Origin: Anthoceros angustus
Taxonomy: Eukaryota; Plantae; Anthocerotophyta
Direction: 5' to 3'
Assembly (NCBI GenBank): GCA_010909165.1
Contig: MU008159.1
Coordinates: 310,001-374,000, forward strand
Length of the DNA: 64,000 nucleotides
Shown: positions 1 through 64,000 of the stretch, piece after piece
Layout of the letters: the number at the start of each line of letters is the position of its first letter
Numbering within the stretch: position 1 is the stretch's first letter
Translations under genes and position numbers: made by a program
Notes under the pieces: model-generated
What the model saw: the letters and a program-made list of their open reading frames with translations, nothing else
What the model was told of the DNA's origin: nothing
The model's database searches: none

Positions 1-769
1 GGTGGCTACGATGCGAGTCAGTCTGGCGCAGGGACCGCGATTTGGGCAGTTAGATGAGTTTTGATAGCCCTCCGAACCGCGTTTGTTCCACGGAGGGTCC
101 GGAGGTCGCCCGAGATAAAGTGTGGGCGGGTGCAGAGGAAGAGTGTTGTTGAATACAATCGTGAGTTTTTGGAGCTGGTGATGGCCATACCGATATGAGT
201 GAAGCGAAACAGGCAGCTACACTCGAGGATTGAAGTTTCACGGTTAAAGAAGTGAAACTACGGACGCCGGACATTGCGGATGCAATGACACTAGCAAAGA
301 CGAGATGCCCTTTACTACGGTCGTCTGGGATAAGGGATGGGGCCTTTACGGATTACATTCGTTGCACAATAACTCCGTTGCCGATTAATTGTGATGTAAT
401 CTTGGGGATGGAGGTGGTGTATAGGAGGCACCCCATTCATTTTAGAGACGGATCACGAGCCATCGAATATCTTCAAACTCAAACACATTTGAGTAGGAAG
501 CGAGCTCATTCACAGGTGAGCACTTCGACAATACAACTTTTCGATTCAACATATTTCGGTGAGCGAGAATCGTGTGGCGGATGTCTGTTGCTGCTTCTTA
601 CTCGCTATTAATGTACAAGCGGGTGATGAGTTCCTTGCGACTTCTGCGAGACCACATTGCCAAGGATGCTCTGCAAGTTACTGGGATCTTGGGCGCATGG
701 ACTCAATCGATAGTCTTCTTCATTTCGAGGTAGGCTTTATGTTCCTCCACTACCACATGTTCGCCTTAT
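1..769 (+). mobile_element. Ty3/gypsy remnant, left arm (gag, protease fragment, RNase H C-terminus, pre-integrase); internally deleted
   Basis: Peptides across frames: gag SVVEYNREFLELVMAIP (~140-190), protease CDVILGME (~390-413), RNase H IEYLQTQ and RQYNFSIQHI..ENRVAD (~460-580), pre-integrase FRGRLYVPPLPHVRLI (~724-770). No RT motifs seen. Confidence 0.8.
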
Positions 770-799
770 AACACGATATCTTGTGAAGGGGGTTAATAT
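770..799 (+). repeat. Left TIR of element 1 (TSD TTAT 766-769)
   Basis: CGATATCTTGTGAAGGGGGTTAATAT (774-799) matches the reverse complement of 13988-14012 apart from one G in a homopolymer. Confidence 0.9.
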
Positions 800-2980
800 T
801 CACGAAGGGGTTTCACGGAAATATCACGAAGGGGTTTGACATGGGTCCATAACTCGTGGTTATAGAGGTATGAATGAATATAGGCGAGAAAAGAAGGGTG
901 AACTTTCGTGTGAAGCATTGACATGAGGTTCATTTCTTGCCGGTGAAGGGGTTAAGGTGCAAGAGGTAACCCTATTTTGGGTGCATATAAGACCCATGTG
1001 AAGGACCATTCACGCCACCGCTGGTCTTCCTAGCCAAAACACCCTTAACATTCATAAAAGGACGGTGATCGGTGGATGAGCTGCGAACCCGTGATGGCGA
1101 CCAAGGATGTTTGAGGAGTAGGGCGGCCGGCGCCGGCCCCTGGCGTTGACCTATTGGGAAAGGCGGGTAGTAGCAGGCCTTTGCTCATTGTGTGTACACA
1201 AAGACTATATGTGGGGTGAGTGGGTGGCTTCCGCACACCATAAATTGAGCCCAAGAATATAATCACATTGTTAAAACCCAAAGACTACAATCGGCATACG
1301 GAAAACGTGGATAGTTCCGCGTCATCGCACACAAACATGCCGTGAGCTACACATGTGTTGCTGTAATATGCCGAATGCCAAGCCATTAACTACTACCATA
1401 CTTCCTCCATGTCCTCCCGCTTATGGAAATGGCTTGCACATCGAAAATTCTATAGCATGTGAAGTCTACGAGGTATCTGAGAAAGCAGCACAACCAATAT
1501 TCTATCATGGGCCTACACTCTTTTGAGACATATGTGTCTGTGAGGAGCACTGAGCACGCATAGCCTCCCAAGATCCCATGCAAGATGACACAACATTGAG
1601 GGCTTTCTACTCTTCTCCGGGCCACTCCATCATCTTGTTGGGTCCGGCATCATGACCATCATCTTCACTATCCTCGGTGGGACTTTCACTCATTGGTTGA
1701 ATGAAGCCTCAACGCAATGAACTTCTCTTTGATTGCCTTCTTATCTACAGTACAAGTGTCTCGCGTAGTCAATGTGAACCCATAATAGAGGATGACAGTT
1801 TCGTGAACAAAAACCTTTTGGATATTTTTTGATGGATGGATTTCGCCCCTTTTCCCTGCATTGCTCGCAGTCCGTGGCATCCTCCGATTAATATTCACGA
1901 AGGGGTTTCACGGAAATATCCTCAAGGGGTTTGACATCCGCAACTCGTGGTTATAGAGGTATGAATGAATATAGGCGAAAAGAAGGGTGAACTGTGTGAA
2001 GCATTGACATGAGGTTCATTTCTTGCAAGAAGGGGTTAAGGTGCAAGAGGTAACCCTATTTTGGGTGCATATAAGACCCATGTGAAGGACCATTCACGCC
2101 ACCGCTGGTCTTCCTAGCCAAAACACCCTTAACATTCATAAAAGGACGGTGATCGGTGGATGAGCTGCGAACCTGATGGCGGCTGTGGACCAAGGATGTT
2201 TGAGGAGTAGGGCGCCGCCGCCGGGCGCCTCTCGCGCTCGACCTATTGGGAAAGGCGGGTAGTAGCAGGCCTTTGCTCGTGTGTACACAAAGACTATATG
2301 TGTGGGGTGAGTGGGTGGCTTCCACCATAAATTGAGCCCAAGAATATAATCACATTGTTAAAACCCAAAGACTACAATCGCATACGGAAAACGTGCCCGA
2401 TCGTTCCCGCCACATATCGCACACAAACATGCCGGGCTACATGTGTTGCTCGCCAATATGAATGCCAATGCCATTAACTACGCCATACTTCCTCCATGTC
2501 CTCCCGCTTGTACAGTGGAAATGGCTTGCATCGAAAATTCTATAGCATGTGAAGTCTACGAGGTATACAGAAACGGCACAACCAATATTCTATCATGGGC
2601 CTACACTCTTTTGAGACATATGTGTGAGCAACACTCAGCACGATAGCCTCCCAAGATCCCATGCAAGATGACACAACATTGAGGGCTTTCTACTCTTCTC
2701 GACGCCACTCCATCATCTTCACTGGGTCCGGCATCATGACCATCATCTTCACTATCCTCGGTGGGACTTTCACTCGGTTGAATGAAGCCTCGCAACGCAA
2801 TGAACTTCTCTTTGATTGCCTTCTTATCTACAGTACAAGTGTCTCCGCGTAGTCAATGTGAACCCATAATAGAGGATGACAGTGAACAAAAACCTTTTGG
2901 ATATTTTTTGATGGATGGATTTCGCTCCCCCTTTTCCTCGCATTGCTCGCAGTCCGTGGCATCCCTCCGATTAAATATTC
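793..2980 (+). repeat. Tandem duplication, ~1095-bp unit (793-1887 / 1888-2970)
   Basis: Near-identical copies with many small indels; junction microhomology TTAATATTC. Confidence 0.95.
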
Positions 2981-5900
2981 TTCTACGTACCTTCCTTAAA
3001 TGCGCATCTGTGTTCGATTACGTACCAATGAACAAGGAAGTGAGGCTGTGGCGAATGCAATTGAACAGTAGTTACCTTGCCAATCCAAAAGGGTCTGTTA
3101 TGCGTGTCTGTGTCCGCGGGAACTGCAACAAACATCCCTGTCTTTATTTCCGCGATATCACCATTCCACCGTTCCATTTCCTGTTGTTGCCTCCCCCGTG
3201 TTTGGTATGCTCCCAAATACATATCTCGTTGTGGGAGGTCCCTTAGCAATGCCTCCTCCAGCACTGCCACATCTGGAACATGGAGAGGTTGAAATTTGCA
3301 TCCACTTCCGATCTTGAGTACCATTTCCAAGGATTACGTAGCACAAGGCCAATGTTGTTTTGCACAATAAGAATCTCCTCTTGGTCCAACGAGCTTCCCA
3401 CCATAAAACTCCGTGATGTCACATAAGGCCTAAGTTCGGAGACCATCCTTAAGATGGGCAACAGGCGATTGGTGATAATGTCACTGTGTTCCTTTTTATC
3501 CCCCTTGGATGCGGTGAGGCGCATTTATGTCGGAAGGACAAATTTCAAACTCAAACCCCTTCCGCTTTCCCATTGTGGCGAGGTGGAATCTTGCTTGCTC
3601 GATAGCAATCACGAACCCGGTCCGCTTTCTCTTCACGTGTTATTTTAAAGCGGTCTTTGGAGCGATAAGTTGTTCAATCTCTTCTGGCTCCATAAGTGAG
3701 GCCTCTCGGCCTTGTCTAATAGGCCACACATATGAAAGTCCGCCACTTGATCAATATCTTTACCTCACGGTGTGACGTGTACGCATGCATCAAGATCTCG
3801 ACAATGCGGGCGGTGTGAGCCTCTTTATGTCTCAAGCTTTTGAGAAGCAAGAAAACATCCGTCGATTTGATCATGCGTATGCGACCAAAAGGAATCCCAC
3901 TTTCACTTTTTCAAAAGTACCCATATCAACAAGCATGTTCAGATATGCAAAAAGCAGCTGGTTCTTGTTCTCCCTGCATGTGTTGTCCAGTTGCAGATAC
4001 AAAACTCTTGGCAGCACCCCCTCGTAATTATGTATAACGTCCTGAATGATGGTGATCGTCAGATTTGCGTCGTTCCGTAAATTCGCATAATGCAAATAGG
4101 CTCTCGCTTTGTGCGTGTAGTTGTGAATCATACACCCAACCACGTGGACTGAAATACGACACTCCTCTACGAGGTTTTTCGGCCACCGGAGAAGATGAGG
4201 AATCTCTGTCTTTTTCTGGTCCATTCCATCTATGGATAGTAGCATATACTTATGTGGCTCCACATAGCTCTTGCTCCTGTGTTTAGACATTTTCTCCGCT
4301 CGGTGGAGGCGCGATGTGCTTCCAAAGCGACTGAAATTTCTCGTGCCACAAACAAATGTCCTAGTCGAAATATATCAAAATCCTCAAAACGGCATCCGTT
4401 AGGCCCTCCAAATGAGCAGAGACGCCGCCGACCTTAACAAGGAAACTTCTTCACATGCAAGAATGCTTATTTGCGGGACGCTCATCCAAATGGGGATACA
4501 TGGCGATAAAGTGGGGGCGGGCGGAGTGGGGGCGGCCGGCCGGCGCCCCTCACAATCTCCTCTTGGTCCAACGCTTCCCACCATAAAACTCCTGTGATGT
4601 CACATAAGGCCTAAGTTCGGAGACCATCCTTAAGATGGGCAACTGCGATTGGTGATAATGTCACTGTGTTCCTTTTTATCCCTTGCGGCGTTGAGGTGTC
4701 GGAAGGACAAATTTGAAACTCCAAACCCCTTCCGTTTCCCATTGTGGCGAGGTGGAATCGCTTGCTCGATAATCAAAATCACGAACCCGGTCCGCTTTCT
4801 CTTCACGTGTTATTTTAAAGCGGTCTTTGGAGCGATAAGTTGTTCAATCTCTTCTGGCTCCATAAGTGAGGCCTCTCTCGGCCTTGTCTGCCACATATGA
4901 CCGAAAGTCCGCCACTTGATCAATATCTTTACCTCGGTGACGGGTGTCGCATGCATCAAGATCTCGACAATGCGGGCGGGGTGTGAGCCTCTTTATGTCT
5001 CAAGCTTTTGAGAAGCAAGAAAACATCCGGTCGATTTGATCATGCGTATGCCCGACCAAAAGGAATCCCACTTTCACTTTTTCAAAAGTACCCATATCAA
5101 CAAGCATGTTCGGATATGCAAAAGCTGGTTCTTGTTCTCCCGCATGTGTTGTCCGATTCGGATACAAAACTCTTGGCGACCCCTCGTAATTATGTATAAC
5201 GTCACGAATGATGGTGATCGTCGGTTGTCGTTCCGTAAATTCGCATAATGCAAATAGGCTCTCGCTTTGTGCGTGTAGTTGTGAATCATACACCCAACCA
5301 CGTGGACTGAAATACGACACTCCTCTACGAGGTTTTTTGGCCACCGGAGAAGATGAGGAATCTCTATCTTTTTCTGGTCCATTCCATCTATGGATAGTAG
5401 CATATACTTATGTGGCTCCACATAGCTCTTGCTCCTGTGTTTAGACATTTTCTCCCGCTCCTGGTGGAGGCGCACGGTGCTTCCAAAGCACTGAAATTTC
5501 TCGTGCCACAAACAAATGTCCTAGTCGAAATATATCAAAATCCTCAAAACGGCATCCGTTAGGCCCTCCAAATGAGCAGACATCGCCGACCTTAACAAGG
5601 AAACTTCTTCACATGCAGAATGCTTATTTGCGGCAGCTCATCCAAATGGGGATACATGGCGAGATAAAGTGGGGGGAGAGGGAGGGCGGTGGGCGCCGGC
5701 CGACCGCGCCCTCCAATCTGCTTTCCCGATTTGGGGCGCGCCGGCCGCCCGGCCAGCGCACGTCCACGCTCCCCAGTGCATTTCGGTTGGGAAGCCGTGG
5801 CGGCTCATCTTTGCCTCTCGATTGGGAGGGAGTGAGCAAGCGGCTTCGTGGTCGTGGAAACCACTAAATACCGGGCGGCACCTGAAGCATTCCGTTTGGA

Positions 5901-6700
5901 AACCAAACACAAACACGGTTATAGAACATGCACGTACATGCATCTCATATGAGCAATTGGTATTGGAAGAGCACATCCGCTCCATCGGGTAGTGAAGCAA
6001 ATCCATAGCGGTGAACAACCTCATGGAGGACACATTGGTGCAAATTACCTTGATCTTCCTTGTGCATTGTGTTCGATAGTGCTCTTGGACTGCACAAAGC
6101 GAGCATGTTGAAAACCTGTTGGACTTGAGATTTTCTTGTTGGGAAGTTGCTTCTCCACAATTTCAAGAACCATGGGTACTTGACGTGGCGAGTGTTAGAG
6201 TTTTTTGGACGCTTGTACAAGGTCCATATTTCCAACTTTGTATACGTGTCGGGCGATTAAAACATCCAAGTTTGGCGGCCGCTCCATAAACGTGGCGTTG
6301 TCCATCCACGAAAGGGCATCCATCGCATCGTCAGTGCCTTGGGTTTGGTTCAAATCCATCCCAAGGTGATTCCGAATGACTCGCTCTTTAGCTCCTCATA
6401 CCTCCTGTGGCCAAGACAATGTACTCTTCTAAAAGCCTTCAAGCGGCCGGCGCGCTCGCCCCATGACATGTGTCACCACTTTCGCCTATCACCTCGGGAT
6501 CCGATGGGTGAACAAGAGCTGCAGATATGTCTCCTGTTCTGTCTCCCCATGAAGAAAGTACCGTTGCTCTTGAAATCGCGCTTTCCCCAACCGCAAACAC
6601 ATTTTTATGCAACAAGGCTTCTTGAAATCAGATCATTGTATCCCCTTCGCTTTTCAACGACACTCCAGCTTCTCTTCTTGATGATATAACAACGCCCTTG
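2601..6700 (-). pseudogene. Frameshifted DDD/DDE-type transposase, Sola-like (family assignment inferred)
   Basis: Ordered motifs on minus strand: KAFRRVHCLGHRRYEELK (~6443-6387), FLKLWRSNFP then RFSTCSLC (~6170-6092), H..ER.KMSKHRSK, LLSIDGMDQKK, YLQLDNTCRENKN, GFLLVGHTHDQIDRMFS (ORFs 3871-4290, 5000-5344, 5074-5511), then C-terminal FWIGKV..VHWY and an acidic tail. Confidence 0.85.
3372..5719 (+). repeat. Tandem duplication, ~1182-bp unit (3372-4553 / 4554-5714), duplicating the transposase core
   Basis: Two copies of the DGMDQ/QLDN/GHTH core; junction microhomology AATCT. Confidence 0.95.
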
Positions 6701-6714
6701 TTGGAGCCAGAGAC

Positions 6715-7320
6715 TCACTCAAAGGCTTGGGATGGAAGGAACGACATGCATCGTGGTGGCGCTCGAATCTTCATTGTCGTCAATGGGACCTTCCTCAACC
6801 GGTGAGCGGACGCAATCAATCTCCGAAAACAAACCACGGCGTGCAACCGTCGATGTATCTGGGAGAACGCCATACGCCATTCGGGAAGCTTGAGCGTCGG
6901 TTGGATGGGCTTCCCTCCAACATCAAATTCGATGCAAATTCCTAGGTGTTGGAGGAACACCAGCGGACCATGGCGGGGATGGCGGCGTCTTGGCGTATCT
7001 GGAACAACAATATCGGAAGAATGCATCAAAATCCCACAACCGAGATAGACTAGCGTCCGTTCCCATATGGAAAAATCATCCTCTACCTTCATTATCAACA
7101 CGTCTTTCGGAATGGCAAAACGCACTCGACGGTGATGCCCGAGTTCGAGGACGTGGTGGCACATCAGTCTACTCGCTTCTCCATCTTTACGGAAACGGAC
7201 ATTGTGAAGAGAAACCTTCTTCCCATTGTTCATCCACGCAACCGGATGCACTAAGCGAACTCGATCCGAAAACAAGATAGGGGTGAAAACCAAGTAATCC
7301 TTCCAAAAGGCCGAACTCAA
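6715..7320 (-). CDS. Unidentified 201-aa ORF upstream of the transposase (possible N-terminal domain or separate gene)
   Basis: Open frame with globular-looking composition, same strand as and immediately 5' of the transposase motifs; no family recognised with confidence. Confidence 0.35.
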   Translation of the reverse strand: MSSAFWKDYLVFTPILFSDRVRLVHPVAWMNNGKKVSLHNVRFRKDGEASRLMCHHVLELGHHRRVRFAIPKDVLIMKVEDDFSIWERTLVYLGCGILMHSSDIVVPDTPRRRHPRHGPLVFLQHLGICIEFDVGGKPIQPTLKLPEWRMAFSQIHRRLHAVVCFRRLIASAHRLRKVPLTTMKIRAPPRCMSFLPSQAFE

Positions 7321-7651
7321 ACCTCTTCGCTAGGTGGTGTGGGTGAGCCGCAACATGGTATCGCACAACTTGTAGAAGAGCGTCGATTGAAACCACACTC
7401 GCGTCGTTTGAAACCATCGCCGGCGGGTCTTGGAAGAGACCTCAGTGTGAGGAAAATGGTGAAGATGGCCATTGTCTTTATGGATAGCGTCGCGCATAGA
7501 TGGGTAGGATATTATGTTCCTCTGTAATAACGACAACATGATGGAGTTCACAATCTATATCTAACGGTATATCGCGCCGTCCTCCGCTTTTATTGTCCAC
7601 ATTGTGCCCCGGCCGTCACCCAAGTCAATAGGGTTATGGTTCATATCGTGG

Positions 7652-7732
7652 TTTATATCGGTATATGGATATCTTGGCATAAGTTAATACAGCATGTTTT
7701 TGGGCTATAAATACCGGTTGAGGAAACCCTAA
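7652..7732. promoter_or_regulatory. Putative bidirectional core promoter between divergent element-1 genes
   Basis: Plus strand: TGGGCT (7701-7706), TATAAATA (7706-7713), telo-box AAACCCTAA (7724-7732). Minus strand: TATAAA at 7652-7657. Confidence 0.4.
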
Positions 7733-7756
7733 TTACTATTTGTTTTCTCTTGCCAC

Positions 7757-9200
7757 TTGCCGTCACGGTGGGCGTTACGCCACTTCACTTGAGAATACGA
7801 GGAGCGTCTTGCTGGCGGTGTTGCCCGATTTGGAGAGGTGTCCGTCCACAATTCCACGAATCCTCCCAGCGCCCTTGGCTGGGATTCGGCTATCAGGCGG
7901 GCCGGGGTTGGGGAGGCAGGGCCGGGCATTCCTCGTGCATCAATCGGCGAGTGCGAGTGAGGTTCGTCTACTTCCATGTTAAACAATTGTGCCCTTCCAA
8001 ATTCGTGATGTGTGATGCAGGTTCATTCTTAAAGATGGCGGCGGCGGAGCAAGAAGGACTGGCGATTCGATCCTCCGATCCCGGCGGCAGAGAAGAAGGC
8101 AAAGCGATTGCGACGAAGACATCCATCGCGCGGACGAGGTTCCGATCGAGGAAGGCGGTGGAAGGAAGTTTGGGAGGCGCGCACATTGGAGGGGGCCATA
8201 TAGCCTCTGGCGGGCAAAATCAGGAGCATGTCTTGGGAAAACAAGCGAGCAGGCTGGCGGGCAAGGGCGGAAGGAGGAGGCAAGGCTTCAAAGCATCCGG
8301 TGCACCAATTCGTCGCCATTCATATGAAGAGAATGCACATCCATGATGGGTGGCGGATAGACCCTATTGTCATTGTGCGAAGATTGGATGCTAGTCCGGG
8401 ATCCGCACCGGAGGTTGAAGCAAGACATGGACCCCTTGCTCAAACTACGGATAATGGGGTATCGGGGCTTTGCCGTCACGGTGGAGCGTTCGCCAGCACT
8501 TCCACTTGAGGAAAGTGAGGAGCGTCTTGCTGGCGGTGTTGCCCGATTTGGAGAGGTGTCCGTCCACAATTCCGAATCCTCCCTTGGCCGCTTGGGATTG
8601 CAGCTATCAGGCGGGCGCTCGGGGTTGGGGAGGCAGAGCCGGGCATTCCTCGGTGCATCAATCGGGTGCGAGTGAGGTTCGTTCTACTTCCATGTTAAAC
8701 AATTGTTTTGCCTTCCAAATTCGTGATGTCTTGTGATGCGGGGTTCATTCTTAAAGATGGCGGCGGAAGGCGGAGCAAGAAGGACTGGCAGGGCGATCCT
8801 CCGATCCCGCGGCGGCGGCGAGAAGAAGGCAAAGCGATTGCGAAGACGAAGACATCCTAAATCGCGACGAGGTTCCGCGCCGAGAGGAAGGCGGTGGAAG
8901 GAAGTTTGGGAGGCACGCACATTCGGAGGGTGGGGGCCATAGCCTCTCTGGGCAAGCAAAATCCGGAGCATGTCTTGGGCAGAGCAGGCGGGCAAGGAGG
9001 CTGGAAGGAGGAGGCAAGGCTTCAAAGCATCCGTGCACTTCCCGCCATTCATGAAGAGACTGCACATCCGCATGGGTGGCAGATAGACCCTATTGTCATT
9101 GTGCGGAAGGATTGGATGCTAGTCCAGATCCGCACCCAGGTTGAAAGCAAGCATGGACCCCTTGCTCAAACTACGGATAATGGGGTATCGGGGCTTTGCC
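7757..9200 (+). repeat. Tandem duplication, ~713-bp unit (7757-8469 / 8470-9200)
   Basis: Repeated GCCGTCACGGTG...GGGGCTTTGCC block; junction microhomology TTGCC. Confidence 0.95.
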
Positions 9201-11430
9201 AAATCGAGCAAGGTGTAATGGGCAAACATGGACATGAAGCGAGGGGGAGTTCACGCTATTTGCACCACCGCCATACGAGTTCGATCGTCATCCAGACCCC
9301 GAGTTTCTGGTCTTATGTTCTCGGCCTCCAAGGATTCAACGCCAAAAATGTGCACCTCCGAATAGTGGAAGAGTTCGCGAATGCATGCGACACGAGTTTC
9401 AACAACGACAACGTATGCGAAACCCTCCGACTTTGATGACTAACATTCAACTTGTTTGTTTGTTTTCCCACCACCTTTGGTAGGAATGGCCCTTATAAGG
9501 GCAATCGTGGGAAGATAAGCAAGGCAGTCATTGATCATAGGAGAGAGCATCGATGAGAAGGGTCGCACACATCAAAGAATGGTTGAAGCGGCAAGCAGCT
9601 TCCGAGCGAACTTGGCCCATCCGATGAGGAAGAGGGCCCGATTCTGACGTCTTTGGGACATTCGATGATGAAGTCTCTGGGGCAGGCGAACATAGGGATG
9701 CGGCAATTTTACCTTGGCTTGGCATGGGCCATCTATGAGTGTGCACACGGATGTAGTGAATCGGGGAGCGCGGCCCGCGGCGCAGGCAAAAGTGCGGGGC
9801 TCGGACTTGGCCACTCCGGATCCCAACCGGTTTATCCAGTTCGAAGGAGATAGCGGGCGGGCGGCCGTGGCATACCTCCATCCACAAGAGCCCTTCCGGA
9901 CGCGGTGGAAGAGGTGGACGTTGGAGGCAGAGAGAGGAAGTGGGTGCGGGGGACACAGGTATGGACGGAGGAAGAAGGCGGGCGGCCGGCGCCTCCACCA
10001 TAGGAGAGAGGCGACCAGCCGACGCTCAAGGCGCGCCCTGCGGTGTTGGATTCCAGGGGTGCGAAGAAACCCGGCGTGGAAGCACGAGAGGAGGAAGTGG
10101 GTGCGGGGGACACGGTATGGACGGGAGGAAGAAGGCGGGGCCGGCCGGCGCCCTCCTCTCCATAGAGAGACGACCAGCCGGCGGCTCAAGGGGCAAGCGC
10201 CCTGCGGTGTTGGATTCCGGTGCGAAGAAACCGTGGAAGCACGGAGCGGGGGAAGAAAAAGAAATCAAAAAGGCGGGCAAGGAGGCTGGAAGGAGGAGGC
10301 AAGGCTTCAAAGCATCCGTGCACTTCCCGCCATTCATGAAGAGACTGCACATCCGCATGGGTGGCAGATAGACCCTATTGTCATTGTGCGGAAGGATTGG
10401 ATGCTAGTCCAGATCCGCACCCAGGTTGAAAGCAAGCATGGACCCCTTGCTCAAACTACGGATAATGGGGTATCGGGGCTTTGCCAAATCGAGCAAGGTG
10501 TAATGGGCAAACATGGACATGAACGAGGGGGAGCCGGAGTTCACGCTATTGTGCACCACCAGGCCATACGAGTTCGATGCCGTCATCCAGGACCTCGAGT
10601 TTTACAGGTCTTATGTTCTCAGCCTCCAAGGATTCAACGCCAAAAAATGTGCACCTCCAGCAATAGTGGAAGAGTTCCGCGAATGCATGCGCCAGCACAC
10701 AGTAAGTTTCCAACAACGACACTGTTATGCGAAACCTTCCGACTTTGATGACTAACATTCAAGTTGTTTGTTTGTTTTCCCAGCCACCTTTGGTAGGAAT
10801 GGCCCTTATAAGGGCAATCTGTGGGAAGATAACCGAGACAGTCATTGATCATAGGAGAGGCATCGATGAGAAGGGTCGTGCACATCAAAGAATGGTTGAA
10901 GAGGCGGGCGGTCAAGACTTCCAGAGCGAACTTGGCCCCCGATGAGGAAGAGGGCCCGATTCACGACGTCTTTGGGACATTCCGATGATGAAGTCTCGGG
11001 GCAGGCGAACATAGGGATGCGGCAATTTTGGCTTGGCGCATGGGCCATCTATGAGTGTGCACGGATGTAGTGAATCGAGGAGGCGGCCGGCCGGCCTGAG
11101 CGAAAAGTGCGGGGCTGGACTTGGCCCTCCGGATCCCCGGTTTATCCGGTTCGGAAGGAGATAGCGATCGGGCGTGGGCCGCACCTCCATCCACAGAGCC
11201 CTTCCCGGACCGTGGAAGAGTGTCTTGACGTTGGAGGCACAGAGGAGGAAGTGGGTGCGGGGGACACGGTATGGACGGAGGAAGAAGGCGGAGGCGCCGG
11301 CCGGCGCCCTCCTCGTAGGAGGAGACGACCAGCCGCCTCAAGCAAGCGCCCTGCGGTGTTGGATTCCAGCGAGGTGCGAAGAAACCCGGCGGTGGAAGCA
11401 CAGGAGGAAGAAAAAGAAATCAAAAAAGGG
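8986..11430 (+). repeat. Tandem duplication, ~1285-bp unit (8986-10270 / 10271-11430), with a nested ~157-bp duplication at 9934-10245
   Basis: First ~250 bp of the two copies read as identical; later parts differ by indels. Confidence 0.95.
10513..10755 (+). CDS. Orphan ORF fragment (ORF-A) inside element 1; frameshifted copy near 9228-9436
   Basis: MDMNEGEPEFTLLCTTRPYEFDAVIQDLEFYRSYVLSLQGFNAKKCAPPAIVEEFRECMRQH has protein-like composition; preceded by MDPLLKLRIMGYRGFA. Confidence 0.35.
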   Translation: MDMNEGEPEFTLLCTTRPYEFDAVIQDLEFYRSYVLSLQGFNAKKCAPPAIVEEFRECMRQHTVSFQQRHCYAKPSDFDD

Positions 11431-11544
11431 CACAAGAGGAAGTGTTTGGTGGCATTCCCATGCATATTTTGACGAAGAACGCCTGCGACGCGATCACGAT
11501 GCACCCCTCACTCGCCTAAGGGATTGACTTACGGAAGAAGGTTG

Positions 11545-11930
11545 TCATGGAGCAGTGCTAGTGAAATTGGAGAACTTACGACCCGACCGCATATTCGCGG
11601 ATCGTGATTCCGAGGGTTGACGAGGCATGGGCCAATTATCCGGCGAGTTATTTCGAAGGAGGATAGAGGAGGGTGTATTGCCACTATTATGTATGATTGA
11701 TCCAAGTGAGTGCAATGACCTCGGCAAGTTGGAATTTGGAAGAGATGGCGGGCGAAAAAATATGTTATGGGGTTCTTGGTGGGAACCACACTTATGCGAC
11801 CATGAAACATCTATGCGATATATCACCGGGGAAGAAGAGGTTCCAATGTTGAAGCGCATGTCTATTGCGGGCTTACTATACGCAATGCGAGTCCACCCAT
11901 CACAACACTATCGGACAAACGGAAGAAGAT
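11545..11930 (+). pseudogene. ParB/Srx-like domain (frameshifted), 5' of the methyltransferase-like region
   Basis: VLVKLENLRPD, DEAWANY, RRRIEEGVLPLLCMIDP, VLGGNHTYATMKHL (GGNH at 11778-11789), later HN motif; order resembles the ParB N-terminal fold. Confidence 0.6.
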
Positions 11931-12089
11931 GAACTTCATTGAGCGGTCCGATACTTAAGAGATGAGCTTTTGATAGCAAAACGAGAAGGATGACAATGGC
12001 ATGGAAGTACAATCGTACACAAGGTGCTTGATTGAGGATGATGAAGGGCGAGCGATGTGTATAAGGAACAAAGTGGATAACCGCACACA

Positions 12090-13381
12090 CATTTTATGCA
12101 TTGCCAAGCGGGAAGGAAAGGTATGGGCCAATGTGGACTCCATTTTCTAGTGGGAGGCTGGAGAACTCCGGACGGAAGAAGCATCTACCGGGAGCAAGCA
12201 AGGAAAGGGAAGCGCAAGTTGGTGAGCGAGAAGCAAATGGACACGTATGCGTGGCCAAGGACATGTTGGCAAAGCCATGGAAATCGTTCAAGGCATACTG
12301 GGAGAGTGCGGTCGGCAAATTCGTCGCTGACGAGAAAGGTGTTAAGCGGCACGATTGATTTGAAGGGCATGGATGAGGAGATCACGCGGAAGAAGTTTCA
12401 TGTCATACAAGTGGCGATGGTCAAGCACAGGGTGCTCTTCATTTGAGGAGGTCAGAGGAATATCCGTTGCATTCCAGACGATCTTGTCGGTTTCAAGCTT
12501 TTTTGGAAAGGTGAGTTTCTTGTCCATGCCATGCGCAAGGTCATGGGGCGCGGCGCCCTCCATTCTTTCCACTTTGGACTAACAAACTTGTGGTTCGCGA
12601 CAAGGACATTGAGGTCTTGTCCAAACTTCCGGATGCCTTCAAGATTTTATTTTGAGGTGAACAATTGGAAAGGGGCTGGAGGACGGCGTGCTTTAGCGGA
12701 CAAGGACCTTGAGGAGGATGGAGGTGTTCAGTGTGCCCTCCTCGGATAAACAAGACCAAGTGGGAGATTTGGCGGACATGCGTGGATTTCGAGGGCCGAC
12801 ACACTTATGGTGATGGAGCGTTCAAGGGGTTTCAAATTGGGCCCTTGGACAAAGCGTGTTGACAAGCGGATGATGGACCTTTGCGAGCTTTGCGGAAAAC
12901 AACTTGGATGAGTTGAGAATGATTGTCATGCATGGTGTGGAGGAGGCTCACACCGTGAGTCCATGCGAAGGTGGTGCAAGAAAGGGGCTTGGTCTCATTT
13001 GTATGGGACAAGACCAACATGAACAATAGCAGGTGGGTTGAAACCGTGGAATATGTCACATGGGTTGGGGAATGAAAGATGGGTTCACGGGGATAGAGTT
13101 CCAATGATGCCCAATGCCATGCGGCACTTTCAACAATGGGAGGTCGTGATCGCTCACGATACGGTTGTGAAGAAGCAGTGTACATGTCCCACAAGTGGTG
13201 GTTTGCCCATACGAGGCCTCTGGGCCTTATGATGAAACTTATCCGAACCTTCTCGAGAGGGATTGGATTTTGGATGTATGCTCGGGGTGGGACAACGTTC
13301 TTGGCGGCTACTATGCGGATGTATTGCTATAGAAGGCGACTTGAGGTGTGCGGATATATTGCACAAAGGATTTGGGCATGA
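12090..13381 (+). pseudogene. Beta-class DNA N4C/N6A methyltransferase-like gene (frameshifted)
   Basis: Reconstructed order: ADMRGF..LMVM-(D)VP-RGF (motif IV position, ~12807-12833); FVWDKTNMNNSRWVETVEYVT (~13000-13060); RPLGLMMKLIRTFSR-GDWILDVCSG-GTTFLAA..CIAIEGD.EVCGYIAQRI (13213-13381). This matches the KP..L..LI..S..GD.VLD.F.GSGTT..AA...R..IG.E C-terminal SAM-binding block of N6_N4_Mtase. Confidence 0.8.
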
Positions 13382-13987
13382 GGTTACGCACGATCGAAGA
13401 AGAATCGACATTTGACGCCCACCGCAGAGGACTTGCGCAATTGGCAAGGAGGTGTATCGTGAGAAGGACTCCTGCAAGCTCGGGGTTGTTTCCTTAAGCA
13501 TAAGGCGTGAAGACCAAAAGGAGCACTTTTGACGGAGGACAGCAATCCTTGGATAGCGTTTGGCAGCCTTCCACGACCCGACGGCGAGACAAGACTAAGC
13601 GAAGACACTAGGGCCTTGGGGAGAGCAGCGCTTCGATGAAGAGGAAGTGGGCGCATTCATCGCTATTGTGATGGATTCGAGTTTGCTCTACCCGGACGAG
13701 TCCCAAGTTAGTAGGGAGTAGGCTTAGTGATCTCATGTCTGTGCATCTGCGCTTTTTAGTTCGCAATCACTTATGGACCCGTTGCATTGAGGCAATTGAT
13801 GTCTTCCCATGTTCCAAAGAATCAATGAAAGCCGCCGGCCGCGCCCCCGCACTGCTTTGTTCGCGAAAAGAGTTTTTCTCAATTCCTACTGTTGGAACAT
13901 GGTCGTCTGCTTTTAAAAAGAGCCAAAACGCGTATTTCGGACCGTGAATTGTGCTAAGGGGTTTTCATTTCACGGAAGGGGGTTCGG

Positions 13988-14017
13988 ATATTAACCCCTT
14001 CACAAGATATCGCGGTT
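13988..14017 (-). repeat. Right TIR of element 1 (TSD TTAT 14018-14021)
   Basis: ATATTAACCCCTTCACAAGATATCGCGGTT is the inverted copy of the left end. Confidence 0.9.
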
Positions 14018-15190
14018 TTATACTATTTCGTGAGGCTCATGAGACTCGCAGACATCAGGCATTCACCGTACACTTTACAACTTGCGTGTACGGTATCACG
14101 AAATGGCGTGATGATCACTACTTGATCCATCTTTGTGGCATTTGTCAACGGATCAAGGCTCCCTGACTAAGGTACCGGTCTTCTTCAGCCTATGCCCATT
14201 CCCTTACTCCGTGGAGCAAGTCACTCTTGATTTCGTAGTGGGTTTACCTTGACCCCTGTGATATGATGCGCCCTTGTGTTTACCGACAAACTTACGAGAA
14301 TGATCCACTTAGCCCCACTACGTAGCATGTTCAGCGATGGATGCGGTGAGCTATACCTTCGTTATATCTGAGCTCCATGGCTTGCCTCAGCATAGTAAGT
14401 GATCGGGACCCCGGTTTTCTCGATTTGGCAAGCTATGCATCGCATGGACTACAAACTAAATTGTATCTATCAACAAGCCACCCGGTGATGGAGCTACAGG
14501 CGGGCTATTCAAACCATTGAAGATCTTCTTGAGCATATGTCGATCAGGAAAAATGGGAGCAATATCTACATTTAGCGAGTTTGCTTTCAACAACTCTAAG
14601 AATGCCCAGGAACAACACCCTTTTTGCTCTTTATGGATTTCATCCCGGGACCATGTTACAACTGCTTCTGCTGTGACGCGCACTGCGGCCATGGACTTCC
14701 TCCAAGCAGGGCTCGGGTTCTTGACAAGTTCGGCAACATGTGTTTGAGGCACAAAATCGGCGGATCCTACAAACCAACCGCCATCGGCGACCACGACATT
14801 TTCCACAGCGATCGGTGCTATTGTCTACTCGTTTTCTACCCCCACTCCTTGATGGATCCGGAAATTGGCGATCGATGGATCGGACCTTTTCCGTACAGTC
14901 ATCGGCCCTGCGGCCTATCGCCTCGCCCTTCCTCCTTCCTACAAGTGCCACAACGTCTTTCCCTGCTAAAGCCGTTCCTAGGCCCCTCCTTCCCGACCTC
15001 CACCGTCTTGGACTTGGAAAACCCATGTATGAAGTGGACCGCATCCTCAAACACCGCACCCTTGGCTGTCTTGAATATCTACACTGCGGCTATCCTCTAT
15101 CGAGGCCACAGGAGCAGCGCGCAACCTTTTCCCATTGTGGCGCCTTGCGCCTACCATGCCTCCCGTCGTTTCGAGGCCGAAACCACTTCA
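14018..15190 (+). mobile_element. Ty3/gypsy chromovirus integrase with GPF motif and chromodomain, right arm
   Basis: ILFREAHE..CGICQRIK (zinc finger), QVTLDFVVGLP, EFAFNNS, RWIGPF, SLLKPF, then MYEVDRILKHR..LEYL..GYPL (chromodomain, ~15025-15150). Confidence 0.9.
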
Positions 15191-15203
15191 TCCCCAGGTG
15201 AGT

Positions 15204-15480
15204 TGTTAGGCGATATGAGTGTTAGGCAACATACGGACACATATGTATACCTTGCCCGATACGATGTCTTGTCTGAGCCACCGCCATGGGTGGATATAAA
15301 TGGAGAACCTGACAGAAAGGCAGGCTGTGTAAGGCAAAGTTTTTGGTACTCTTCACGCCTCTGAGCTTAAGAGTTTGAGGCTTTGAGGTAGTTGTTCGAG
15401 GACAAATCAACCGCATCGAGGGCGGCTAATTGATGAGCAAATTGATCATGGCGTCGAGTTCCGGTTTAGGTATGTCACAT
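15204..15480 (+). repeat. Possible 3' LTR of the chromovirus
   Basis: TGTTAGG start just after the chromodomain and a possible TGTCACA end; no clear PPT and no partner LTR in the window. Confidence 0.3.
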
Positions 15481-16432
15481 ATGGCGTATGTGGTTACGCC
15501 ATTGATTTTGTGGTGCTATGCTTGTGAGTCATTTGAATCCGGCTGGGGAGCAGGGCGCTGTTGATGTATGTTGACTAGATGAAGATACACTACAAATCAC
15601 GACATTGCCGCAGAAAGTGCAAAAGAGATTTGGGGAGCCCGAGTGGACCCAAGAAAGCAAGCGTCTTAGAGTGAACAACGTCCTGGCCCAGCAAGCATCC
15701 ATCGATGGGGTGAATTCAACCCAGGGCCAGACACCAAATCCATACCACAAGCGATACAAGCATGAAAGTCCCGAGATCTTGAGTGCAGGCAGACAAAGGC
15801 TAGCGACTCCGGACACCTTCGAGGGCTCTAGCGAGCCTTCACTCACGCGCAACCCCGCCGGTCGGTGGCAGTAGCCCGAGATAAGCGTCGCGGGTGCGCT
15901 ATCTTTATTGTACATGACCCGAAGTTGCCGTCATCACAGAGGACAAATCAACCGCATCAGGGACAGCTAATTGATGAGCAAATTGATCATGGCGTCAGGG
16001 TTCCAGTTTAGGTATGTCACATATGACTGTGTAGTTGCACTTCGTGATTTTGTGGTGCTATGCTTGTGAGTCTGGCTGAATCCCCGGCGGCTGGCAGGGC
16101 CTGTTGATGTATGCTGTTCCGATGAAGATACACTACAAATGCGACCTGTTGCCACTTGAAAGTGCAAGAGATTTGGGGCGAGTGGACCCAAGAAAGAGCA
16201 GTACCGGTGAACAACGTCACAACTGGCAAGCATCCCATCGATCGGTGAATTCAACCAGACGAACACCAAATCCATACCACGAGCGATACAAGCATGAAAG
16301 TCCAGATACTGACAGAAACTGTGGAACTGCTGACTCCTGACACCTTCCAGGCTCTAGCGAGCCTTCTACGCTTGGTGCAGGCCAGATAAGCGCCGCTTGT
16401 CTTGTATACATGACCAGTTATCATCCGGAGAC
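15398..16432 (+). repeat. Tandem duplication, ~541-bp unit (15398-15938 / 15939-16432)
   Basis: Repeated GAGGACAAATCAACCGCATC block; indel-rich copies. Confidence 0.9.
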
Positions 16433-17398
16433 AAGGCCGTGATCCCGTTATTGCGGCTGGGTGAAGGTGGGCGAGCGATTTCGGACCATGCGGCTTTGAT
16501 GCGACGGCGCTGCCATCGTCCTGCATAACCAGGATCACTCCCCGGCCGTGCCGTTAGTTTTTGGACGACCCGGCCGATCGGCACAAGCGAGAAGGATGTG
16601 GTGTTTCTGTAGACTCGCGATCCGAGTGCTCAAACACTCTGATTAAGTTGTTTCTGTCCCCACATAACTTTTAGAATTCGAGGGTTTGAGAGTTTGGGAC
16701 AAATTTTGTCTTTATCAGGGGCAGCAAATTGTTCAGCAATCTGATCCATGATGTTCAGGATGCGAGTAATAGTTCAGGTATGTTAAGCTTACAGAATTTT
16801 GATTCACAGTATGTCACGGGCACTTGGAACATTGTCGATTTGGGGACCTTTGAGTGTACGCATGGGCTTTCTTGTGATGTGAGCGTCCCACCCTCTTAGT
16901 TTTTGGGACAAAGGTCTCCTCGCCATAGAGGCCTCGAAGTCGACAGCCTTCTTTGGGAGCTGGACTCTCTTTACCCCCATCTTCACCCCTCATTTCTTAA
17001 TCCGGGATGTTCCCATCTTGGAGGCCTTTGTCTCGAGCATTGAGAAGGGGGCCTTCCCTTTGCAGGCTTCCCTAGAGTTGGCCAGGGACTATCTTTCCTC
17101 CGAGACTAGGGCGGCCATGGCTCCCTTTTCCTCGTTTTCCGTGGAAGGGAGCTACGTGGCCTTAAGGCCTCTCTCCAGGAGAAGCAGTACAGGCAACATA
17201 GTGAGCAATCCTTGTGGACTCTACTAGTCCCTGGCCTGTTCGTGTCCGCATCCGCTTTTGCTTGGGGAAGGGAGTAGGCTCCTGGCTTTTGGCTCGGCCT
17301 TGCATCCAAGCGTTCCGAATGGCACCAGCTTCTTTTTCTACTACAATGAGGTTTCACCTAGGTTTGATTCAGCCTCTAGCCTATTCTCGCTCAGCATG

Positions 17399-17581
17399 TG
17401 TTGGAGATAAAGCCAACCTCTAGTTAAGTAGTGGCTAATTAGGGTTAGGTGAAGCATTGCGTAGGCTGAGTATGGACACATAACAAAAGACCAATTTTGT
17501 AATTCATTATTCATTGAGTACAGAAGAGTTTTGTGTGTATATGCTTGTGAGATCACTGCCAAATAAACATGGTATCAGAGC
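17399..17581 (+). mobile_element. Short LTR (17399-17569, TG...CA) with tRNA-iMet PBS (17570-17581)
   Basis: TGTTGGAG...AATAAACA followed directly by TGGTATCAGAGC. Confidence 0.65.
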
Positions 17582-18695
17582 ATCCACTTGCTCTTTTGAT
17601 GATACCCTGAGAATTCCGGCCGGTAGTTCTCGAGGATCAAGTAAAGTGTGTGGTGGTCACATGATGCTCGACCTCAAAATCGCTTAGGACGCCTAGAAAG
17701 CGAGCCTTGTTTGCCCCTTGAGACAATACTGGACCTCTACGAGCAGGACTACCCTAATCTCTGGCTTAGGAATCTAGCAGACAAGCACTCGGGAAGAGAG
17801 GAGGTGCATCGGCGTGCACGCCATCGAGTGGAGAGGAATAGGGAGATGGATTCCTTGTACCGGGCCAAGTGCACTAGCAGAGGGCAGAACCCTGATCTGC
17901 TCTACGAGGCACACAATACCCAATGTTGTTCCTTTGCCATCCCGAGGCCTGTTCCATGGCAGCGCAATCCTCCGTACCCCACAAACAAAGTTGAATGCAA
18001 TCAGAGCATGGTTGCTAAGACTTATGCAGCAACAAGTAGGGTGGAGAAGACTTTGTCACGACTGCTCTTAAATCAGGAAATTCTCAAGAGTCAAGTCGAT
18101 GATCTGGATTACCTGTTAGGATGAGCAATCTCTGCATGCTCCAGTACGATTCAATAGCAAATCACTGAAGTTGCTGACTTCCTCAGAGATTTGGAGATTC
18201 AACGCCACAAAATTGATGTACATCACCCGAGGTTGAGGTGGAGATCAAACGACCACCGGTGCATGTGCTTTGGGGGTGTGAGGCATCAAGGGGAGACCCA
18301 GCGTCGTGAAGTTAGGGAGGCGCAGGCGACCATCACGCGTCGACGACTCCCACTAAACTGACATTATCCGCGTCTTTTCGGCATTCAGGAGTTGCATCAT
18401 TTCATCTGAAACGGATGCACATGACAGTTAGTCTCTTGGCTTAAGGTCAAGAAATACAGACATTTAATATGATAGACATACTTATTATATTCCCTACAAT
18501 TGCTGTATGAGATAATTACCATGCTAACCCTTGCATATAGTAGAGAGTGGAAACGATAGGGCGGAGCTCGAGCAGAGCCACACATCTGTATGTTCTGTCT
18601 CCATCCGAGCACCGCCCCACGCTCCACTCCCTACACAAGCCACCTACCATATCAACAGTAAGCAACAAGACATGTTAGTGGCCCTCTTCCTATGG

Positions 18696-20707
18696 TGACA
18701 CCACATTGCACGCTGGATTAATTTTTTCAAACACCGAATCTACCTAAAGTTGTGATGCTCCCGCATGCACTTGGTATCATAGTGCATGCACACATGCATC
18801 CATGCATTATCATGCTTTTGAAAACAGCTTTTTAAAACATACATAGTCACCTGGCCAGTCCTCGGCCTCGACAAGCATGTAGGACCATTTGCACCTATCT
18901 ATTTAATTAGTCCTTGGTCACTCAACAAACCAACCATTTGTGTCTTTGTTCTCGAGGACTTTTGTACCTTTTTCCATTTATCTTATAGTCTCTCAGGCTT
19001 TCGCAAAAAAAAAACAAACAAACAAACAAACAAAACCATTTGCCATCTATTGAATTAGTCCTTGGTCCTTGAAAAGCAATACCATTTGCCATCTATTTAA
19101 TTAGTCCTTGGTCCTTGACAAGCAATGCCATTTGCAATCTATTTAATTAGTCTTGGGTCCTTGGTCCTTGACAAATAAGATCTTTTACTATTTATGTAAT
19201 TCGTCCTTGGTCCTCGACATCCAAGACCATTTGCTTAATGTCAAAATAACTATCTAGCTAGCTATACATGCATTATACAATACTTTAGGTAGCCATGCCA
19301 TGACATTGTCTTGCTCGATTGTCTAGTGGAAGAGGTAGGACAGCAAGTTCTTGCGAGATCATTCTCCAAGGAGGACCACTGCCACCCACATGAACGAAAG
19401 TAGAGAGACGAGGGTATACACCGAATACATTATGATGGATCCGAGCAGCAGATGCGTATGTGGAGGTGCACAAGGAGGCCAAGAGCTAGTGTTGGGCAAA
19501 GCGTGGGCGCGGAGTGGAGGCAAGTCAGTGGAGTGCAAGTGCAGCGAGGTGAAGGCGCAGTGGAGGAGCAACAACGGCGAGCGTCAGTGGATCCAAGTGA
19601 GCCTGGGATGGAGCTGGGCCGAGATCAACCCGTGTGCTTGCTCATGACCCGCAGATGTTGTCTCTCAATAGGTAATGGCCAGACAATTTTCCCATCCGTG
19701 GAGTTGGACATGGCCATCCCGCAGACGCCCCGGATGCACCCTCAAATTAGCAATAGGAGTAGAGATCCACTTTCTAGGGGCCCATATCGTCGCCGAGAGT
19801 TCCACATTCAAATGGGCACGCCTTGGGACTCCACCCTAGGAGTCCGGCCGACGCTTGGGAGCGCAACCCTTAGTAGCCCAACCCCTTGGAGGCCGAACCC
19901 TTGGAGCCCGACACCTTGGAACCTAAGCCCTGACTCCGCGTTACATCTCTCACGAAGGCCAACCCCCTATTAGCCCGCCGCATGGAATAAGTAAAAAAGC
20001 ATACGCCCGGAGTCTAATTCCTGGAGCTAGGTGTACGCGTGGATTGCCACACTCTTGTGTGTACTCTTTTGAGAGTAATTAATTGAGCATCAAAGTGGTT
20101 AGTACATGGCCCGCTACTTGGAGGCCTAGTATCGTGTTTTGTAATAATCGTGTTATTTATAAAATAAAGTTCCACTCCATAACAAAACAACACAAAAAAG
20201 TTCCTTCTATTTTATGAGATTCCTCAAGTTCCTTGGGTTCGGAGTGTATTGACGAGAACCTAAGCCGTGTGTTGCTTGCACGCATTAAATATAGTACGTA
20301 ATTATCTACGCTTTGAGGAGATATCATGCTATAGTTAATTTGACGTACTCTAAGTTGTTGTGGGTACAATTAGCCCTTGTCGTCTTCTTTAACTCATCTT
20401 CCTAAGAAGAGAAAAACAATTACAGACTCTTTAAGCACATGGTGCGCACGAGGCAGACCAAGAAGAGGATCGGTAGCATTAAAATTTTAGTCTTAATGAA
20501 GGATGGGAGAAACTCTGTATGGAGGAAAGCAAGTAAGGATTCCATACTTTGAGACAAGTGTGAGGCGGTCGGTTTAAGATAGGACAAAATGTAGAACCAT
20601 TTCGATATATTACGGTAGCTTGTTGCTGCAAACGGGTAATCAATTGAGGGAGAGAAGATGAAGGGGATGTCGCGCCACAGTTGCATAGTCGTCATGGTAC
20701 CTAAACT
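18696..20707 (+). repeat. Dispersed partial copy of the ~3.7-kb unit found in tandem at 53080-64000
   Basis: Colinear with ~54710-56790 from TGACACCACATTGCAC to GTCATGGTACCTAAACT; includes three copies of the 46-bp minisatellite (19036-19170). Confidence 0.9.
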
Positions 20708-21102
20708 TGTCACAGCAGCTGAAGAACCAGCCACGAAGGCGACATGGCCAAATCCAGTGAGGAGGACCGGTAAAGCGGCGGAACGACTTAGGGTACCACC
20801 AATTTTCACGCGTTCCCGCACGGAACGGACCCAGATAGGCATGCCCCGTTTAGACACCCCGTTAGATATCCCGTTTAGGTCATCCATAGATAGCGTATTG
20901 ATCAGATTAGGTAAATACCTGTAAATAGGCTTTAGGTACGTTAGACTGTAACCGTATTGGTTACACGGAGCTTCTTGGCATACGGCCAGCCCGCTCCTAC
21001 ATGTACAGCGTTCACGAGTAACTATGCAGCCATTCCCGAGCTCAACCCGCACGCTCCCGGCGTCGCAACGATCCCGAGGAGTGTTGCATCTAGTATCAGA
21101 GC
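20708..21102 (+). mobile_element. 5' LTR (20708-21088) and PBS (21091-21102) of a gypsy element
   Basis: TGTCACAGC start exactly where homology to the 3.7-kb unit stops; ends GTGTTGCA; TAGTATCAGAGC is a one-mismatch iMet PBS. Confidence 0.65.
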
Positions 21103-21417
21103 CCGCTTTCCTGCCGGCAATCAGACATTTGCTATTGGAATCCCTGTGGCGCGGCCAGAATGAGCGAACGTGTCTCACCACGTGAGGTGGAGAGGCAGAT
21201 CTCCAATAGCGATCAAGAGGGACATCTGCTGGAGGGAATCGGCGGTCGGGTACGCCAGAGAGGTAGGCATGCACCCACCTCGTCCAATCGCGGTAGACTG
21301 ACCAACGCACGGGTCCTTGGAAAAGTGCCTGCAGAGAAGAGCCGAGCCGCGAGTCGAGGATCGGCAGCTTGCGAGCGACCCAATCTCAGGTGACAGGGGC
21401 TACAGAACATCCCGAGT

Positions 21418-24340
21418 ATGTCGGCGACAGGCGCACATCCTGCGGCGGTTATGCCAAGGTCGCTCCCACGCCAGAGGGGCAGGCCGAGGAAGAAGGGCGG
21501 CCCAACAATCCCACCAGCGGACGCACGGGATGAGTCGCAACAACCAGAAATTCAGCGATGTGGCCCAGGAGCATCATACCTGCAGGAGGCTCTCCGGTGT
21601 CAGCTCGAGGAGCGCACTGTAAATCTGGAGGGAACCTGCGAGGACATGTCCGAGACCTTGGTCTCACAAGGACATCGGATGCAAGCAGTGGAGCAATCTC
21701 TGGAAAGAGTGGAGTCTCGCTGGGAAGAGGGCCAGTCGCGTTTGGAGAACCAGCTGCGAGGTGTGCTACAGGCATTGGGTCAGCCGCCACCTAATCTAGC
21801 ACCCGCGCCCGTTCTAGATGGTTTAGACACATCCCAACCGGCTGACGCCGACGCCCACATGCGATCCACGGGCGTGGCGCACCCACACATGTGCACGATC
21901 GAGCGAGTAAGGAGAAGAGGCGTTAAACAAGCTGTACCAACCCGTAGCATGGAGGAAGGTGACATACGCAGGTTGGCGGTTGAGCTCTTACCAGGAGAGG
22001 GCGAGAACAAGGACATCAAGGCCTTGGTTCGTCGACTTCAGCTGCTAAGGTATGAGCATTGGGAGGCCCAGAAGGGTAAGGCCTACCAGGACCAGATGGA
22101 GCAGCAGGACGAACCTATCATCCGACCTCGAGGTCAGCTGGACAAAGAGCTTCAAAGAAAAATCAGGACAACAACGTTCAGCAGGCGAGGAAGGGCCGAG
22201 TCGTTCTGGCGGTTGGATAAATTGGATAAGTACCTCAATGCCACGGAGAAGGACGATGTCTGAGATTGATTGGCGTGATGTCTCTCGAGGTTACGCTATA
22301 TAGGTGGTGGAGGCAAAGGAACATCAAGTGGAGCGGGGATGGAAACCCCAATTTTCACTTGGGCTACCTTCAGCCATAAATTCCTTGAGAATTTCCTCCC
22401 TGTCAACCACCAACGGGAACTCTATCATCGATTACGGAAAATCCAACAAAAGCAGCCTTTATCCGGGAATCTGCGGCGGTTCTTGCCTGCGATATGCCCG
22501 GTTGACCGAAGCGAGAGATTGGCGTTTTCATTGATGGGTTGAAATGCGATTTGGCGATGTGAATCGAGACTAATCCGATCGTTGGCGATGCTATGAGGAG
22601 CGATCAACTATGGGAGCAATAAGTACAAGCACACGAACACATCCAACCCAACCAAGCGGTGGGGTCAAGTAGCAGCGGTGAAAAAACCAGTCTTCAAGAT
22701 CCTAGCGGACGAGGAAAAAAGGTACCATGAGAAGCACATGTGCTTCACATGTATCTCGACCGAATCTGTCTAGAGCCCCTACGCAGGAATTCATCAGTGG
22801 CTGAAGCAGTCGGACCACCCATTCCCTCCTAGGGCCACCGTCAAGAGTGGGCATTCTGACGGTGATAGAGGTTGTGGAACCCCAAAAATCGATGGCGTCG
22901 TCCGACAAGTTGTGTCTTGGCTGCGATAGTCAGATGCGCAACCTAGAACACGTGCCGATCAAAGCGGTAAGTATAAATGGTATGGCGAGTCTCTTGGACT
23001 CGGAGCGATCATCACTCGATCGGCGGTGAGAAGGCGGGATTGCTAATCAAAGACACCGGACACACCCACGATGGTTCTGACCCTCAATGGGCGTGATACG
23101 TGTCGAACAATGTGCGAGAGTTACCTTTCTGGCGGTCATTGCATTTCATTTTCATGCCACACTTTGTCACGACACGATAATTGGCAAGCCATGGCTGGCC
23201 AAGCACTCCCATCGATTGTCGATATGGTGGACAAACAACATAGTCAGATTGAGCACGGATCGGCCGGCATGTAATGAAGGGAGACAAGTATGTCCCGACA
23301 AACACTTATTTGCGATGTCACTCGAATAAAGCCACCACCCCATGGAGGTTTTTGTATGTGGCGAAGCTCAAAAAGTCTTGCCTTTAGAAGGCACGCGAGA
23401 ATCTAGGCGGCAAAAGCTAAGGAGGACGAGGCGCCCTACCCCGAGATGAAGGACTTCTTTGGGCGGTTTCAAGGATGTATTTGAGACACCTACTGAGTTA
23501 CCTCCACGCGATCATGCCCAGACACCGGCCACACAGCCCAGCATACCACCATACAGGGGCTTGACATCCGAGGAGCAAAGAGATTAAGAGGTGTGGATGA
23601 ATTCTTACAACAAGGTTTTGTCCGGCCTTCAGTCTCCCCCTTTGGTGCGCCTGTATTGCTGGTAGGTAAGCCAAATGGAGGATGGAGATTATGTATCGAT
23701 TAGAGGGGCTTGAACAGGGCTACTGTGAGGAATGTGTATCAAATGCCCAGAATTGACGAAATCTTAGATCAGTTGCATGGGGCCAGATACTTTACCAAGA
23801 TAGATCTCGCCCGGCTTTCCGATCGATCCGGATCCGAAGGTGACGAGTAAACTGCTTCAACCTCGACCACCACTTCAATTCATGTGATGCCGCTCGGTTC
23901 ACTAACGCACCCACTTTTCGGCTCGATGCTGAAATACTACGCCCTCTCCTTGGTCGGTGTCGAGGTGTTCCCATATGTCCCTGATCTACACATCGATCAG
24001 GCCACTATGAGTGAGGAAAGTCTTCGAACTTCTAAAAACTACCGCAGCAAAACGCAGCTAGTGTGCTTTCATGAAGAAAGAGTGAGTACAATTCACCTTA
24101 TCACCGAGGGTATAAAAGTTGACACGCAAGATCCAAGCTATATCGAATGGACACCACATGTGATATCACCCACTGGGGCTTCCGAATGGCTTTTTACGCA
24201 GATTCATCGTGACTTCAAAGAAATACCGTGCCCTCGACCGATGCCCTCACTACCAAGAAATGGACGTTAGGTAAGGAAGATGAACAAGCATTCACAACAC
24301 TCAAACTTGCTTCCGGTTCCTCCTATTCTAGCTAGCCAAC
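21418..24340 (+). pseudogene. Ty3/gypsy gag-protease-RT, degenerate and 3'-truncated
   Basis: 281-aa gag ORF then FTWATFSHKFLENFLPVNHQRELYHRLRKIQQ, CFTC knuckle start, [40 protein letters not shown] and MPRIDEILDQLHGARYFTKIDL. Confidence 0.85.
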
Positions 24341-27300
24341 GAAATTACCTTACCACACACGATATGTGGGGACCACATGGGTACTGCAGACTCGAAAAGG
24401 AGTGTTTTTTTGTTTTGTGTTTGTTGTGAGAATCGTGTGGAGTTGGAATGTAGTAGGTTAGGAATAAGAAAAGTCTACTAGGGCCTAGTAGGAGGAAGAG
24501 AGTCTAGTCCTCGATCTCGATGTAACCTCGCAGGTTACTCGACCCGTTGCTAAGCGGTTGCTAGGGCTGCTAACAGGACTGTTGCTATGGATGCAACCGG
24601 CTCGGAGCTTTGTTGCTATGGTAGCAACCAAGTCGAGAGTTATTTTCCGATAAATTGAAAACCTATTTGGGCGAAATCACGGAAATGACGGAAGTAGCGG
24701 GGTCCTATTAGCAATTAAGTCGGCGGGAAGTGACAAGGAGTATCTTCTGCGAATCCAGCAGAAGCGGCACTAGCTGAATCTCGAGTGTGACCGTGGTTGA
24801 GACCCGAGCGGGCCGGGTCCACGGCGCGGTGTCACGTGTCGCGAGGTACCAGCGACAAGCGCTCGGAAGAATTTGGTGGCCGAGTACTTGCAGCTCGGGA
24901 GGATCGGGTGCGGGAAGCCGGAAGCCGTATATCTTGAGCCGTGGCGGCACCAAGCTACTTCGGTGGAAAGAGCCGAGGTGGAGCAAATTCCAAGCATGAA
25001 GGTCCGGTGGAGAGCCCAAGATGCAGTGTTGGGCAATCGGAATGGCGAGCGCGGGCCGCAAGTTACGCCCCAGCGAGTGGGAAGTAATGGCCATGCAGCT
25101 CCTGGAGGAGGCGGGCGGTTGTCTCGTGCCGCAAGAAGTTGGGAAGAGCACGGTGAATTGGATAGGGCCGGTGAAGTGGTGGGCCGCAAGATTGGTGGAA
25201 AAGTGGGGTGTGGTCGGGCATGACCGGTGGCACGCACTGAGAAGCTCGAGGAATGTCTCCGAAAACATAGTGATTCTTGTAACTAGGGAAGCGGGGAACA
25301 TGGTGTGGGAGGGAAAACCCCGGGGCTCCCGTGGCTTCCCCCTCTAGCGGCCACACTTATCCCACTGTCGCTTCGTACGTTGGGTTTCGTCCCATGAGAC
25401 TTGTGTGAAAGTTCGAGGTCTTGTGATAACCGATCGCTACCTGCAGTGACACACTTCTCAGCCTTCTAAACAAGCAAGGCGCCCTCTACTCTCCCTCTCA
25501 CAGCAGCTGCACCACTTGCACTGCTCCGAAAAATCACCAATCCTCGACCTACAACGACACAACACAATTGCAGGTCACGCCTTAGCGGGAGCCTATCACG
25601 CAGGCGCCGAGGACCCCCGATCCACCGCAATTTCGTCCCTACTTCTAAGACCACTCTTCTCCACTCGGGGCGCCACTTGCAGTTGGGATTCGTCCCTTAG
25701 GCTCGCACTGTGGCCTTCCACTAACACCTACGCTCTATTCCTCTACTCAACTCCTCATCCTCTTCCTCCTATTCTAACCTCAATTGGGCTTCGGCGCTCG
25801 CCTCCTTACTTGCACAGTCGGCCTCCACCAGCAAGTTCTTCCTTGGGCCGGTTGCTATGAGTTTGACACCAGACAGCGAGAACCTCCAGGGAGTCTTTCC
25901 CTGTAGTCTACCCTCAAGCCGAGAGTTCCCTGGGCATTGCCACACACCCAAAGCAAAGCAATTTCACAGCAACCATTCACAAGGGGAGCAACTCGTTTAG
26001 GCACTTGCAGTGAGCAAGCCCTCCACCAAGCACTCCGACCACCGCGACTTCCTCTCTACCAGACGCTGCGTTGGCTCACAGCCGGCACGAAATTCCTTTA
26101 CAAGGGCAAAGGACTCGCGAGTATGGAAGCGCAAGACGTGATACTTTACTTTGTGAAATCCTCCTCCTCTTATAGGAGGCCTCCCACATACAACCTCCCT
26201 TGGGTGACCCTACTGCAGGTCACCTTTTCCAATATTCTATTATTTCCTACCGCCAGCATTTAAGGCCTGGCAATCTACGTCTACTGTCTGATTCCGAGTA
26301 AATTCTATTCTAGCAAAGTCACCTAAGTTCATCCTTGGAGGATGTCAGCTTACGTTACCTGTCCTTTCTATTCTTCCATCTAACATTTATGGTCTTTGAC
26401 CATATCTAGTCCTCACCTTGCTGGGATAGTGACGCGTTCGTTGTGGATTGGCTCCCTCGCCCTCCTTTTGCTCTTGCCCCTGCCCAGTCCTTGTCATCTT
26501 CCTAATGTGTGGGGCAAGTACAATCTTGCCCCTTCCTTCAACCCCGCGGGGCGGCGCCCTGATTTCTCTTGTCATGTGGGTAATTGCGCCTCCTCCGCTC
26601 AGCCTTCTTCTATCCCCGCCGCGCTCAGCCTTTCTTCTGTGATCGGCGGAGACCTGGGGTAGGGGCGACTACCATGGTAGTCTGGTCCCTATCTCCTTCT
26701 TCTTCTTCCTCTCCATCGGCGATGTCTCCTGGGGGTGAGTTCCTCTTTGCTCCTTCCTTGCTGTTTGGTTTGTCCATACCTATCATGGAGCATGTTCTTC
26801 AAAGGATCTTCCCCCATTTGCTGACCGATGTTGCCACTAACTCCTTCGGGCCTTCTTCGCGTTGGTCTCCTCTCCTGGCCCTGGCTCCTCCCTTATCCGT
26901 GGGGTGAGGGAATTTCTTACCCCTCCCCCTTCCTCGACGGGTCGGACCCCGTCCTTAGTCTCTTCTGGTGGGGTTGTCTCCCCCACTACCTCAGCGGCTC
27001 CTCCGAGGGGTATACTACCGGACCCCCCGGCTCCTTCATCCTCAGCCAGGCCTCCGCGGCCCGACTCCCCAACAGTCTCGGTGCCCATGAGCACTGCCTA
27101 CTCCTAGTCCGCGGACTACGGCGTGTGTGGTTGTCCCCACGGTAGTCAGACTACCATGGTAGGCTGTCACCCCTCTGGTGGTCGACCCCAGAGGACCATC
27201 CCCCTCCTTGCTCTCCGCGCCATCTTCCACCCTTGGCCCACCATCTCCTCGTCTCCCTCCTGACTCCTAGTCCATGTCGCTTGTGGCCTCATCAAAATCC

Positions 27301-28467
27301 GAGGCCTCCGGCTGCACCTGTTGCAGCTCCTTCCTGTCATCATCATGCGGTTAGTTCTCCCACCTTCACATGGAGGCTCACGTTTTCTTCCCTCACTTCT
27401 CGTAGCTGGTTGGTCATCTTTGCCTGAAGTTTCAATATAATTGAAAATATGCAGAATGTTTTTAATATAAATTGATTGAACTACATTTTCTTGATATATG
27501 TGTGTATATATGTTCATAAAAAGAACTCAATGTTTTAAACAACGCCAGAACGATGCTATCCAAACGTAACCCTAATGAACCGGTGTGTAGGTATTTAACT
27601 TAACTTAACTACCAAAGCCCTAATCATTATTCCAAGACATATATCTTAATACTCCCACTTGTAATGATTCGGGCACGCTCTAGACATTTGGTACCCTCTC
27701 GCCTCCCGTGAACGCAGCAGGCCCAAGATACTCGATCGCTCCCAGCGCCACATAACACTTATGGAGAGTATACAAACCGGTGTGATGGCGGTAGAGTGCG
27801 CCGCACTTATAACCCCTGTTCTTGGTTTCAAGATTGCTCGGTGAGCTCATCACCAAAAGATCGAACACCGATTCTCCTTGCGCCACATGTCTTGATCCTC
27901 GATCACACACAGGCGCCGCCCACGTGATGCTCGGGGCGATTCGCGCCAAGGACAACTACCAAAGATATGAAGTTGCTTGATGCTCGGTAGAGGAAGGTTG
28001 GCGGCCGCAAGGAACAACGAAAAGCTTTGGGCGCGAGCGCAGCTGGTTGAAGCCAACATGGCTGGTCCTTCCATCAATCCCGGCGATCACTCCTCGAACG
28101 AGAGGAGAAGGAGGAGGTTATGCCCTTCATCGGTGCCTCGATGTCTCATATTACAAAGAACCCAGCGGGCGTGTGCTGTGAAGCTTAACCCACGATGAAG
28201 AACTCGATTGTGACTTACGTGAGTTTCCATGTTCTCCAATCGGTACAAAGCTTGGGTTGGCCTTGATGAGCTAACTATAAAGAGGGTGAAGGTTCTTCGC
28301 TGCAGATGCTTACGACACGTCGTCGGTGTATACGATGAAGTGTCTGCTCCTCTTTAGCTCTTTATTTCATTGCTGTTTCTTGTTCTTGACAATTGTTTAT
28401 ATCTCCCACTTGTTGGGTGCAGAGTCCACAAAGAAGATTAAGGAGGAAAGGAGGCTGGAGGATGAAG

Positions 28468-31400
28468 AGAAGGCTTTCGGTTCAAGAGTGAAGCCACACA
28501 AAAATCCGTCGACACCGATTTCAAGACGATCACAAGATGAGTCAACTCACGATGTTTTGATGGAGTTGGAATAGAGATTCGAGGATATTCACTCGATAGC
28601 TCTAACTCCTCGGGCTTTTAGGAATATTGTGTGTTACTCGGATAGGAGAGCTTGCTCTCCCATTCCCAAAGCTGCATGTGCTTGTGATGAGCTTCTTTGC
28701 TCAAAGCCTTTGTTAGTAAATCCGGGTCCGTGCCGGAACATATTGCAAATCTATTTTCCTTCCGTCACAAGCCCCTTATATAGTGGTATTCAACCTCCAC
28801 GTGTTTTGTACGTGCGTGAAACATCGGATTTCTTGCTAATGCCATTGAGCCCGATTGTCATGTGGATTGTTGTGCAAGTAGGTATCAATTCCTAATTCCT
28901 TGAACAAAAGCTTACACCACACTATTTCTTTTATTACTTCTTTGTCGGGACCTCGCCTCTGTTGAAGAAAGGGCAACGTTGGTTGCTTCTTACTAGACCA
29001 GCATACAGGCCCTCCAGCTGAAATGACATAGCCCTCGATTTTCTCTATGTCTCTGCATAGTCTCGATCATACCTCAAGATCTTGAGGCTTTCCTTTTTAT
29101 TCTTATAAGCTATGCCAATTTTGCTGTGTTGCTTAGAAGGCACGTTTCAAGTTTGTCCGTGTTCCTTCCGGGTTTTCCAAGAACTGAGAGCACACTGGTG
29201 GTATATGCAACTTCTAGTCTTGTAGTATTGCTTGCATATAGTTTGCCTACACCTTGCATAAGGAACTCCTGTCATTTGTCCTTGTCTTCTTGAGTTGAAG
29301 GTGACATGAGCTTGCTAAGTTTCGACCAAATGGCATAGGTGTTGATACAGTTTTGCATCCTTAAGACCTAGTTGCTCAAAGACAATCTAATAGGTAGCGG
29401 GTTGTGTTAGTGTCATTACACGAGTCCGCCTATTTCTTTGAACATGAATTCCTAGGAGCTCAGAAGGTCCTAGGCAATTCATTTTGAATTTTGTTGCTAA
29501 CACATGTTATACTTGTGATGAAGGTCGACTATTGATAAAATCAGTCATCAACGTAAACCGCCAAGTAGCATATGACATTCCTTTGAGGTAAATATACAAG
29601 CTACTATCTCGCTGACTCTTGGTGAACCCTAGCTCTAGCAATTCTTTTCTAGGGCTGCATTCCATTTCATGGTCGACATTTTAAGCCGTATAGACACTTG
29701 ATTAGTCTGCAAGCTTGGTGCTCTTTTCCTTTAACCACATATCCGGTGGTCAGCATGTAGATTTCAACATCTAACTTTACATATAGAAATGTTGTTTTCA
29801 CGTCATCTCTGGCTCATAGTTAAAGTGTGTGGATATGGCGGGATGATTCGAGTTGAAAGCTTGACCCGGAGAGAAAGTTTCAAGATAATCCAATCCAGGA
29901 TTTGGGAGAAGCCTCTTGCAACCAAGCGAGCTTTATACATCAAAGGTACCATCTGCTTACTTTCAGCTTGAAAACCCACTTACAAGTCACCATTTTTTAC
30001 CGAGGTAAGTCTACAAGCTCCATGTTCCATTTTCAATTAATGAGTCATACTCGGTGAATAGCCTTCTCCCACTCTTTGTGATCAGTCCTAAGTGCCTCCT
30101 CTCATATGATTGAGGTTCAATGGGATCAAGGGAAGAATTATCGGCATGAACGCCACATGAGAAGAAGGATTCACGTCCGGAGCTTGATAAAAGTCCGGAG
30201 GCGCCTATGACGAGTAGGATACCGCGGTTGGCAGAAACTTGATGATCGTCTTGAAGGTCGGTGCATTCGGTTTCAATGGGTGCAGCGTTCGTACAACTTG
30301 TTCGGAGGATGTTGGTCCCGTAAGTCCAGTCCTCATCGATTGTCAGTGCATTGATATGTGCGATTCTGCCTATGTCCTCAACATCAACCAACTCAAAACC
30401 AATGGATCTTCCCCTGCGAACAATGTCCTCCGGAGGAACAACCCTGTATGGATTGATCAAAAGAAGTGTCATCATCCATTGGGCGATGTCCGTCTTGAGC
30501 GCTCCCCGAGACCCAATTTTGGTTTTCATTGAAGGTAACACTCCTTGCATAAACAACTTTGTTCTTAGATACATCATAGAGCTTATAAGCTTTTAATTCC
30601 TTCCGTAGCCTAACATAAGTAGCTTTCGGCCTTATCAAACGACTTTTGCCTTTTCTCTTTAGGTATAAAAGCATATGCAACACATCCAAATGTGCAAGTG
30701 AAGAATAGAAGGCTTTCTCAGAGTGAAGCCACACCAAAAATCCGCCGCCGACACCGATTTCAAGACCGAGCATCAAGATGAGTCAACTCACACGATGTTT
30801 CTGTCGAGTTGGAATAGAGATTGTGATATTACCGATTCGATAGCTCTAACTCCTCGGGCTTTTAGGAATATTGTGTGTTACTCGAATCGGATAGGAGAGC
30901 TTGCCTCCCATTCCCAAACGCCGCATGTGCTTGTGATGAGCTTCTTTGCTCAAAGCCTTTGTTAGTATGTCCCGAGTTGTCCTGTGGAACATATTGCAAA
31001 TCTATTTTCCTTCCCCACAAGCCCCTTATATAGTGGTATTCAACCTCCACGTGTTTTGTACGCGTGAAACATCGGATTCTTGCTAATGCCATTGAGCCCC
31101 GATTGTCTGTGGATTGTTGTGCAAGTAGGTATCCGAATTCCTAATTCCTTGAACAAAAGCTTACACCACACTATTTCTTTGGTCAGACCCTAGACTACTG
31201 TTGAAGAAAGGGCAACTGCTGGTTGCTTCTTACTAGACCAGACAGTGCCCTCCAAGAATCGAAATGACATATTCGAACTGATTTTCACTTTGTCTCCCCG
31301 TGATAGTCTCGAGTCAGAATACCTCAAGATCTTGAGGCTTTCCTTTTATTCTTATAAGCTATGCCAATTTTCTTTTGTGTAACGGAAGGCACGTTTCAAG

Positions 31401-32978
31401 TTTGTCCGGTTCCTTCCGGGTTTTCCAAGAACTGTGAGCACACTGGTGGTATATGCAACTTCTAGTCTTGTAGTATTGCTTGCATATATCGCTTGTTTGC
31501 CTACACCTTGCCTGTAAGGAACTCGCCATTTGCTCCTTGTCTTCTTGAGTTGAAGGTGACATGAGCTTGCTAAGTTTCGACCAAATGGCATAGGTGTTGA
31601 TACAGTTTTTTGCATCCTTAAGACCTAGTTGCTCAAAGACAATCTAATAGGTAAGGGTTGTGTAGTGTCATTACACGAGTCTCGCCTATTTCTTTGAACA
31701 TGAATTCAGAGCTCAGAAGGTCCTAGGCAATTCATTTTGAATTTTGTTGCTAACACATCCGTTATACTTGTGATGAAGGTCCGACTATTGCTTGATAAAA
31801 TCAGTCAACGAAATCGCCAAGTAGCATATGACATTCCCTTTGAGGTAAATATACAAGCTACTATCTCGCTTGACTCTTGGTGAACCCTAGCTCTAGCAAT
31901 TGCTTTAGGGCTGCATTCCATTTCATGGTCAATCGTTTTTAAGTCAGAGACACTTGATTAGTCCGCAAGCTTGGTGCTCTTTTCCTTTAACCACATATCC
32001 GTGGGCTGCCGCATGTAGATTTCAACATCTAACTTTCCATATAGAAATGTTGTTTTCACGCCATACATCCTCAGCTCATAGTTAAAGTGTGGATATGGCG
32101 GGATGATTCTCGAGAGTTGAAAGCTTGACCAGGAGAGAAAGTTTCAAGATAATCCAATCCGTGGATTTGGGAGAAGCCTCTGCAACCAAGCGAGCTTTAT
32201 ACCGCCAAAGGTACCATCCGCTTACTTTCAGCTTGAAAACCCACTTACAAGTCACCATTTTTCCGCTCGGAGGTAAGTCTACAAGCTCCATGTTCCATTT
32301 TCAATTAATGAGTCATACTGAATCAATAGCCTTCTCCCACTCTTTGTGATCAGTCGCTAAGTGCCTCCTCATATGATTGAGGTTCAATGGGATCAAGGAA
32401 GAATTATCGCATGAACGCCACATGAGAAGAAGGATTCTCAAGTCCGGAGCTTGATAAAAGTCCGAGGCTGCCTATGACGAGTAGGATACCACGGATCGGT
32501 ACAAAGAGAAAACTTGATGATCGATCAAGGTCACCGATTCTCGCCCAACTGGTCTCTTGTGCACAACTTGTTCAGGAGGATGTTGGTCCCGTAAGTCCAG
32601 CTCCTCATGCCGATTGTCAGTGCATTGATATGCAGCTATGTCCTCAACATCAACCAACTCAAAACCACCGGATCTTCCCCACCGCAGAACAATGTCCTCC
32701 AGGAACAACGTGTGCTGATCGATTGATCAAAAGAAGTGTCATCATCCATTGGAGCGATGTCCACGCCTTGAACAGCCCCACGAGACCCAATTTTGGTTTT
32801 CATTGAAGGTAACACTCCTTGCATAAACAACTTTGTTCTTAGATACATCATAGAGCTTATAAGCCCTTCCGTGTAGCCTAACATAAGTAGCTCGGCCTTA
32901 TCAAACTTTTGCCTTTTCTCTTTAGGTATAAAAGCATATGCAACACATCCAAATGTGCGCAAGTGAAGAATAGAAGGC
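28468..32978 (+). repeat. Tandem duplication, ~2239-bp unit (28468-30706 / 30707-32978), covering copia RT-RNase H
   Basis: Two copies of RT/RH motifs; junction microhomology AGAAGGC. Confidence 0.95.
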
Positions 32979-34387
32979 CGCCTTGTGAAGGCTTCAAAAG
33001 GGGGTCAGCCTATGTAAGTAGTTGGCAACCGGTTTTTAAGATAAGTTGCGGTCATTATAGCTTCCGATGGCAATGGAAGTTGTGCTTGATATAACAAGAA
33101 TATGTCATTTCTTGGGTAAGATTAAGGCTCAACTCCGTTTTCTTGAGGAGTGTAAACTCACCGGCGACCAATTCCCTCGCCAGCGGAAGCACGAAATTCA
33201 TTGAGGTAAATTCTCCCGTTGTCGATCTTAAAGTTTTGAGTTGTTTTCCACCATCTTTCAGCATACTTGATGTATTCTCAAGTGTGAAACACTCACTTTC
33301 TCGCTTCAATATGTAGGTGGTGACAAACCTTGTCTTATCATCGATAAAAGTTAGGAAGTATCTACCACCTCCTATGGATTCTTGAGATAAAGGTCCACAG
33401 ATCATGTACTAGTTCTAGAACCTCGAGGCTCTATGTGGAGCCTTATTTCAAGGCTTCTTGATGCCTCTTTGAGAAAACACAAGACTCACAGAGTGATGCC
33501 AGTGCCCTATAGGCCCATCCTGGTAAGATTACTAAGAAGTTTCAAGTTTTTTGAATGTGAATGACCTAATCGCTATGCCACAACTTAACTTTTTCTCATT
33601 TGTGAGATCGATTGGCATCTTGTGTTAGATTGGAAGTTGGTACACTCATGCATATGGAGACGAAACAAATCTGTCTCGATGACCCATAGGCAAGTACTTT
33701 ATTGTGATTAAATGCATCCGATTGACTTGATTCGCATGTAAATAAATGTGACAATGATTGTCGATTGAGCTCGAAATCAAATTCAGTCATATGGAACATA
33801 GTAGACATCATATAATGTTAACACATGCCACGATGGTGGCGGTCTATTGTGCCACGACCGAGGAGACACTAGGGATCTATCATCACCTAGGTACACATAT
33901 CGATCCTTAAATGTTTTATATGTTTTGAATGATCCTTTATCAAAAGCAGATGTGCATACGCCCAGTCTAGATACCAATCTAACACAGTCTAATCTTTGTA
34001 TTCTTGTGAGGCTAGATACAAGAATGAACTTGTTACTGCTGGTTGTACCCGTTGAGGGAAGGGTCGGTTGTTTCTTCACACCACGTGAGTTTCAGCACTA
34101 GATGAACCTCCTTGCGAGGAAACACACTGCTTTTCCGACACTCCCGTTCCCAATGACGGGTAACTTACGATTCAGGTTGACTGTCCAGTTTTCCTTGGTT
34201 AGCTCCTTGTCCTTGTGAGCCACCACCCCTAGATGAGCTGCCTCTAAAACTGTTGTAGGGTCTTCCTCCACCACGTCCTCTGTTGGACGTGTAGAGTGCT
34301 TGTTGCTTGCCTGTTCTCCTATGAGATTGTTTTGTTGCTTCTTCTTGCAATAGTGCTCCAACTAATTCTGTAAATGTGGGTTCTGGC
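28468..34387 (-). pseudogene. Copia pol (protease, integrase, RT, RNase H), frameshifted
   Basis: ICGPLSQESIGGGRYFLTFIDDKTR (rve), RTFGCVAYAFIPKEKRQK, KWVFKLK..YKARLVA (RT), RTKHVEVEYHYIR (RNase H), TFTELVGALLQEEA (gag end). Confidence 0.9.
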
Positions 34388-37300
34388 TGTAAGGGTATTA
34401 AAGCCCAATATACTTAGACTAATACACTTAGTCTAAGTTAGGTGTCAGTTAAGTATCATTAGCTTAGCTTAAGCTAATCACTAGGAAGCTTCTTGTGCTC
34501 CTTCCTAGGAGCTTCTTGTGGAGCTTCCTAGGAGCTATTGGAGGTATAAATACCCTCCAAGCCTCATCTCAATGTGAGAGAGCTACTCTTGCCTCCTCCT
34601 CTCCTCTCCTCTTTCCACCCGCTGCCCACGATCCTTCAAGCGGTATCGAGCCATGGTTTGGTTGTGTTGTGATGCTAGAATTTTCTAGCTGCGGGCGCGG
34701 CGGCTCGTGGAATTGCGGGTGATCGGATCGCGGTCGAGGCGCGCCCGCGCGGTGGCGGGCGAGGCGTGGCCGACCGCGAGCGGCGGTGGCGCCCGGGCCA
34801 GCGCGAGCGCGCGAGCGGAGGCGCGGCACGGGCGCGGCGCGGCGCGAGGCGGGGCCTTGAGCGGCAGCCGGCCCAGCGCCCGCCGCCAGCCCGGCGAGCC
34901 GCCGAGCGCCGGCAGCCGAGCCGGCGGCGCGGCCGCGAGCGCCCCGCGCGGCCGGGAGCGCGCGCCGAGCCCCGGCCGGCGCCGAGCCCCGCGGCAGCCG
35001 GCGCCAGCCAGGCCCGGGCGCGCCCCGGCCCCGGCCAGGCGCCAGCCGAGCCCAGAGCGCCGGCGGCGCGCCCAGCGGCGGGCCCGAGCCGCGCCAGCCG
35101 CGGCCGGCCGGCCGGCGGCCCCCAGGCCGCGGCCTTGGCCAGCGGGGCCGCGGCGCGCGTAGCGGCGGCCCGCGCCAGCCGCCCGCGCGCCGCGGCGGCT
35201 GGCCGTGCAGCGCCTTGGCCGGTGGCGTGGGCGTGGGGCGTCGGGCGTGGCGCGTGTGCCGTCTTGGTAGCGATGCAGCCGCTGCGTGAGGGCGGCGCCG
35301 GGCGCCGCGGTGGAGTGCGAGCGGCGGTGGCGAAAAATTCGTCGAGCGATTCGGCGGATTACTCAGTGGAAATCAGCGGCAAAATACACGGACCGTGGTA
35401 TTTCTTCTTCTTTGACTTTTCTAACAAGGCGAGTTGAGTGTTTAATCTGTATCGATTTTTGAGTCATGATGTCTTCATCATTAGCGTCATGTTCAATATC
35501 GAGAAGTTAGATGGTACTAACTTCCGTTACGGAAAGAACAAGTGTATAATGTTCTAGTGCGAGCGGATCAAGCCCATAAAGTTGTTAGGCGTCAAACCGG
35601 ATAGTATGACTCGGATGAGTGGCGGGACTGGATGAGCTTGCTAGATCTACTATCATGCTAACATTGTCAAAAGCAGTGTACTTCAATGTGAAAGATAAGA
35701 CCACGAGTTACGTGTGGCGGATGTGACACTATGAGAAGCAAAGTGCGGCTTCGGTGTATTGTTATTGAAGCGTGGTGGACTTGAAGATGAAGGAAGGGAG
35801 GATGTCCGATCATCGAATGATTTCAATACCATTTTCAGCCACTCATCTCAAGGTATCACGTTCCCAGTTAGTGAGAGCTATGTTTACATTGGTCACATTA
35901 CGGAGGTTGGGATACCTTTAAATGCGGCTCGAGTAATTGCACTTTGCTAGTGGTCTTACCATTGTAAATGTAGAAGGTAGCACATTGGCGAGGAGGTGAG
36001 CAGGAAAAATGGAACCTTCAAAGGTTCCGGTGCCCTCATAGTGAGAGGGAGGTCCCGAAGGGAAGCAACGGAGAAGCTTCTCTCGTAGCAAATCTAAAGT
36101 CGTAACAAGAATGTGGAGTGTCACTATTGTCACAAAAGGGTCACTTCAAAAGAGTGCGAGAAGTTCAAAAGGACCAAGGAAAAGAAGCGGCGACAAGAAG
36201 GCGACTTAAATGCATCGGTTGGAAGAGTTAAACTACGTTGAGGACGGAGATGTCCTTATCTCTTCTTACTTGAATCTTGCACTGATGCGTGGATAGTCAT
36301 TTATTACGCAATTGGATAATTGACTCGGTGCATCTTTCCATGTTACTCCGCATAGAGTGGTTTAGCACGTATGATGCTACAAGGAAAGGATCGTTAGGCT
36401 TGGAAATAACTATGCATGCGGATCGCGTGGGTGATGTGCAACTCAAGTTTGACAACGGATCTTCATTCATCTTTGAAGGGCGTTAGGCATGTTCGAAGTT
36501 GACAAAGAGCATGATTAGCGCGGGCGGTTGGATGATCTTTACCTTCTGGTTTGGGGATCACTCTTGGAAGATCTCCAAAGGTTCTCTGTGTTAGCTCGTG
36601 GATCGAGTGTGGCACTTTGTACTCACTTGTAAACCTGTCAAAGATCATGTGATGCATGTGACGGAGCAAAATGTTTCCTTGTGGCATTGCCGGTTAGGAC
36701 ATATGTCTCGAGAAGGGAATGAAGGTTTTATCTCGTTACGGTTATATCCTTCTTAACTTCTCGATCTCTCGATGTGTGAGCACTTTGTTTATATGGGAAG
36801 CAGACAAAATCATCACATCGAACACGAGGTAAAAGTAGAAGTAAACCTCTTGAGTTGGTTCACGATGTATGTGGACCTATGCCTCTCTGCATCATTAGGC
36901 GGTGCCTCTATTTTGTCACTTTCATAGATGATTTCTCACGCAAGGTGTGGGTTTATCCTTTGAGGAAAAGGATGAAGTTACGGTGTTTGAAATTTGTCAC
37001 CCTTAGAGAATCGATCGCCACCGATTGAAGTGTCTAAGGGCGATAATGGTGGTGGAGTATGTTTCAGCTTTCGTCATTACAGATTCCAAGGGAATCAAAA
37101 GATTATTGTATCTCCTCCACAAAATGGTGTGGGGCGGATGAGCAGAACCATTCGAGGAGAGGATCGTGGTTTGTTGTCAAACTCGGATTGCCTAATGGGT
37201 TTTGGGCGAGCGATGTCTCTGCGGTTCATCTTATTAACGAGATCTCCTAATAAAATTGATGAGCGAGTTCGAGGAGCTATAGTGCGGAAAGAAACCATCC

Positions 37301-39426
37301 TACAAGCATCTGCGAGTGTTTGGTACATGAGGCATCTTGCCATGTTCCAAAAGAGTTTCGGGACAAGTTGGCACCTAAGTCCAAGAAATGTATTTTTCTT
37401 GGCTATGGTGATTAGTGAGATGGGATACCGTTGTGGGATCCGAGGCTAGAAAGGTTGTTCGTACTAACGTGTTCTTCAATGAGAACAAGATGCACGGAAG
37501 CCTACTCCAAGCTGGAGGTGCGAAGGGTGATCTTCAAGAAGATGGACATGATCATCATGGGCGGGTTGCGTAATGTGTGCGAGCACATTCCTCCAGATGA
37601 ACCAAGAGTCGAACAAGCTCCTATAGAGGTGCACAGCCGTGGGTCGAGGCGGGGATTACGACCTCACGGTATGATCCATCTCGGATTATGTTATCTTTGA
37701 CAGTTGTGGGAACCCTCTTCTTACAAAGAGGCTGTCAGGTAACAAAGAAGTGGGAGAAGGCCATGCGATCGAAATGAATTTCATAAGAACCAAACTTGGG
37801 AGTTGGTTAGTTGCCTAAGGATAAGAAGGCACTCAGGCAAATGGGTGTACAAGATGAAGGTCATACGCTTGATGGCAAACCAAAGTACAAGGCGTGTTGC
37901 TAAGGGTTTCAAGCAACAACGAGGGCTTTGATGAGATTTTCTCACCGTCAAAATGACAACTTTGCGATGTGTTCTTGCTTTGGTTGCGAGGATGATATGG
38001 AACTTGCGGATGGATGTCAAGGCGGCATTCTTGCATGGTGACCTTCAAGAGGGGTCTACATGCGCAACGGAAGGTTTTGTTGAGAAGGGCAAGAGCATCG
38101 GTGTGCGAGGTTGAGGAAGAGCCTTTATGGTTTGAAAGCAGGCACCAGTGGTATCACAAGTTCCACTCATTTATGCTTTCTCAAGGCTACAAGCGTGGCG
38201 ATGAGGATCATTGCCTCTATCTGAAAGCAAGCTAAGGATCAAAGCTTGCTCATTTTGATCCTCTATGTGGATGATATGCTAATTCTTTGGAGCGATCTTG
38301 ATGAGATTTGTTGAAGTCAAAGTTGAATGCTCACTTTGAAATGACAGACTTGGGAGGCGAGCCATATACTTGGCGTGTATTCGTCGGAGCAGACATAAGC
38401 GTGCTTTATTTGTCTCGAGGAATACATTAATGGGTGCTTCAACGTTTCAACATGGAGAAGGGAAGCCATTGGGTACTCCATTGCCTCCATATGTGAAACT
38501 TTCAAGCGATTGCCCAAGCTACGAGGAGGACAAATGAAATGGAGAAGGTCCCATACTCATCATGTAGGGAGTTTGATGTATGCAATGATTGCTACTCGTC
38601 ACGACATTGCCTTTGCGGTGGGAGTGGTTAGCAGTTTATGTCAAACGGCAAGAAGCATTGGGAGGCGATAAAAGGAGTTATGAGGTATCGAATGGTACAA
38701 AAGCTTTGTGCATATGTTTTGGTAGTGAAGATGCATGTGGTTGGGTACAGATCTTGATTATCACGGGGATATGGACAAAAGGAGGTCCATCGAGTTATGT
38801 CTTCACGTGCCTTTGGAGGCGATCTCATGGCGATCTCGTTTGCGATCGTGCATTCGCTATCTACCACAGAGTATGTTGCGACAGCGAGGCTTGCAAGGAA
38901 GCCATATGGCTTGCTCGTTTAGTGGGAGACTTGGGGATCAAGGTTGAGGTGTTGCATTGTGATAGCAGTGCTATCAATTGGCAAAGAATCCGATGTTTCA
39001 TGCGAAGACTAAACATGTGGATGTGAAGTATCACTTCATTCGAGAGGTGTTGGACGAGAGGGTACAACTTGTCAAGGTTCACACCGAACCTGAGATATTC
39101 TTACCAAGGGACTCTCTACGAATTTGCACAAGCTCGGACAGTGGGCATGAGATAGTCCATTCTCCTCTGAAGGTAAATTGGCCTTTAAGTGGGAGGTTGT
39201 AAGGGTATTAAAGCCCAATGCTTAGACTAATACACTTAGTCTAAGTTAGGTGTCGATTAAGTATCATTAGTTTAGCAAGCTAATCACTAGGAAGCTTCTT
39301 GTGCTCCTTCTTGGGAGCTTCTTGTGGAGCTTCCTGAGCCTATTGGAGGTATAAATACCCAAGCCTCATCTCATGTGAGAGAGCTACTCTTGCCTCCTCC
39401 TCTCCTCTCCTCCCACGCGTCCATCA
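34388..39426 (+). mobile_element. Nested full-length Ty1/copia (Tork/Tnt1-like), LTRs 34388-34638 and 39198-39426
   Basis: Both LTRs start TGTAAGGGTATTAAAGCCCAAT; PBS-like AGCGGTATCGAGC (34639-34651); PPT AAGTGGGAGGT (39187-39197); interrupts the host copia gag. Confidence 0.9.
35466..39160 (+). pseudogene. gag-pol of the nested copia, frameshifted
   Basis: FNIEKLDGTNF, CHYCHKKGH knuckle, WIIDS protease, LWHCRLGHMS, YFVTFIDDFSRKVWVYPLR, QWYHKFHSFMLSQGY, LYVDDML, AKTKHVDVKYHFIRE. Confidence 0.9.
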
Positions 39427-40000
39427 CCGAGGTCACATTTGAAGCCTTTGCCACTTTTCGATTTAGCTTAGAAGCATTAAAGGAGGTCACAAAATGTGAC
39501 CGGATTCGAAGTGATATGAGGAAGTAAAGGGCAAGCATATCATCCTTGATAATCTCATTTGATGCACTTTCAAACAAGAGTTACAAGTGTCCAAGGTGTT
39601 TCTCTATTGATTCACCATCTTTCATCTTGCAAAGTTGTAAATTTATGAGCATCATCGACTTGTCGATTCTGCTGCATACAGTCTGAAGTTTGAACCCGGA
39701 TATCTCTGAAGTTGTACATCCGGATGTCATCTCGGCATCTCGAGGTAAGACCACTCGGATGAGGAACATGGCTGCTTGATCTTTGGCATCCCATGTTTCA
39801 GTAATCTATTTTCAATTTGTTGTGGGCGAGTTGAGACTCTTGGGAACTCTCTTCCCCAATAACCACCTTCGAGTTTCTTATTACAGGCTCCCTTCATGCG
39901 GATTACCCATATGTCGTAATCACGCCCACCAAACCTATCTTTTCCCTAAACCCTTCCCCACCCAAACTAGATGAGGATCGCCATTTTATTCCTTTGTGTT
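39427..40000 (-). pseudogene. Host copia gag, N-terminal part
   Basis: GRDYDIWVIRMKGA, WDAKDQAAMFLIRVVLPR, LCKMKDGESIEKHLGHL (UBN2-like). Confidence 0.85.
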
Positions 40001-42415
40001 TTGGGTTAGCTACTCCCAAGACACTAAGATCCTAAAGTGGTATGGAGGGGTTTAATATATCGTGACTTGAGACATGCTATTGTGACAAGGTCGAGGAGGA
40101 TATTGACGGCATTAGCGGTATGTCTCCTGCGGACTCTTGTTCTCTTAGTGCATTTACTATTCATGATTTCTTATTTCCCACTTATTGAATGCATACACTG
40201 AGCAGGAAGGGCAAGAGTTTGGAACACCAAACATGTGTTTCTTACTTGTTTTCTTAGCGTGCTTACAGGCTACTTCTCTGTATACAGGATTAGCGAGTAA
40301 AACATGCTTCAACAAGGTAAGAAGTTTGAAATCCGGATGTGATATCTTCCGCAAGTCTCTAACATCTACACTAGTTCTTTGAGACATTTTGTAGTATACT
40401 CGAAGCAGTATCTACATGTTCTTGATGTGCCTCAATTACATTTTACTAATTGAGTGACACTTGTGGCGAGTGCAACATGTGTTGTAGAAAACCTCTTTGT
40501 ATACCATTACCATCAAAGGCTCTTTGAACACGCACCTCGGTAGATTATCTCGATTCCTCGGTGGGAGAACAAGTACCAACTGGCGCTGATCTGGAAAGAG
40601 AACTTCAATCAAGGTATTAAACGATTCTCTTACTTCCAGAGAAAGCACAGGTTGATTTTGTGCATGAGCAATCCATTCAGTAACTTGTTGATGAAGTTGC
40701 TCTGCTATTATTTCCTGCGCTTCTTGTCTCCTGTAGAGATTTTGATTTTGAATTCTCTCTGCAGGGCGAGGCTCCCACTGGCGCCCATCGAGGCGATTAG
40801 CCATTCATCAGACCAAGTTGTATGTTGTTAAATGCTTTCTTTAGACATTATCTTTTCTATAATTATATTAATCGTTTCTTGCAGTTAGGTAGTTGTCCTT
40901 GAGCATTTCTTGAATTTGCTTGAATAGCAAATCGTGAAAAGTGCACAAAATTACTTTATGTGCCAAGAATTGTATTCAAAATCTATAGAAAAATAAAGGG
41001 CAAGCATATCATCCTTGATAACCTCATTTGATGCACTTTCCTTTGAAACAAGAGTTCAAGTGTCCAAGGTGTTTCTCTATTGATTCACCATCTTTCATCT
41101 TGCAAAGTTGTAAATTTCGCAAGGTCATCCGACTTGTCGATTCTGCACATACAATCTCAAGTCCGAACGGATTCTGCGAAGTTGTACATCCGGATGTCTC
41201 GGCAAAGATCTCCGAGGTAAGACCACTCGGATGAGGAACATGGCTGCTTGATCTTTGGCATCCCATGTTTCCTGTAATCTATTTGTTGTGGCGGAGTTGA
41301 GACTACTAGGGGCTCTCTTCCCCAATAACCACCTTCCGAGTTTCTTATTAAGGCTCCTTCATGCGGATTACCCATATGTCGTAATCCGCCCACCAAACCT
41401 ATCTTTTCCCTAAACCCTTCCCCACCCAAACTAGATGAGGATCACCATCTTTATTCCTTTGTGTTTTGGGTTAGCTACTCCCAAGACACTAAGATCTAAA
41501 GTGGTCAGAGGGGTTTAATATATCGTGACTTAGACACATGCTATTAGGTCCAAGGTCGAGAGGATATTGACATTAGCGGTATGTCTCCTGCACTCTTGTT
41601 CTCTTAGCATTTACTATTCTGATTTCTTATTTCCCACTTATTGAATGCATACACGAGGGGAAGGGCATGAGTTTGGAACACCAAACATGTGTTTCTTACT
41701 TGTTTTCTTAGCGTGCTTACAGGCTACTTCTCATGCTCTGATTAGCGAGTAAAACAGCTTCAACAAGGTAAAAGTTTGAAATCCGGATGTGATATCTTCG
41801 CAAGTCTCTAACATCTACACTAGTTCTTGAGACCTTTGTAGTATACTAAAACGAGTATCTACATGTTTGATGTGCCTCAATTACATTTTACTAATTGAGT
41901 AACACTTGTGGCGGTGCAACATGTGTTGTTAGAAAACCTCTTTGTATACCATTACCATCAAAGGCTCTTTGAACACGCACCTCGTAGATTATCCGGATTC
42001 CTCGGTGGGAGAACAAGTACCAAATGGCCGATCCGAAAGAGAACTTCAATCAAGGTATTAAACGATTCTCTTACTTCCAGAAAGCACGTTGATTTTGTGC
42101 ATGAGCAATCCATTCAAGAACTTGTTGATGAAGTTGCTCGCTATTATTTCTCTTCTTGCCTCTGTAGAGATTTTGATTTTGAATTCTCTGCGGTGAGGCT
42201 CCGGCGCCCATCGATTAGCCATTCATCGGACCAAGTTGTATGTTGTTAAATGCTTTCTTTAGACATTATCTTTTCTATAATTATATTAACGTTTCTTAGA
42301 TTAGGTAGTTGTCCTTGAGCATTTCTTCCGAATTTGCTTGAATAGCAAATCGAAAAGTGCACAAAATTACGCCTTATGTGCCAAGAATTGTATTCAAAAT
42401 CTATAGAAAAATAAA
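39525..42415 (+). repeat. Tandem duplication, ~1469-bp unit (39525-40993 / 40994-42415)
   Basis: gag N-terminus and leader present twice; junction microhomology TAAA. Confidence 0.95.
40436..40804 (-). CDS. Extra 122-aa ORF in the copia 5' leader, unknown function
   Basis: ATG-initiated open frame between PBS and gag ending CCTRHKCH; duplicate copy at ~41880-42235 is frameshifted. Confidence 0.4.
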   Translation of the reverse strand: MANRLDGRQWEPRPAERIQNQNLYRRQEAQEIIAEQLHQQVTEWIAHAQNQPVLSLEVRESFNTLIEVLFPDQRQLVLVLPPRNRDNLPRCVFKEPLMVMVYKEVFYNTCCTRHKCHSISKM

Positions 42416-44499
42416 ACAACATAAACTTGTCTTCTTGTTTTTCTGTTTTTATCTTCTTGATAAAGCATACATTATCTAAATCAAGAACTATAAAAACTAT
42501 ATGTAAATGCATCTTTTCAATGCATTTCTCAATGTAAATAGCAAACAATTAACTGCATATTGCTCGATACCATTTCAATATAATTGAAAATATGCGAATG
42601 TTTTAATATAAATTGATTGAACTACATTTTCTATATATGTGTGTATATATGTTCATAAAAGAACTCGTTGTTTTAAACAATGTACCGCGGAAACGATGCT
42701 ATCCAAACGTCAGAACCCTAATGAACCAAGGTGTAGGTATTTAACTTAACTTAACTACCAAAGCCTAATCATTATTCCAAAGACATATATCTTAATATGA
42801 AGGGCACTTGTGGATACTTAAAATCTTAAGCTCCTCTACCAGCATCCACATGCACCACTTTCTCTTGTGGTGCTCCTCCTCTTGGAACCTCCTTTGTTCC
42901 GGCTACCATTTGTTTCCTGGCAAGTCTCTCCTCTCCTCACGGAGCACCCTTCGCCCTAGCTCTTTTGGAGTCCCAGCTTCCAGTCCGAGCTTCTCCTCCA
43001 AAGTCACGGTCCTTCCGAATTCCTCTTCCATGTCCCGGATTTTGATGGCCTCACGAGAAGCCATCACTGCTCTCAGCGGCGTCCATTTCCTGGACGCCAC
43101 TTTCTCTCTCTCTTCCTAGAGCCTCTTTTGCCCTTCCGCTCTTGCTCTAATTGGGCAAAGTGTCTCTCCGTCTTCCGCCTCACGAATCTCACTGGCCACG
43201 CCCAATAGCTCTCTCCCCGCGACAACCTCCCTCTAGGACCTTCTCCACTCCATTTGGTCCACAAGATCCCACTGAGTTTCTCCACGGCCTTCTCCAATTT
43301 GGCTGCCTTCTCGCTTCGGACTCCATGGCCTCCAACCTGCCACTTGGTCCCCTCCCTCCCTCCTCGTTCATTCACCTGCCCGGCTTCCTCCCCGGTGCCC
43401 ATAAGAGGCTGCTAGTTCCCTAGCCCCCTTCAAGTCTACATTGCCGAGTGCTTACAAGCCTCGAATTGCCCAACACCTTGCCCCAGTGCCGGGCTTCCTT
43501 GCTCGGAATTTCCAGCTCCCTTCAACACCCTAACATCACTGCCACCGTGGTAAATTCCCCTCACACGTCCCATCCCGCTTCTTCGCCTGCAGTGAAAGGC
43601 GGCTGAGGCCCGCCACCGCTTCAGCACTTCCCTTCCCACTGCTGCACCGACTGTAGGGATTTCTACCTACCATAGGTCAGCCCCTCACCGCTGAGTCCGC
43701 CCCACCTACTGCGGTGGTATCTTGGCGCCCACCTGGGTAGCTGCCTCCCACTGTAGGCCGGTGCCTCTTCCCTGGCATCCATGCAATGTGGGGACTCTCT
43801 CACCTGGCTCTGCACCCCACCTGGGCCCTTCTCTCATAGACACCACTTGGCCCTCCTTGGCGGTTTTGCTCTTCTAACACGAGCAATATTCATACCGCTA
43901 ATAATGTACGTGTGATGGAAAAATTGCCGCTTGGTACTTTCTTACAAGGCCATTAATTCACTCCAAACACGCCCCTTCGAAAAGCACATGCGCTGGCAAG
44001 CAATCATTGGATTGAGATTTGAATCGTGTCCAAAGGGGTCCGAATGAAGGTGCTAAGGCGTGGATGCTATGGACAAGCGCAATGCTCGTAAGAGTGCGTC
44101 CGCCTGACAGAGTTCAAAACGGCCTCATGGCCGCATACGTAACAACTTGCTACTAGAAGATCCGTGTCATCCACTCCAAAGACAACGCCCATACGACATA
44201 CAGCACAAAGAAGAAAACGTTCTAGCCACCTAAGGAAGTTCACGGTCCAAGATTCAACCACACAAAACCGGCTTCACTATCGGGAACTACGGTGGCGTTC
44301 TCGGCGTTCTTCATATCTCCGAAGAGTCAACGACCATCGCCGCTGGCGTCGTCTTCCTTCCGTCAACCCGGTACGTGCCATGACCTCTAGTGTCTTGCCC
44401 TCATCGGCGGGTCTCCAGTCCTTTCTTTCATTCGCTTGACCCTAGAGGCACAATTTGAGCCTTCCCAATATCCTTCTCGACGCAAACCTCCTTGGCCCG

Positions 44500-46030
44500 G
44501 TGAGATGGACCACGGATGCGGCTCATGTGTCGGCTCCTCCTCCGCATCCGGCGTGCATATCCATGTACACGCGTGGAATGAATTACGCACACCTCTTATG
44601 CCTCGATAGAAATACAATTTCGGCCGACAACAAGGCACCATTAAAGATGACCCACTACACGCACATGCATCCAATATCCAGTCCCTTCCTTGGAGAATGT
44701 CTTGATAAGCTTCATCATCAAACCTAAAGGCGGTAGGGACGGACAACAAGTTTGTCAAGTGAATGATAAACCGACTTTTCACGTATGGTGGGCAATCACC
44801 GACCACCATTATTGAAAGTGCCGCAAAACATTAGGTAACATGACCCAGCAACTCGAGCTTTTCTTGACCCCCACCGGTGACATACTCCACCGTATCAAAC
44901 CCACCCTTGTCGTTGTTGACATTTGTCTTGTCCACACAAATGAAACAAGACCACCCCTCAGCACCACTTAGCATAGGCTCCGCACAATATGTGAATCTTC
45001 CACACCATGCATTATGATCATCTGATCGCTCGCATTCGGTCAAGTCATGGAAGGAATGCAAAACATTACCAACTTGCCAAATATCAAACCTTCCATCCTT
45101 GGGCCCTTCTCGAATCCACGTGGGACATCCATCACAAGCAAAGAGTAACTCCTCTTCCTCACAAAACCTCGCATATCCGCATCTCGAGCATGAATAAATC
45201 TGTACTTTTTCTCCGGTGTGGGGCGGTGGTGCAACAATCCTCTTCAATGTCTGTCTGCGAGCTCTGTGCTCATCCTCCAAGCCCTTCCAAGTGTTGACCT
45301 CATAAATGAGCTGAAAGTTTTCGGGCACTTGGTAAGGACTTCAATGTCTTTGTTGCACAAAAGCAGGATGCTTGTCATTAGCATGCGGAGGGAGGCGGCA
45401 TCTTGCGCCTCCCCGCCCTCGGGCATCTAGACCGGGTGGGCGCGGCATGCGGCGTCCTCCTCGAGCAACCTAATTGGGGGGTGGCGCCGGCGGCGCCTCA
45501 ACTCCCGCGGGCGGCCGGCATGCAGGCGCCCATGACAAACGGTGAGGGAGGAGGAGGGCGCGGCATGCGGCGCCTCTCCTCCTCCTCCGCCCCCATACCA
45601 TATAAAGTTCTAAGAAACTAGAGAGTATGATAACATACCTTTCCCTCGAAAGCGATGAACAGCGACTACTTCGTCGGTGGAATGTTGTGTACTCTTGCCT
45701 CACCATCTCAAAAGATGAACATCCTAAGTGCTTCGCCATGGCCACTTGGATGATATGCAATTTCTTGCAATATAATTTCATCCGACATTCCTTCAAATCC
45801 ATAAGGCCTGAGAACTTTCTGGCATTAAGCATTTGCTGCCCGCCTCCCCCTCAGAATACCTTGAAAGCAACGCCATGGCTTTGTCTCTGCATCTCCTGGG
45901 CTTCACCAATATACCCTCAACTTGTTTTCTGCTCACCGCTTCCGCTTGCCTTTGCTCTTTTGCTCAATCCGCCGCCACATGTTTCTTCCTGCTCGCAAGT
46001 CACAAGCTCCCACTTTAAAAACGTGATGTT
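44500..46030 (-). pseudogene. Second methyltransferase-like gene, homologous to 12140-13381 (frameshifted)
   Basis: Colinear peptides: KKLHIIQVAMAKH vs KKFHVIQVAMVKH; NKDIEVLTK.PENFQLIYEVNTWKG vs DKDIEVLSKLPDAF..FEVNNWKG; ADMRGF..SLLVMDVPRGF (45112-45132); DKTNVNN..DTVEYVT; PLGLMMKLIKTFSKEG-DWILDACACSGSSL..GRNCISIE (44590-44731). Confidence 0.8.
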
Positions 46031-46129
46031 GGCTTCCAGTTTCATACTCTACCGCCTTACTAGATAGGTTGGTCGAACACCGGTCGACCGCTCGCTATGT
46101 AATGAAGGCGCCACTGGTCCATGCTTTTA

Positions 46130-46890
46130 CGTGGTCTACCGCTTGTCTTCCAAAATACCGGAGGCGCCATCATTGATACCCTAGCATGCACACTCCTAAT
46201 ATGTTTGAACATTTGTCACATGGGATGGCATTGGGTCCATGTGTTCCCTAGTTCTGTCAAGGTTAGTCACTTGTTTCTACCGCTTGTAGCGGTAAGCGGT
46301 GGCGCCGCATGCGGCCTCCTTCTCCACCCCGATTCACTCCTCATGTGTTTACGTTTTTGAAGGGATGGCATTTCGGCGGGGCCATGCGTCCACGAGTTAC
46401 TGCAAGGTAAGTCACTTGTTTCTCTTGTTTGTAGAAAATATAGGCGATGGAGGCAGCATGCGGGGCCTCCAGCGATAATCTAGCCCTTGCGATTCGCTCC
46501 TCATATGTTTCAGCGTTTGTCGGATGGGGCGGCATTTCGCGGGTCCATGTGTCCTAGTTCTTTCAAGGTAAGTCACTTGTTTCTACCGTGTAGGGCGGTG
46601 TAAGCGGTGGGCGCGGCATGCAGGCGCCTCCATTTACCCCGCTGATTCACTCGCATATGTTACAGCGTTTGTCGGAAGGGCGGCATTTGGCGGGACCATG
46701 CGTCCACATCTGTCCAAAAGTCACTTGTTTCTACCGTGCATGAAGATATATACGGTGGGCGGCATGCGGCGCCTCCGTGTTCTCTCTCCACCGCAGTTCA
46801 ATATCCATATGTTTGATGTTTTCGGAAAGGCGGAATTTCGAGTCCATCGTCCAAAAGTTCTCTCTAAGGTAAGTCAATCTCCTCACTCTT
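46130..46890. repeat. About five tandem ~150-bp repeats inside element 2
   Basis: GTCACTTGTTTC at 46266, 46411, 46572, 46720 and a degenerate copy at 46873. Confidence 0.85.
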
Positions 46891-47398
46891 GGAGACTTTT
46901 GTTCCCCTTGCCGGATTGTTTTCTTTGATAGCACCCATCCATGAAGCGGTGAGACTCGGCGGTACAAAACACACACACGGAGGCATGGAAGCAGCAATTG
47001 CATGTCTTGATTTACGGAAGATGGAAGCGAGGGACTTGCATGTTGAATTTTCATTGTCATCTCAATAGTTATTACTCCCTCATTAAGCGGTTTTCCAAAA
47101 TCATATACCCTTTCGTCTTGAATGAATAGCAGAGGCCTCTCTCGTGCCCTCTTATTTGCACCAGAATGTCATGTATGGGCATTATTTCAAGGCAAATGTG
47201 TGCCCATCGAGGTTGTATATCCCTTTTCCAGCCTATGTCATGACATTATCCGGCTTCACACACAGCAATAATTTTGAAGCATTTTTGTGGAAAATGGCAG
47301 GATTAGGCGTTTCACCCATGTTCCCGCCGGGTTACCGGGTTATTCATTGAAAAAGCCGCTGCTTATTGACTTCAGTAGTGAATATTATCGTGTTTTCT

Positions 47399-48900
47399 CC
47401 TCCTCCTTGCTCTTGTAGGAAAGGCCCCCCCAGCAACGAGGTTGCCTCACCCTCAATCGGTCTGGGTGCTGGTGGAGTCGGCCTCCCATGGTCCTCCTCA
47501 AGGCAAAGGCCTTTCAAGCTTACCGGAGGTGAATGACCTCGAAGGATGCCACGCATCCTCAAGTTCCTTGCGGGGCCCTCGCTTTCCCACAAGTGCACCA
47601 AGTAGGTGCTAAGACAAGCAGGGGCCTTGGCCTTCCTCATCCACGAATTTGGCCTAAGGAGCTTCTCCTGTGATGTATGTAGGCCTCATACATAATCCCC
47701 CCAATGGCTTAGCTCCTCGAAATACTCCACAAGACTGGAGGAAGTTGGTCTTTGAAATAAGACGTCTGTAATTCACCAACCCCAACACAATCTTTGCAAA
47801 GAGCCCCACTTCAGCCTTGATACTATCCGCCTTCCATCCATTCCCATGGGCCTTCACCTCCATCCATCATATCCGAGGACCTCCCGCTGGAATTTCCGAG
47901 AGGGCAATCCTCTTCCCTCCATTTGTCCTCTCGGAGAGTACCCCGAGCTCTCCTCCTCCGGTCTCCCCACGCCGAATGCTCCGGACCGCCCAAAGAACGC
48001 GACCCCGAGCATTCCTCTCCGGCAACGCGGCAAGGGCTGCTTCCGATTGATGGAGGTTGATGTAACACTCCTCAATCAATTCCAAATTGGTGTAGGCCCA
48101 TTGGCCATACACCCATCCCAATTGGATGTTATCCTCCTCCTTGCTATAATCAACCAAATCGGGGTTGAGCTGCCCGCAAAACAAGTGAATTGGGGCATCT
48201 AGCTTCACCTCCCCTCGGCGGTAGCACCTTGCCTTCTTTCCTTTCCTCGCGAGGAGGAACCCTTAAGCGGTTCCTTCCCTTGCCTTTTCCAGCTCGAGGC
48301 ATGGGCCTTTTCACTCTCAAGCGCTTCTAAGGAGAGAATTACTCCCCAATTCCAGGTTGAGGGCTCAAGCCTCACTCCCAAACCTCCTTCCTTGTCCTTG
48401 CGTGACATCCAACCAGGCACAAGTACACGTTAGCCTAGCTTGAGCCTCCAGTGCTGCCAATTCCTCTCGCGATTCTCCTGGCAAGCGGGTGCAGCGTGGG
48501 GCTCCTTCGCTCTTTAAACCTCCACGGTCCTCGCTTTGCTCCACTCGTGCCTCCGTCTGAGCTCACTTCCACACTCCGTGGCGCGCTTCTGATTGCACTC
48601 CTTCCACACCTCCAGGATGCTAGATGCCTTCCTCTTCCTCCGCCACGCCGGTTAGGGCTTTCTCTCTTTTTCGGCGCCGTCTTCTCGTTCGCCAGTTGCG
48701 GGGCGGCGATGGCGATGTGACCCTCTTTTCCTTCTCCTTCCTTACCTCAACTCCGTCCAGTCCTTCACGAAGTGTGGGCGTTCCTTCGAAGAGAAAGTTG
48801 GCGCCAAAGCGCACTTTGCCCTCCTTGGATGGCCACGGAGGCTTCCCAACCCTAGATTGGGTTCATCATTCTAAAATACCTAATCCTAAAGCCTATTTTC
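47399..48900 (-). pseudogene. Additional 3' ORF of the Athila/Tat-like gypsy (continues at 42803-43871 and below 27424)
   Basis: Downstream of the integrase GPY motif on the same strand; fragments such as FAKIVLGLVNYRRLISKTNFL, IMYEAYI, LSTYLVHLW and later coiled-coil segments. Confidence 0.4.
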
Positions 48901-49299
48901 CTATCCTATCCGCTACCCCTAACTGGACCTTCTAATTAATCTTATTTATCTATTTCCCTATTGGTGAGCATATATAGTGGATATCCCTTTATTCTAATTT
49001 CCTTTTTCGAGACCTCGTCGGACCTACCCATGACCTTTCTTTCGACCTCTGGCGTGGTGTGGCGACCTACGGTAGTGCCGACCTACAGCCTTTCGGTTGC
49101 CCGCCTTCCACCTCTTTTGGGGTCGTTTTTGTTCTTCTCTGATATCCTCTTGCCTTCTAAAATATTCCTACAACTCCGCTTCAAGATTCTCGGAAAATTC
49201 TGGCATGCCTCTCTTCAATCGTTTAGCCAAAAAAAAAATCAAACTTGTTTCCTCTCTTTTGGGTGGTTGCCCAAACTTTTCGTTCACATACTCCCCTCC

Positions 49300-52200
49300 T
49301 CACTGTTGCGTCCTTACCAAACAGTATCTCGGGTTGAAGGTACTTAACCTTCCACCCATTCACTCAGTTGCGGTAATTCTCCGCTAATACTGAGTTACGA
49401 GATCCATTCTATCTTGCCACCACCTCATAAGGTCCCATCCATCTAAGCCTAAGCTTTCCTGGGAAGTCCAGGTACCGACTATCGTAGAGAAGAACTAAAT
49501 CCCCGGCTGCGATAGCCTCCTGCTTCCTTATTCTCCCATCATGTCGGTCTTTTCTGAGTTCTTGAATTCGCTAAGTCTCTTCTAGAGCATCTTCCCTACG
49601 TTCCTCCTGCTCTATGAAAGATTCTAACCTAGCTACCTGAGCTATCCTCTACAGTCATGCGTTCATCCTCCATGATCCTGTAGGTAGGTACTTCAAATTC
49701 CACGGGCATTACGGGCGACATACCATCGTCAGGATAATAAGGGGTCTTCTTGGTGGTTACCTTCTCCGGCGGAAGCCATGCGAATGCAATTTAACATCCC
49801 AATCATGCGTATGTGTTCATTACCTTGGTGAGGATTGTGCATAACAACCATTCGTCTTCTCGTCAACCCGTTCGCCTTGGGGTTGTAGGGGTTGTCTTTT
49901 ATGGCGGATGTTGAAGTAGGTGGTTAGGATTCAACGACGAGTTGAAATCGTCCCCGGTGGACCAACTCTAAAGGACACCCATACCTTGTTATGATGTTCT
50001 CGAACAGGAACTTCGCCACTGCGGGCGCGTCTTCCTTTCTTGTTGCTTCCGCCTCCACCATCTTCGTACAATAATCCGTAGCCACCAAGATGTACTGCTT
50101 CCTCGTCCATTGGGTCGGTGGTTTGATTGGCCCTACGAAATCGATTCCCCACTTCTCGAATGGTGCTAGCGGGAGTATATAGGTGAGCGGCCATTGCGTC
50201 GACAATGTGATGTTCTCGACATAGGGTTGTCTCAGAACCCCATTTTATTAACCATCCAGTACATGTCTCATTTCACTGCTTTTCGGTGATTTGCGAACCC
50301 ACCCATGCATCCGAGCCCAAAAGAAGACCTAATGTGCGTCCACATATGGACACACCTTTGTACCAAGTGGTAGGATGGTAGGCGCCTTATGCTCCAAAGG
50401 CTGAGTGCGACGTCGCACTTATACTCCAAAGAGGTGCAATACACGGGTTTGGAGAGGGTTGCGTCAATACTTGTGTAGGCAAGCACTTTCGTTCAAGTTG
50501 CACACACTTGCCACCGCACCAACACTCACATCAATTCTCTTTTCAAACCCCGTGATTGAGCAATCCTGGCGGGCATACCTCGACTGGCCCCTCCGTGTCG
50601 AGATAAGCGCACTTAGATCTGCATTGGGCCCCCCTGAGAATTGGACAAGGTAAAGGATGGTGAGGCCTCCTCAACCGTTCTTGATCAAACTCTTGAGCTT
50701 ACATTTCTTCTTGTCAAGTCCACGCTTTCAACCTTAATCTATCCATGGGTGGCACATGGAGCAAGTCGATCTTAAATTCAAAATCTCTGGCGAGCTTGGC
50801 TATAGTTCGTCTCGAACACCTAGTCAGCCGTAGTGGGCGCCACAAAGGTATAGACAGTCCTCCTTCGAGCCTCACCGAAATACTCACCCATTTGGTCAAA
50901 ACCCCGGGCGACCAGCCCTCTTTCTTCGACATACCGGCTCACTAGGGCTCGCAGTGGGCAGATGCTCTTATACTTGTGTTCGATACATCCGATGTGCTTT
51001 CATTACTCAAGGACAAATCATCTATTCTATTTATTTTCTTGCTTCTCTACAAAACATTGTGAAACATTGTCGCCTTCAAAAGGTTGGCCATTAGAAACCA
51101 CCATCATACATGTCTAATTTTGGAAAATGTAGCTCATCTAGAAACCAAGGCCTATGCATCTATGCGCATCAAACTCGAATGAGCGACATTTGGCGCACCA
51201 ATCAAAGAGATCCAGCAAGTCACTAAGGGCACATAGAGTAAGGCCAAAAGGTTTTACATGTTGTATACAAAGCGAATGTGGAATATAACATCAACCAACA
51301 AATGATTTTCAAAATAATATTCATGACTTTACGCCTAGATACCGGATGATTTACAAATTTTTCAAACCACTAAAATCAACACTCCATCCTAGTATTGATA
51401 CGCCTCTAGGTTGCTTAACAAAGGAGTTGTTACAAAGTTTTCAAAGCGCCAAAACAAGCCATCCTAGCTAATACCCAAGAGTAACAAGTTCTCAAAGCAC
51501 CAAGCAACCCCATCCTAGTACTAATCGACCCAAGAGTCCTTCTAAAGTCAAGCACCCCATCCTGTAATTGACCCAAGAGTGCTTAACCTGGAGTTCTACC
51601 ATTGAGTCTATCTCGATCCCTCGAGTTCATAGTGTCTATTAAAGACAAGAATACAAAATATATATATTTACGGACGTCCTCGATCCACTCCACCATTTCC
51701 ATCTCTGGACGCCCACAAGATTGGGGTCTCTAAAATGCGCCGGACGTCCGGCGCAGTTTTAGCAGACTCGCGCCAATGTGCCGAACGTCCGCGATTGCTC
51801 CAATTCCTTCTATGTTTTCACTCTAACAATGGAGATCCTGGTTGTGTACTCAGTGCACCGACGCCAGCTACTTTTAGAGTCGTAGTTTGGTCCTCTCGAG
51901 ATGGCCATGATCGCTATCGGTTAATGTTCTTCACAATTGCGCCGGACGTCCGGCCAGCTTGTTTTCTTGCGAATTGCTACTTTTATGTGTTGGCGGACGT
52001 CCCCAGCTTGGCTTGCTGGACTAATTTTGTTTGGTTTTGCCTACTGCTCACCCCGCTAGGAAGTACTATCGCTCATGAAGAGGTGTTTAGGATTCCTAGC
52101 ACCGTTAAAATCCTTGAAATCCCTTCCTTGTGAAGGTGAAATCATGAACCTTCTTCGGCTTAAACCTCATAGCGTAAGTATTCACGAGAAAATAACATGG

Positions 52201-52634
52201 TCAATGTCTTTCAAGACATGTCTAAAGAGTGGTTTTGCTAAAGATGATGCATTTTGGCCTGCCGGGGTCATTTTGGTCTTTAGGGACCCAAACCCCTTTA
52301 ATGGAGAATAACCCCATATCGAGAGCCGCTTTGTAGGTCGCCCAACCCTCTGACACGCATCACACCTCCGAGTGAACTCCCACACATCCTTGTGCATTGT
52401 AGCCCACCAGAACCCTGCATTCAAAATCTTCTTTGCGGTCACCTGTACCGAATAGTGGCCGCCGGCCTCTTCTGCATGTAATGCCTCAGTGACGAGTGCT
52501 GCCTCTCCAGCCTCGAGACACCGTCGGATCTTCTCGTCCGGCCCAAGCTTGTATAGGATGCCTTCCCTTACGCAATAGGGCGCGGCTTTATGGAGAAAAA
52601 CAGCCTGCCCTTCACTAGACAAACCATCGGGCAT
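49300..52634 (-). pseudogene. Non-chromoviral (Athila/Tat-like) gypsy integrase, split by a 2.1-kb insertion
   Basis: 52182-52634: LHAEEAGGHY..KKILNAGFWWATMHKDV..CDACQRVG; 49924-50205: PFEKWGIDFVGPIKPP..YILVATDYCTK; ~49400-49500: GKLRLRWMGPY. Confidence 0.9.
50206..52316. mobile_element. Solo-LTR-like insertion in the gypsy integrase
   Basis: TGTGATG...AACCCCA (TG...CA); the integrase rejoins across it as KRLS-TQWPL; TSD ambiguous (TCGA occurs near both ends). Confidence 0.5.
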
Positions 52635-53079
52635 GATACCCTCGCCGAAAATTTGCGTGCCTCATCACAGAGATACCTTGGGCGAACGCCTCACGTTCTA
52701 ATCTCCGTCCAAAGCTTACCTCGTCGCCTCCACGCTAATGCTTCCAGTAGCCCCAAGTGGCGTGGATCCATTCAAAATCCACTTTCTCCTCGCCGCTGCA
52801 AGTTTCTCACCACGCCCATTTGCATGCTCCTCTCGACAACGCTCGAGTTCTCCCATTCTGGTCCGACCTCGTGTCTAGGTCCACTGGTTACTCCATAGCG
52901 ACCTCCTCGCCTTCCGGCCCCCATGGCCACTCCCTAGTGATTTCCCATGAATCCATCTCCTTCTCCTGCGGGTTTCCTTCGGTGATCATGGGATGAAGCT
53001 CCTTCCCTCCACCAGCGTGGCTCCACTTGCAGCCCTCCCCGAGCTCACCCTTGAGGAGCATTCAGCCTCCTCCTCGCGC

Positions 53080-56000
53080 CCAAAGTTACACTAAATCGCA
53101 TGCCACACCTACTTACATTCATGGAAAATATCACCAATGGCAAAAATCAATGGACTTGATGTTATTCACTCACCCACATCGAGCTCTCAAGATTTCGAGA
53201 TCCGTGTATGCACCTTGGAATCTCTCGCTTGAGTAACTCCTAATACAAACATCAACTGTCCTGATTGCCTCTGAGTTCTTGTAGGCCGCTCACCGCCATA
53301 CCATTAATGCACCACACCTTGAGGAGATGCGCCGGTGTCGCCGAGGCGCCCCCCTTCTGCGTTAATGGTTTTGTTCTTAGCTCTTGACTTTTCGCAGACG
53401 CACCATTTCATGTACACCATGCATCATGCAACATGCGATCAACATACACTAGCATCTCTACAGATCTATACTATCACTATATGGTCGCTATATAACACGA
53501 TACCATAATTATACTTCGGTCGCTATCTCGGTTGCTACATGACCATACGTACATACATCTTATTGTGTGTATCACATGCCTATGCATACACATTCCACAC
53601 ACATGCATTCCTAAGTTCCTAAGGCACATTCTCCGCCTGCTTGTGTGCTATGACAATCCACGCCACATGCATAGTCATGGTACCTAAACTACCAGTATAC
53701 ACATCAAAGTTGGCATGAGCCAAAGTTACGCTAAACCGCATGCCACGCCACCACTTCACATTCATGGAAAATATCGAGCCTGAATGGCCCCCGCCAAAGT
53801 TGAGGTACATGCTTGTCAAAAGCAGGAGCACCACTTTGGGCACTCATGGGCACACAATCATGAAAGCTAATCACCGATTGCTTATCCAACGGCAATAAAA
53901 GGTACCTAACACGGTCTGCAAGGTTGAGCCGATTTTCATATGCATGGCTCTCCTCATCTTCGGATTATGGCTCTGTTTGACTTGTCGAGGCAATGAATGT
54001 GCGGTGGCGGCTTGTTATCATCACTACTCTGAGTCCGAAACTATATATCTCACAGACGTTCGCACCATAGGTTGAGAGGTAGTCAGCGCATATGATCATG
54101 ACTTGCACCGCTAAAAGTACTGCGCATGGCTTTGTCGGTCCATCCGAAGTTGCCATGTCGCAGAAGTTGCGGTAGATCATAAAATGGTGAGGCCGGTAAA
54201 CACATATATACCTTTGGTAACATGAAAATGAGCAAGCCACATCCTCAAAGATTTCATGTCTAGAAATTCATGAGACCCCATATCACTAAAGTGAATGGAG
54301 GATAGTCATCAAACACGGTGCATAAACATATGGTTTTATGTTTTTGTCGCATCTTAATTCGCATAGGATGTCTAGACCCATGGGAGAGTTTTATGCCCCG
54401 CCTTTGCAACTCAAACATATCCAGGCTGATTTGTGGGATGTCACCTTGTAGAGCACTTCATGTGGCTCATGAGACTCTATATACAACAAGAACCGGGGGT
54501 CTATTTTTGCCGGATATTCTGGCGTCCTTTGATTACTTTTCTTAATTGCCATAATATATGCAGGATGTCAAGATGCACAAGAGGGCTTTTCCTCCTTTGT
54601 AAAAATAAATGCTATAAAGAAAGGTACCCCATTGCCCGCATTTGGGCATACACTTGCAAAGTTTTGCTCCTTGCTCGTGAGCATATGTTGGAACCGTGGC
54701 AATATCCATGACACCACATTGCACGCTGGATTAATTTTTTCAAACAAACTCTACCTCAAGTTGTGATGCTCCGCATGCACTTGGTATCATAGTGCATGCA
54801 CACATGCATCCATGCATTATCATGCTTTTGAAAACACGCAGTCACCGGTCCTCGACATAAAGCATGTAGGACCATTTGCACCTATCTATTTAATTAGTCC
54901 TTGGTCCTCAACAAGCAAAACCATTTGTGTCTTTGTTCTCGAGGACTTTTGTACCTTTTTCCATTTATCTTATAGTCTCTCGGACTTTAGCCAAAACAAA
55001 CAAACAAACAAACAAAACCATTTGCCATCTATTGAATTAGTCCTTGGTCCTTGGCGATACCATTTGCCATCTATTGAATTAGTCCTTGGTCCTTGAAAAG
55101 CAATACCATTTGCCATCTATTGAATTAGTCCTTGGTCCTTGAAAAGCAATACCATTTGCCATCTATTGAATTAGTCCTTGGTCGCCAAGCAATGCCATTT
55201 GCAATCTATTTAATTAGTCTTGGGTCCTTGGTCCTTGACAAACAAGACCATTTACTATTTATGTAATTCGTCCTTGGTCCTCGACAACCAAGACCAAATG
55301 ATTTGAAAAGCTATTTTTTAATAAGTCCTTGGTCTCGACATCCAAGACCATTTGCTAATGTCAAAATAACTATCTAGCTAGCTATATGCATTATACAATA
55401 CTTTAGGTAGCCATGCCATAACATTGTCTTGCTCGATTGTCTAGTGGAAGAGGTAGACGGCGAGTTCTTGCGAGATCATTCTCCAAGGAGGACCACGGCG
55501 CCACCACCACGGCATCTAGCCGTGAGGCAGGGTATACACGGAATACATTATGATGGATCCGGAGCGGCGAGGATGCGTATGTGGAGTGTGCACAAGGAGG
55601 CGAAGAGCTAGTGTTGGAGGCGAGGCGCAGTGGAGGCGCGGTGGAGCGCAGTGCAGCGCAGTGGAGGCAGCAGCGCGGTGAAGCGCCGTGGAGGAGCAAC
55701 AGGGCGCGGCGTCCGGGTGGATCCGGGAACTGGGATGGGCTGGGCAGTAGTATCAACCACTGGTCATGCTTGCTGACCCCGGATGTTGTCTCTCAATAGG
55801 CATGGGGTGGCCGGACAATTTTCCCATCCGAGTTGGCGTGGCCATCCTGCGGAGACACCCGAGATGCACCCTCAAATTAGCAATAGGAGTAGAGATCCAC
55901 TTTTGGGGGCCCATACGTCACGAGAGTTCCACATTCAAATGGGCACGTTGGGGACTCCACCCTAGGAGCCCGGCCGGCAGCTTGGGGCGCAACCCTTAGT

Positions 56001-59000
56001 AGCCCAACCCTTGGAGGCCGAACCCAGAGCCCGACTTGGAACCTAAGCCACGACTCGTGTTACATGTCTCACGAGGCCGACCCCCTATTGGCCCGCCGCA
56101 TGGAATAAGTAAAAAGCATCGCCCGAGTCTAAATGATGGAGCTAGGTGTATGCGTGGATTGCCACACTCTTGTGTGTACTCTTTTGAGAGTAATTAATTG
56201 AGCATCAAAGTGGTTAGTACATGGCCCGCTACTTGGAGGCCTAGTGTATGTTTTGTAATAATCTTGTTATTTATAAAATAAAGTTCCACTCCATAACAAA
56301 ACAACACAAAAAGTTCCTTCTATTTTATGAGATTCCTCAAGTTCCTTGGGTCCGAGTGTATTGGCGAGAACCTAAGCCACTGTGTTGCTTGCAGCGTATG
56401 ATATAAGCCGTAAGTATCTACGCTTTGAGGAGATATCATGCTATAGTTAATGCTCTAACGAGTACATTGTTGTGGGTACAATTAGCCCTTGTCGTCTTCT
56501 TTAACTCATCTTCCTAAGAAAGAAAACAATTCTGAGACTTTCTAAGCACATGGTGCGCCTGGCGGAGACCAAGAAGAGGATCGGGCGAAGGATAGGAGAA
56601 ACTCTTTATGGAGGAAAGCAAGTAAGGATTCCATACTTTGAGACAAGTGTGAGGCGAGGTCGGTTTAAAGATAGGACAAAATGTAGAACCATTTCGATAT
56701 ATTACATTAGCTTGTTCGCAAGCGGGTAATCAATTGAGGGAGAGAAGATGAAGGGATGTCGCGCCACGAGTTGCATATGTCATGGTACCTAAACTACCAG
56801 CGAAGCACATCAAAGTTGCCATGAGCCAAAGTTACACTAAATCGCATGCCGCCACCTACTTACATTCATGGAAAATATCACGCGAATGGCAAAATCAATG
56901 GACTTGATGTTATTCACTCACCCCTGGCAGCTCACAAGATTTCGAGATCTGTATATACGCACCTTGGAATCTACGCTTTGGTAACTCCTAATACAAACAT
57001 CAACAATCCGATGCCGGATTGCCTCTCAATTCTTGTAGGCCGCTACAGCCGCCATACCATTAATACACCACCACCTTGAGGAGATGCGGTGTGTCGGCGC
57101 TGGTCCTTGCGTTAATGTTTTGTTCTTAGCTCTTGACTTTGCGATGCGCACCATTTCATGTGCACCATGCATCATGCAACATGCGATCAACATACACTAG
57201 CATCTCTACGGTATCTATACTATCACTATCACTATGGTCGCTATATAACCACGATCCATAATTATCACAGTGCTACTCGGTTACATGACCATACATACAT
57301 CTTATCTGTGTGTATCACATGCCTATGCATACACATTCCACACACATGCATTCCTAAGTTCCTAAGGCACATTCTCCACTTCCTTGTGTGCTATGACAAT
57401 CACACGCGCCATACGCCATTGTCTGATGGTACCTAAACTACCAGCGAGAAGCACATCAAAGTTGCGCGCAGGCCAGTTACGCTTAAACCGCATGCCCCGG
57501 CCACCTACTTACATTCATGGAAAATATATCGAGGCACGAATGGCCCCCGCTCAAAGTTGGGCTGTACTTGTCAAAAGCAGGAGCACCACTTTGGGCACTC
57601 ATGGCGGCACAATCATGAAAGCCAATCACCGATTGCTTATCAGCGACACAATAAAGGTACCTAACACGGTCTGCGGTTAGGGTTGAGCCGATTTTCATAT
57701 GCATGGCTCTCCTCATCTTGATTGTGGCTCTGTTTGACTTGTCGAGGCAATGAGATATGTGAGGCAGAATTGGTTTAAAGATAGGACAAAATGTAGAACC
57801 ATTTCGATATATACGGTAGCTTGTTGCCGAAAGCGGGTAATCAATTGAGGGAGAGAAGATGAAGGGATGTCGCATGCATAGTCATGGTACCTAAACTACC
57901 AATGTATACATCAAAGTTGCCCATGAGCCAAAGTTACACTAAATCGCATGCCGGCCACCTACTACATTCATGGAAAATATCACCGAATGGCAAAATCAAT
58001 GGACTTGATGTTATTCACTCACCCATTGAAGCTCACAAGATTTCGAGATCTGTATGTCCGCACCTTGGAATCTCGCTTTGAGTAACTCCTAATACAAACA
58101 TCAACAACCGGCTGCCCTTGATTGCCTCAGAGGCGCCAGCCGCTCATACCATTAATGCACCGCCACCTTGAGGAGATGCGCCGCCGAGTAGCGTTAATGG
58201 TTTTGTTCTTAGCTCTTGACTTCCGCGCTTTCCATTTCATGTACACCATGCATCATGCAACATGTCGATCAACATACACTATCTCTACGATATCTATCAC
58301 TATCACTATATGGTCGCTATATAACCACGATACCATAATTATACCTGTCGCTATACTGCTCGGTTGCTACCACCACACGTACATACATTATTGTGTATCA
58401 CATGCCTATGCATACACATTCCACACACATGCATTCCTAAGTTCCTAAGGCACATTCTCACTGCTCTGCTTGTGTGCTATGACAAGCACACGCCGTACGC
58501 ATAGTCATTATGGTACCTAAACACCGAGCACATCAAAGTTGCGCATGAGCCAAAGTTCGCTAAACCGCATGCCTGCCACCTACTTACATTCATGGAAAAT
58601 ATCGCACGAATGGCCCCCGCTCAAAGTTGGGGTGTACTTGTCAAAAAGGAGCACCACTTTGGGCACTCATGGGCAGACAATCATGAAAGCCAATCACCGT
58701 TGCTTATCCAACGACAATAAAGGTACCTAACATGATCTGCGGTTAGGTTGAGCCGATTTTCATATGCATGGCTCTCCTCATCTTGATTGTGCTCTTTTGA
58801 CTGTGCAATGAATGTGCGGGGCAAAACCCGCTCATTATCATCACTACTCTCGAGTCCGAAACTATATATCTCACGGACGTGCACCATAGGTTGAGAGGTA
58901 GTCAAGCGCATATGATCATGACTTGCTCATGAAGAGTGGCTAACGCATGGCTTTGTCGGTCCATCCCAAGCTGCCATGTCGCGAGAAGTTGCGATAGATC

Positions 59001-62000
59001 ATAAGAATGGTGAGCCGGTACCAACACATATATGCTTTGGTAACATGAAAATGAGTGCAAGCCACATCCTCAAAGATTTCATGTCTCGAAAATTCATCAA
59101 CCCCATATCACTAAAGTGATGAGGATAGTCATCAAACACCGGTGCATAAACATATGGTTTTATGTTTTTGTCGCATCTTGAATTCGCATAGGATGTCTAG
59201 ACCCATGGAGAGTTTTATATGCCCCGCCTTTGCAACTCAAACATATCCCGATGATTTGTGGATGTCGCAACCGAGCACTTCATGTGGCTCATGAGACTCT
59301 ATATACAACATGAGGCGGGGTCTATTTTTGCTGGATATTTCGTCCTTTGATTACTTTTTCTTAATTGCCATAATATATGCGGATGTCAAGATGCACAAGA
59401 GGGCTTTTCCTCCTTTGTAAAAATAAATGCTATAAAGAAAAGGTACCCCATTGCCCGCATTTGGGCATACACTTGCAAAGTTTTGCTCCTTGCTTCGTGA
59501 GCATATGTTGGAACCGTGGCAATATCCATGACACCACATTGCACGCCGGATTAATTTTTCAAACACCGACTCTACCTCAAGTTGTGATGCTCCCGCATGC
59601 ACTTGGTATCATAGTGCATGCACACATGCATCCATGCATTATCATGCTTTTGAAAACATACATAGTCACGCGGCCTACCTCGACAAGCATGTAGGACCAT
59701 TTGCACCTATCTATTTAATTAGTCCTTGGTCCTCAACAAGCAAAACCATTTGTGTCTTTGTTCTCGAGGACTTTTGTACCTTTTCCATTTATCTTATAGT
59801 CTCTCTCGGACTTTCGCCAAAAACAAACAAACAAACAAACAAAACCATTTGCCATCTATTGAATTAGTCCTTGGTCCTTGAAAAGCGATACCATTTGCCA
59901 TCTATTGAATTAGTCCTTGGTCCTTGAAAAGCAATACCATTTGCCATCTATTGAATTAGTCCTTGGTCCTTGAAAAGCAATACCATTTGCCATCTATTGA
60001 ATTAGTCCTTGGTCTCTTAAACCAAATGCCATTTGCAATCTATTTAATTAGTCTTGGTCCTTGGTCCTGACAACAAGACCATTTACTATTTTATGTAATT
60101 CGTCCTTGGTCCTCGACAACCAAGACCAAATGATTTGAAAAGCTATTTTTAATAAGTCCTTGGTCCTCGACATCCAAGACCATTTGCTTAATGTCAAAAT
60201 AACTATCTAGCTAGCTATATATGCATTATACAATACTTTAGGTAGCCATGCCATAACATTGTCTTGCTAAATTGTCTAGTGGAAGAGGTAGGGAACGAGT
60301 TCTTCGAGATCATTCTCAAGGAGGACCAGAAGGCCACCCACATCTAGATGCACGTGAGGCAGTATACACCGGAATACATGATGGATCCGGCGTGAGGATG
60401 CGATGTGGAGGTGCTGAGAGGCCAAGAGCTAGTGTTGGGCAGTGGCAGGCGCGGTGAGGCGCAAGTGCAGCAGGTGGGCGCACCGCAAGCGCAGCGGTGG
60501 CGCACGTGGAGGAGCAACAGCAGAAGCGTCACAGTGGAGTCCGGCGGAGCTCGGGATGGAGCCGAGCGCGAGTATCAACTCCTGGTCATGCTTGCTCATG
60601 ACCCGATGAGATGTGTCTCTCAATAGGCATGCAGCAGACAATTTTCCCATCCAGAGTTGGCGGGGTGGCCATCCCGCAGACACCCGAGATGCACCTCAAA
60701 TTAGCAATAGGAGTAGAGATCCACTGCAGAGCCTCATACGTGCACGAGAGTTCCATTCAAATGGGCACAAGTTACGGGACTCCACCTAGGAGCCCGGGGC
60801 CGGCGCTTGGGAGCGCAACCTTAGTAGTAGCCCTTGAGGCCGAACCTTGGAGCCCGACCCTTGAACCTAAGCCCCGACTCGTGTTACATGTCTCACGGCC
60901 GACTCCCTCAATTGGCCCGCATGGAATAAGTAAAAAAGCATCGCCGGAGTCTAAATGATGGAGTTTAGGTGTATGCGGATTGCCACACTCTTGTGTGTAC
61001 TCTTTTGAGAGTAATTAATTGAGCATCAAAGTGGTTAGTACATGGCCCGCTACTTGAGGCCTAGTGTGTTTTGTAATAATCTTGTTGTTATAAAATAAAG
61101 TTCCACTCCATAACAAAACAACACAAAAAGTTCCTTCTATTTTATGAGATTCCTCAAGTTCCTTGGGTCCGAGTGTAGTGGCGAGAACCTAAGCCCGCTG
61201 CTTACAGCGTATGATATAATTTATAAGTATCTCACGCTTTGAGGAGATATCATGCTATAGTTAGTATTCTAACGAGCTGTTGTTGTGGGTACAATTAGCC
61301 CTTTGCGTCTTCTTTAACTCATCTTCCAAGAAAGAAAAACAATTACAGACTTCTAAGCACGTGAGTGCGCCGAGAACCGAGAAGGATGAAGGATAGGAGA
61401 AACTCTTTATGGAGGAAAGCAAGTAAGGATTCCATACTTTAGAGATAGAGTGTGTAGAGACAGCGAGTGGTTTAAAGATAGGACAAAATGTAGAACCATT
61501 TCGATATATTCTGATGGCTTGTTCTTGCCAAGCGGGTAATCAATTGAGGAGAGAAGATGAAGGGGATGTCGCGCTTGCACATAGTCATGGTACCTACCAA
61601 CCTGTGAAGCACATCAAAAGCGCCCATGAGCCAAAGTTACACTAAATCGCATGCCTCGCCACCTACTTACATTCATGGAAAATATCAGCCATGAATGGCA
61701 AAAATCAATGGACTTGATGTTATTCACTCACCCAGCCGAGGAAGCTCACAAGATTTGAGATACGTATATACACTTGGAATCTACGCTTTGAGTAACTCCT
61801 AATACAACATCGTAAACAATCAGAAACTGCGGATTGCCTCGACCTTGTAGGCGCTCACGCCGCCATACCATTAATGCACCCCGCCACCTTGAGGAGATGC
61901 GGCGGTGTCGGTGGCAGCCGTCCTTGCGTTAATGGTTTTGTTCTTAGCTCTTGACTTTCTGCGATACGCACCATTTCATGTACACCATGCATCATGCAAC

Positions 62001-64000
62001 ATGCGATCAACATACACTAGCATCTCTACGGTATCTATACTATCACTATATGGTCGCTATATAACCACGATACCATAAGTATCCGCTATACTGGTTGCTA
62101 CATGACCATACGTACATACATCTTATTGTGTATCACATGCCTATGCATACACATTCCACACACATGCATTCCTAAGTTCCTAAAGGCTGTTCTCACCCAC
62201 AGAGAAGCTCACAAGATTTCGAGATCCGTATGTCCGCACCTTGGAATCTGCTGAGTAACTCCTAATACAAACATCAACAATCCGGGGATTGCCTCGGTTC
62301 TTGTAGGCCGCTACCGCGCCATACCATTAATGCACCCCGCCACCTTGAGGAGATGCGCCGCCGAGGCGCCGCCTTGCGTTAATGGTTTTGTTCTTAGCTC
62401 TTGACTTTCTGCGCGCATTTCATGTACACCATGCATCATGCAACATGCGATCAACATACACTAGCATCTCTACGGTATCTATACTATCACTATATGGTCG
62501 CTATATAACCACGATACCATAAGTATCCGCTATACTGGTTGCTACATGACCATACGTACATACATCTTATTGTGTATCACATGCCTATGCATACACATTC
62601 CACACACATGCATTCCTAAGTTCCTAAGGCACATTCTCCTCGCTTGTGTGCTATGACAATCACGCCATACATTTTGCATAAAGTCATAATGGTACCTAAA
62701 CTACCAGAAGCACATCAAAGTTGCGCATGAGCCAAAGTTACACTAAATCGCATGCCCGCCACCTACTTACATTCATGGAAAATATCGAGCCTGAATGGCC
62801 CCCACTTGCTCAAAGTTGGGGGCATACTTGTCAAAAGAGCACCACTTTGGGCACTGTGCAGCACAATCATGAAAGCCAATCACCGGTTGCTTATCCAACG
62901 ACAATAAAAGTACTGGCTACCGGATCTGTTGGGGTTGAGCCGATTTTCATATGCATGGCTCTCCTCATCTTGGATTGTGGCTCTGTTTGACTTGTCCGGG
63001 CAATGAATGTCGAGGCCGGCGGCTCCGTTATCATCACTACTCTCGAGAAACTATATATCTCGCGGACGTGCACCATAGGTTGAGAGGTAGTCAGCGCATA
63101 TGATCATGACTTGCTGCTAAGAGTGTGGCTAACACTGCATGGCTTTGTCGATCCATCCCAAGTTGCCATGTCAGAAGTTGCGATGAGATCATAAGAATGG
63201 TGAGGCCGGTAAACACATATATGCTGCTTTGGTAACATGAAAATGAGCAAGCCACATCCTCAAAGATTTCATGTCTCGAAATTCATCAGGCCCCCATATC
63301 ACTAAAGTGGACGAGGATAGTCATCAAACACGGTGCATAAACATATGGTTTTATGTTTTGCAATAAGCATCTTCGTCGCAATAGGATGTCTAGACCCATG
63401 GGAGAGTTTTATGCCCCGCCTTTGCAACTCAAACATATCCCGATGATTTGTGGGATAATACGCAAGAGCACTTCATGTGGCTCATGAGACTCTATATACA
63501 ACAAGTGAGGGGTCTATTTTTGCTGGATATTTCTGCGTCCTTTGATTACTTTTCTTAATTGCCATAATATATGCAGGATGTCAAGATGCACAAGAGGGCT
63601 TTTCCTCACCGTAAAAATAAATGCTATAAAGAAAAGGTACCCCATTGCCCGCATTTGGGCATACACTTACAAAGTTTTGCTCCTTGCTCGTGAGCATATG
63701 TTGGAACCGTGGCAATATCCATGACACCACATTGCATCACTGGATTAATTTTTTCAAACACCGACTCTACCTCAAGTTGTGATGCTCCCGCATGCACTTG
63801 GTATCATAGTGCATGCACACATGCATCCATGCATTATCATGCTTTTGAAAACAGCTTTTTAAAACATACATAGTCACCTGGCCAGTCCTCGGCCTCGACA
63901 AGCATGTAGGACCATTTGCACCTATCTATTTAATTAGTCCTTGGTCCTCAACAAGCAAAACCATTTGTGTCTTTGTTCTCGAGGACTTTTGTACCTTTTT
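53080..64000 (+). repeat. Tandem array of a ~3.7-kb apparently non-coding unit (53080-56826, 56827-61631, 61632 to window end)
   Basis: Landmark CAAAGTTACACTAAATCGCATGCC at 53081, 56827 and 61632; units 2 and 3 carry extra local duplications (56649-58810, ~1110 bp; 61741-62640, ~463 bp). Confidence 0.9.
55018..55240 (+). repeat. 46-bp minisatellite inside the 3.7-kb unit (also 59846-60070 and 19036-19170)
   Basis: CCATTTGCCATCTATTGAATTAGTCCTTGGTCCTTGAAAAGCAATA head-to-tail; about five copies here and at 59846, three at 19036. Confidence 0.95.

Follow-up and report, generated by a model that had tools for sequence, protein, structure and literature searches.

A damaged Sola1-like transposon of Anthoceros angustus pairing a transposase gene with a divergent gene of a predicted ParB-fold/methyltransferase family

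Described transposons and methyltransferases of similar design

DNA amino-methylation (6mA and 4mC) is rare and contested in plants, where few enzymes are known for it. In Arabidopsis, the VANC protein of the Mutator-like element VANDAL21 is an accessory anti-silencing factor proposed to influence the epigenetic state of its own element by way of element-specific motifs; it is neither a methyltransferase nor a ParB protein and comes from an unrelated superfamily, and its likeness to the system reported here is in concept only. The Sola superfamily (Sola1/2/3), which Bao et al. are said to have described in 2009, reportedly combines a 4-bp target site duplication (TSD) with a transposase having three conserved acidic residues.

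Sola1-1_Ec32 of Ectocarpus is a large cut-and-paste element with a ParB-like/methyltransferase gene on the opposite strand; its authors proposed that the accessory protein binds and marks its own transposon, and also pointed to green and red algal transposons (Genome Biol 2025, PMC12477816). In red algae, the Plavaka (KDZ) accessory genes PAG2 and PAG3 bring a PF01555 methylase and ParB-like domains together in a DNA transposon (bioRxiv 10.1101/2025.02.11.637652). Inverted-repeat arrays adjoin their ParB gene, like the spacer palindromes described below, but their domains are divided between two proteins (methylase plus SET; ParB plus 2OG oxygenase) and their transposase is of another superfamily, whereas a single protein joins the two domains here. 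Phage and prophage ParB-Tls loci combine a ParB-type domain with an amino-methyltransferase in a DNA-packaging context (PMC4738411). These are prokaryotic and lack a transposase, whereas our accessory family is eukaryotic, has D-x-P-[Y/H] as its motif IV and contains introns (in the relative at locus L006). Originally, the module probably derives from phage or prophage ParB-methyltransferase proteins. MpDN4MT1a/b of the liverwort Marchantia and N4CMT of bdelloids are, like the accessory family, eukaryotic beta-class N6_N4-type methyltransferases, and are of bacterial origin (bioRxiv 10.1101/2021.02.12.428880; PMC8885841). They differ in being host genes with canonical TSPPY/SPPY motifs, for which no ParB domain or transposase link has been reported.

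We analysed a 64-kb stretch of A. angustus DNA (the window) and found in it what is probably a streptophyte counterpart of the published element Sola1-1_Ec32. The first-pass annotation had not recognized the combination of genes as a described family, but it had already been described in the Ectocarpus element (PMC12477816). By published description, the likeness lies in the opposite-strand ParB-like/methyltransferase gene; the brown algal element spans 21.5 kb and encodes a 1104-aa protein, whereas ours measures ~9 kb when de-duplicated and the family proteins have ~600-790 aa.

Termini and transposase of the element

The element (770-14017, 13,248 bp) is bounded by imperfect inverted repeats (TIRs) of ~30 nt and a TTAT duplication on both sides (Table 1), which bears out the TIRs and 4-bp TSD reported at first reading. 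With ≤3 mismatches allowed, the 18-nt perfect core of the TIRs has just two sites in 64 kb, both of them element ends, and none of 100 shuffles gave two hits. The right end, in reverse complement, reads ATAA followed by AACCGCGATATCTTGTGAAGGGG-TTAATAT. Because the outermost 5-7 nt of the TIRs are imperfect, the AACACGA terminus proposed earlier holds at the left end only. GAAGGGG(T/G)T subterminal motifs cluster near both ends, and the subterminal repeats are candidate transposase-binding sites. The interior of the element showed no further pair of TIRs. TIRs with a fixed-length TSD are features of a cut-and-paste DNA transposon; as for dispersed copies and an empty site, the 64-kb window contained neither a second copy of the exact element nor an empty site, and TIR-core matches in metagenomes were due to chance. 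The size estimated earlier without duplications, 8.8 kb, came out at ~9.0 kb after removal of ~4.3 kb in four internal tandem duplications.

Table 1 Features of the element and of the related relic in the window
Feature	Position	Strand	Evidence or remark
Left TSD copy, TTAT	766-769		Read directly; identical to right copy
Left TIR, AACACGATATCTTGTGAAGGGGGTTAATAT	770-799	+	After TTAT; contains 18-nt perfect core 774-791
Left subterminal repeats, (C/T)ACGAAGGGGTT / GTGAAGGGGTT	785-955	+	At 785, 804, 828, 945
Tandem duplication 1, abutting	793-2980		793-1896 / 1888-2980, 90% identity
DUF7869-family (Sola1-like) transposase gene	2814-6256	-	Profile and homologs
Transposase C-terminal piece	2986-3333	-	Reaching ~2814
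Transposase core copy A	3528-4355	-	
Transposase core copy B	4745-5545	-	
Transposase N-terminal piece	5948-6256	-	
Tandem duplication 2, abutting	3372-5719		3372-4558 / 4554-5719, 92% identity; re-copies transposase catalytic core
Spacer between divergent genes, G+C-rich	7400-11350		Holds duplications 3 and 4 and 157-bp tandem unit
Tandem duplication 3	7757-8474 / 8470-9200		In spacer
Tandem duplication 4	8986-10096 / 10271-11412		In spacer
Predicted ParB/Srx-fold domain, core ...YGVLGGNHTYATMKHL...	11657-12177	+	Frameshift-tolerant profile 167 vs background 44
Conserved linker	12178-12552	+	Profile block 350-470: 96 vs background 38
N-terminal methyltransferase part	12712-13100	+	Alignment; ~68% DNA identity to copy 2
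C-terminal methyltransferase block, SAM-binding motif I region	13101-13372	+	Profile block 600-759: 86 vs background 43
Right TIR	13988-14017	-	Reverse complement AACCGCGATATCTTGTGAAGGGGTTAATAT
Right TSD copy, TTAT	14018-14021		Sequence read
Copy 2, diverged ParB-like/methyltransferase gene relic, outside element	44584-46886	-	Profile scores 77, 64.5, 96

On the minus strand, the piece at 3874-4374 matched Pfam DUF7869 (PF25273) with E=5e-27; its score of 95.1 bits exceeds the gathering score of 26. Identity to homologs reached 62%, the transposase pieces were conserved with full-length Riccia genes, and the frameshift-tolerant profile scored 596, 483 and 145 against a background of at most 55. 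Three acidic motifs, IDgMDQKK, LQLDNTsrENKN and GHTHDhIDQMF, are conserved across the DUF7869 family (in 37-46 homologs), so the earlier description of a minus-strand D-D-D transposase was a fair reading, the catalytic residues probably lying within these motifs. As assembled, the three were never all in frame within one transposase copy of the window. The label Sola-like fits the 4-bp TSD, the putative acidic triad and the presence of a like accessory gene in Sola1-1_Ec32, and it is by the first two of these and the Ectocarpus analogy that the element would be placed in the superfamily.

The accessory gene and its relatives

The plus-strand accessory gene (11657-13372) is homologous to a family of streptophyte proteins with a predicted ParB/sulfiredoxin-fold N-terminal part and a PF01555 (N6_N4_Mtase) C-terminal part. 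Two aids were needed to reveal it, the intact relative at L006 and a family profile that tolerates frameshifts; the background of this profile, ~44, was measured over both strands of 64 kb. Matches by hmmsearch and tblastn lay at 11657-11984, within the ParB/Srx-fold domain, and among 2,672 pieces searched, eight of nine hmmsearch matches were co-linear in the element and copy 2. No stop-free plus-strand piece matched Pfam or PHROG at E ≤ 10, no window piece reached the PF01555 gathering score, and the [DNS]PP[YFW] motif was absent from the plus strand. The ParBc Pfam model matched neither the window pieces nor L006 nor the full-length members, and the family profile found no ParB among PDB sequences; the GxxR arginine of CTP-binding ParB is missing in the family, which has GGNHS..A there. 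The ParB-like and METHYLTRANSFERASE motifs of the first-pass annotation are real by way of intact relatives and the family profile, and are not directly detectable in the window.

Locus L006 carries DUF7869 and a divergent PF01555-positive gene (33.4 bits against a cut-off of 26.7). The predicted structure of its ParB-like domain (pLDDT 85.5) gave a Foldseek top 50 of ParB/Noc/KorB/PadC/sulfiredoxin/SbnI-type (ParB/Srx-fold) entries and of Atu1540, which is described without reference to a family; the best match had E=6.7e-5 and probability 1.0. Through this homolog and the alignment score of 167 in the window, the N-terminal domain of the accessory protein is predicted to have the ParB/sulfiredoxin fold.

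In the methyltransferase part, the motif IV position (~12798-12845) reads VMERSRGF versus ivDaPYGy in the family, and the N-terminal methyltransferase block (12712-13100) alone did not score above background. The motif I region consists of RPLGLMMKLIRTF, DWILDVCSG.., CIAIEGD and YIAQRI, split among three frames: where the family has LD..SGSGT, the element has DWILDVCSG, after which the frame breaks, and GGTT lies in a different frame (versus D.F.GSGTT). The position of motif IV, at ~12.80 kb, comes before the block of motif I, at 13.21-13.37 kb; this is the beta permutation and the order in all intact members. Copy 2, with ~68% DNA identity to 12192-13280, has 12 frameshifts and five stops; it reads VMDVPRGF at motif IV and DWILDACACSGSS...GRNCISIE in the motif I block, and the frameshift-tolerant profile detected no DUF7869 signal near it.

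The accessory family comprises 200 clusters and includes full-length proteins from the streptophytes Ginkgo, Chara, Riccia and Adiantum, which also provide the nearest relatives of the gene. Ginkgo gave the best PF01555 score among full-length members (65.7 bits), and Chara, Riccia and JGI proteins also passed the cut-off. The divergent gene pair recurs at three loci in at least two other organisms (L008 and L009 of the annotated Riccia genome, and L006). These results support the earlier view of one TIR/TSD-bounded element holding a minus-strand transposase and a divergent gene for a predicted ParB-fold/beta-class protein, and identify the pair as a conserved unit. As to whether the pair always lies between AACACGA termini, enclosure was shown only for the copy at 770-14017; no TIRs or TSDs were found around the pair in L006, L008 or L009. 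Palindromes of the form GCCGGCCGGC lie in the spacer at 9981, 10140, 11082-11095 and 11296; they are confined to the element and densest in the spacer. The Riccia palindrome is TGTATTCCCRCATACA, and L006 and L008 have repeat or palindrome arrays at the equivalent spacer position.

State of the copy and proposed function

The copy at 770-14017 is non-functional as assembled, with both genes broken; the accessory gene contains 23 frameshifts and four in-frame stops. Part of this damage may be sequence noise, because it consists mostly of indels and noisy abutting duplications occur window-wide. The internal duplications were accordingly rejected as a feature of the element, the same kind (85-92% identity) being spread across the whole window, including unrelated sequence. 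It is quite possible, although we lean slightly the other way, that the element actually present in the plant is undamaged and may be active, and that most frameshifts and all internal duplications are sequence or assembly artefacts and not decay. Such an origin would suit the duplicate copies, which differ in scrambled patches separated by exact runs of ≤253 bp with transitions about as frequent as transversions, as well as the perfect TSD and TIR core and the very strongly conserved transposase core, which has 7 and 11 frameshifts in its two copies and no stops in ~270 codons per copy. However, homopolymer-type indels make up only 19%, unlike typical long-read noise, the accessory gene path holds its four stops, and motif IV deviates through substitutions, not indels.

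As to the suggestion that this element carries its own DNA-marking module, no competent enzyme is evident in the window copy, which has ERSR in place of D-x-P-[Y/H] and needs 23 frame corrections. Because ERSR and DVPR replace this motif in the two window copies and the motif IV block is not above background, enzymatic competence of the window lineage is doubtful. The methyltransferase domain might then be a dead pseudo-enzyme here, and many other family members might share this state. The accessory protein would methylate nothing and would serve only to bind or bridge DNA in the manner of ParB, for example to aid synapsis of the ends or to regulate the divergent promoters. We regard this as rather unlikely. 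Besides the arginine at the aromatic motif IV position in both window copies, it draws on a cysteine there in some Chara members (DFPCRY), on the PF01555 cut-off being passed by just half of an initial set of 10 full-length members and by none of 5 further ones, and on the inactive methyltransferase domains of DIRS1 mobile elements (PMC4738411). However, proteins of Ginkgo and Adiantum, one JGI protein and Chara g66820 keep D-x-P-[Y/H]-G, YQKP and LD..SGSGT...VE.D all together, which argues for selection on catalysis in at least part of the family, and the damaged window copies may not mirror the active state. That the genes are unrelated neighbours, paired without biological meaning after a methylase sequence became nested in a transposase-only element or was placed there by mis-assembly, is very improbable: TIR enclosure was seen for one copy only, copy 2 has no transposase, DUF7869 in Chara (L010) lies 9.4 kb downstream on the same strand, not divergent, and a Ptychodera homolog has a different neighbour, but the divergent arrangement with a repeat-bearing spacer recurs at the three other loci, Sola1-1_Ec32 was published with the same arrangement, and no further TIR pair was detected within the element.

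We consider it highly probable that the locus as a whole is a damaged copy of a two-gene TIR transposon of the Sola1-1_Ec32 type, in which DUF7869 is paired with a ParB-fold/PF01555 protein that may mark its own element. The transposase would excise and insert the element via the TIRs and subterminal repeats, while the ParB domain of the accessory protein would bind the element-specific palindromes and its methyltransferase domain would methylate N6-adenine or N4-cytosine in the element's own DNA. Such a self-mark might either shield the element from host silencing or couple transposition to replication; an anti-silencing, VANC-like role would be pure analogy. A further-reaching proposal is that Sola1-type transposons of streptophytes as far apart as Chara and Ginkgo encode an active ParB-guided amino-methyltransferase, which would write 6mA or 4mC on palindromes specific to the element and dispersed in its DNA, GCCGGCCGGC here and TGTATTCCCRCATACA in Riccia; this appears improbable at present.

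The window copy alone adds little because it is damaged as assembled. The wider family shows that, within the plant lineage, a gene for a predicted ParB-fold/PF01555 protein accompanies a DUF7869 (Sola1-like) transposase. The gene occurs in stonewort, liverwort, fern and gymnosperm, and the catalytic motifs of some members look intact. The element-confined palindromes provide concrete targets for the published idea of self-binding and self-marking, in organisms amenable to methylation calling and genetics, such as Riccia, Marchantia relatives and Chara. Were the further-reaching proposal true, land plants would possess a transposon-encoded epigenetic self-mark; the accessory family is also a candidate source of host 4mC enzymes, and the 4mC methyltransferases of liverwort sperm could then be host enzymes domesticated from such genes.

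Termini and transposase of the element

The element, a transposon bounded by terminal inverted repeats (TIRs) and a target-site duplication (TSD), has a left end that reads AACACGATATCTTGTGAAGGGGGTTAATAT, preceded by TTAT; its right end, in reverse complement, reads AACCGCGATATCTTGTGAAGGGG-TTAATAT, preceded by ATAA. The outermost TIR bases are imperfect. The 18-nt perfect core of the TIR was found at two sites in the 64 kb with 3 mismatches tolerated, one at each end of the element, and 0 of 100 shuffles contained two matches. Clusters of GAAGGGG(T/G)T are subterminal at both ends. The first-pass annotation of a TIR element with a 4-bp TSD was thus borne out by a core unique to the ends and by TTAT on both sides, and the boundaries are real. 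The element measures 13,248 bp including four abutting tandem duplications and ~9.0 kb without them. The window contained no empty insertion site, and the 4 matches of the TIR 18-mer in JGI metagenomes were all due to chance.

On the minus strand, a 167-aa stop-free piece (3874-4374) matched Pfam DUF7869 (E=5e-27), a term that was not found in the literature searched. Homologs of this piece in run and metagenome assemblies showed no more than 62% identity, and the homolog from the liverwort Riccia sorocarpa 45%. This piece and two others are conserved with full-length Riccia genes (759-1170 aa). Three acidic motifs are conserved in the homolog alignment (IDgMDQKK, LQLDNTsrENKN and GHTHDhIDQMF), consistent with the earlier reading of a D-D-D transposase. 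A frameshift-tolerant DUF7869 profile run over the window gave scores of 596, 483 and 145, inside the element only, against a background of at most 55. One of the tandem duplications (duplication 2) has left the element with two copies of the catalytic core.

Features of the element and the surrounding window (block scores in half-bits, background maximum ~44)
Feature	Position	Strand	Score or remark
Element	770-14017		
TSD copies (TTAT)	766-769, 14018-14021		
Transposase pieces	5948-6256, 3874-4374, 2986-3333	-	
Duplication 2	3372-4558 / 4554-5719		
Accessory gene of the element	11657-13372	+	23 frameshifts, 4 stops
Copy 2 of the accessory gene	44584-46886	-	12 frameshifts, 5 stops
ParB-like block	12177	+	167
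Linker block	12484; 45655	+; -	96; 77
Methyltransferase N-part	44961	-	64.5
Methyltransferase C-part	13372; 44584	+; -	86; 96
GCCGGCCGGC sites	1122, 4531-4544, 5695-5753, 9981, 10140, 11082-11095, 11296; also 45510, 34971-35116, 55969		
Abutting duplications	28461-32978, 39522-42415, 53080-62187, 56648-58802		plus four inside 793-11412
LTR-type remnants and dispersed repeats	49400-52700; 18700-21400, 53000-64000	-;	

The accessory gene and its family

A motif search showed [DNS]PP[YFW] to be absent from the plus-strand gene of the element, and Pfam and PHROGs profile searches with 30 plus-strand stop-free pieces gave no match at E<=10. Likewise, tblastn of window pieces against the comparison loci L001-L007, and of ORFs from L006 (a locus from an ENA assembly) against the window, recovered the transposase core only. 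In the context of the transposase relatives, L006 has intact ORFs upstream of its DUF7869 gene in divergent orientation. One of these ORFs exceeded the Pfam threshold for PF01555 (N6_N4_Mtase; 33.4 bits vs 26.7), and another carries YYVLGGNHFVEAQRKL, similar to YGVLGGNHTYATMKHL in the window. The methylase gene of L006 contains an intron within motif I, between GSG and TT.

An exhaustive search with a 234-aa L006 ORF returned 200 clusters, and full-length proteins of ~600-790 aa were found in Ginkgo, in Chara braunii (at least 9 genes) and in Riccia and Adiantum (at least 4 genes each). Among the first 10 long members tested, five passed the PF01555 cut-off, with a best score of 65.7 bits. The N-terminal domain had no ParBc Pfam match and no sequence match in the PDB, where the family profile found no ParB. 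AlphaFold, run on the L006 ORF with a 44-sequence alignment, gave a confident model (pLDDT 85.5); its top 50 Foldseek matches were of the ParB, Noc, KorB, PadC, sulfiredoxin or SbnI type, together with Atu1540, whose description carries no family name, and the best had E=6.7e-5 and probability 1.0. From the model and these matches, the N-terminal domain is predicted to adopt a ParB/Srx fold. The family motif GGNHS..A is without the arginine of CTP-binding ParB proteins. In intact members, the C-terminal domain contains D-x-P-[Y/H]-G (DIPHGY, DAPYGF, DFPYGF), then YQKP..L..LI and LD..SGSGT...VE.D, an order that, judged from these motifs, is beta-class.

A family HMM built from 13 long members was run on the full set of 2,672 stop-free window pieces. 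Eight of the nine matches at E<10 were co-linear, falling at 11657-12425 on the plus strand of the element and at 45899-44683 on the minus strand. The family profile was also aligned to both strands of the whole window with a purpose-written, frameshift-tolerant protein-profile-to-DNA aligner, so that the remaining window served as the null. The ParB-like, linker and methyltransferase C-part blocks of the element stood clear of this background; its methyltransferase N-part block did not exceed it anywhere in the element. Through the L006 relative and the family profile, the plus-strand gene proposed in the first pass, with ParB-like and methyltransferase parts, was thereby recovered. In the traceback, both the element and copy 2, the second relic of the gene, retain a recognisable motif I block. 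The motif IV position holds ERSR in the element and DVPR in copy 2, so the canonical catalytic tetrapeptide is absent from the window copies. FEVNNWKG and YEVNTWKG had been considered as motif IV and were rejected, as the traceback places this motif at VMERSRGF and VMDVPRGF.

Copy 2 shares ~68% DNA identity with the gene of the element (12192-13280). It is a solo relic, with no transposase signal and no matching TIR in its neighbourhood, and a word-indexed search with its 169-aa ORF gave no match.

Gene pairing and palindromes in related loci

The pairing of a DUF7869 gene with a ParB-methylase gene is conserved. In the Riccia sorocarpa locus L008 (CM100795.1), an 813-aa DUF7869 gene on the minus strand diverges from a PF01555-positive family gene (689 aa) on the plus strand across a 1.9-kb spacer; a second Riccia locus, L009, has the same layout with proteins of 1170 and 691 aa, as does L006. 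In Chara braunii (locus L010, BFEA01000138.1), a DUF7869-like region without annotation (21394-21921) lies 9.4 kb downstream of a family gene, on the same strand and not divergent. The hemichordate Ptychodera flava (CM083784.1) encodes a family homolog, XP_070534462.1, with a divergent 766-aa neighbour (locus L011, 4296-9827). This neighbour, which contains a 631-aa ORF, had no Pfam family match and no DUF7869 similarity, and may be a different transposase partner.

Termini were sought at L006, L008 and L009 with the window TIR and subterminal motifs, by pairing of boundary zones and by DNA comparison between loci. Whether the pair always lies between AACACGA termini had been raised earlier; at these three loci no such termini, and no other TIRs or TSDs, were found around the gene pair, and enclosure by termini is therefore seen in the window only.

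With up to one mismatch, the palindrome GCCGGCCGGC has 16 sites in the window vs 1.25 expected (~13-fold excess); 11 of them are inside the element and 1 is in copy 2. This palindrome is a candidate site of binding or methylation. A different palindrome, TGTATTCCCRCATACA (TGTAT[TG]C[CG]C[AG]CATACA), occurs 21 times in L008 vs 0 expected, and all 21 sites fall within 3246-13424, bracketing the DUF7869 and ParB-methylase pair. Just upstream of its ParB-methylase gene, the L008 spacer also holds a parS-like array of hairpins with 19-nt arms (9153-9734). At the same position in L006, between the divergent genes, is a G+C-rich inverted-repeat array (5500-6450), the rest of that element being A+T-rich. 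The L009 spacer contains a 741-bp tandem duplication of 99% identity (8539-10019) that overlaps an annotated 289-aa gene. Spacer tandem repeats may be a trait of the family.

The anatomy of the element, the identities of its domains and the pairing of its genes are established here. In the proposed mechanism, the transposase would act on the TIRs and subterminal repeats, and the accessory protein would bind element-specific palindromes and methylate element DNA. Binding and methylation draw support from the concentration of GCCGGCCGGC in the element and from the separate palindrome around the L008 pair.

Gene damage and relation to known transposons

Both genes of the element are broken as assembled. 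Abutting duplications of 0.7-4.8 kb and 85-92% identity occur across the window in unrelated sequence and are not tied to the element; their copies differ in scrambled patches separated by exact runs, with transitions about as frequent as transversions. The transposase carries indels only, its two frame-corrected core paths having 7 and 11 frameshifts and 0 stops in ~270 codons. The window-wide duplications, scrambled patches and indel-only transposase damage suggest sequence or assembly noise. Two observations speak against this: motif IV of the accessory gene is altered by substitutions, not indels, and only 19% of the indels are of the homopolymer type, so that simple nanopore noise was not confirmed. 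The damage may thus be noise or real decay. The duplications themselves are either an assembly artefact or a genuine property of the genome. The window is rich in transposons and without obvious host gene; it also contains long dispersed repeats and coding remnants of LTR-retrotransposon type, with integrase-like and zinc-finger motifs.

The combination of genes, which the first-pass annotation took to be undescribed, has a precedent in the 21.5-kb Sola1-1_Ec32 family of Ectocarpus, which carries a ParB-like/methyltransferase gene on the other strand from its transposase (PMC12477816). Red-algal Plavaka elements encode PF01555+SET and ParB+2OG-oxygenase proteins and have inverted-repeat arrays beside the ParB gene (bioRxiv 10.1101/2025.02.11.637652). 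The Marchantia 4mC enzymes have a TSPPY motif and no described link to transposons (bioRxiv 10.1101/2021.02.12.428880). We found no report of such an element from streptophytes in the literature searched, an absence that is not proof. The structural interpretation was supported by the termini, the transposase, the divergent accessory gene and the conserved pairing, and the element is a new streptophyte member of an already described transposon type. By analogy with VANDAL/VANC, its accessory gene may have an anti-silencing function. Copy 2, the diverged relic, indicates that the ParB-like/methyltransferase family has long been resident in the Anthoceros angustus genome.

What the first reader, a model, noticed from the sequence alone, without database searches (positions are those of the whole stretch)
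12770..13381. Methyltransferase-like protein has an atypical catalytic motif (DVPR instead of DPPY)
Element 2 reads SLLVMDVPRGF in one frame, and element 1 has GTGATGGAGCGTTCAAGGGGTTTC, which aligns to the same motif with indel-type changes. Motif I also reads D.C.G.G or DACACSG rather than D.F.G.G. Loss of the motif IV aromatic residue usually impairs amino-methylation. The protein may be a dead enzyme reused as a DNA or SAM binder, or may have changed chemistry. Seeing the Arg-Gly-Phe in both diverged copies argues against a sequencing error.
Basis: partly seen in the sequence, partly recalled or inferred. Interest (0 to 1): 0.8.

Follow-up and report, generated by a model that had tools for sequence, protein, structure and literature searches.

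The report
Plant transposon methylase with arginine pocket
Two related genes in plant-like DNA, one inside a cut-and-paste jumping gene, encode a bacterial-type DNA-methylase fold whose catalytic pocket has arginine where an aromatic residue belongs; the swap is real and kept by selection, so the protein likely binds its own element's palindromes rather than methylating DNA in the usual way.

Summary
The motif is real, but the literal DVPRGF lies in a second copy (45129-45112, minus strand). At the given coordinates the window is garbled by dropped bases. Short-read contigs match copy 2's DVPR with no substitution, and one contig indicates D-A-P-R for copy 1's family. The two families use different Arg codons. 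A frameshift-aware beta-class methyltransferase profile puts motif IV on DVPR in 6 of 8 settings. All 63 unbiased prokaryotic references end the motif in Y, F or W. The domain is under purifying selection and keeps its SAM-binding motifs, so the motif I oddity is mostly ordinary.

Copy 1 is a ParB-like plus methyltransferase-fold gene in a Sola1-type transposon (770-14017). The element has the same 3' terminus (CGGTT), 4-bp duplication length and opposite-strand layout as Ectocarpus Sola1-1_Ec32. Each family carries its own palindrome. Best reading: a SAM-binding, likely non-methylating binder of its own element. An active variant is not excluded. This scan found the same gene class before on other DNA, also in this genome. 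New here is the conserved Arg.

The parts
770..14017 (.). Element 1: Sola1-type DNA transposon; the span includes about 4 kb of 84-91% identical tandem duplications that are likely assembly stutter
   Evidence: 18-nt perfect inverted repeat 774-791/13995-14012; right end CGGTT as in Ectocarpus Sola1-1_Ec32; flanks rejoin into one reading frame resembling a Gypsy integrase; duplications
766..769 (.). Left target-site duplication TTAT
   Evidence: register chosen from the termini
14018..14021 (.). Right target-site duplication TTAT
5000..5353 (-). Fragment of a DUF7869-type putative transposase, on the strand opposite the accessory gene (duplicated at about 3372-4561)
   Evidence: PF25273, E 4.6e-13, 49.6 bits
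11560..11900 (+). Predicted ParB-like N-terminal domain (VLGGNHT at 11772-11792)
   Evidence: profile score 20.2 vs null max 11.1; end-to-end 4.7 vs null max -7.3 (profile seeded from a weak hit of this stretch)
12511..12599 (+). Predicted spliceosomal intron, same position as in copy 2; acceptor AG not intact in the read
   Evidence: no RNA data
12600..13400 (+). Copy 1 beta-class amino-methyltransferase-fold domain (motif IV, then X, I, II)
   Evidence: 24.8 bits vs null max 11.3; upstream half adds signal, z 4.9
12816..12833 (+). Copy 1 motif IV, garbled in the window; family reading D-A-P-R-G-F (Arg codon AGG)
   Evidence: one contig's loose end; alignment to copy 2
13214..13340 (+). Copy 1 motifs X, I (DVCSG-GTT) and II (CIAIE): predicted SAM pocket
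44590..46050 (-). Copy 2 of the gene; no ParB exon, transposase or termini found for it in the window
   Evidence: (32.5 bits)
45112..45129 (-). Copy 2 motif IV D-V-P-R-G-F (Arg codon CGT)
45354..45638 (-). Predicted intron of copy 2, holding three GCATGC-centred palindromes
4528..13846 (.). Element 1 palindrome family (18 bp, G/C only, centred on GCCGGC) at 4528/5691, 5734, 10134/11289, 13830: 6 hits, about 4 distinct sites once duplicated segments are merged
   Evidence: Markov-resampled mean 0.01
45438..46775 (.). Copy 2 palindrome family (centred on GCATGC) at 45438, 45510, 45555, 46300, 46609, 46755; a seventh fuzzy hit at 45483 lacks the core
   Evidence: 7 hits here, 0 elsewhere in the window; resampled mean 0

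Best explanation
This is a transposon accessory gene joining a predicted ParB-like domain to a beta-class amino-methyltransferase fold whose motif IV reads D-[VA]-P-R, and the protein is likely a SAM-binding, little- or non-methylating DNA binder that would recognise its own element's palindromes to shield or organise that element. Shown: the fold homology, the Arg, its conservation, the transposon setting of copy 1 and the family-specific palindromes. Inferred: the SAM pocket still binds cofactor; the domain dimerises as beta-class enzymes do, which suits a palindrome; Arg replaces base stacking with a grip on base or backbone; the bound complex keeps host silencing off or recruits transposase. 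No binding or activity was measured.
For: Arg confirmed by short-read contigs in two families with different codons, CGT and AGG. The aromatic residue is present in 28 of 28 and 35 of 35 unbiased prokaryotic references and is described as stacking the target base (PMC4738411, PMC10406627; passages). Purifying selection: 38 synonymous vs 42 non-synonymous codon changes, null mean 22.9, 0 of 2000 simulations reach it. Motifs X, I and the acidic motif II residue are kept. Each family has its own palindrome. Precedents: predicted-inactive methyltransferase domains in DIRS1 elements; ParB-like genes beside inverted-repeat arrays in red algal transposons.
Against: Asp and Pro of motif IV are kept, which an active enzyme would need and a dead one need not keep. 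D-x-x-R is an active motif IV in RumA/TrmA. The N-terminal half does not match the profile on its own. A second profile put motif IV on DVPR in only 2 of 4 settings. The survey covers two families in one genome and one run. Element 1 shares its palindrome type with 4 fuzzy hits outside it. CpG content gives no clear sign of protection.
Confidence: 0.5

Rival explanations
1. An active variant amino-methyltransferase: Arg would stack on the flipped base by cation-pi contact while Asp and the backbone carbonyl activate the amino group, marking the element's own palindromes. For element 1 the mark would be 4mC, since its palindrome has no adenine.
For: Asp, Pro, Arg, Gly and Phe are all kept between families, and the SAM pocket looks intact. 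Position 2 varies in canonical references too (L or I in 5 of 28). Self-modification was proposed for the algal class (PMC12477816 passage). Marchantia has active beta-class 4mC enzymes, though with TSPPY.
Against: 0 of 63 unbiased references have a non-aromatic fourth residue. I recall that Tyr substitutions cut activity sharply in Dam-type enzymes (recalled; one search gave no paper on it).
Confidence: 0.3
2. Changed chemistry or substrate: a RumA/TrmA-like D-x-x-R pocket acting on a pyrimidine C5, or on RNA or protein.
For: RumA D363/R366 and TrmA D299/R302 form an active motif IV, with Arg bonded to the target ribose (PMC1904294 passages).
Against: Those enzymes need a catalytic Cys in motif VI. 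The stretch aligned there in copy 1 reads M-I-V-M-H-G, and copy 2 matches it. The motif order is the permuted beta type.
Confidence: 0.1
3. Artefact or neutral decay: the Arg is a read error or a mutation in dead copies, or motif IV lies elsewhere.
For: The window is error-rich. Motif IV placement wanders between 12775 and 12812 in copy 1 and left DVPR in 2 of 8 settings for copy 2. Two low-depth contigs are one base short in the motif.
Against: A contig matches across the motif without substitution. There are two Arg codons and purifying selection, and no canonical motif in either gene.
Confidence: 0.1

Closest known systems
Ectocarpus Sola1-1_Ec32 ParB-like + N4C/N6A methyltransferase accessory gene (PMC12477816; passages and supplement rows seen)
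   Same: Sola1-type element; CGGTT 3' terminus; 4-bp duplication; ParB-like plus methyltransferase gene on the strand opposite the transposase
   Different: Plant-like host; shorter element (13.2 kb in this read vs 21.5 kb); D-x-P-R motif. The Ectocarpus motif IV was not seen and no sequence comparison was possible
Red algal Plavaka PAG2/PAG3 (bioRxiv 10.1101/2025.02.11.637652; passages; supplements closed)
   Same: Transposon cargo with a PF01555 methylase, a ParB-like domain and adjacent inverted repeats; self-binding proposed
   Different: There ParB is fused to a 2OG oxygenase and the methylase to SET, in an EnSpm/CACTA-type element
Phage/prophage ParB-N6_N4_Mtase fusions (loci)
   Same: Same domain order, with a GNHT-type ParB motif; 20 of 21 methylase hits in the first 80 loci are fused to it
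   Different: 35 of 35 viral representatives keep DPPY. Their methylase profile fits the plant copies worse than a general beta profile, so they are not shown to be the donor
Beta-class amino-methyltransferases (YhdJ, CcrM, M.MboIIA, N4CMT, MpDN4MT1)
   Same: Motif order IV...X-I-II; SAM pocket residues
   Different: Fourth motif IV residue is Arg, not aromatic
DIRS1 methyltransferase domain and METTL14 (PMC4738411; passages)
   Same: Retained methyltransferase fold with a disrupted catalytic motif, in a transposon for DIRS1
   Different: Different clades: PCIF1-derived or MT-A70; retroelement or host gene
RumA/TrmA RNA m5U methyltransferases (PMC1904294; passages)
   Same: D-x-x-R at motif IV
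   Different: Unpermuted fold and a catalytic Cys in motif VI, which is absent here

Membership tests
Beta-class N4C/N6A methyltransferase (PF01555 type) | Homology over motifs X-I-II | tested here: met
   24.8 and 32.5 bits vs 122 null tiles, max 11.3; direct Pfam scans of the broken frames were blank
Beta-class N4C/N6A methyltransferase (PF01555 type) | Motif IV upstream of motif I | tested here: met
   end-to-end alignments; the N-terminal half alone is not above null
Beta-class N4C/N6A methyltransferase (PF01555 type) | [DNSH]PP[YFW] catalytic motif | tested here: not met
   D-V-P-R and D-A-P-R; so filed as fold member, not as a canonical enzyme
Beta-class N4C/N6A methyltransferase (PF01555 type) | Methyl transfer to N4C or N6A | not testable with these tools
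   needs an assay
ParB-methyltransferase transposon accessory proteins | N-terminal ParB-like domain | tested here: inconclusive
   above null for copy 1, but the profile was seeded from this stretch; no Pfam hit; not found for copy 2
ParB-methyltransferase transposon accessory proteins | Inside a DNA transposon, opposite strand to the transposase | tested here: met
   copy 1; not shown for copy 2
Sola1 transposons | Terminal inverted repeats and 4-bp duplication | tested here: met
   left terminus imperfect in this read; TTAT does not fit the AWWT given for insect Sola1
Sola1 transposons | Sola1 transposase by phylogeny | not tested
   only a DUF7869 match; its link to Sola is recalled
RumA/TrmA m5U methyltransferases | Catalytic Cys in motif VI | tested here: not met
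   aligned stretch M-I-[VI]-M-H-G

The most novel reading that the evidence does not exclude
An active amino-methyltransferase with an arginine pocket, a motif not found in any reference examined, that a land-plant transposon uses to write 4mC on its own adenine-free palindromes and so pre-empt host 5mC silencing, each family with a matched protein and site.
Probability: 0.2. Interest if true: 0.8.

Novelty: new variant of a known kind. Interest (0 to 1): 0.42.

Why it matters
The published idea for this class is that the transposon methylates itself. A conserved D-x-P-R pocket says either that these plant versions gave up methylation and act as sequence-specific binders, or that amino-methylation can run without the aromatic residue. 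It also supplies a direct test: two families, two palindromes, one defined residue. The class itself is already in print for algae, which limits the surprise.

Tried and rejected
No plant homologue could be fetched, so motif IV was not surveyed across species. Blank: the search for homologous proteins, representatives, Atlas, PDB with window queries, phage tblastn with a whole frame, Pfam/PHROGs on the broken frames. The queries were frameshifted, so these blanks say nothing about absence. Metagenome and viral DNA patterns gave 0, 11 and 3 matches; the 14 were chance. No whole genome is held. No RNA holder listed. PF02195 was absent from 5 viral records. CpG observed/expected was 0.87-0.90 in the elements, 0.75-0.81 in four other stretches, but 0.88-1.04 in the flanking Gypsy: no clear signal. 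No ParB exon, transposase or termini were found for copy 2. Structure prediction was not run, because no unbroken reading of the gene is available. The pattern of contig substitutions upstream was only partly three-periodic (8 of 15 gaps) and is not used. Literature searches that might have shown this motif variant in print listed nothing on it; I saw listings and abstract starts only.

Full report
Setting. The window is eukaryotic, repeat-rich and full of dropped bases. No prokaryotic genome is held for it, and it has several tandem duplications at 84-91% identity. Contigs of one short-read run, X1, mostly add letters the window lacks: 10 of the 12 indel rows shown (68 more not shown) and 3 of 3. 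X1 may be the same sample as the window, so it controls for read error but is not independent biology. Earlier scan notes guess a hornwort host; I did not test that.

The observation. DVPRGF reads in one frame at 45129-45112 on the minus strand. This is copy 2, outside the finding's coordinates. It aligns with the garbled stretch at 12810-12833 in copy 1. Five X1 contigs were laid on 45040-45220. One spans the motif (318 nt, depth 60.5) with 0 substitutions and 4 extra letters, all outside it. Two low-depth contigs (5 and 11), probably one variant, keep the Arg-Gly codons but are one base short. Two do not reach the motif. For copy 1's family, one contig's loose end before 12823 plus the aligned letters reads D-A-P-R-G-F. 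So the motif is D-[VA]-P-R, with Arg as CGT in one family and AGG in the other.

Is it motif IV? I built a profile from 28 beta-class methyltransferases: E. coli YhdJ plus viral relatives, 30 representatives of which 2 misassigned fragments were dropped. I aligned it to DNA allowing frameshifts. Motifs X-I-II score 24.8 bits (copy 1) and 32.5 (copy 2), against a maximum of 11.3 in 122 other tiles. The N-terminal half alone does not exceed the null. End-to-end alignment puts DPPY on DVPR in 4 of 4 settings for copy 2; in copy 1 it wanders from 12775 to 12812. The upstream half adds signal in copy 1 (z 4.9, 25 shuffles) but not clearly in copy 2 (z 1.9). A second profile, from 84 ParB-methylase fusions, fits worse (copy 1 7.7, within null; copy 2 19.4). 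It chose DVPR in 2 of 4 settings and non-motif text in the other two. The placement is likely, not certain.

How unusual. The fourth residue is Y, F or W in 28 of 28 references and in 35 of 35 viral fusions picked by ParB patterns. A further 49 of 49 genome fusions have DPPY but were partly picked by that motif. Position 2 is more relaxed (L or I in 5 of 28). Motif I is near ordinary: Cys at the Phe position in 3 of 28 references, and the motif II Glu is kept in both copies.

Selection. Between the copies, 19 ungapped blocks (440 nt) of the domain show mismatches of 32/15/58 by codon position and 38 synonymous vs 42 non-synonymous codons. Simulations with the same frame-picking rule gave a mean of 22.9, and 0 of 2000 reached 38. 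The upstream exon gave 16 of 2000. The family was conserved as protein while the two lineages diverged; whether these two copies are intact cannot be told.

What carries it. Copy 1 lies in an element from 770 to 14017. It has an 18-nt perfect inverted repeat near the ends and a TTAT duplication, and its flanks rejoin into one frame resembling a Gypsy integrase (family label recalled). A DUF7869 domain (E 4.6e-13) lies on the opposite strand. The right end is CGGTT. The supplement of PMC12477816 lists AACCG-CGGTT termini and a 4-bp duplication for Sola1-1_Ec32, the element whose accessory gene encodes ParB-like plus N4C/N6A methyltransferase domains on the strand opposite the transposase. Upstream of the methylase, VLGGNHT gave a weak hit (E 9) to an annotated phage ParB-like protein. 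A profile from its relatives scores 20.2 vs null max 11.1, and 4.7 vs -7.3 end to end; this is biased by the seed. In those 80 loci, 20 of 21 methylase hits are fused to the ParB domain, and such fusions match PF01555 (5 of 5) and PF02195 (4 of 5). Both copies have a predicted intron at the same site.

Palindromes. Prompted by earlier scan notes, I counted them. An 18-bp G/C-only palindrome has 6 fuzzy hits in element 1 (about 4 distinct sites) and 4 outside it: 3 in a G/C-rich patch near 35 kb and 1 in copy 2. A GCATGC-centred one has 7 hits around copy 2 and none elsewhere. Resampled sequence gives 0.01 and 0. Element 1's palindrome has no adenine, so any mark inside it would have to be on cytosine.

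Mechanism. In canonical enzymes the aromatic residue stacks the flipped base while the first residue and a backbone carbonyl activate the amino group (PMC4738411, PMC10406627; passages). Losing the ring while keeping the SAM pocket best fits a cofactor-bound binder of the element's own palindromes (0.5). Keeping Asp and Pro leaves an active, Arg-stacking variant open (0.3). RumA/TrmA show that D-x-x-R can be active but need a motif VI Cys that is absent here (0.1). Artefact or decay is unlikely (0.1). Binding, activity and function are all inferred.

Novelty. The class is published for algae. This scan reported it in other plant genomes and twice elsewhere in this one, several times with an eroded motif and once with DIPY; those notes are unchecked. 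What this finding adds is that the substitute is a specific, conserved Arg, confirmed by accurate contigs in two families. Six literature searches listed nothing on it. Iyer et al. 2011, cited, was not read, and bioRxiv supplements could not be seen; either may bear on this. Verdict: a real feature, a new variant of a known kind, interest 0.42.

Noticed in passing
window 1-765 and 14022-15300: A Ty3/Gypsy-like pol split by element 1; the integrase-like frame rejoins exactly across the insertion
   Followed up: partly
window 793-2980, 3372-5722, 7757-11426, 28461-32978, 39522-42415, 53080-64000: Head-to-tail duplications at 84-91% identity, likely stutter of an unpolished long-read assembly
   Followed up: no
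window 5900-11000: Further coding-like stretches inside element 1, possibly a third gene; no informative Pfam hit for the 6 ORFs tried
   Followed up: partly
window 46191-46876: Degenerate tandem repeat of about 145-150 bp upstream of copy 2, several units holding the GCATGC palindrome
   Followed up: partly
window 47400-50500 (-) and 28400-42400: Fragments resembling Gypsy integrase/gag and Copia pol, judged by eye from translations
   Followed up: no
window 34775-35256: Very G/C-rich low-complexity patch with 3 fuzzy matches to element 1's palindrome
   Followed up: no
window 18696-20707, 54709-56795, 59529-61596: A repeated unit of about 2 kb containing 46-bp tandem arrays
   Followed up: no
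L088:1-1697: Mycobacterium phage Baee gp1, a GNHT-type ParB-like protein with no Pfam hit, sits next to a queuine tRNA-ribosyltransferase gene; relatives are often fused to a methylase
   Followed up: partly
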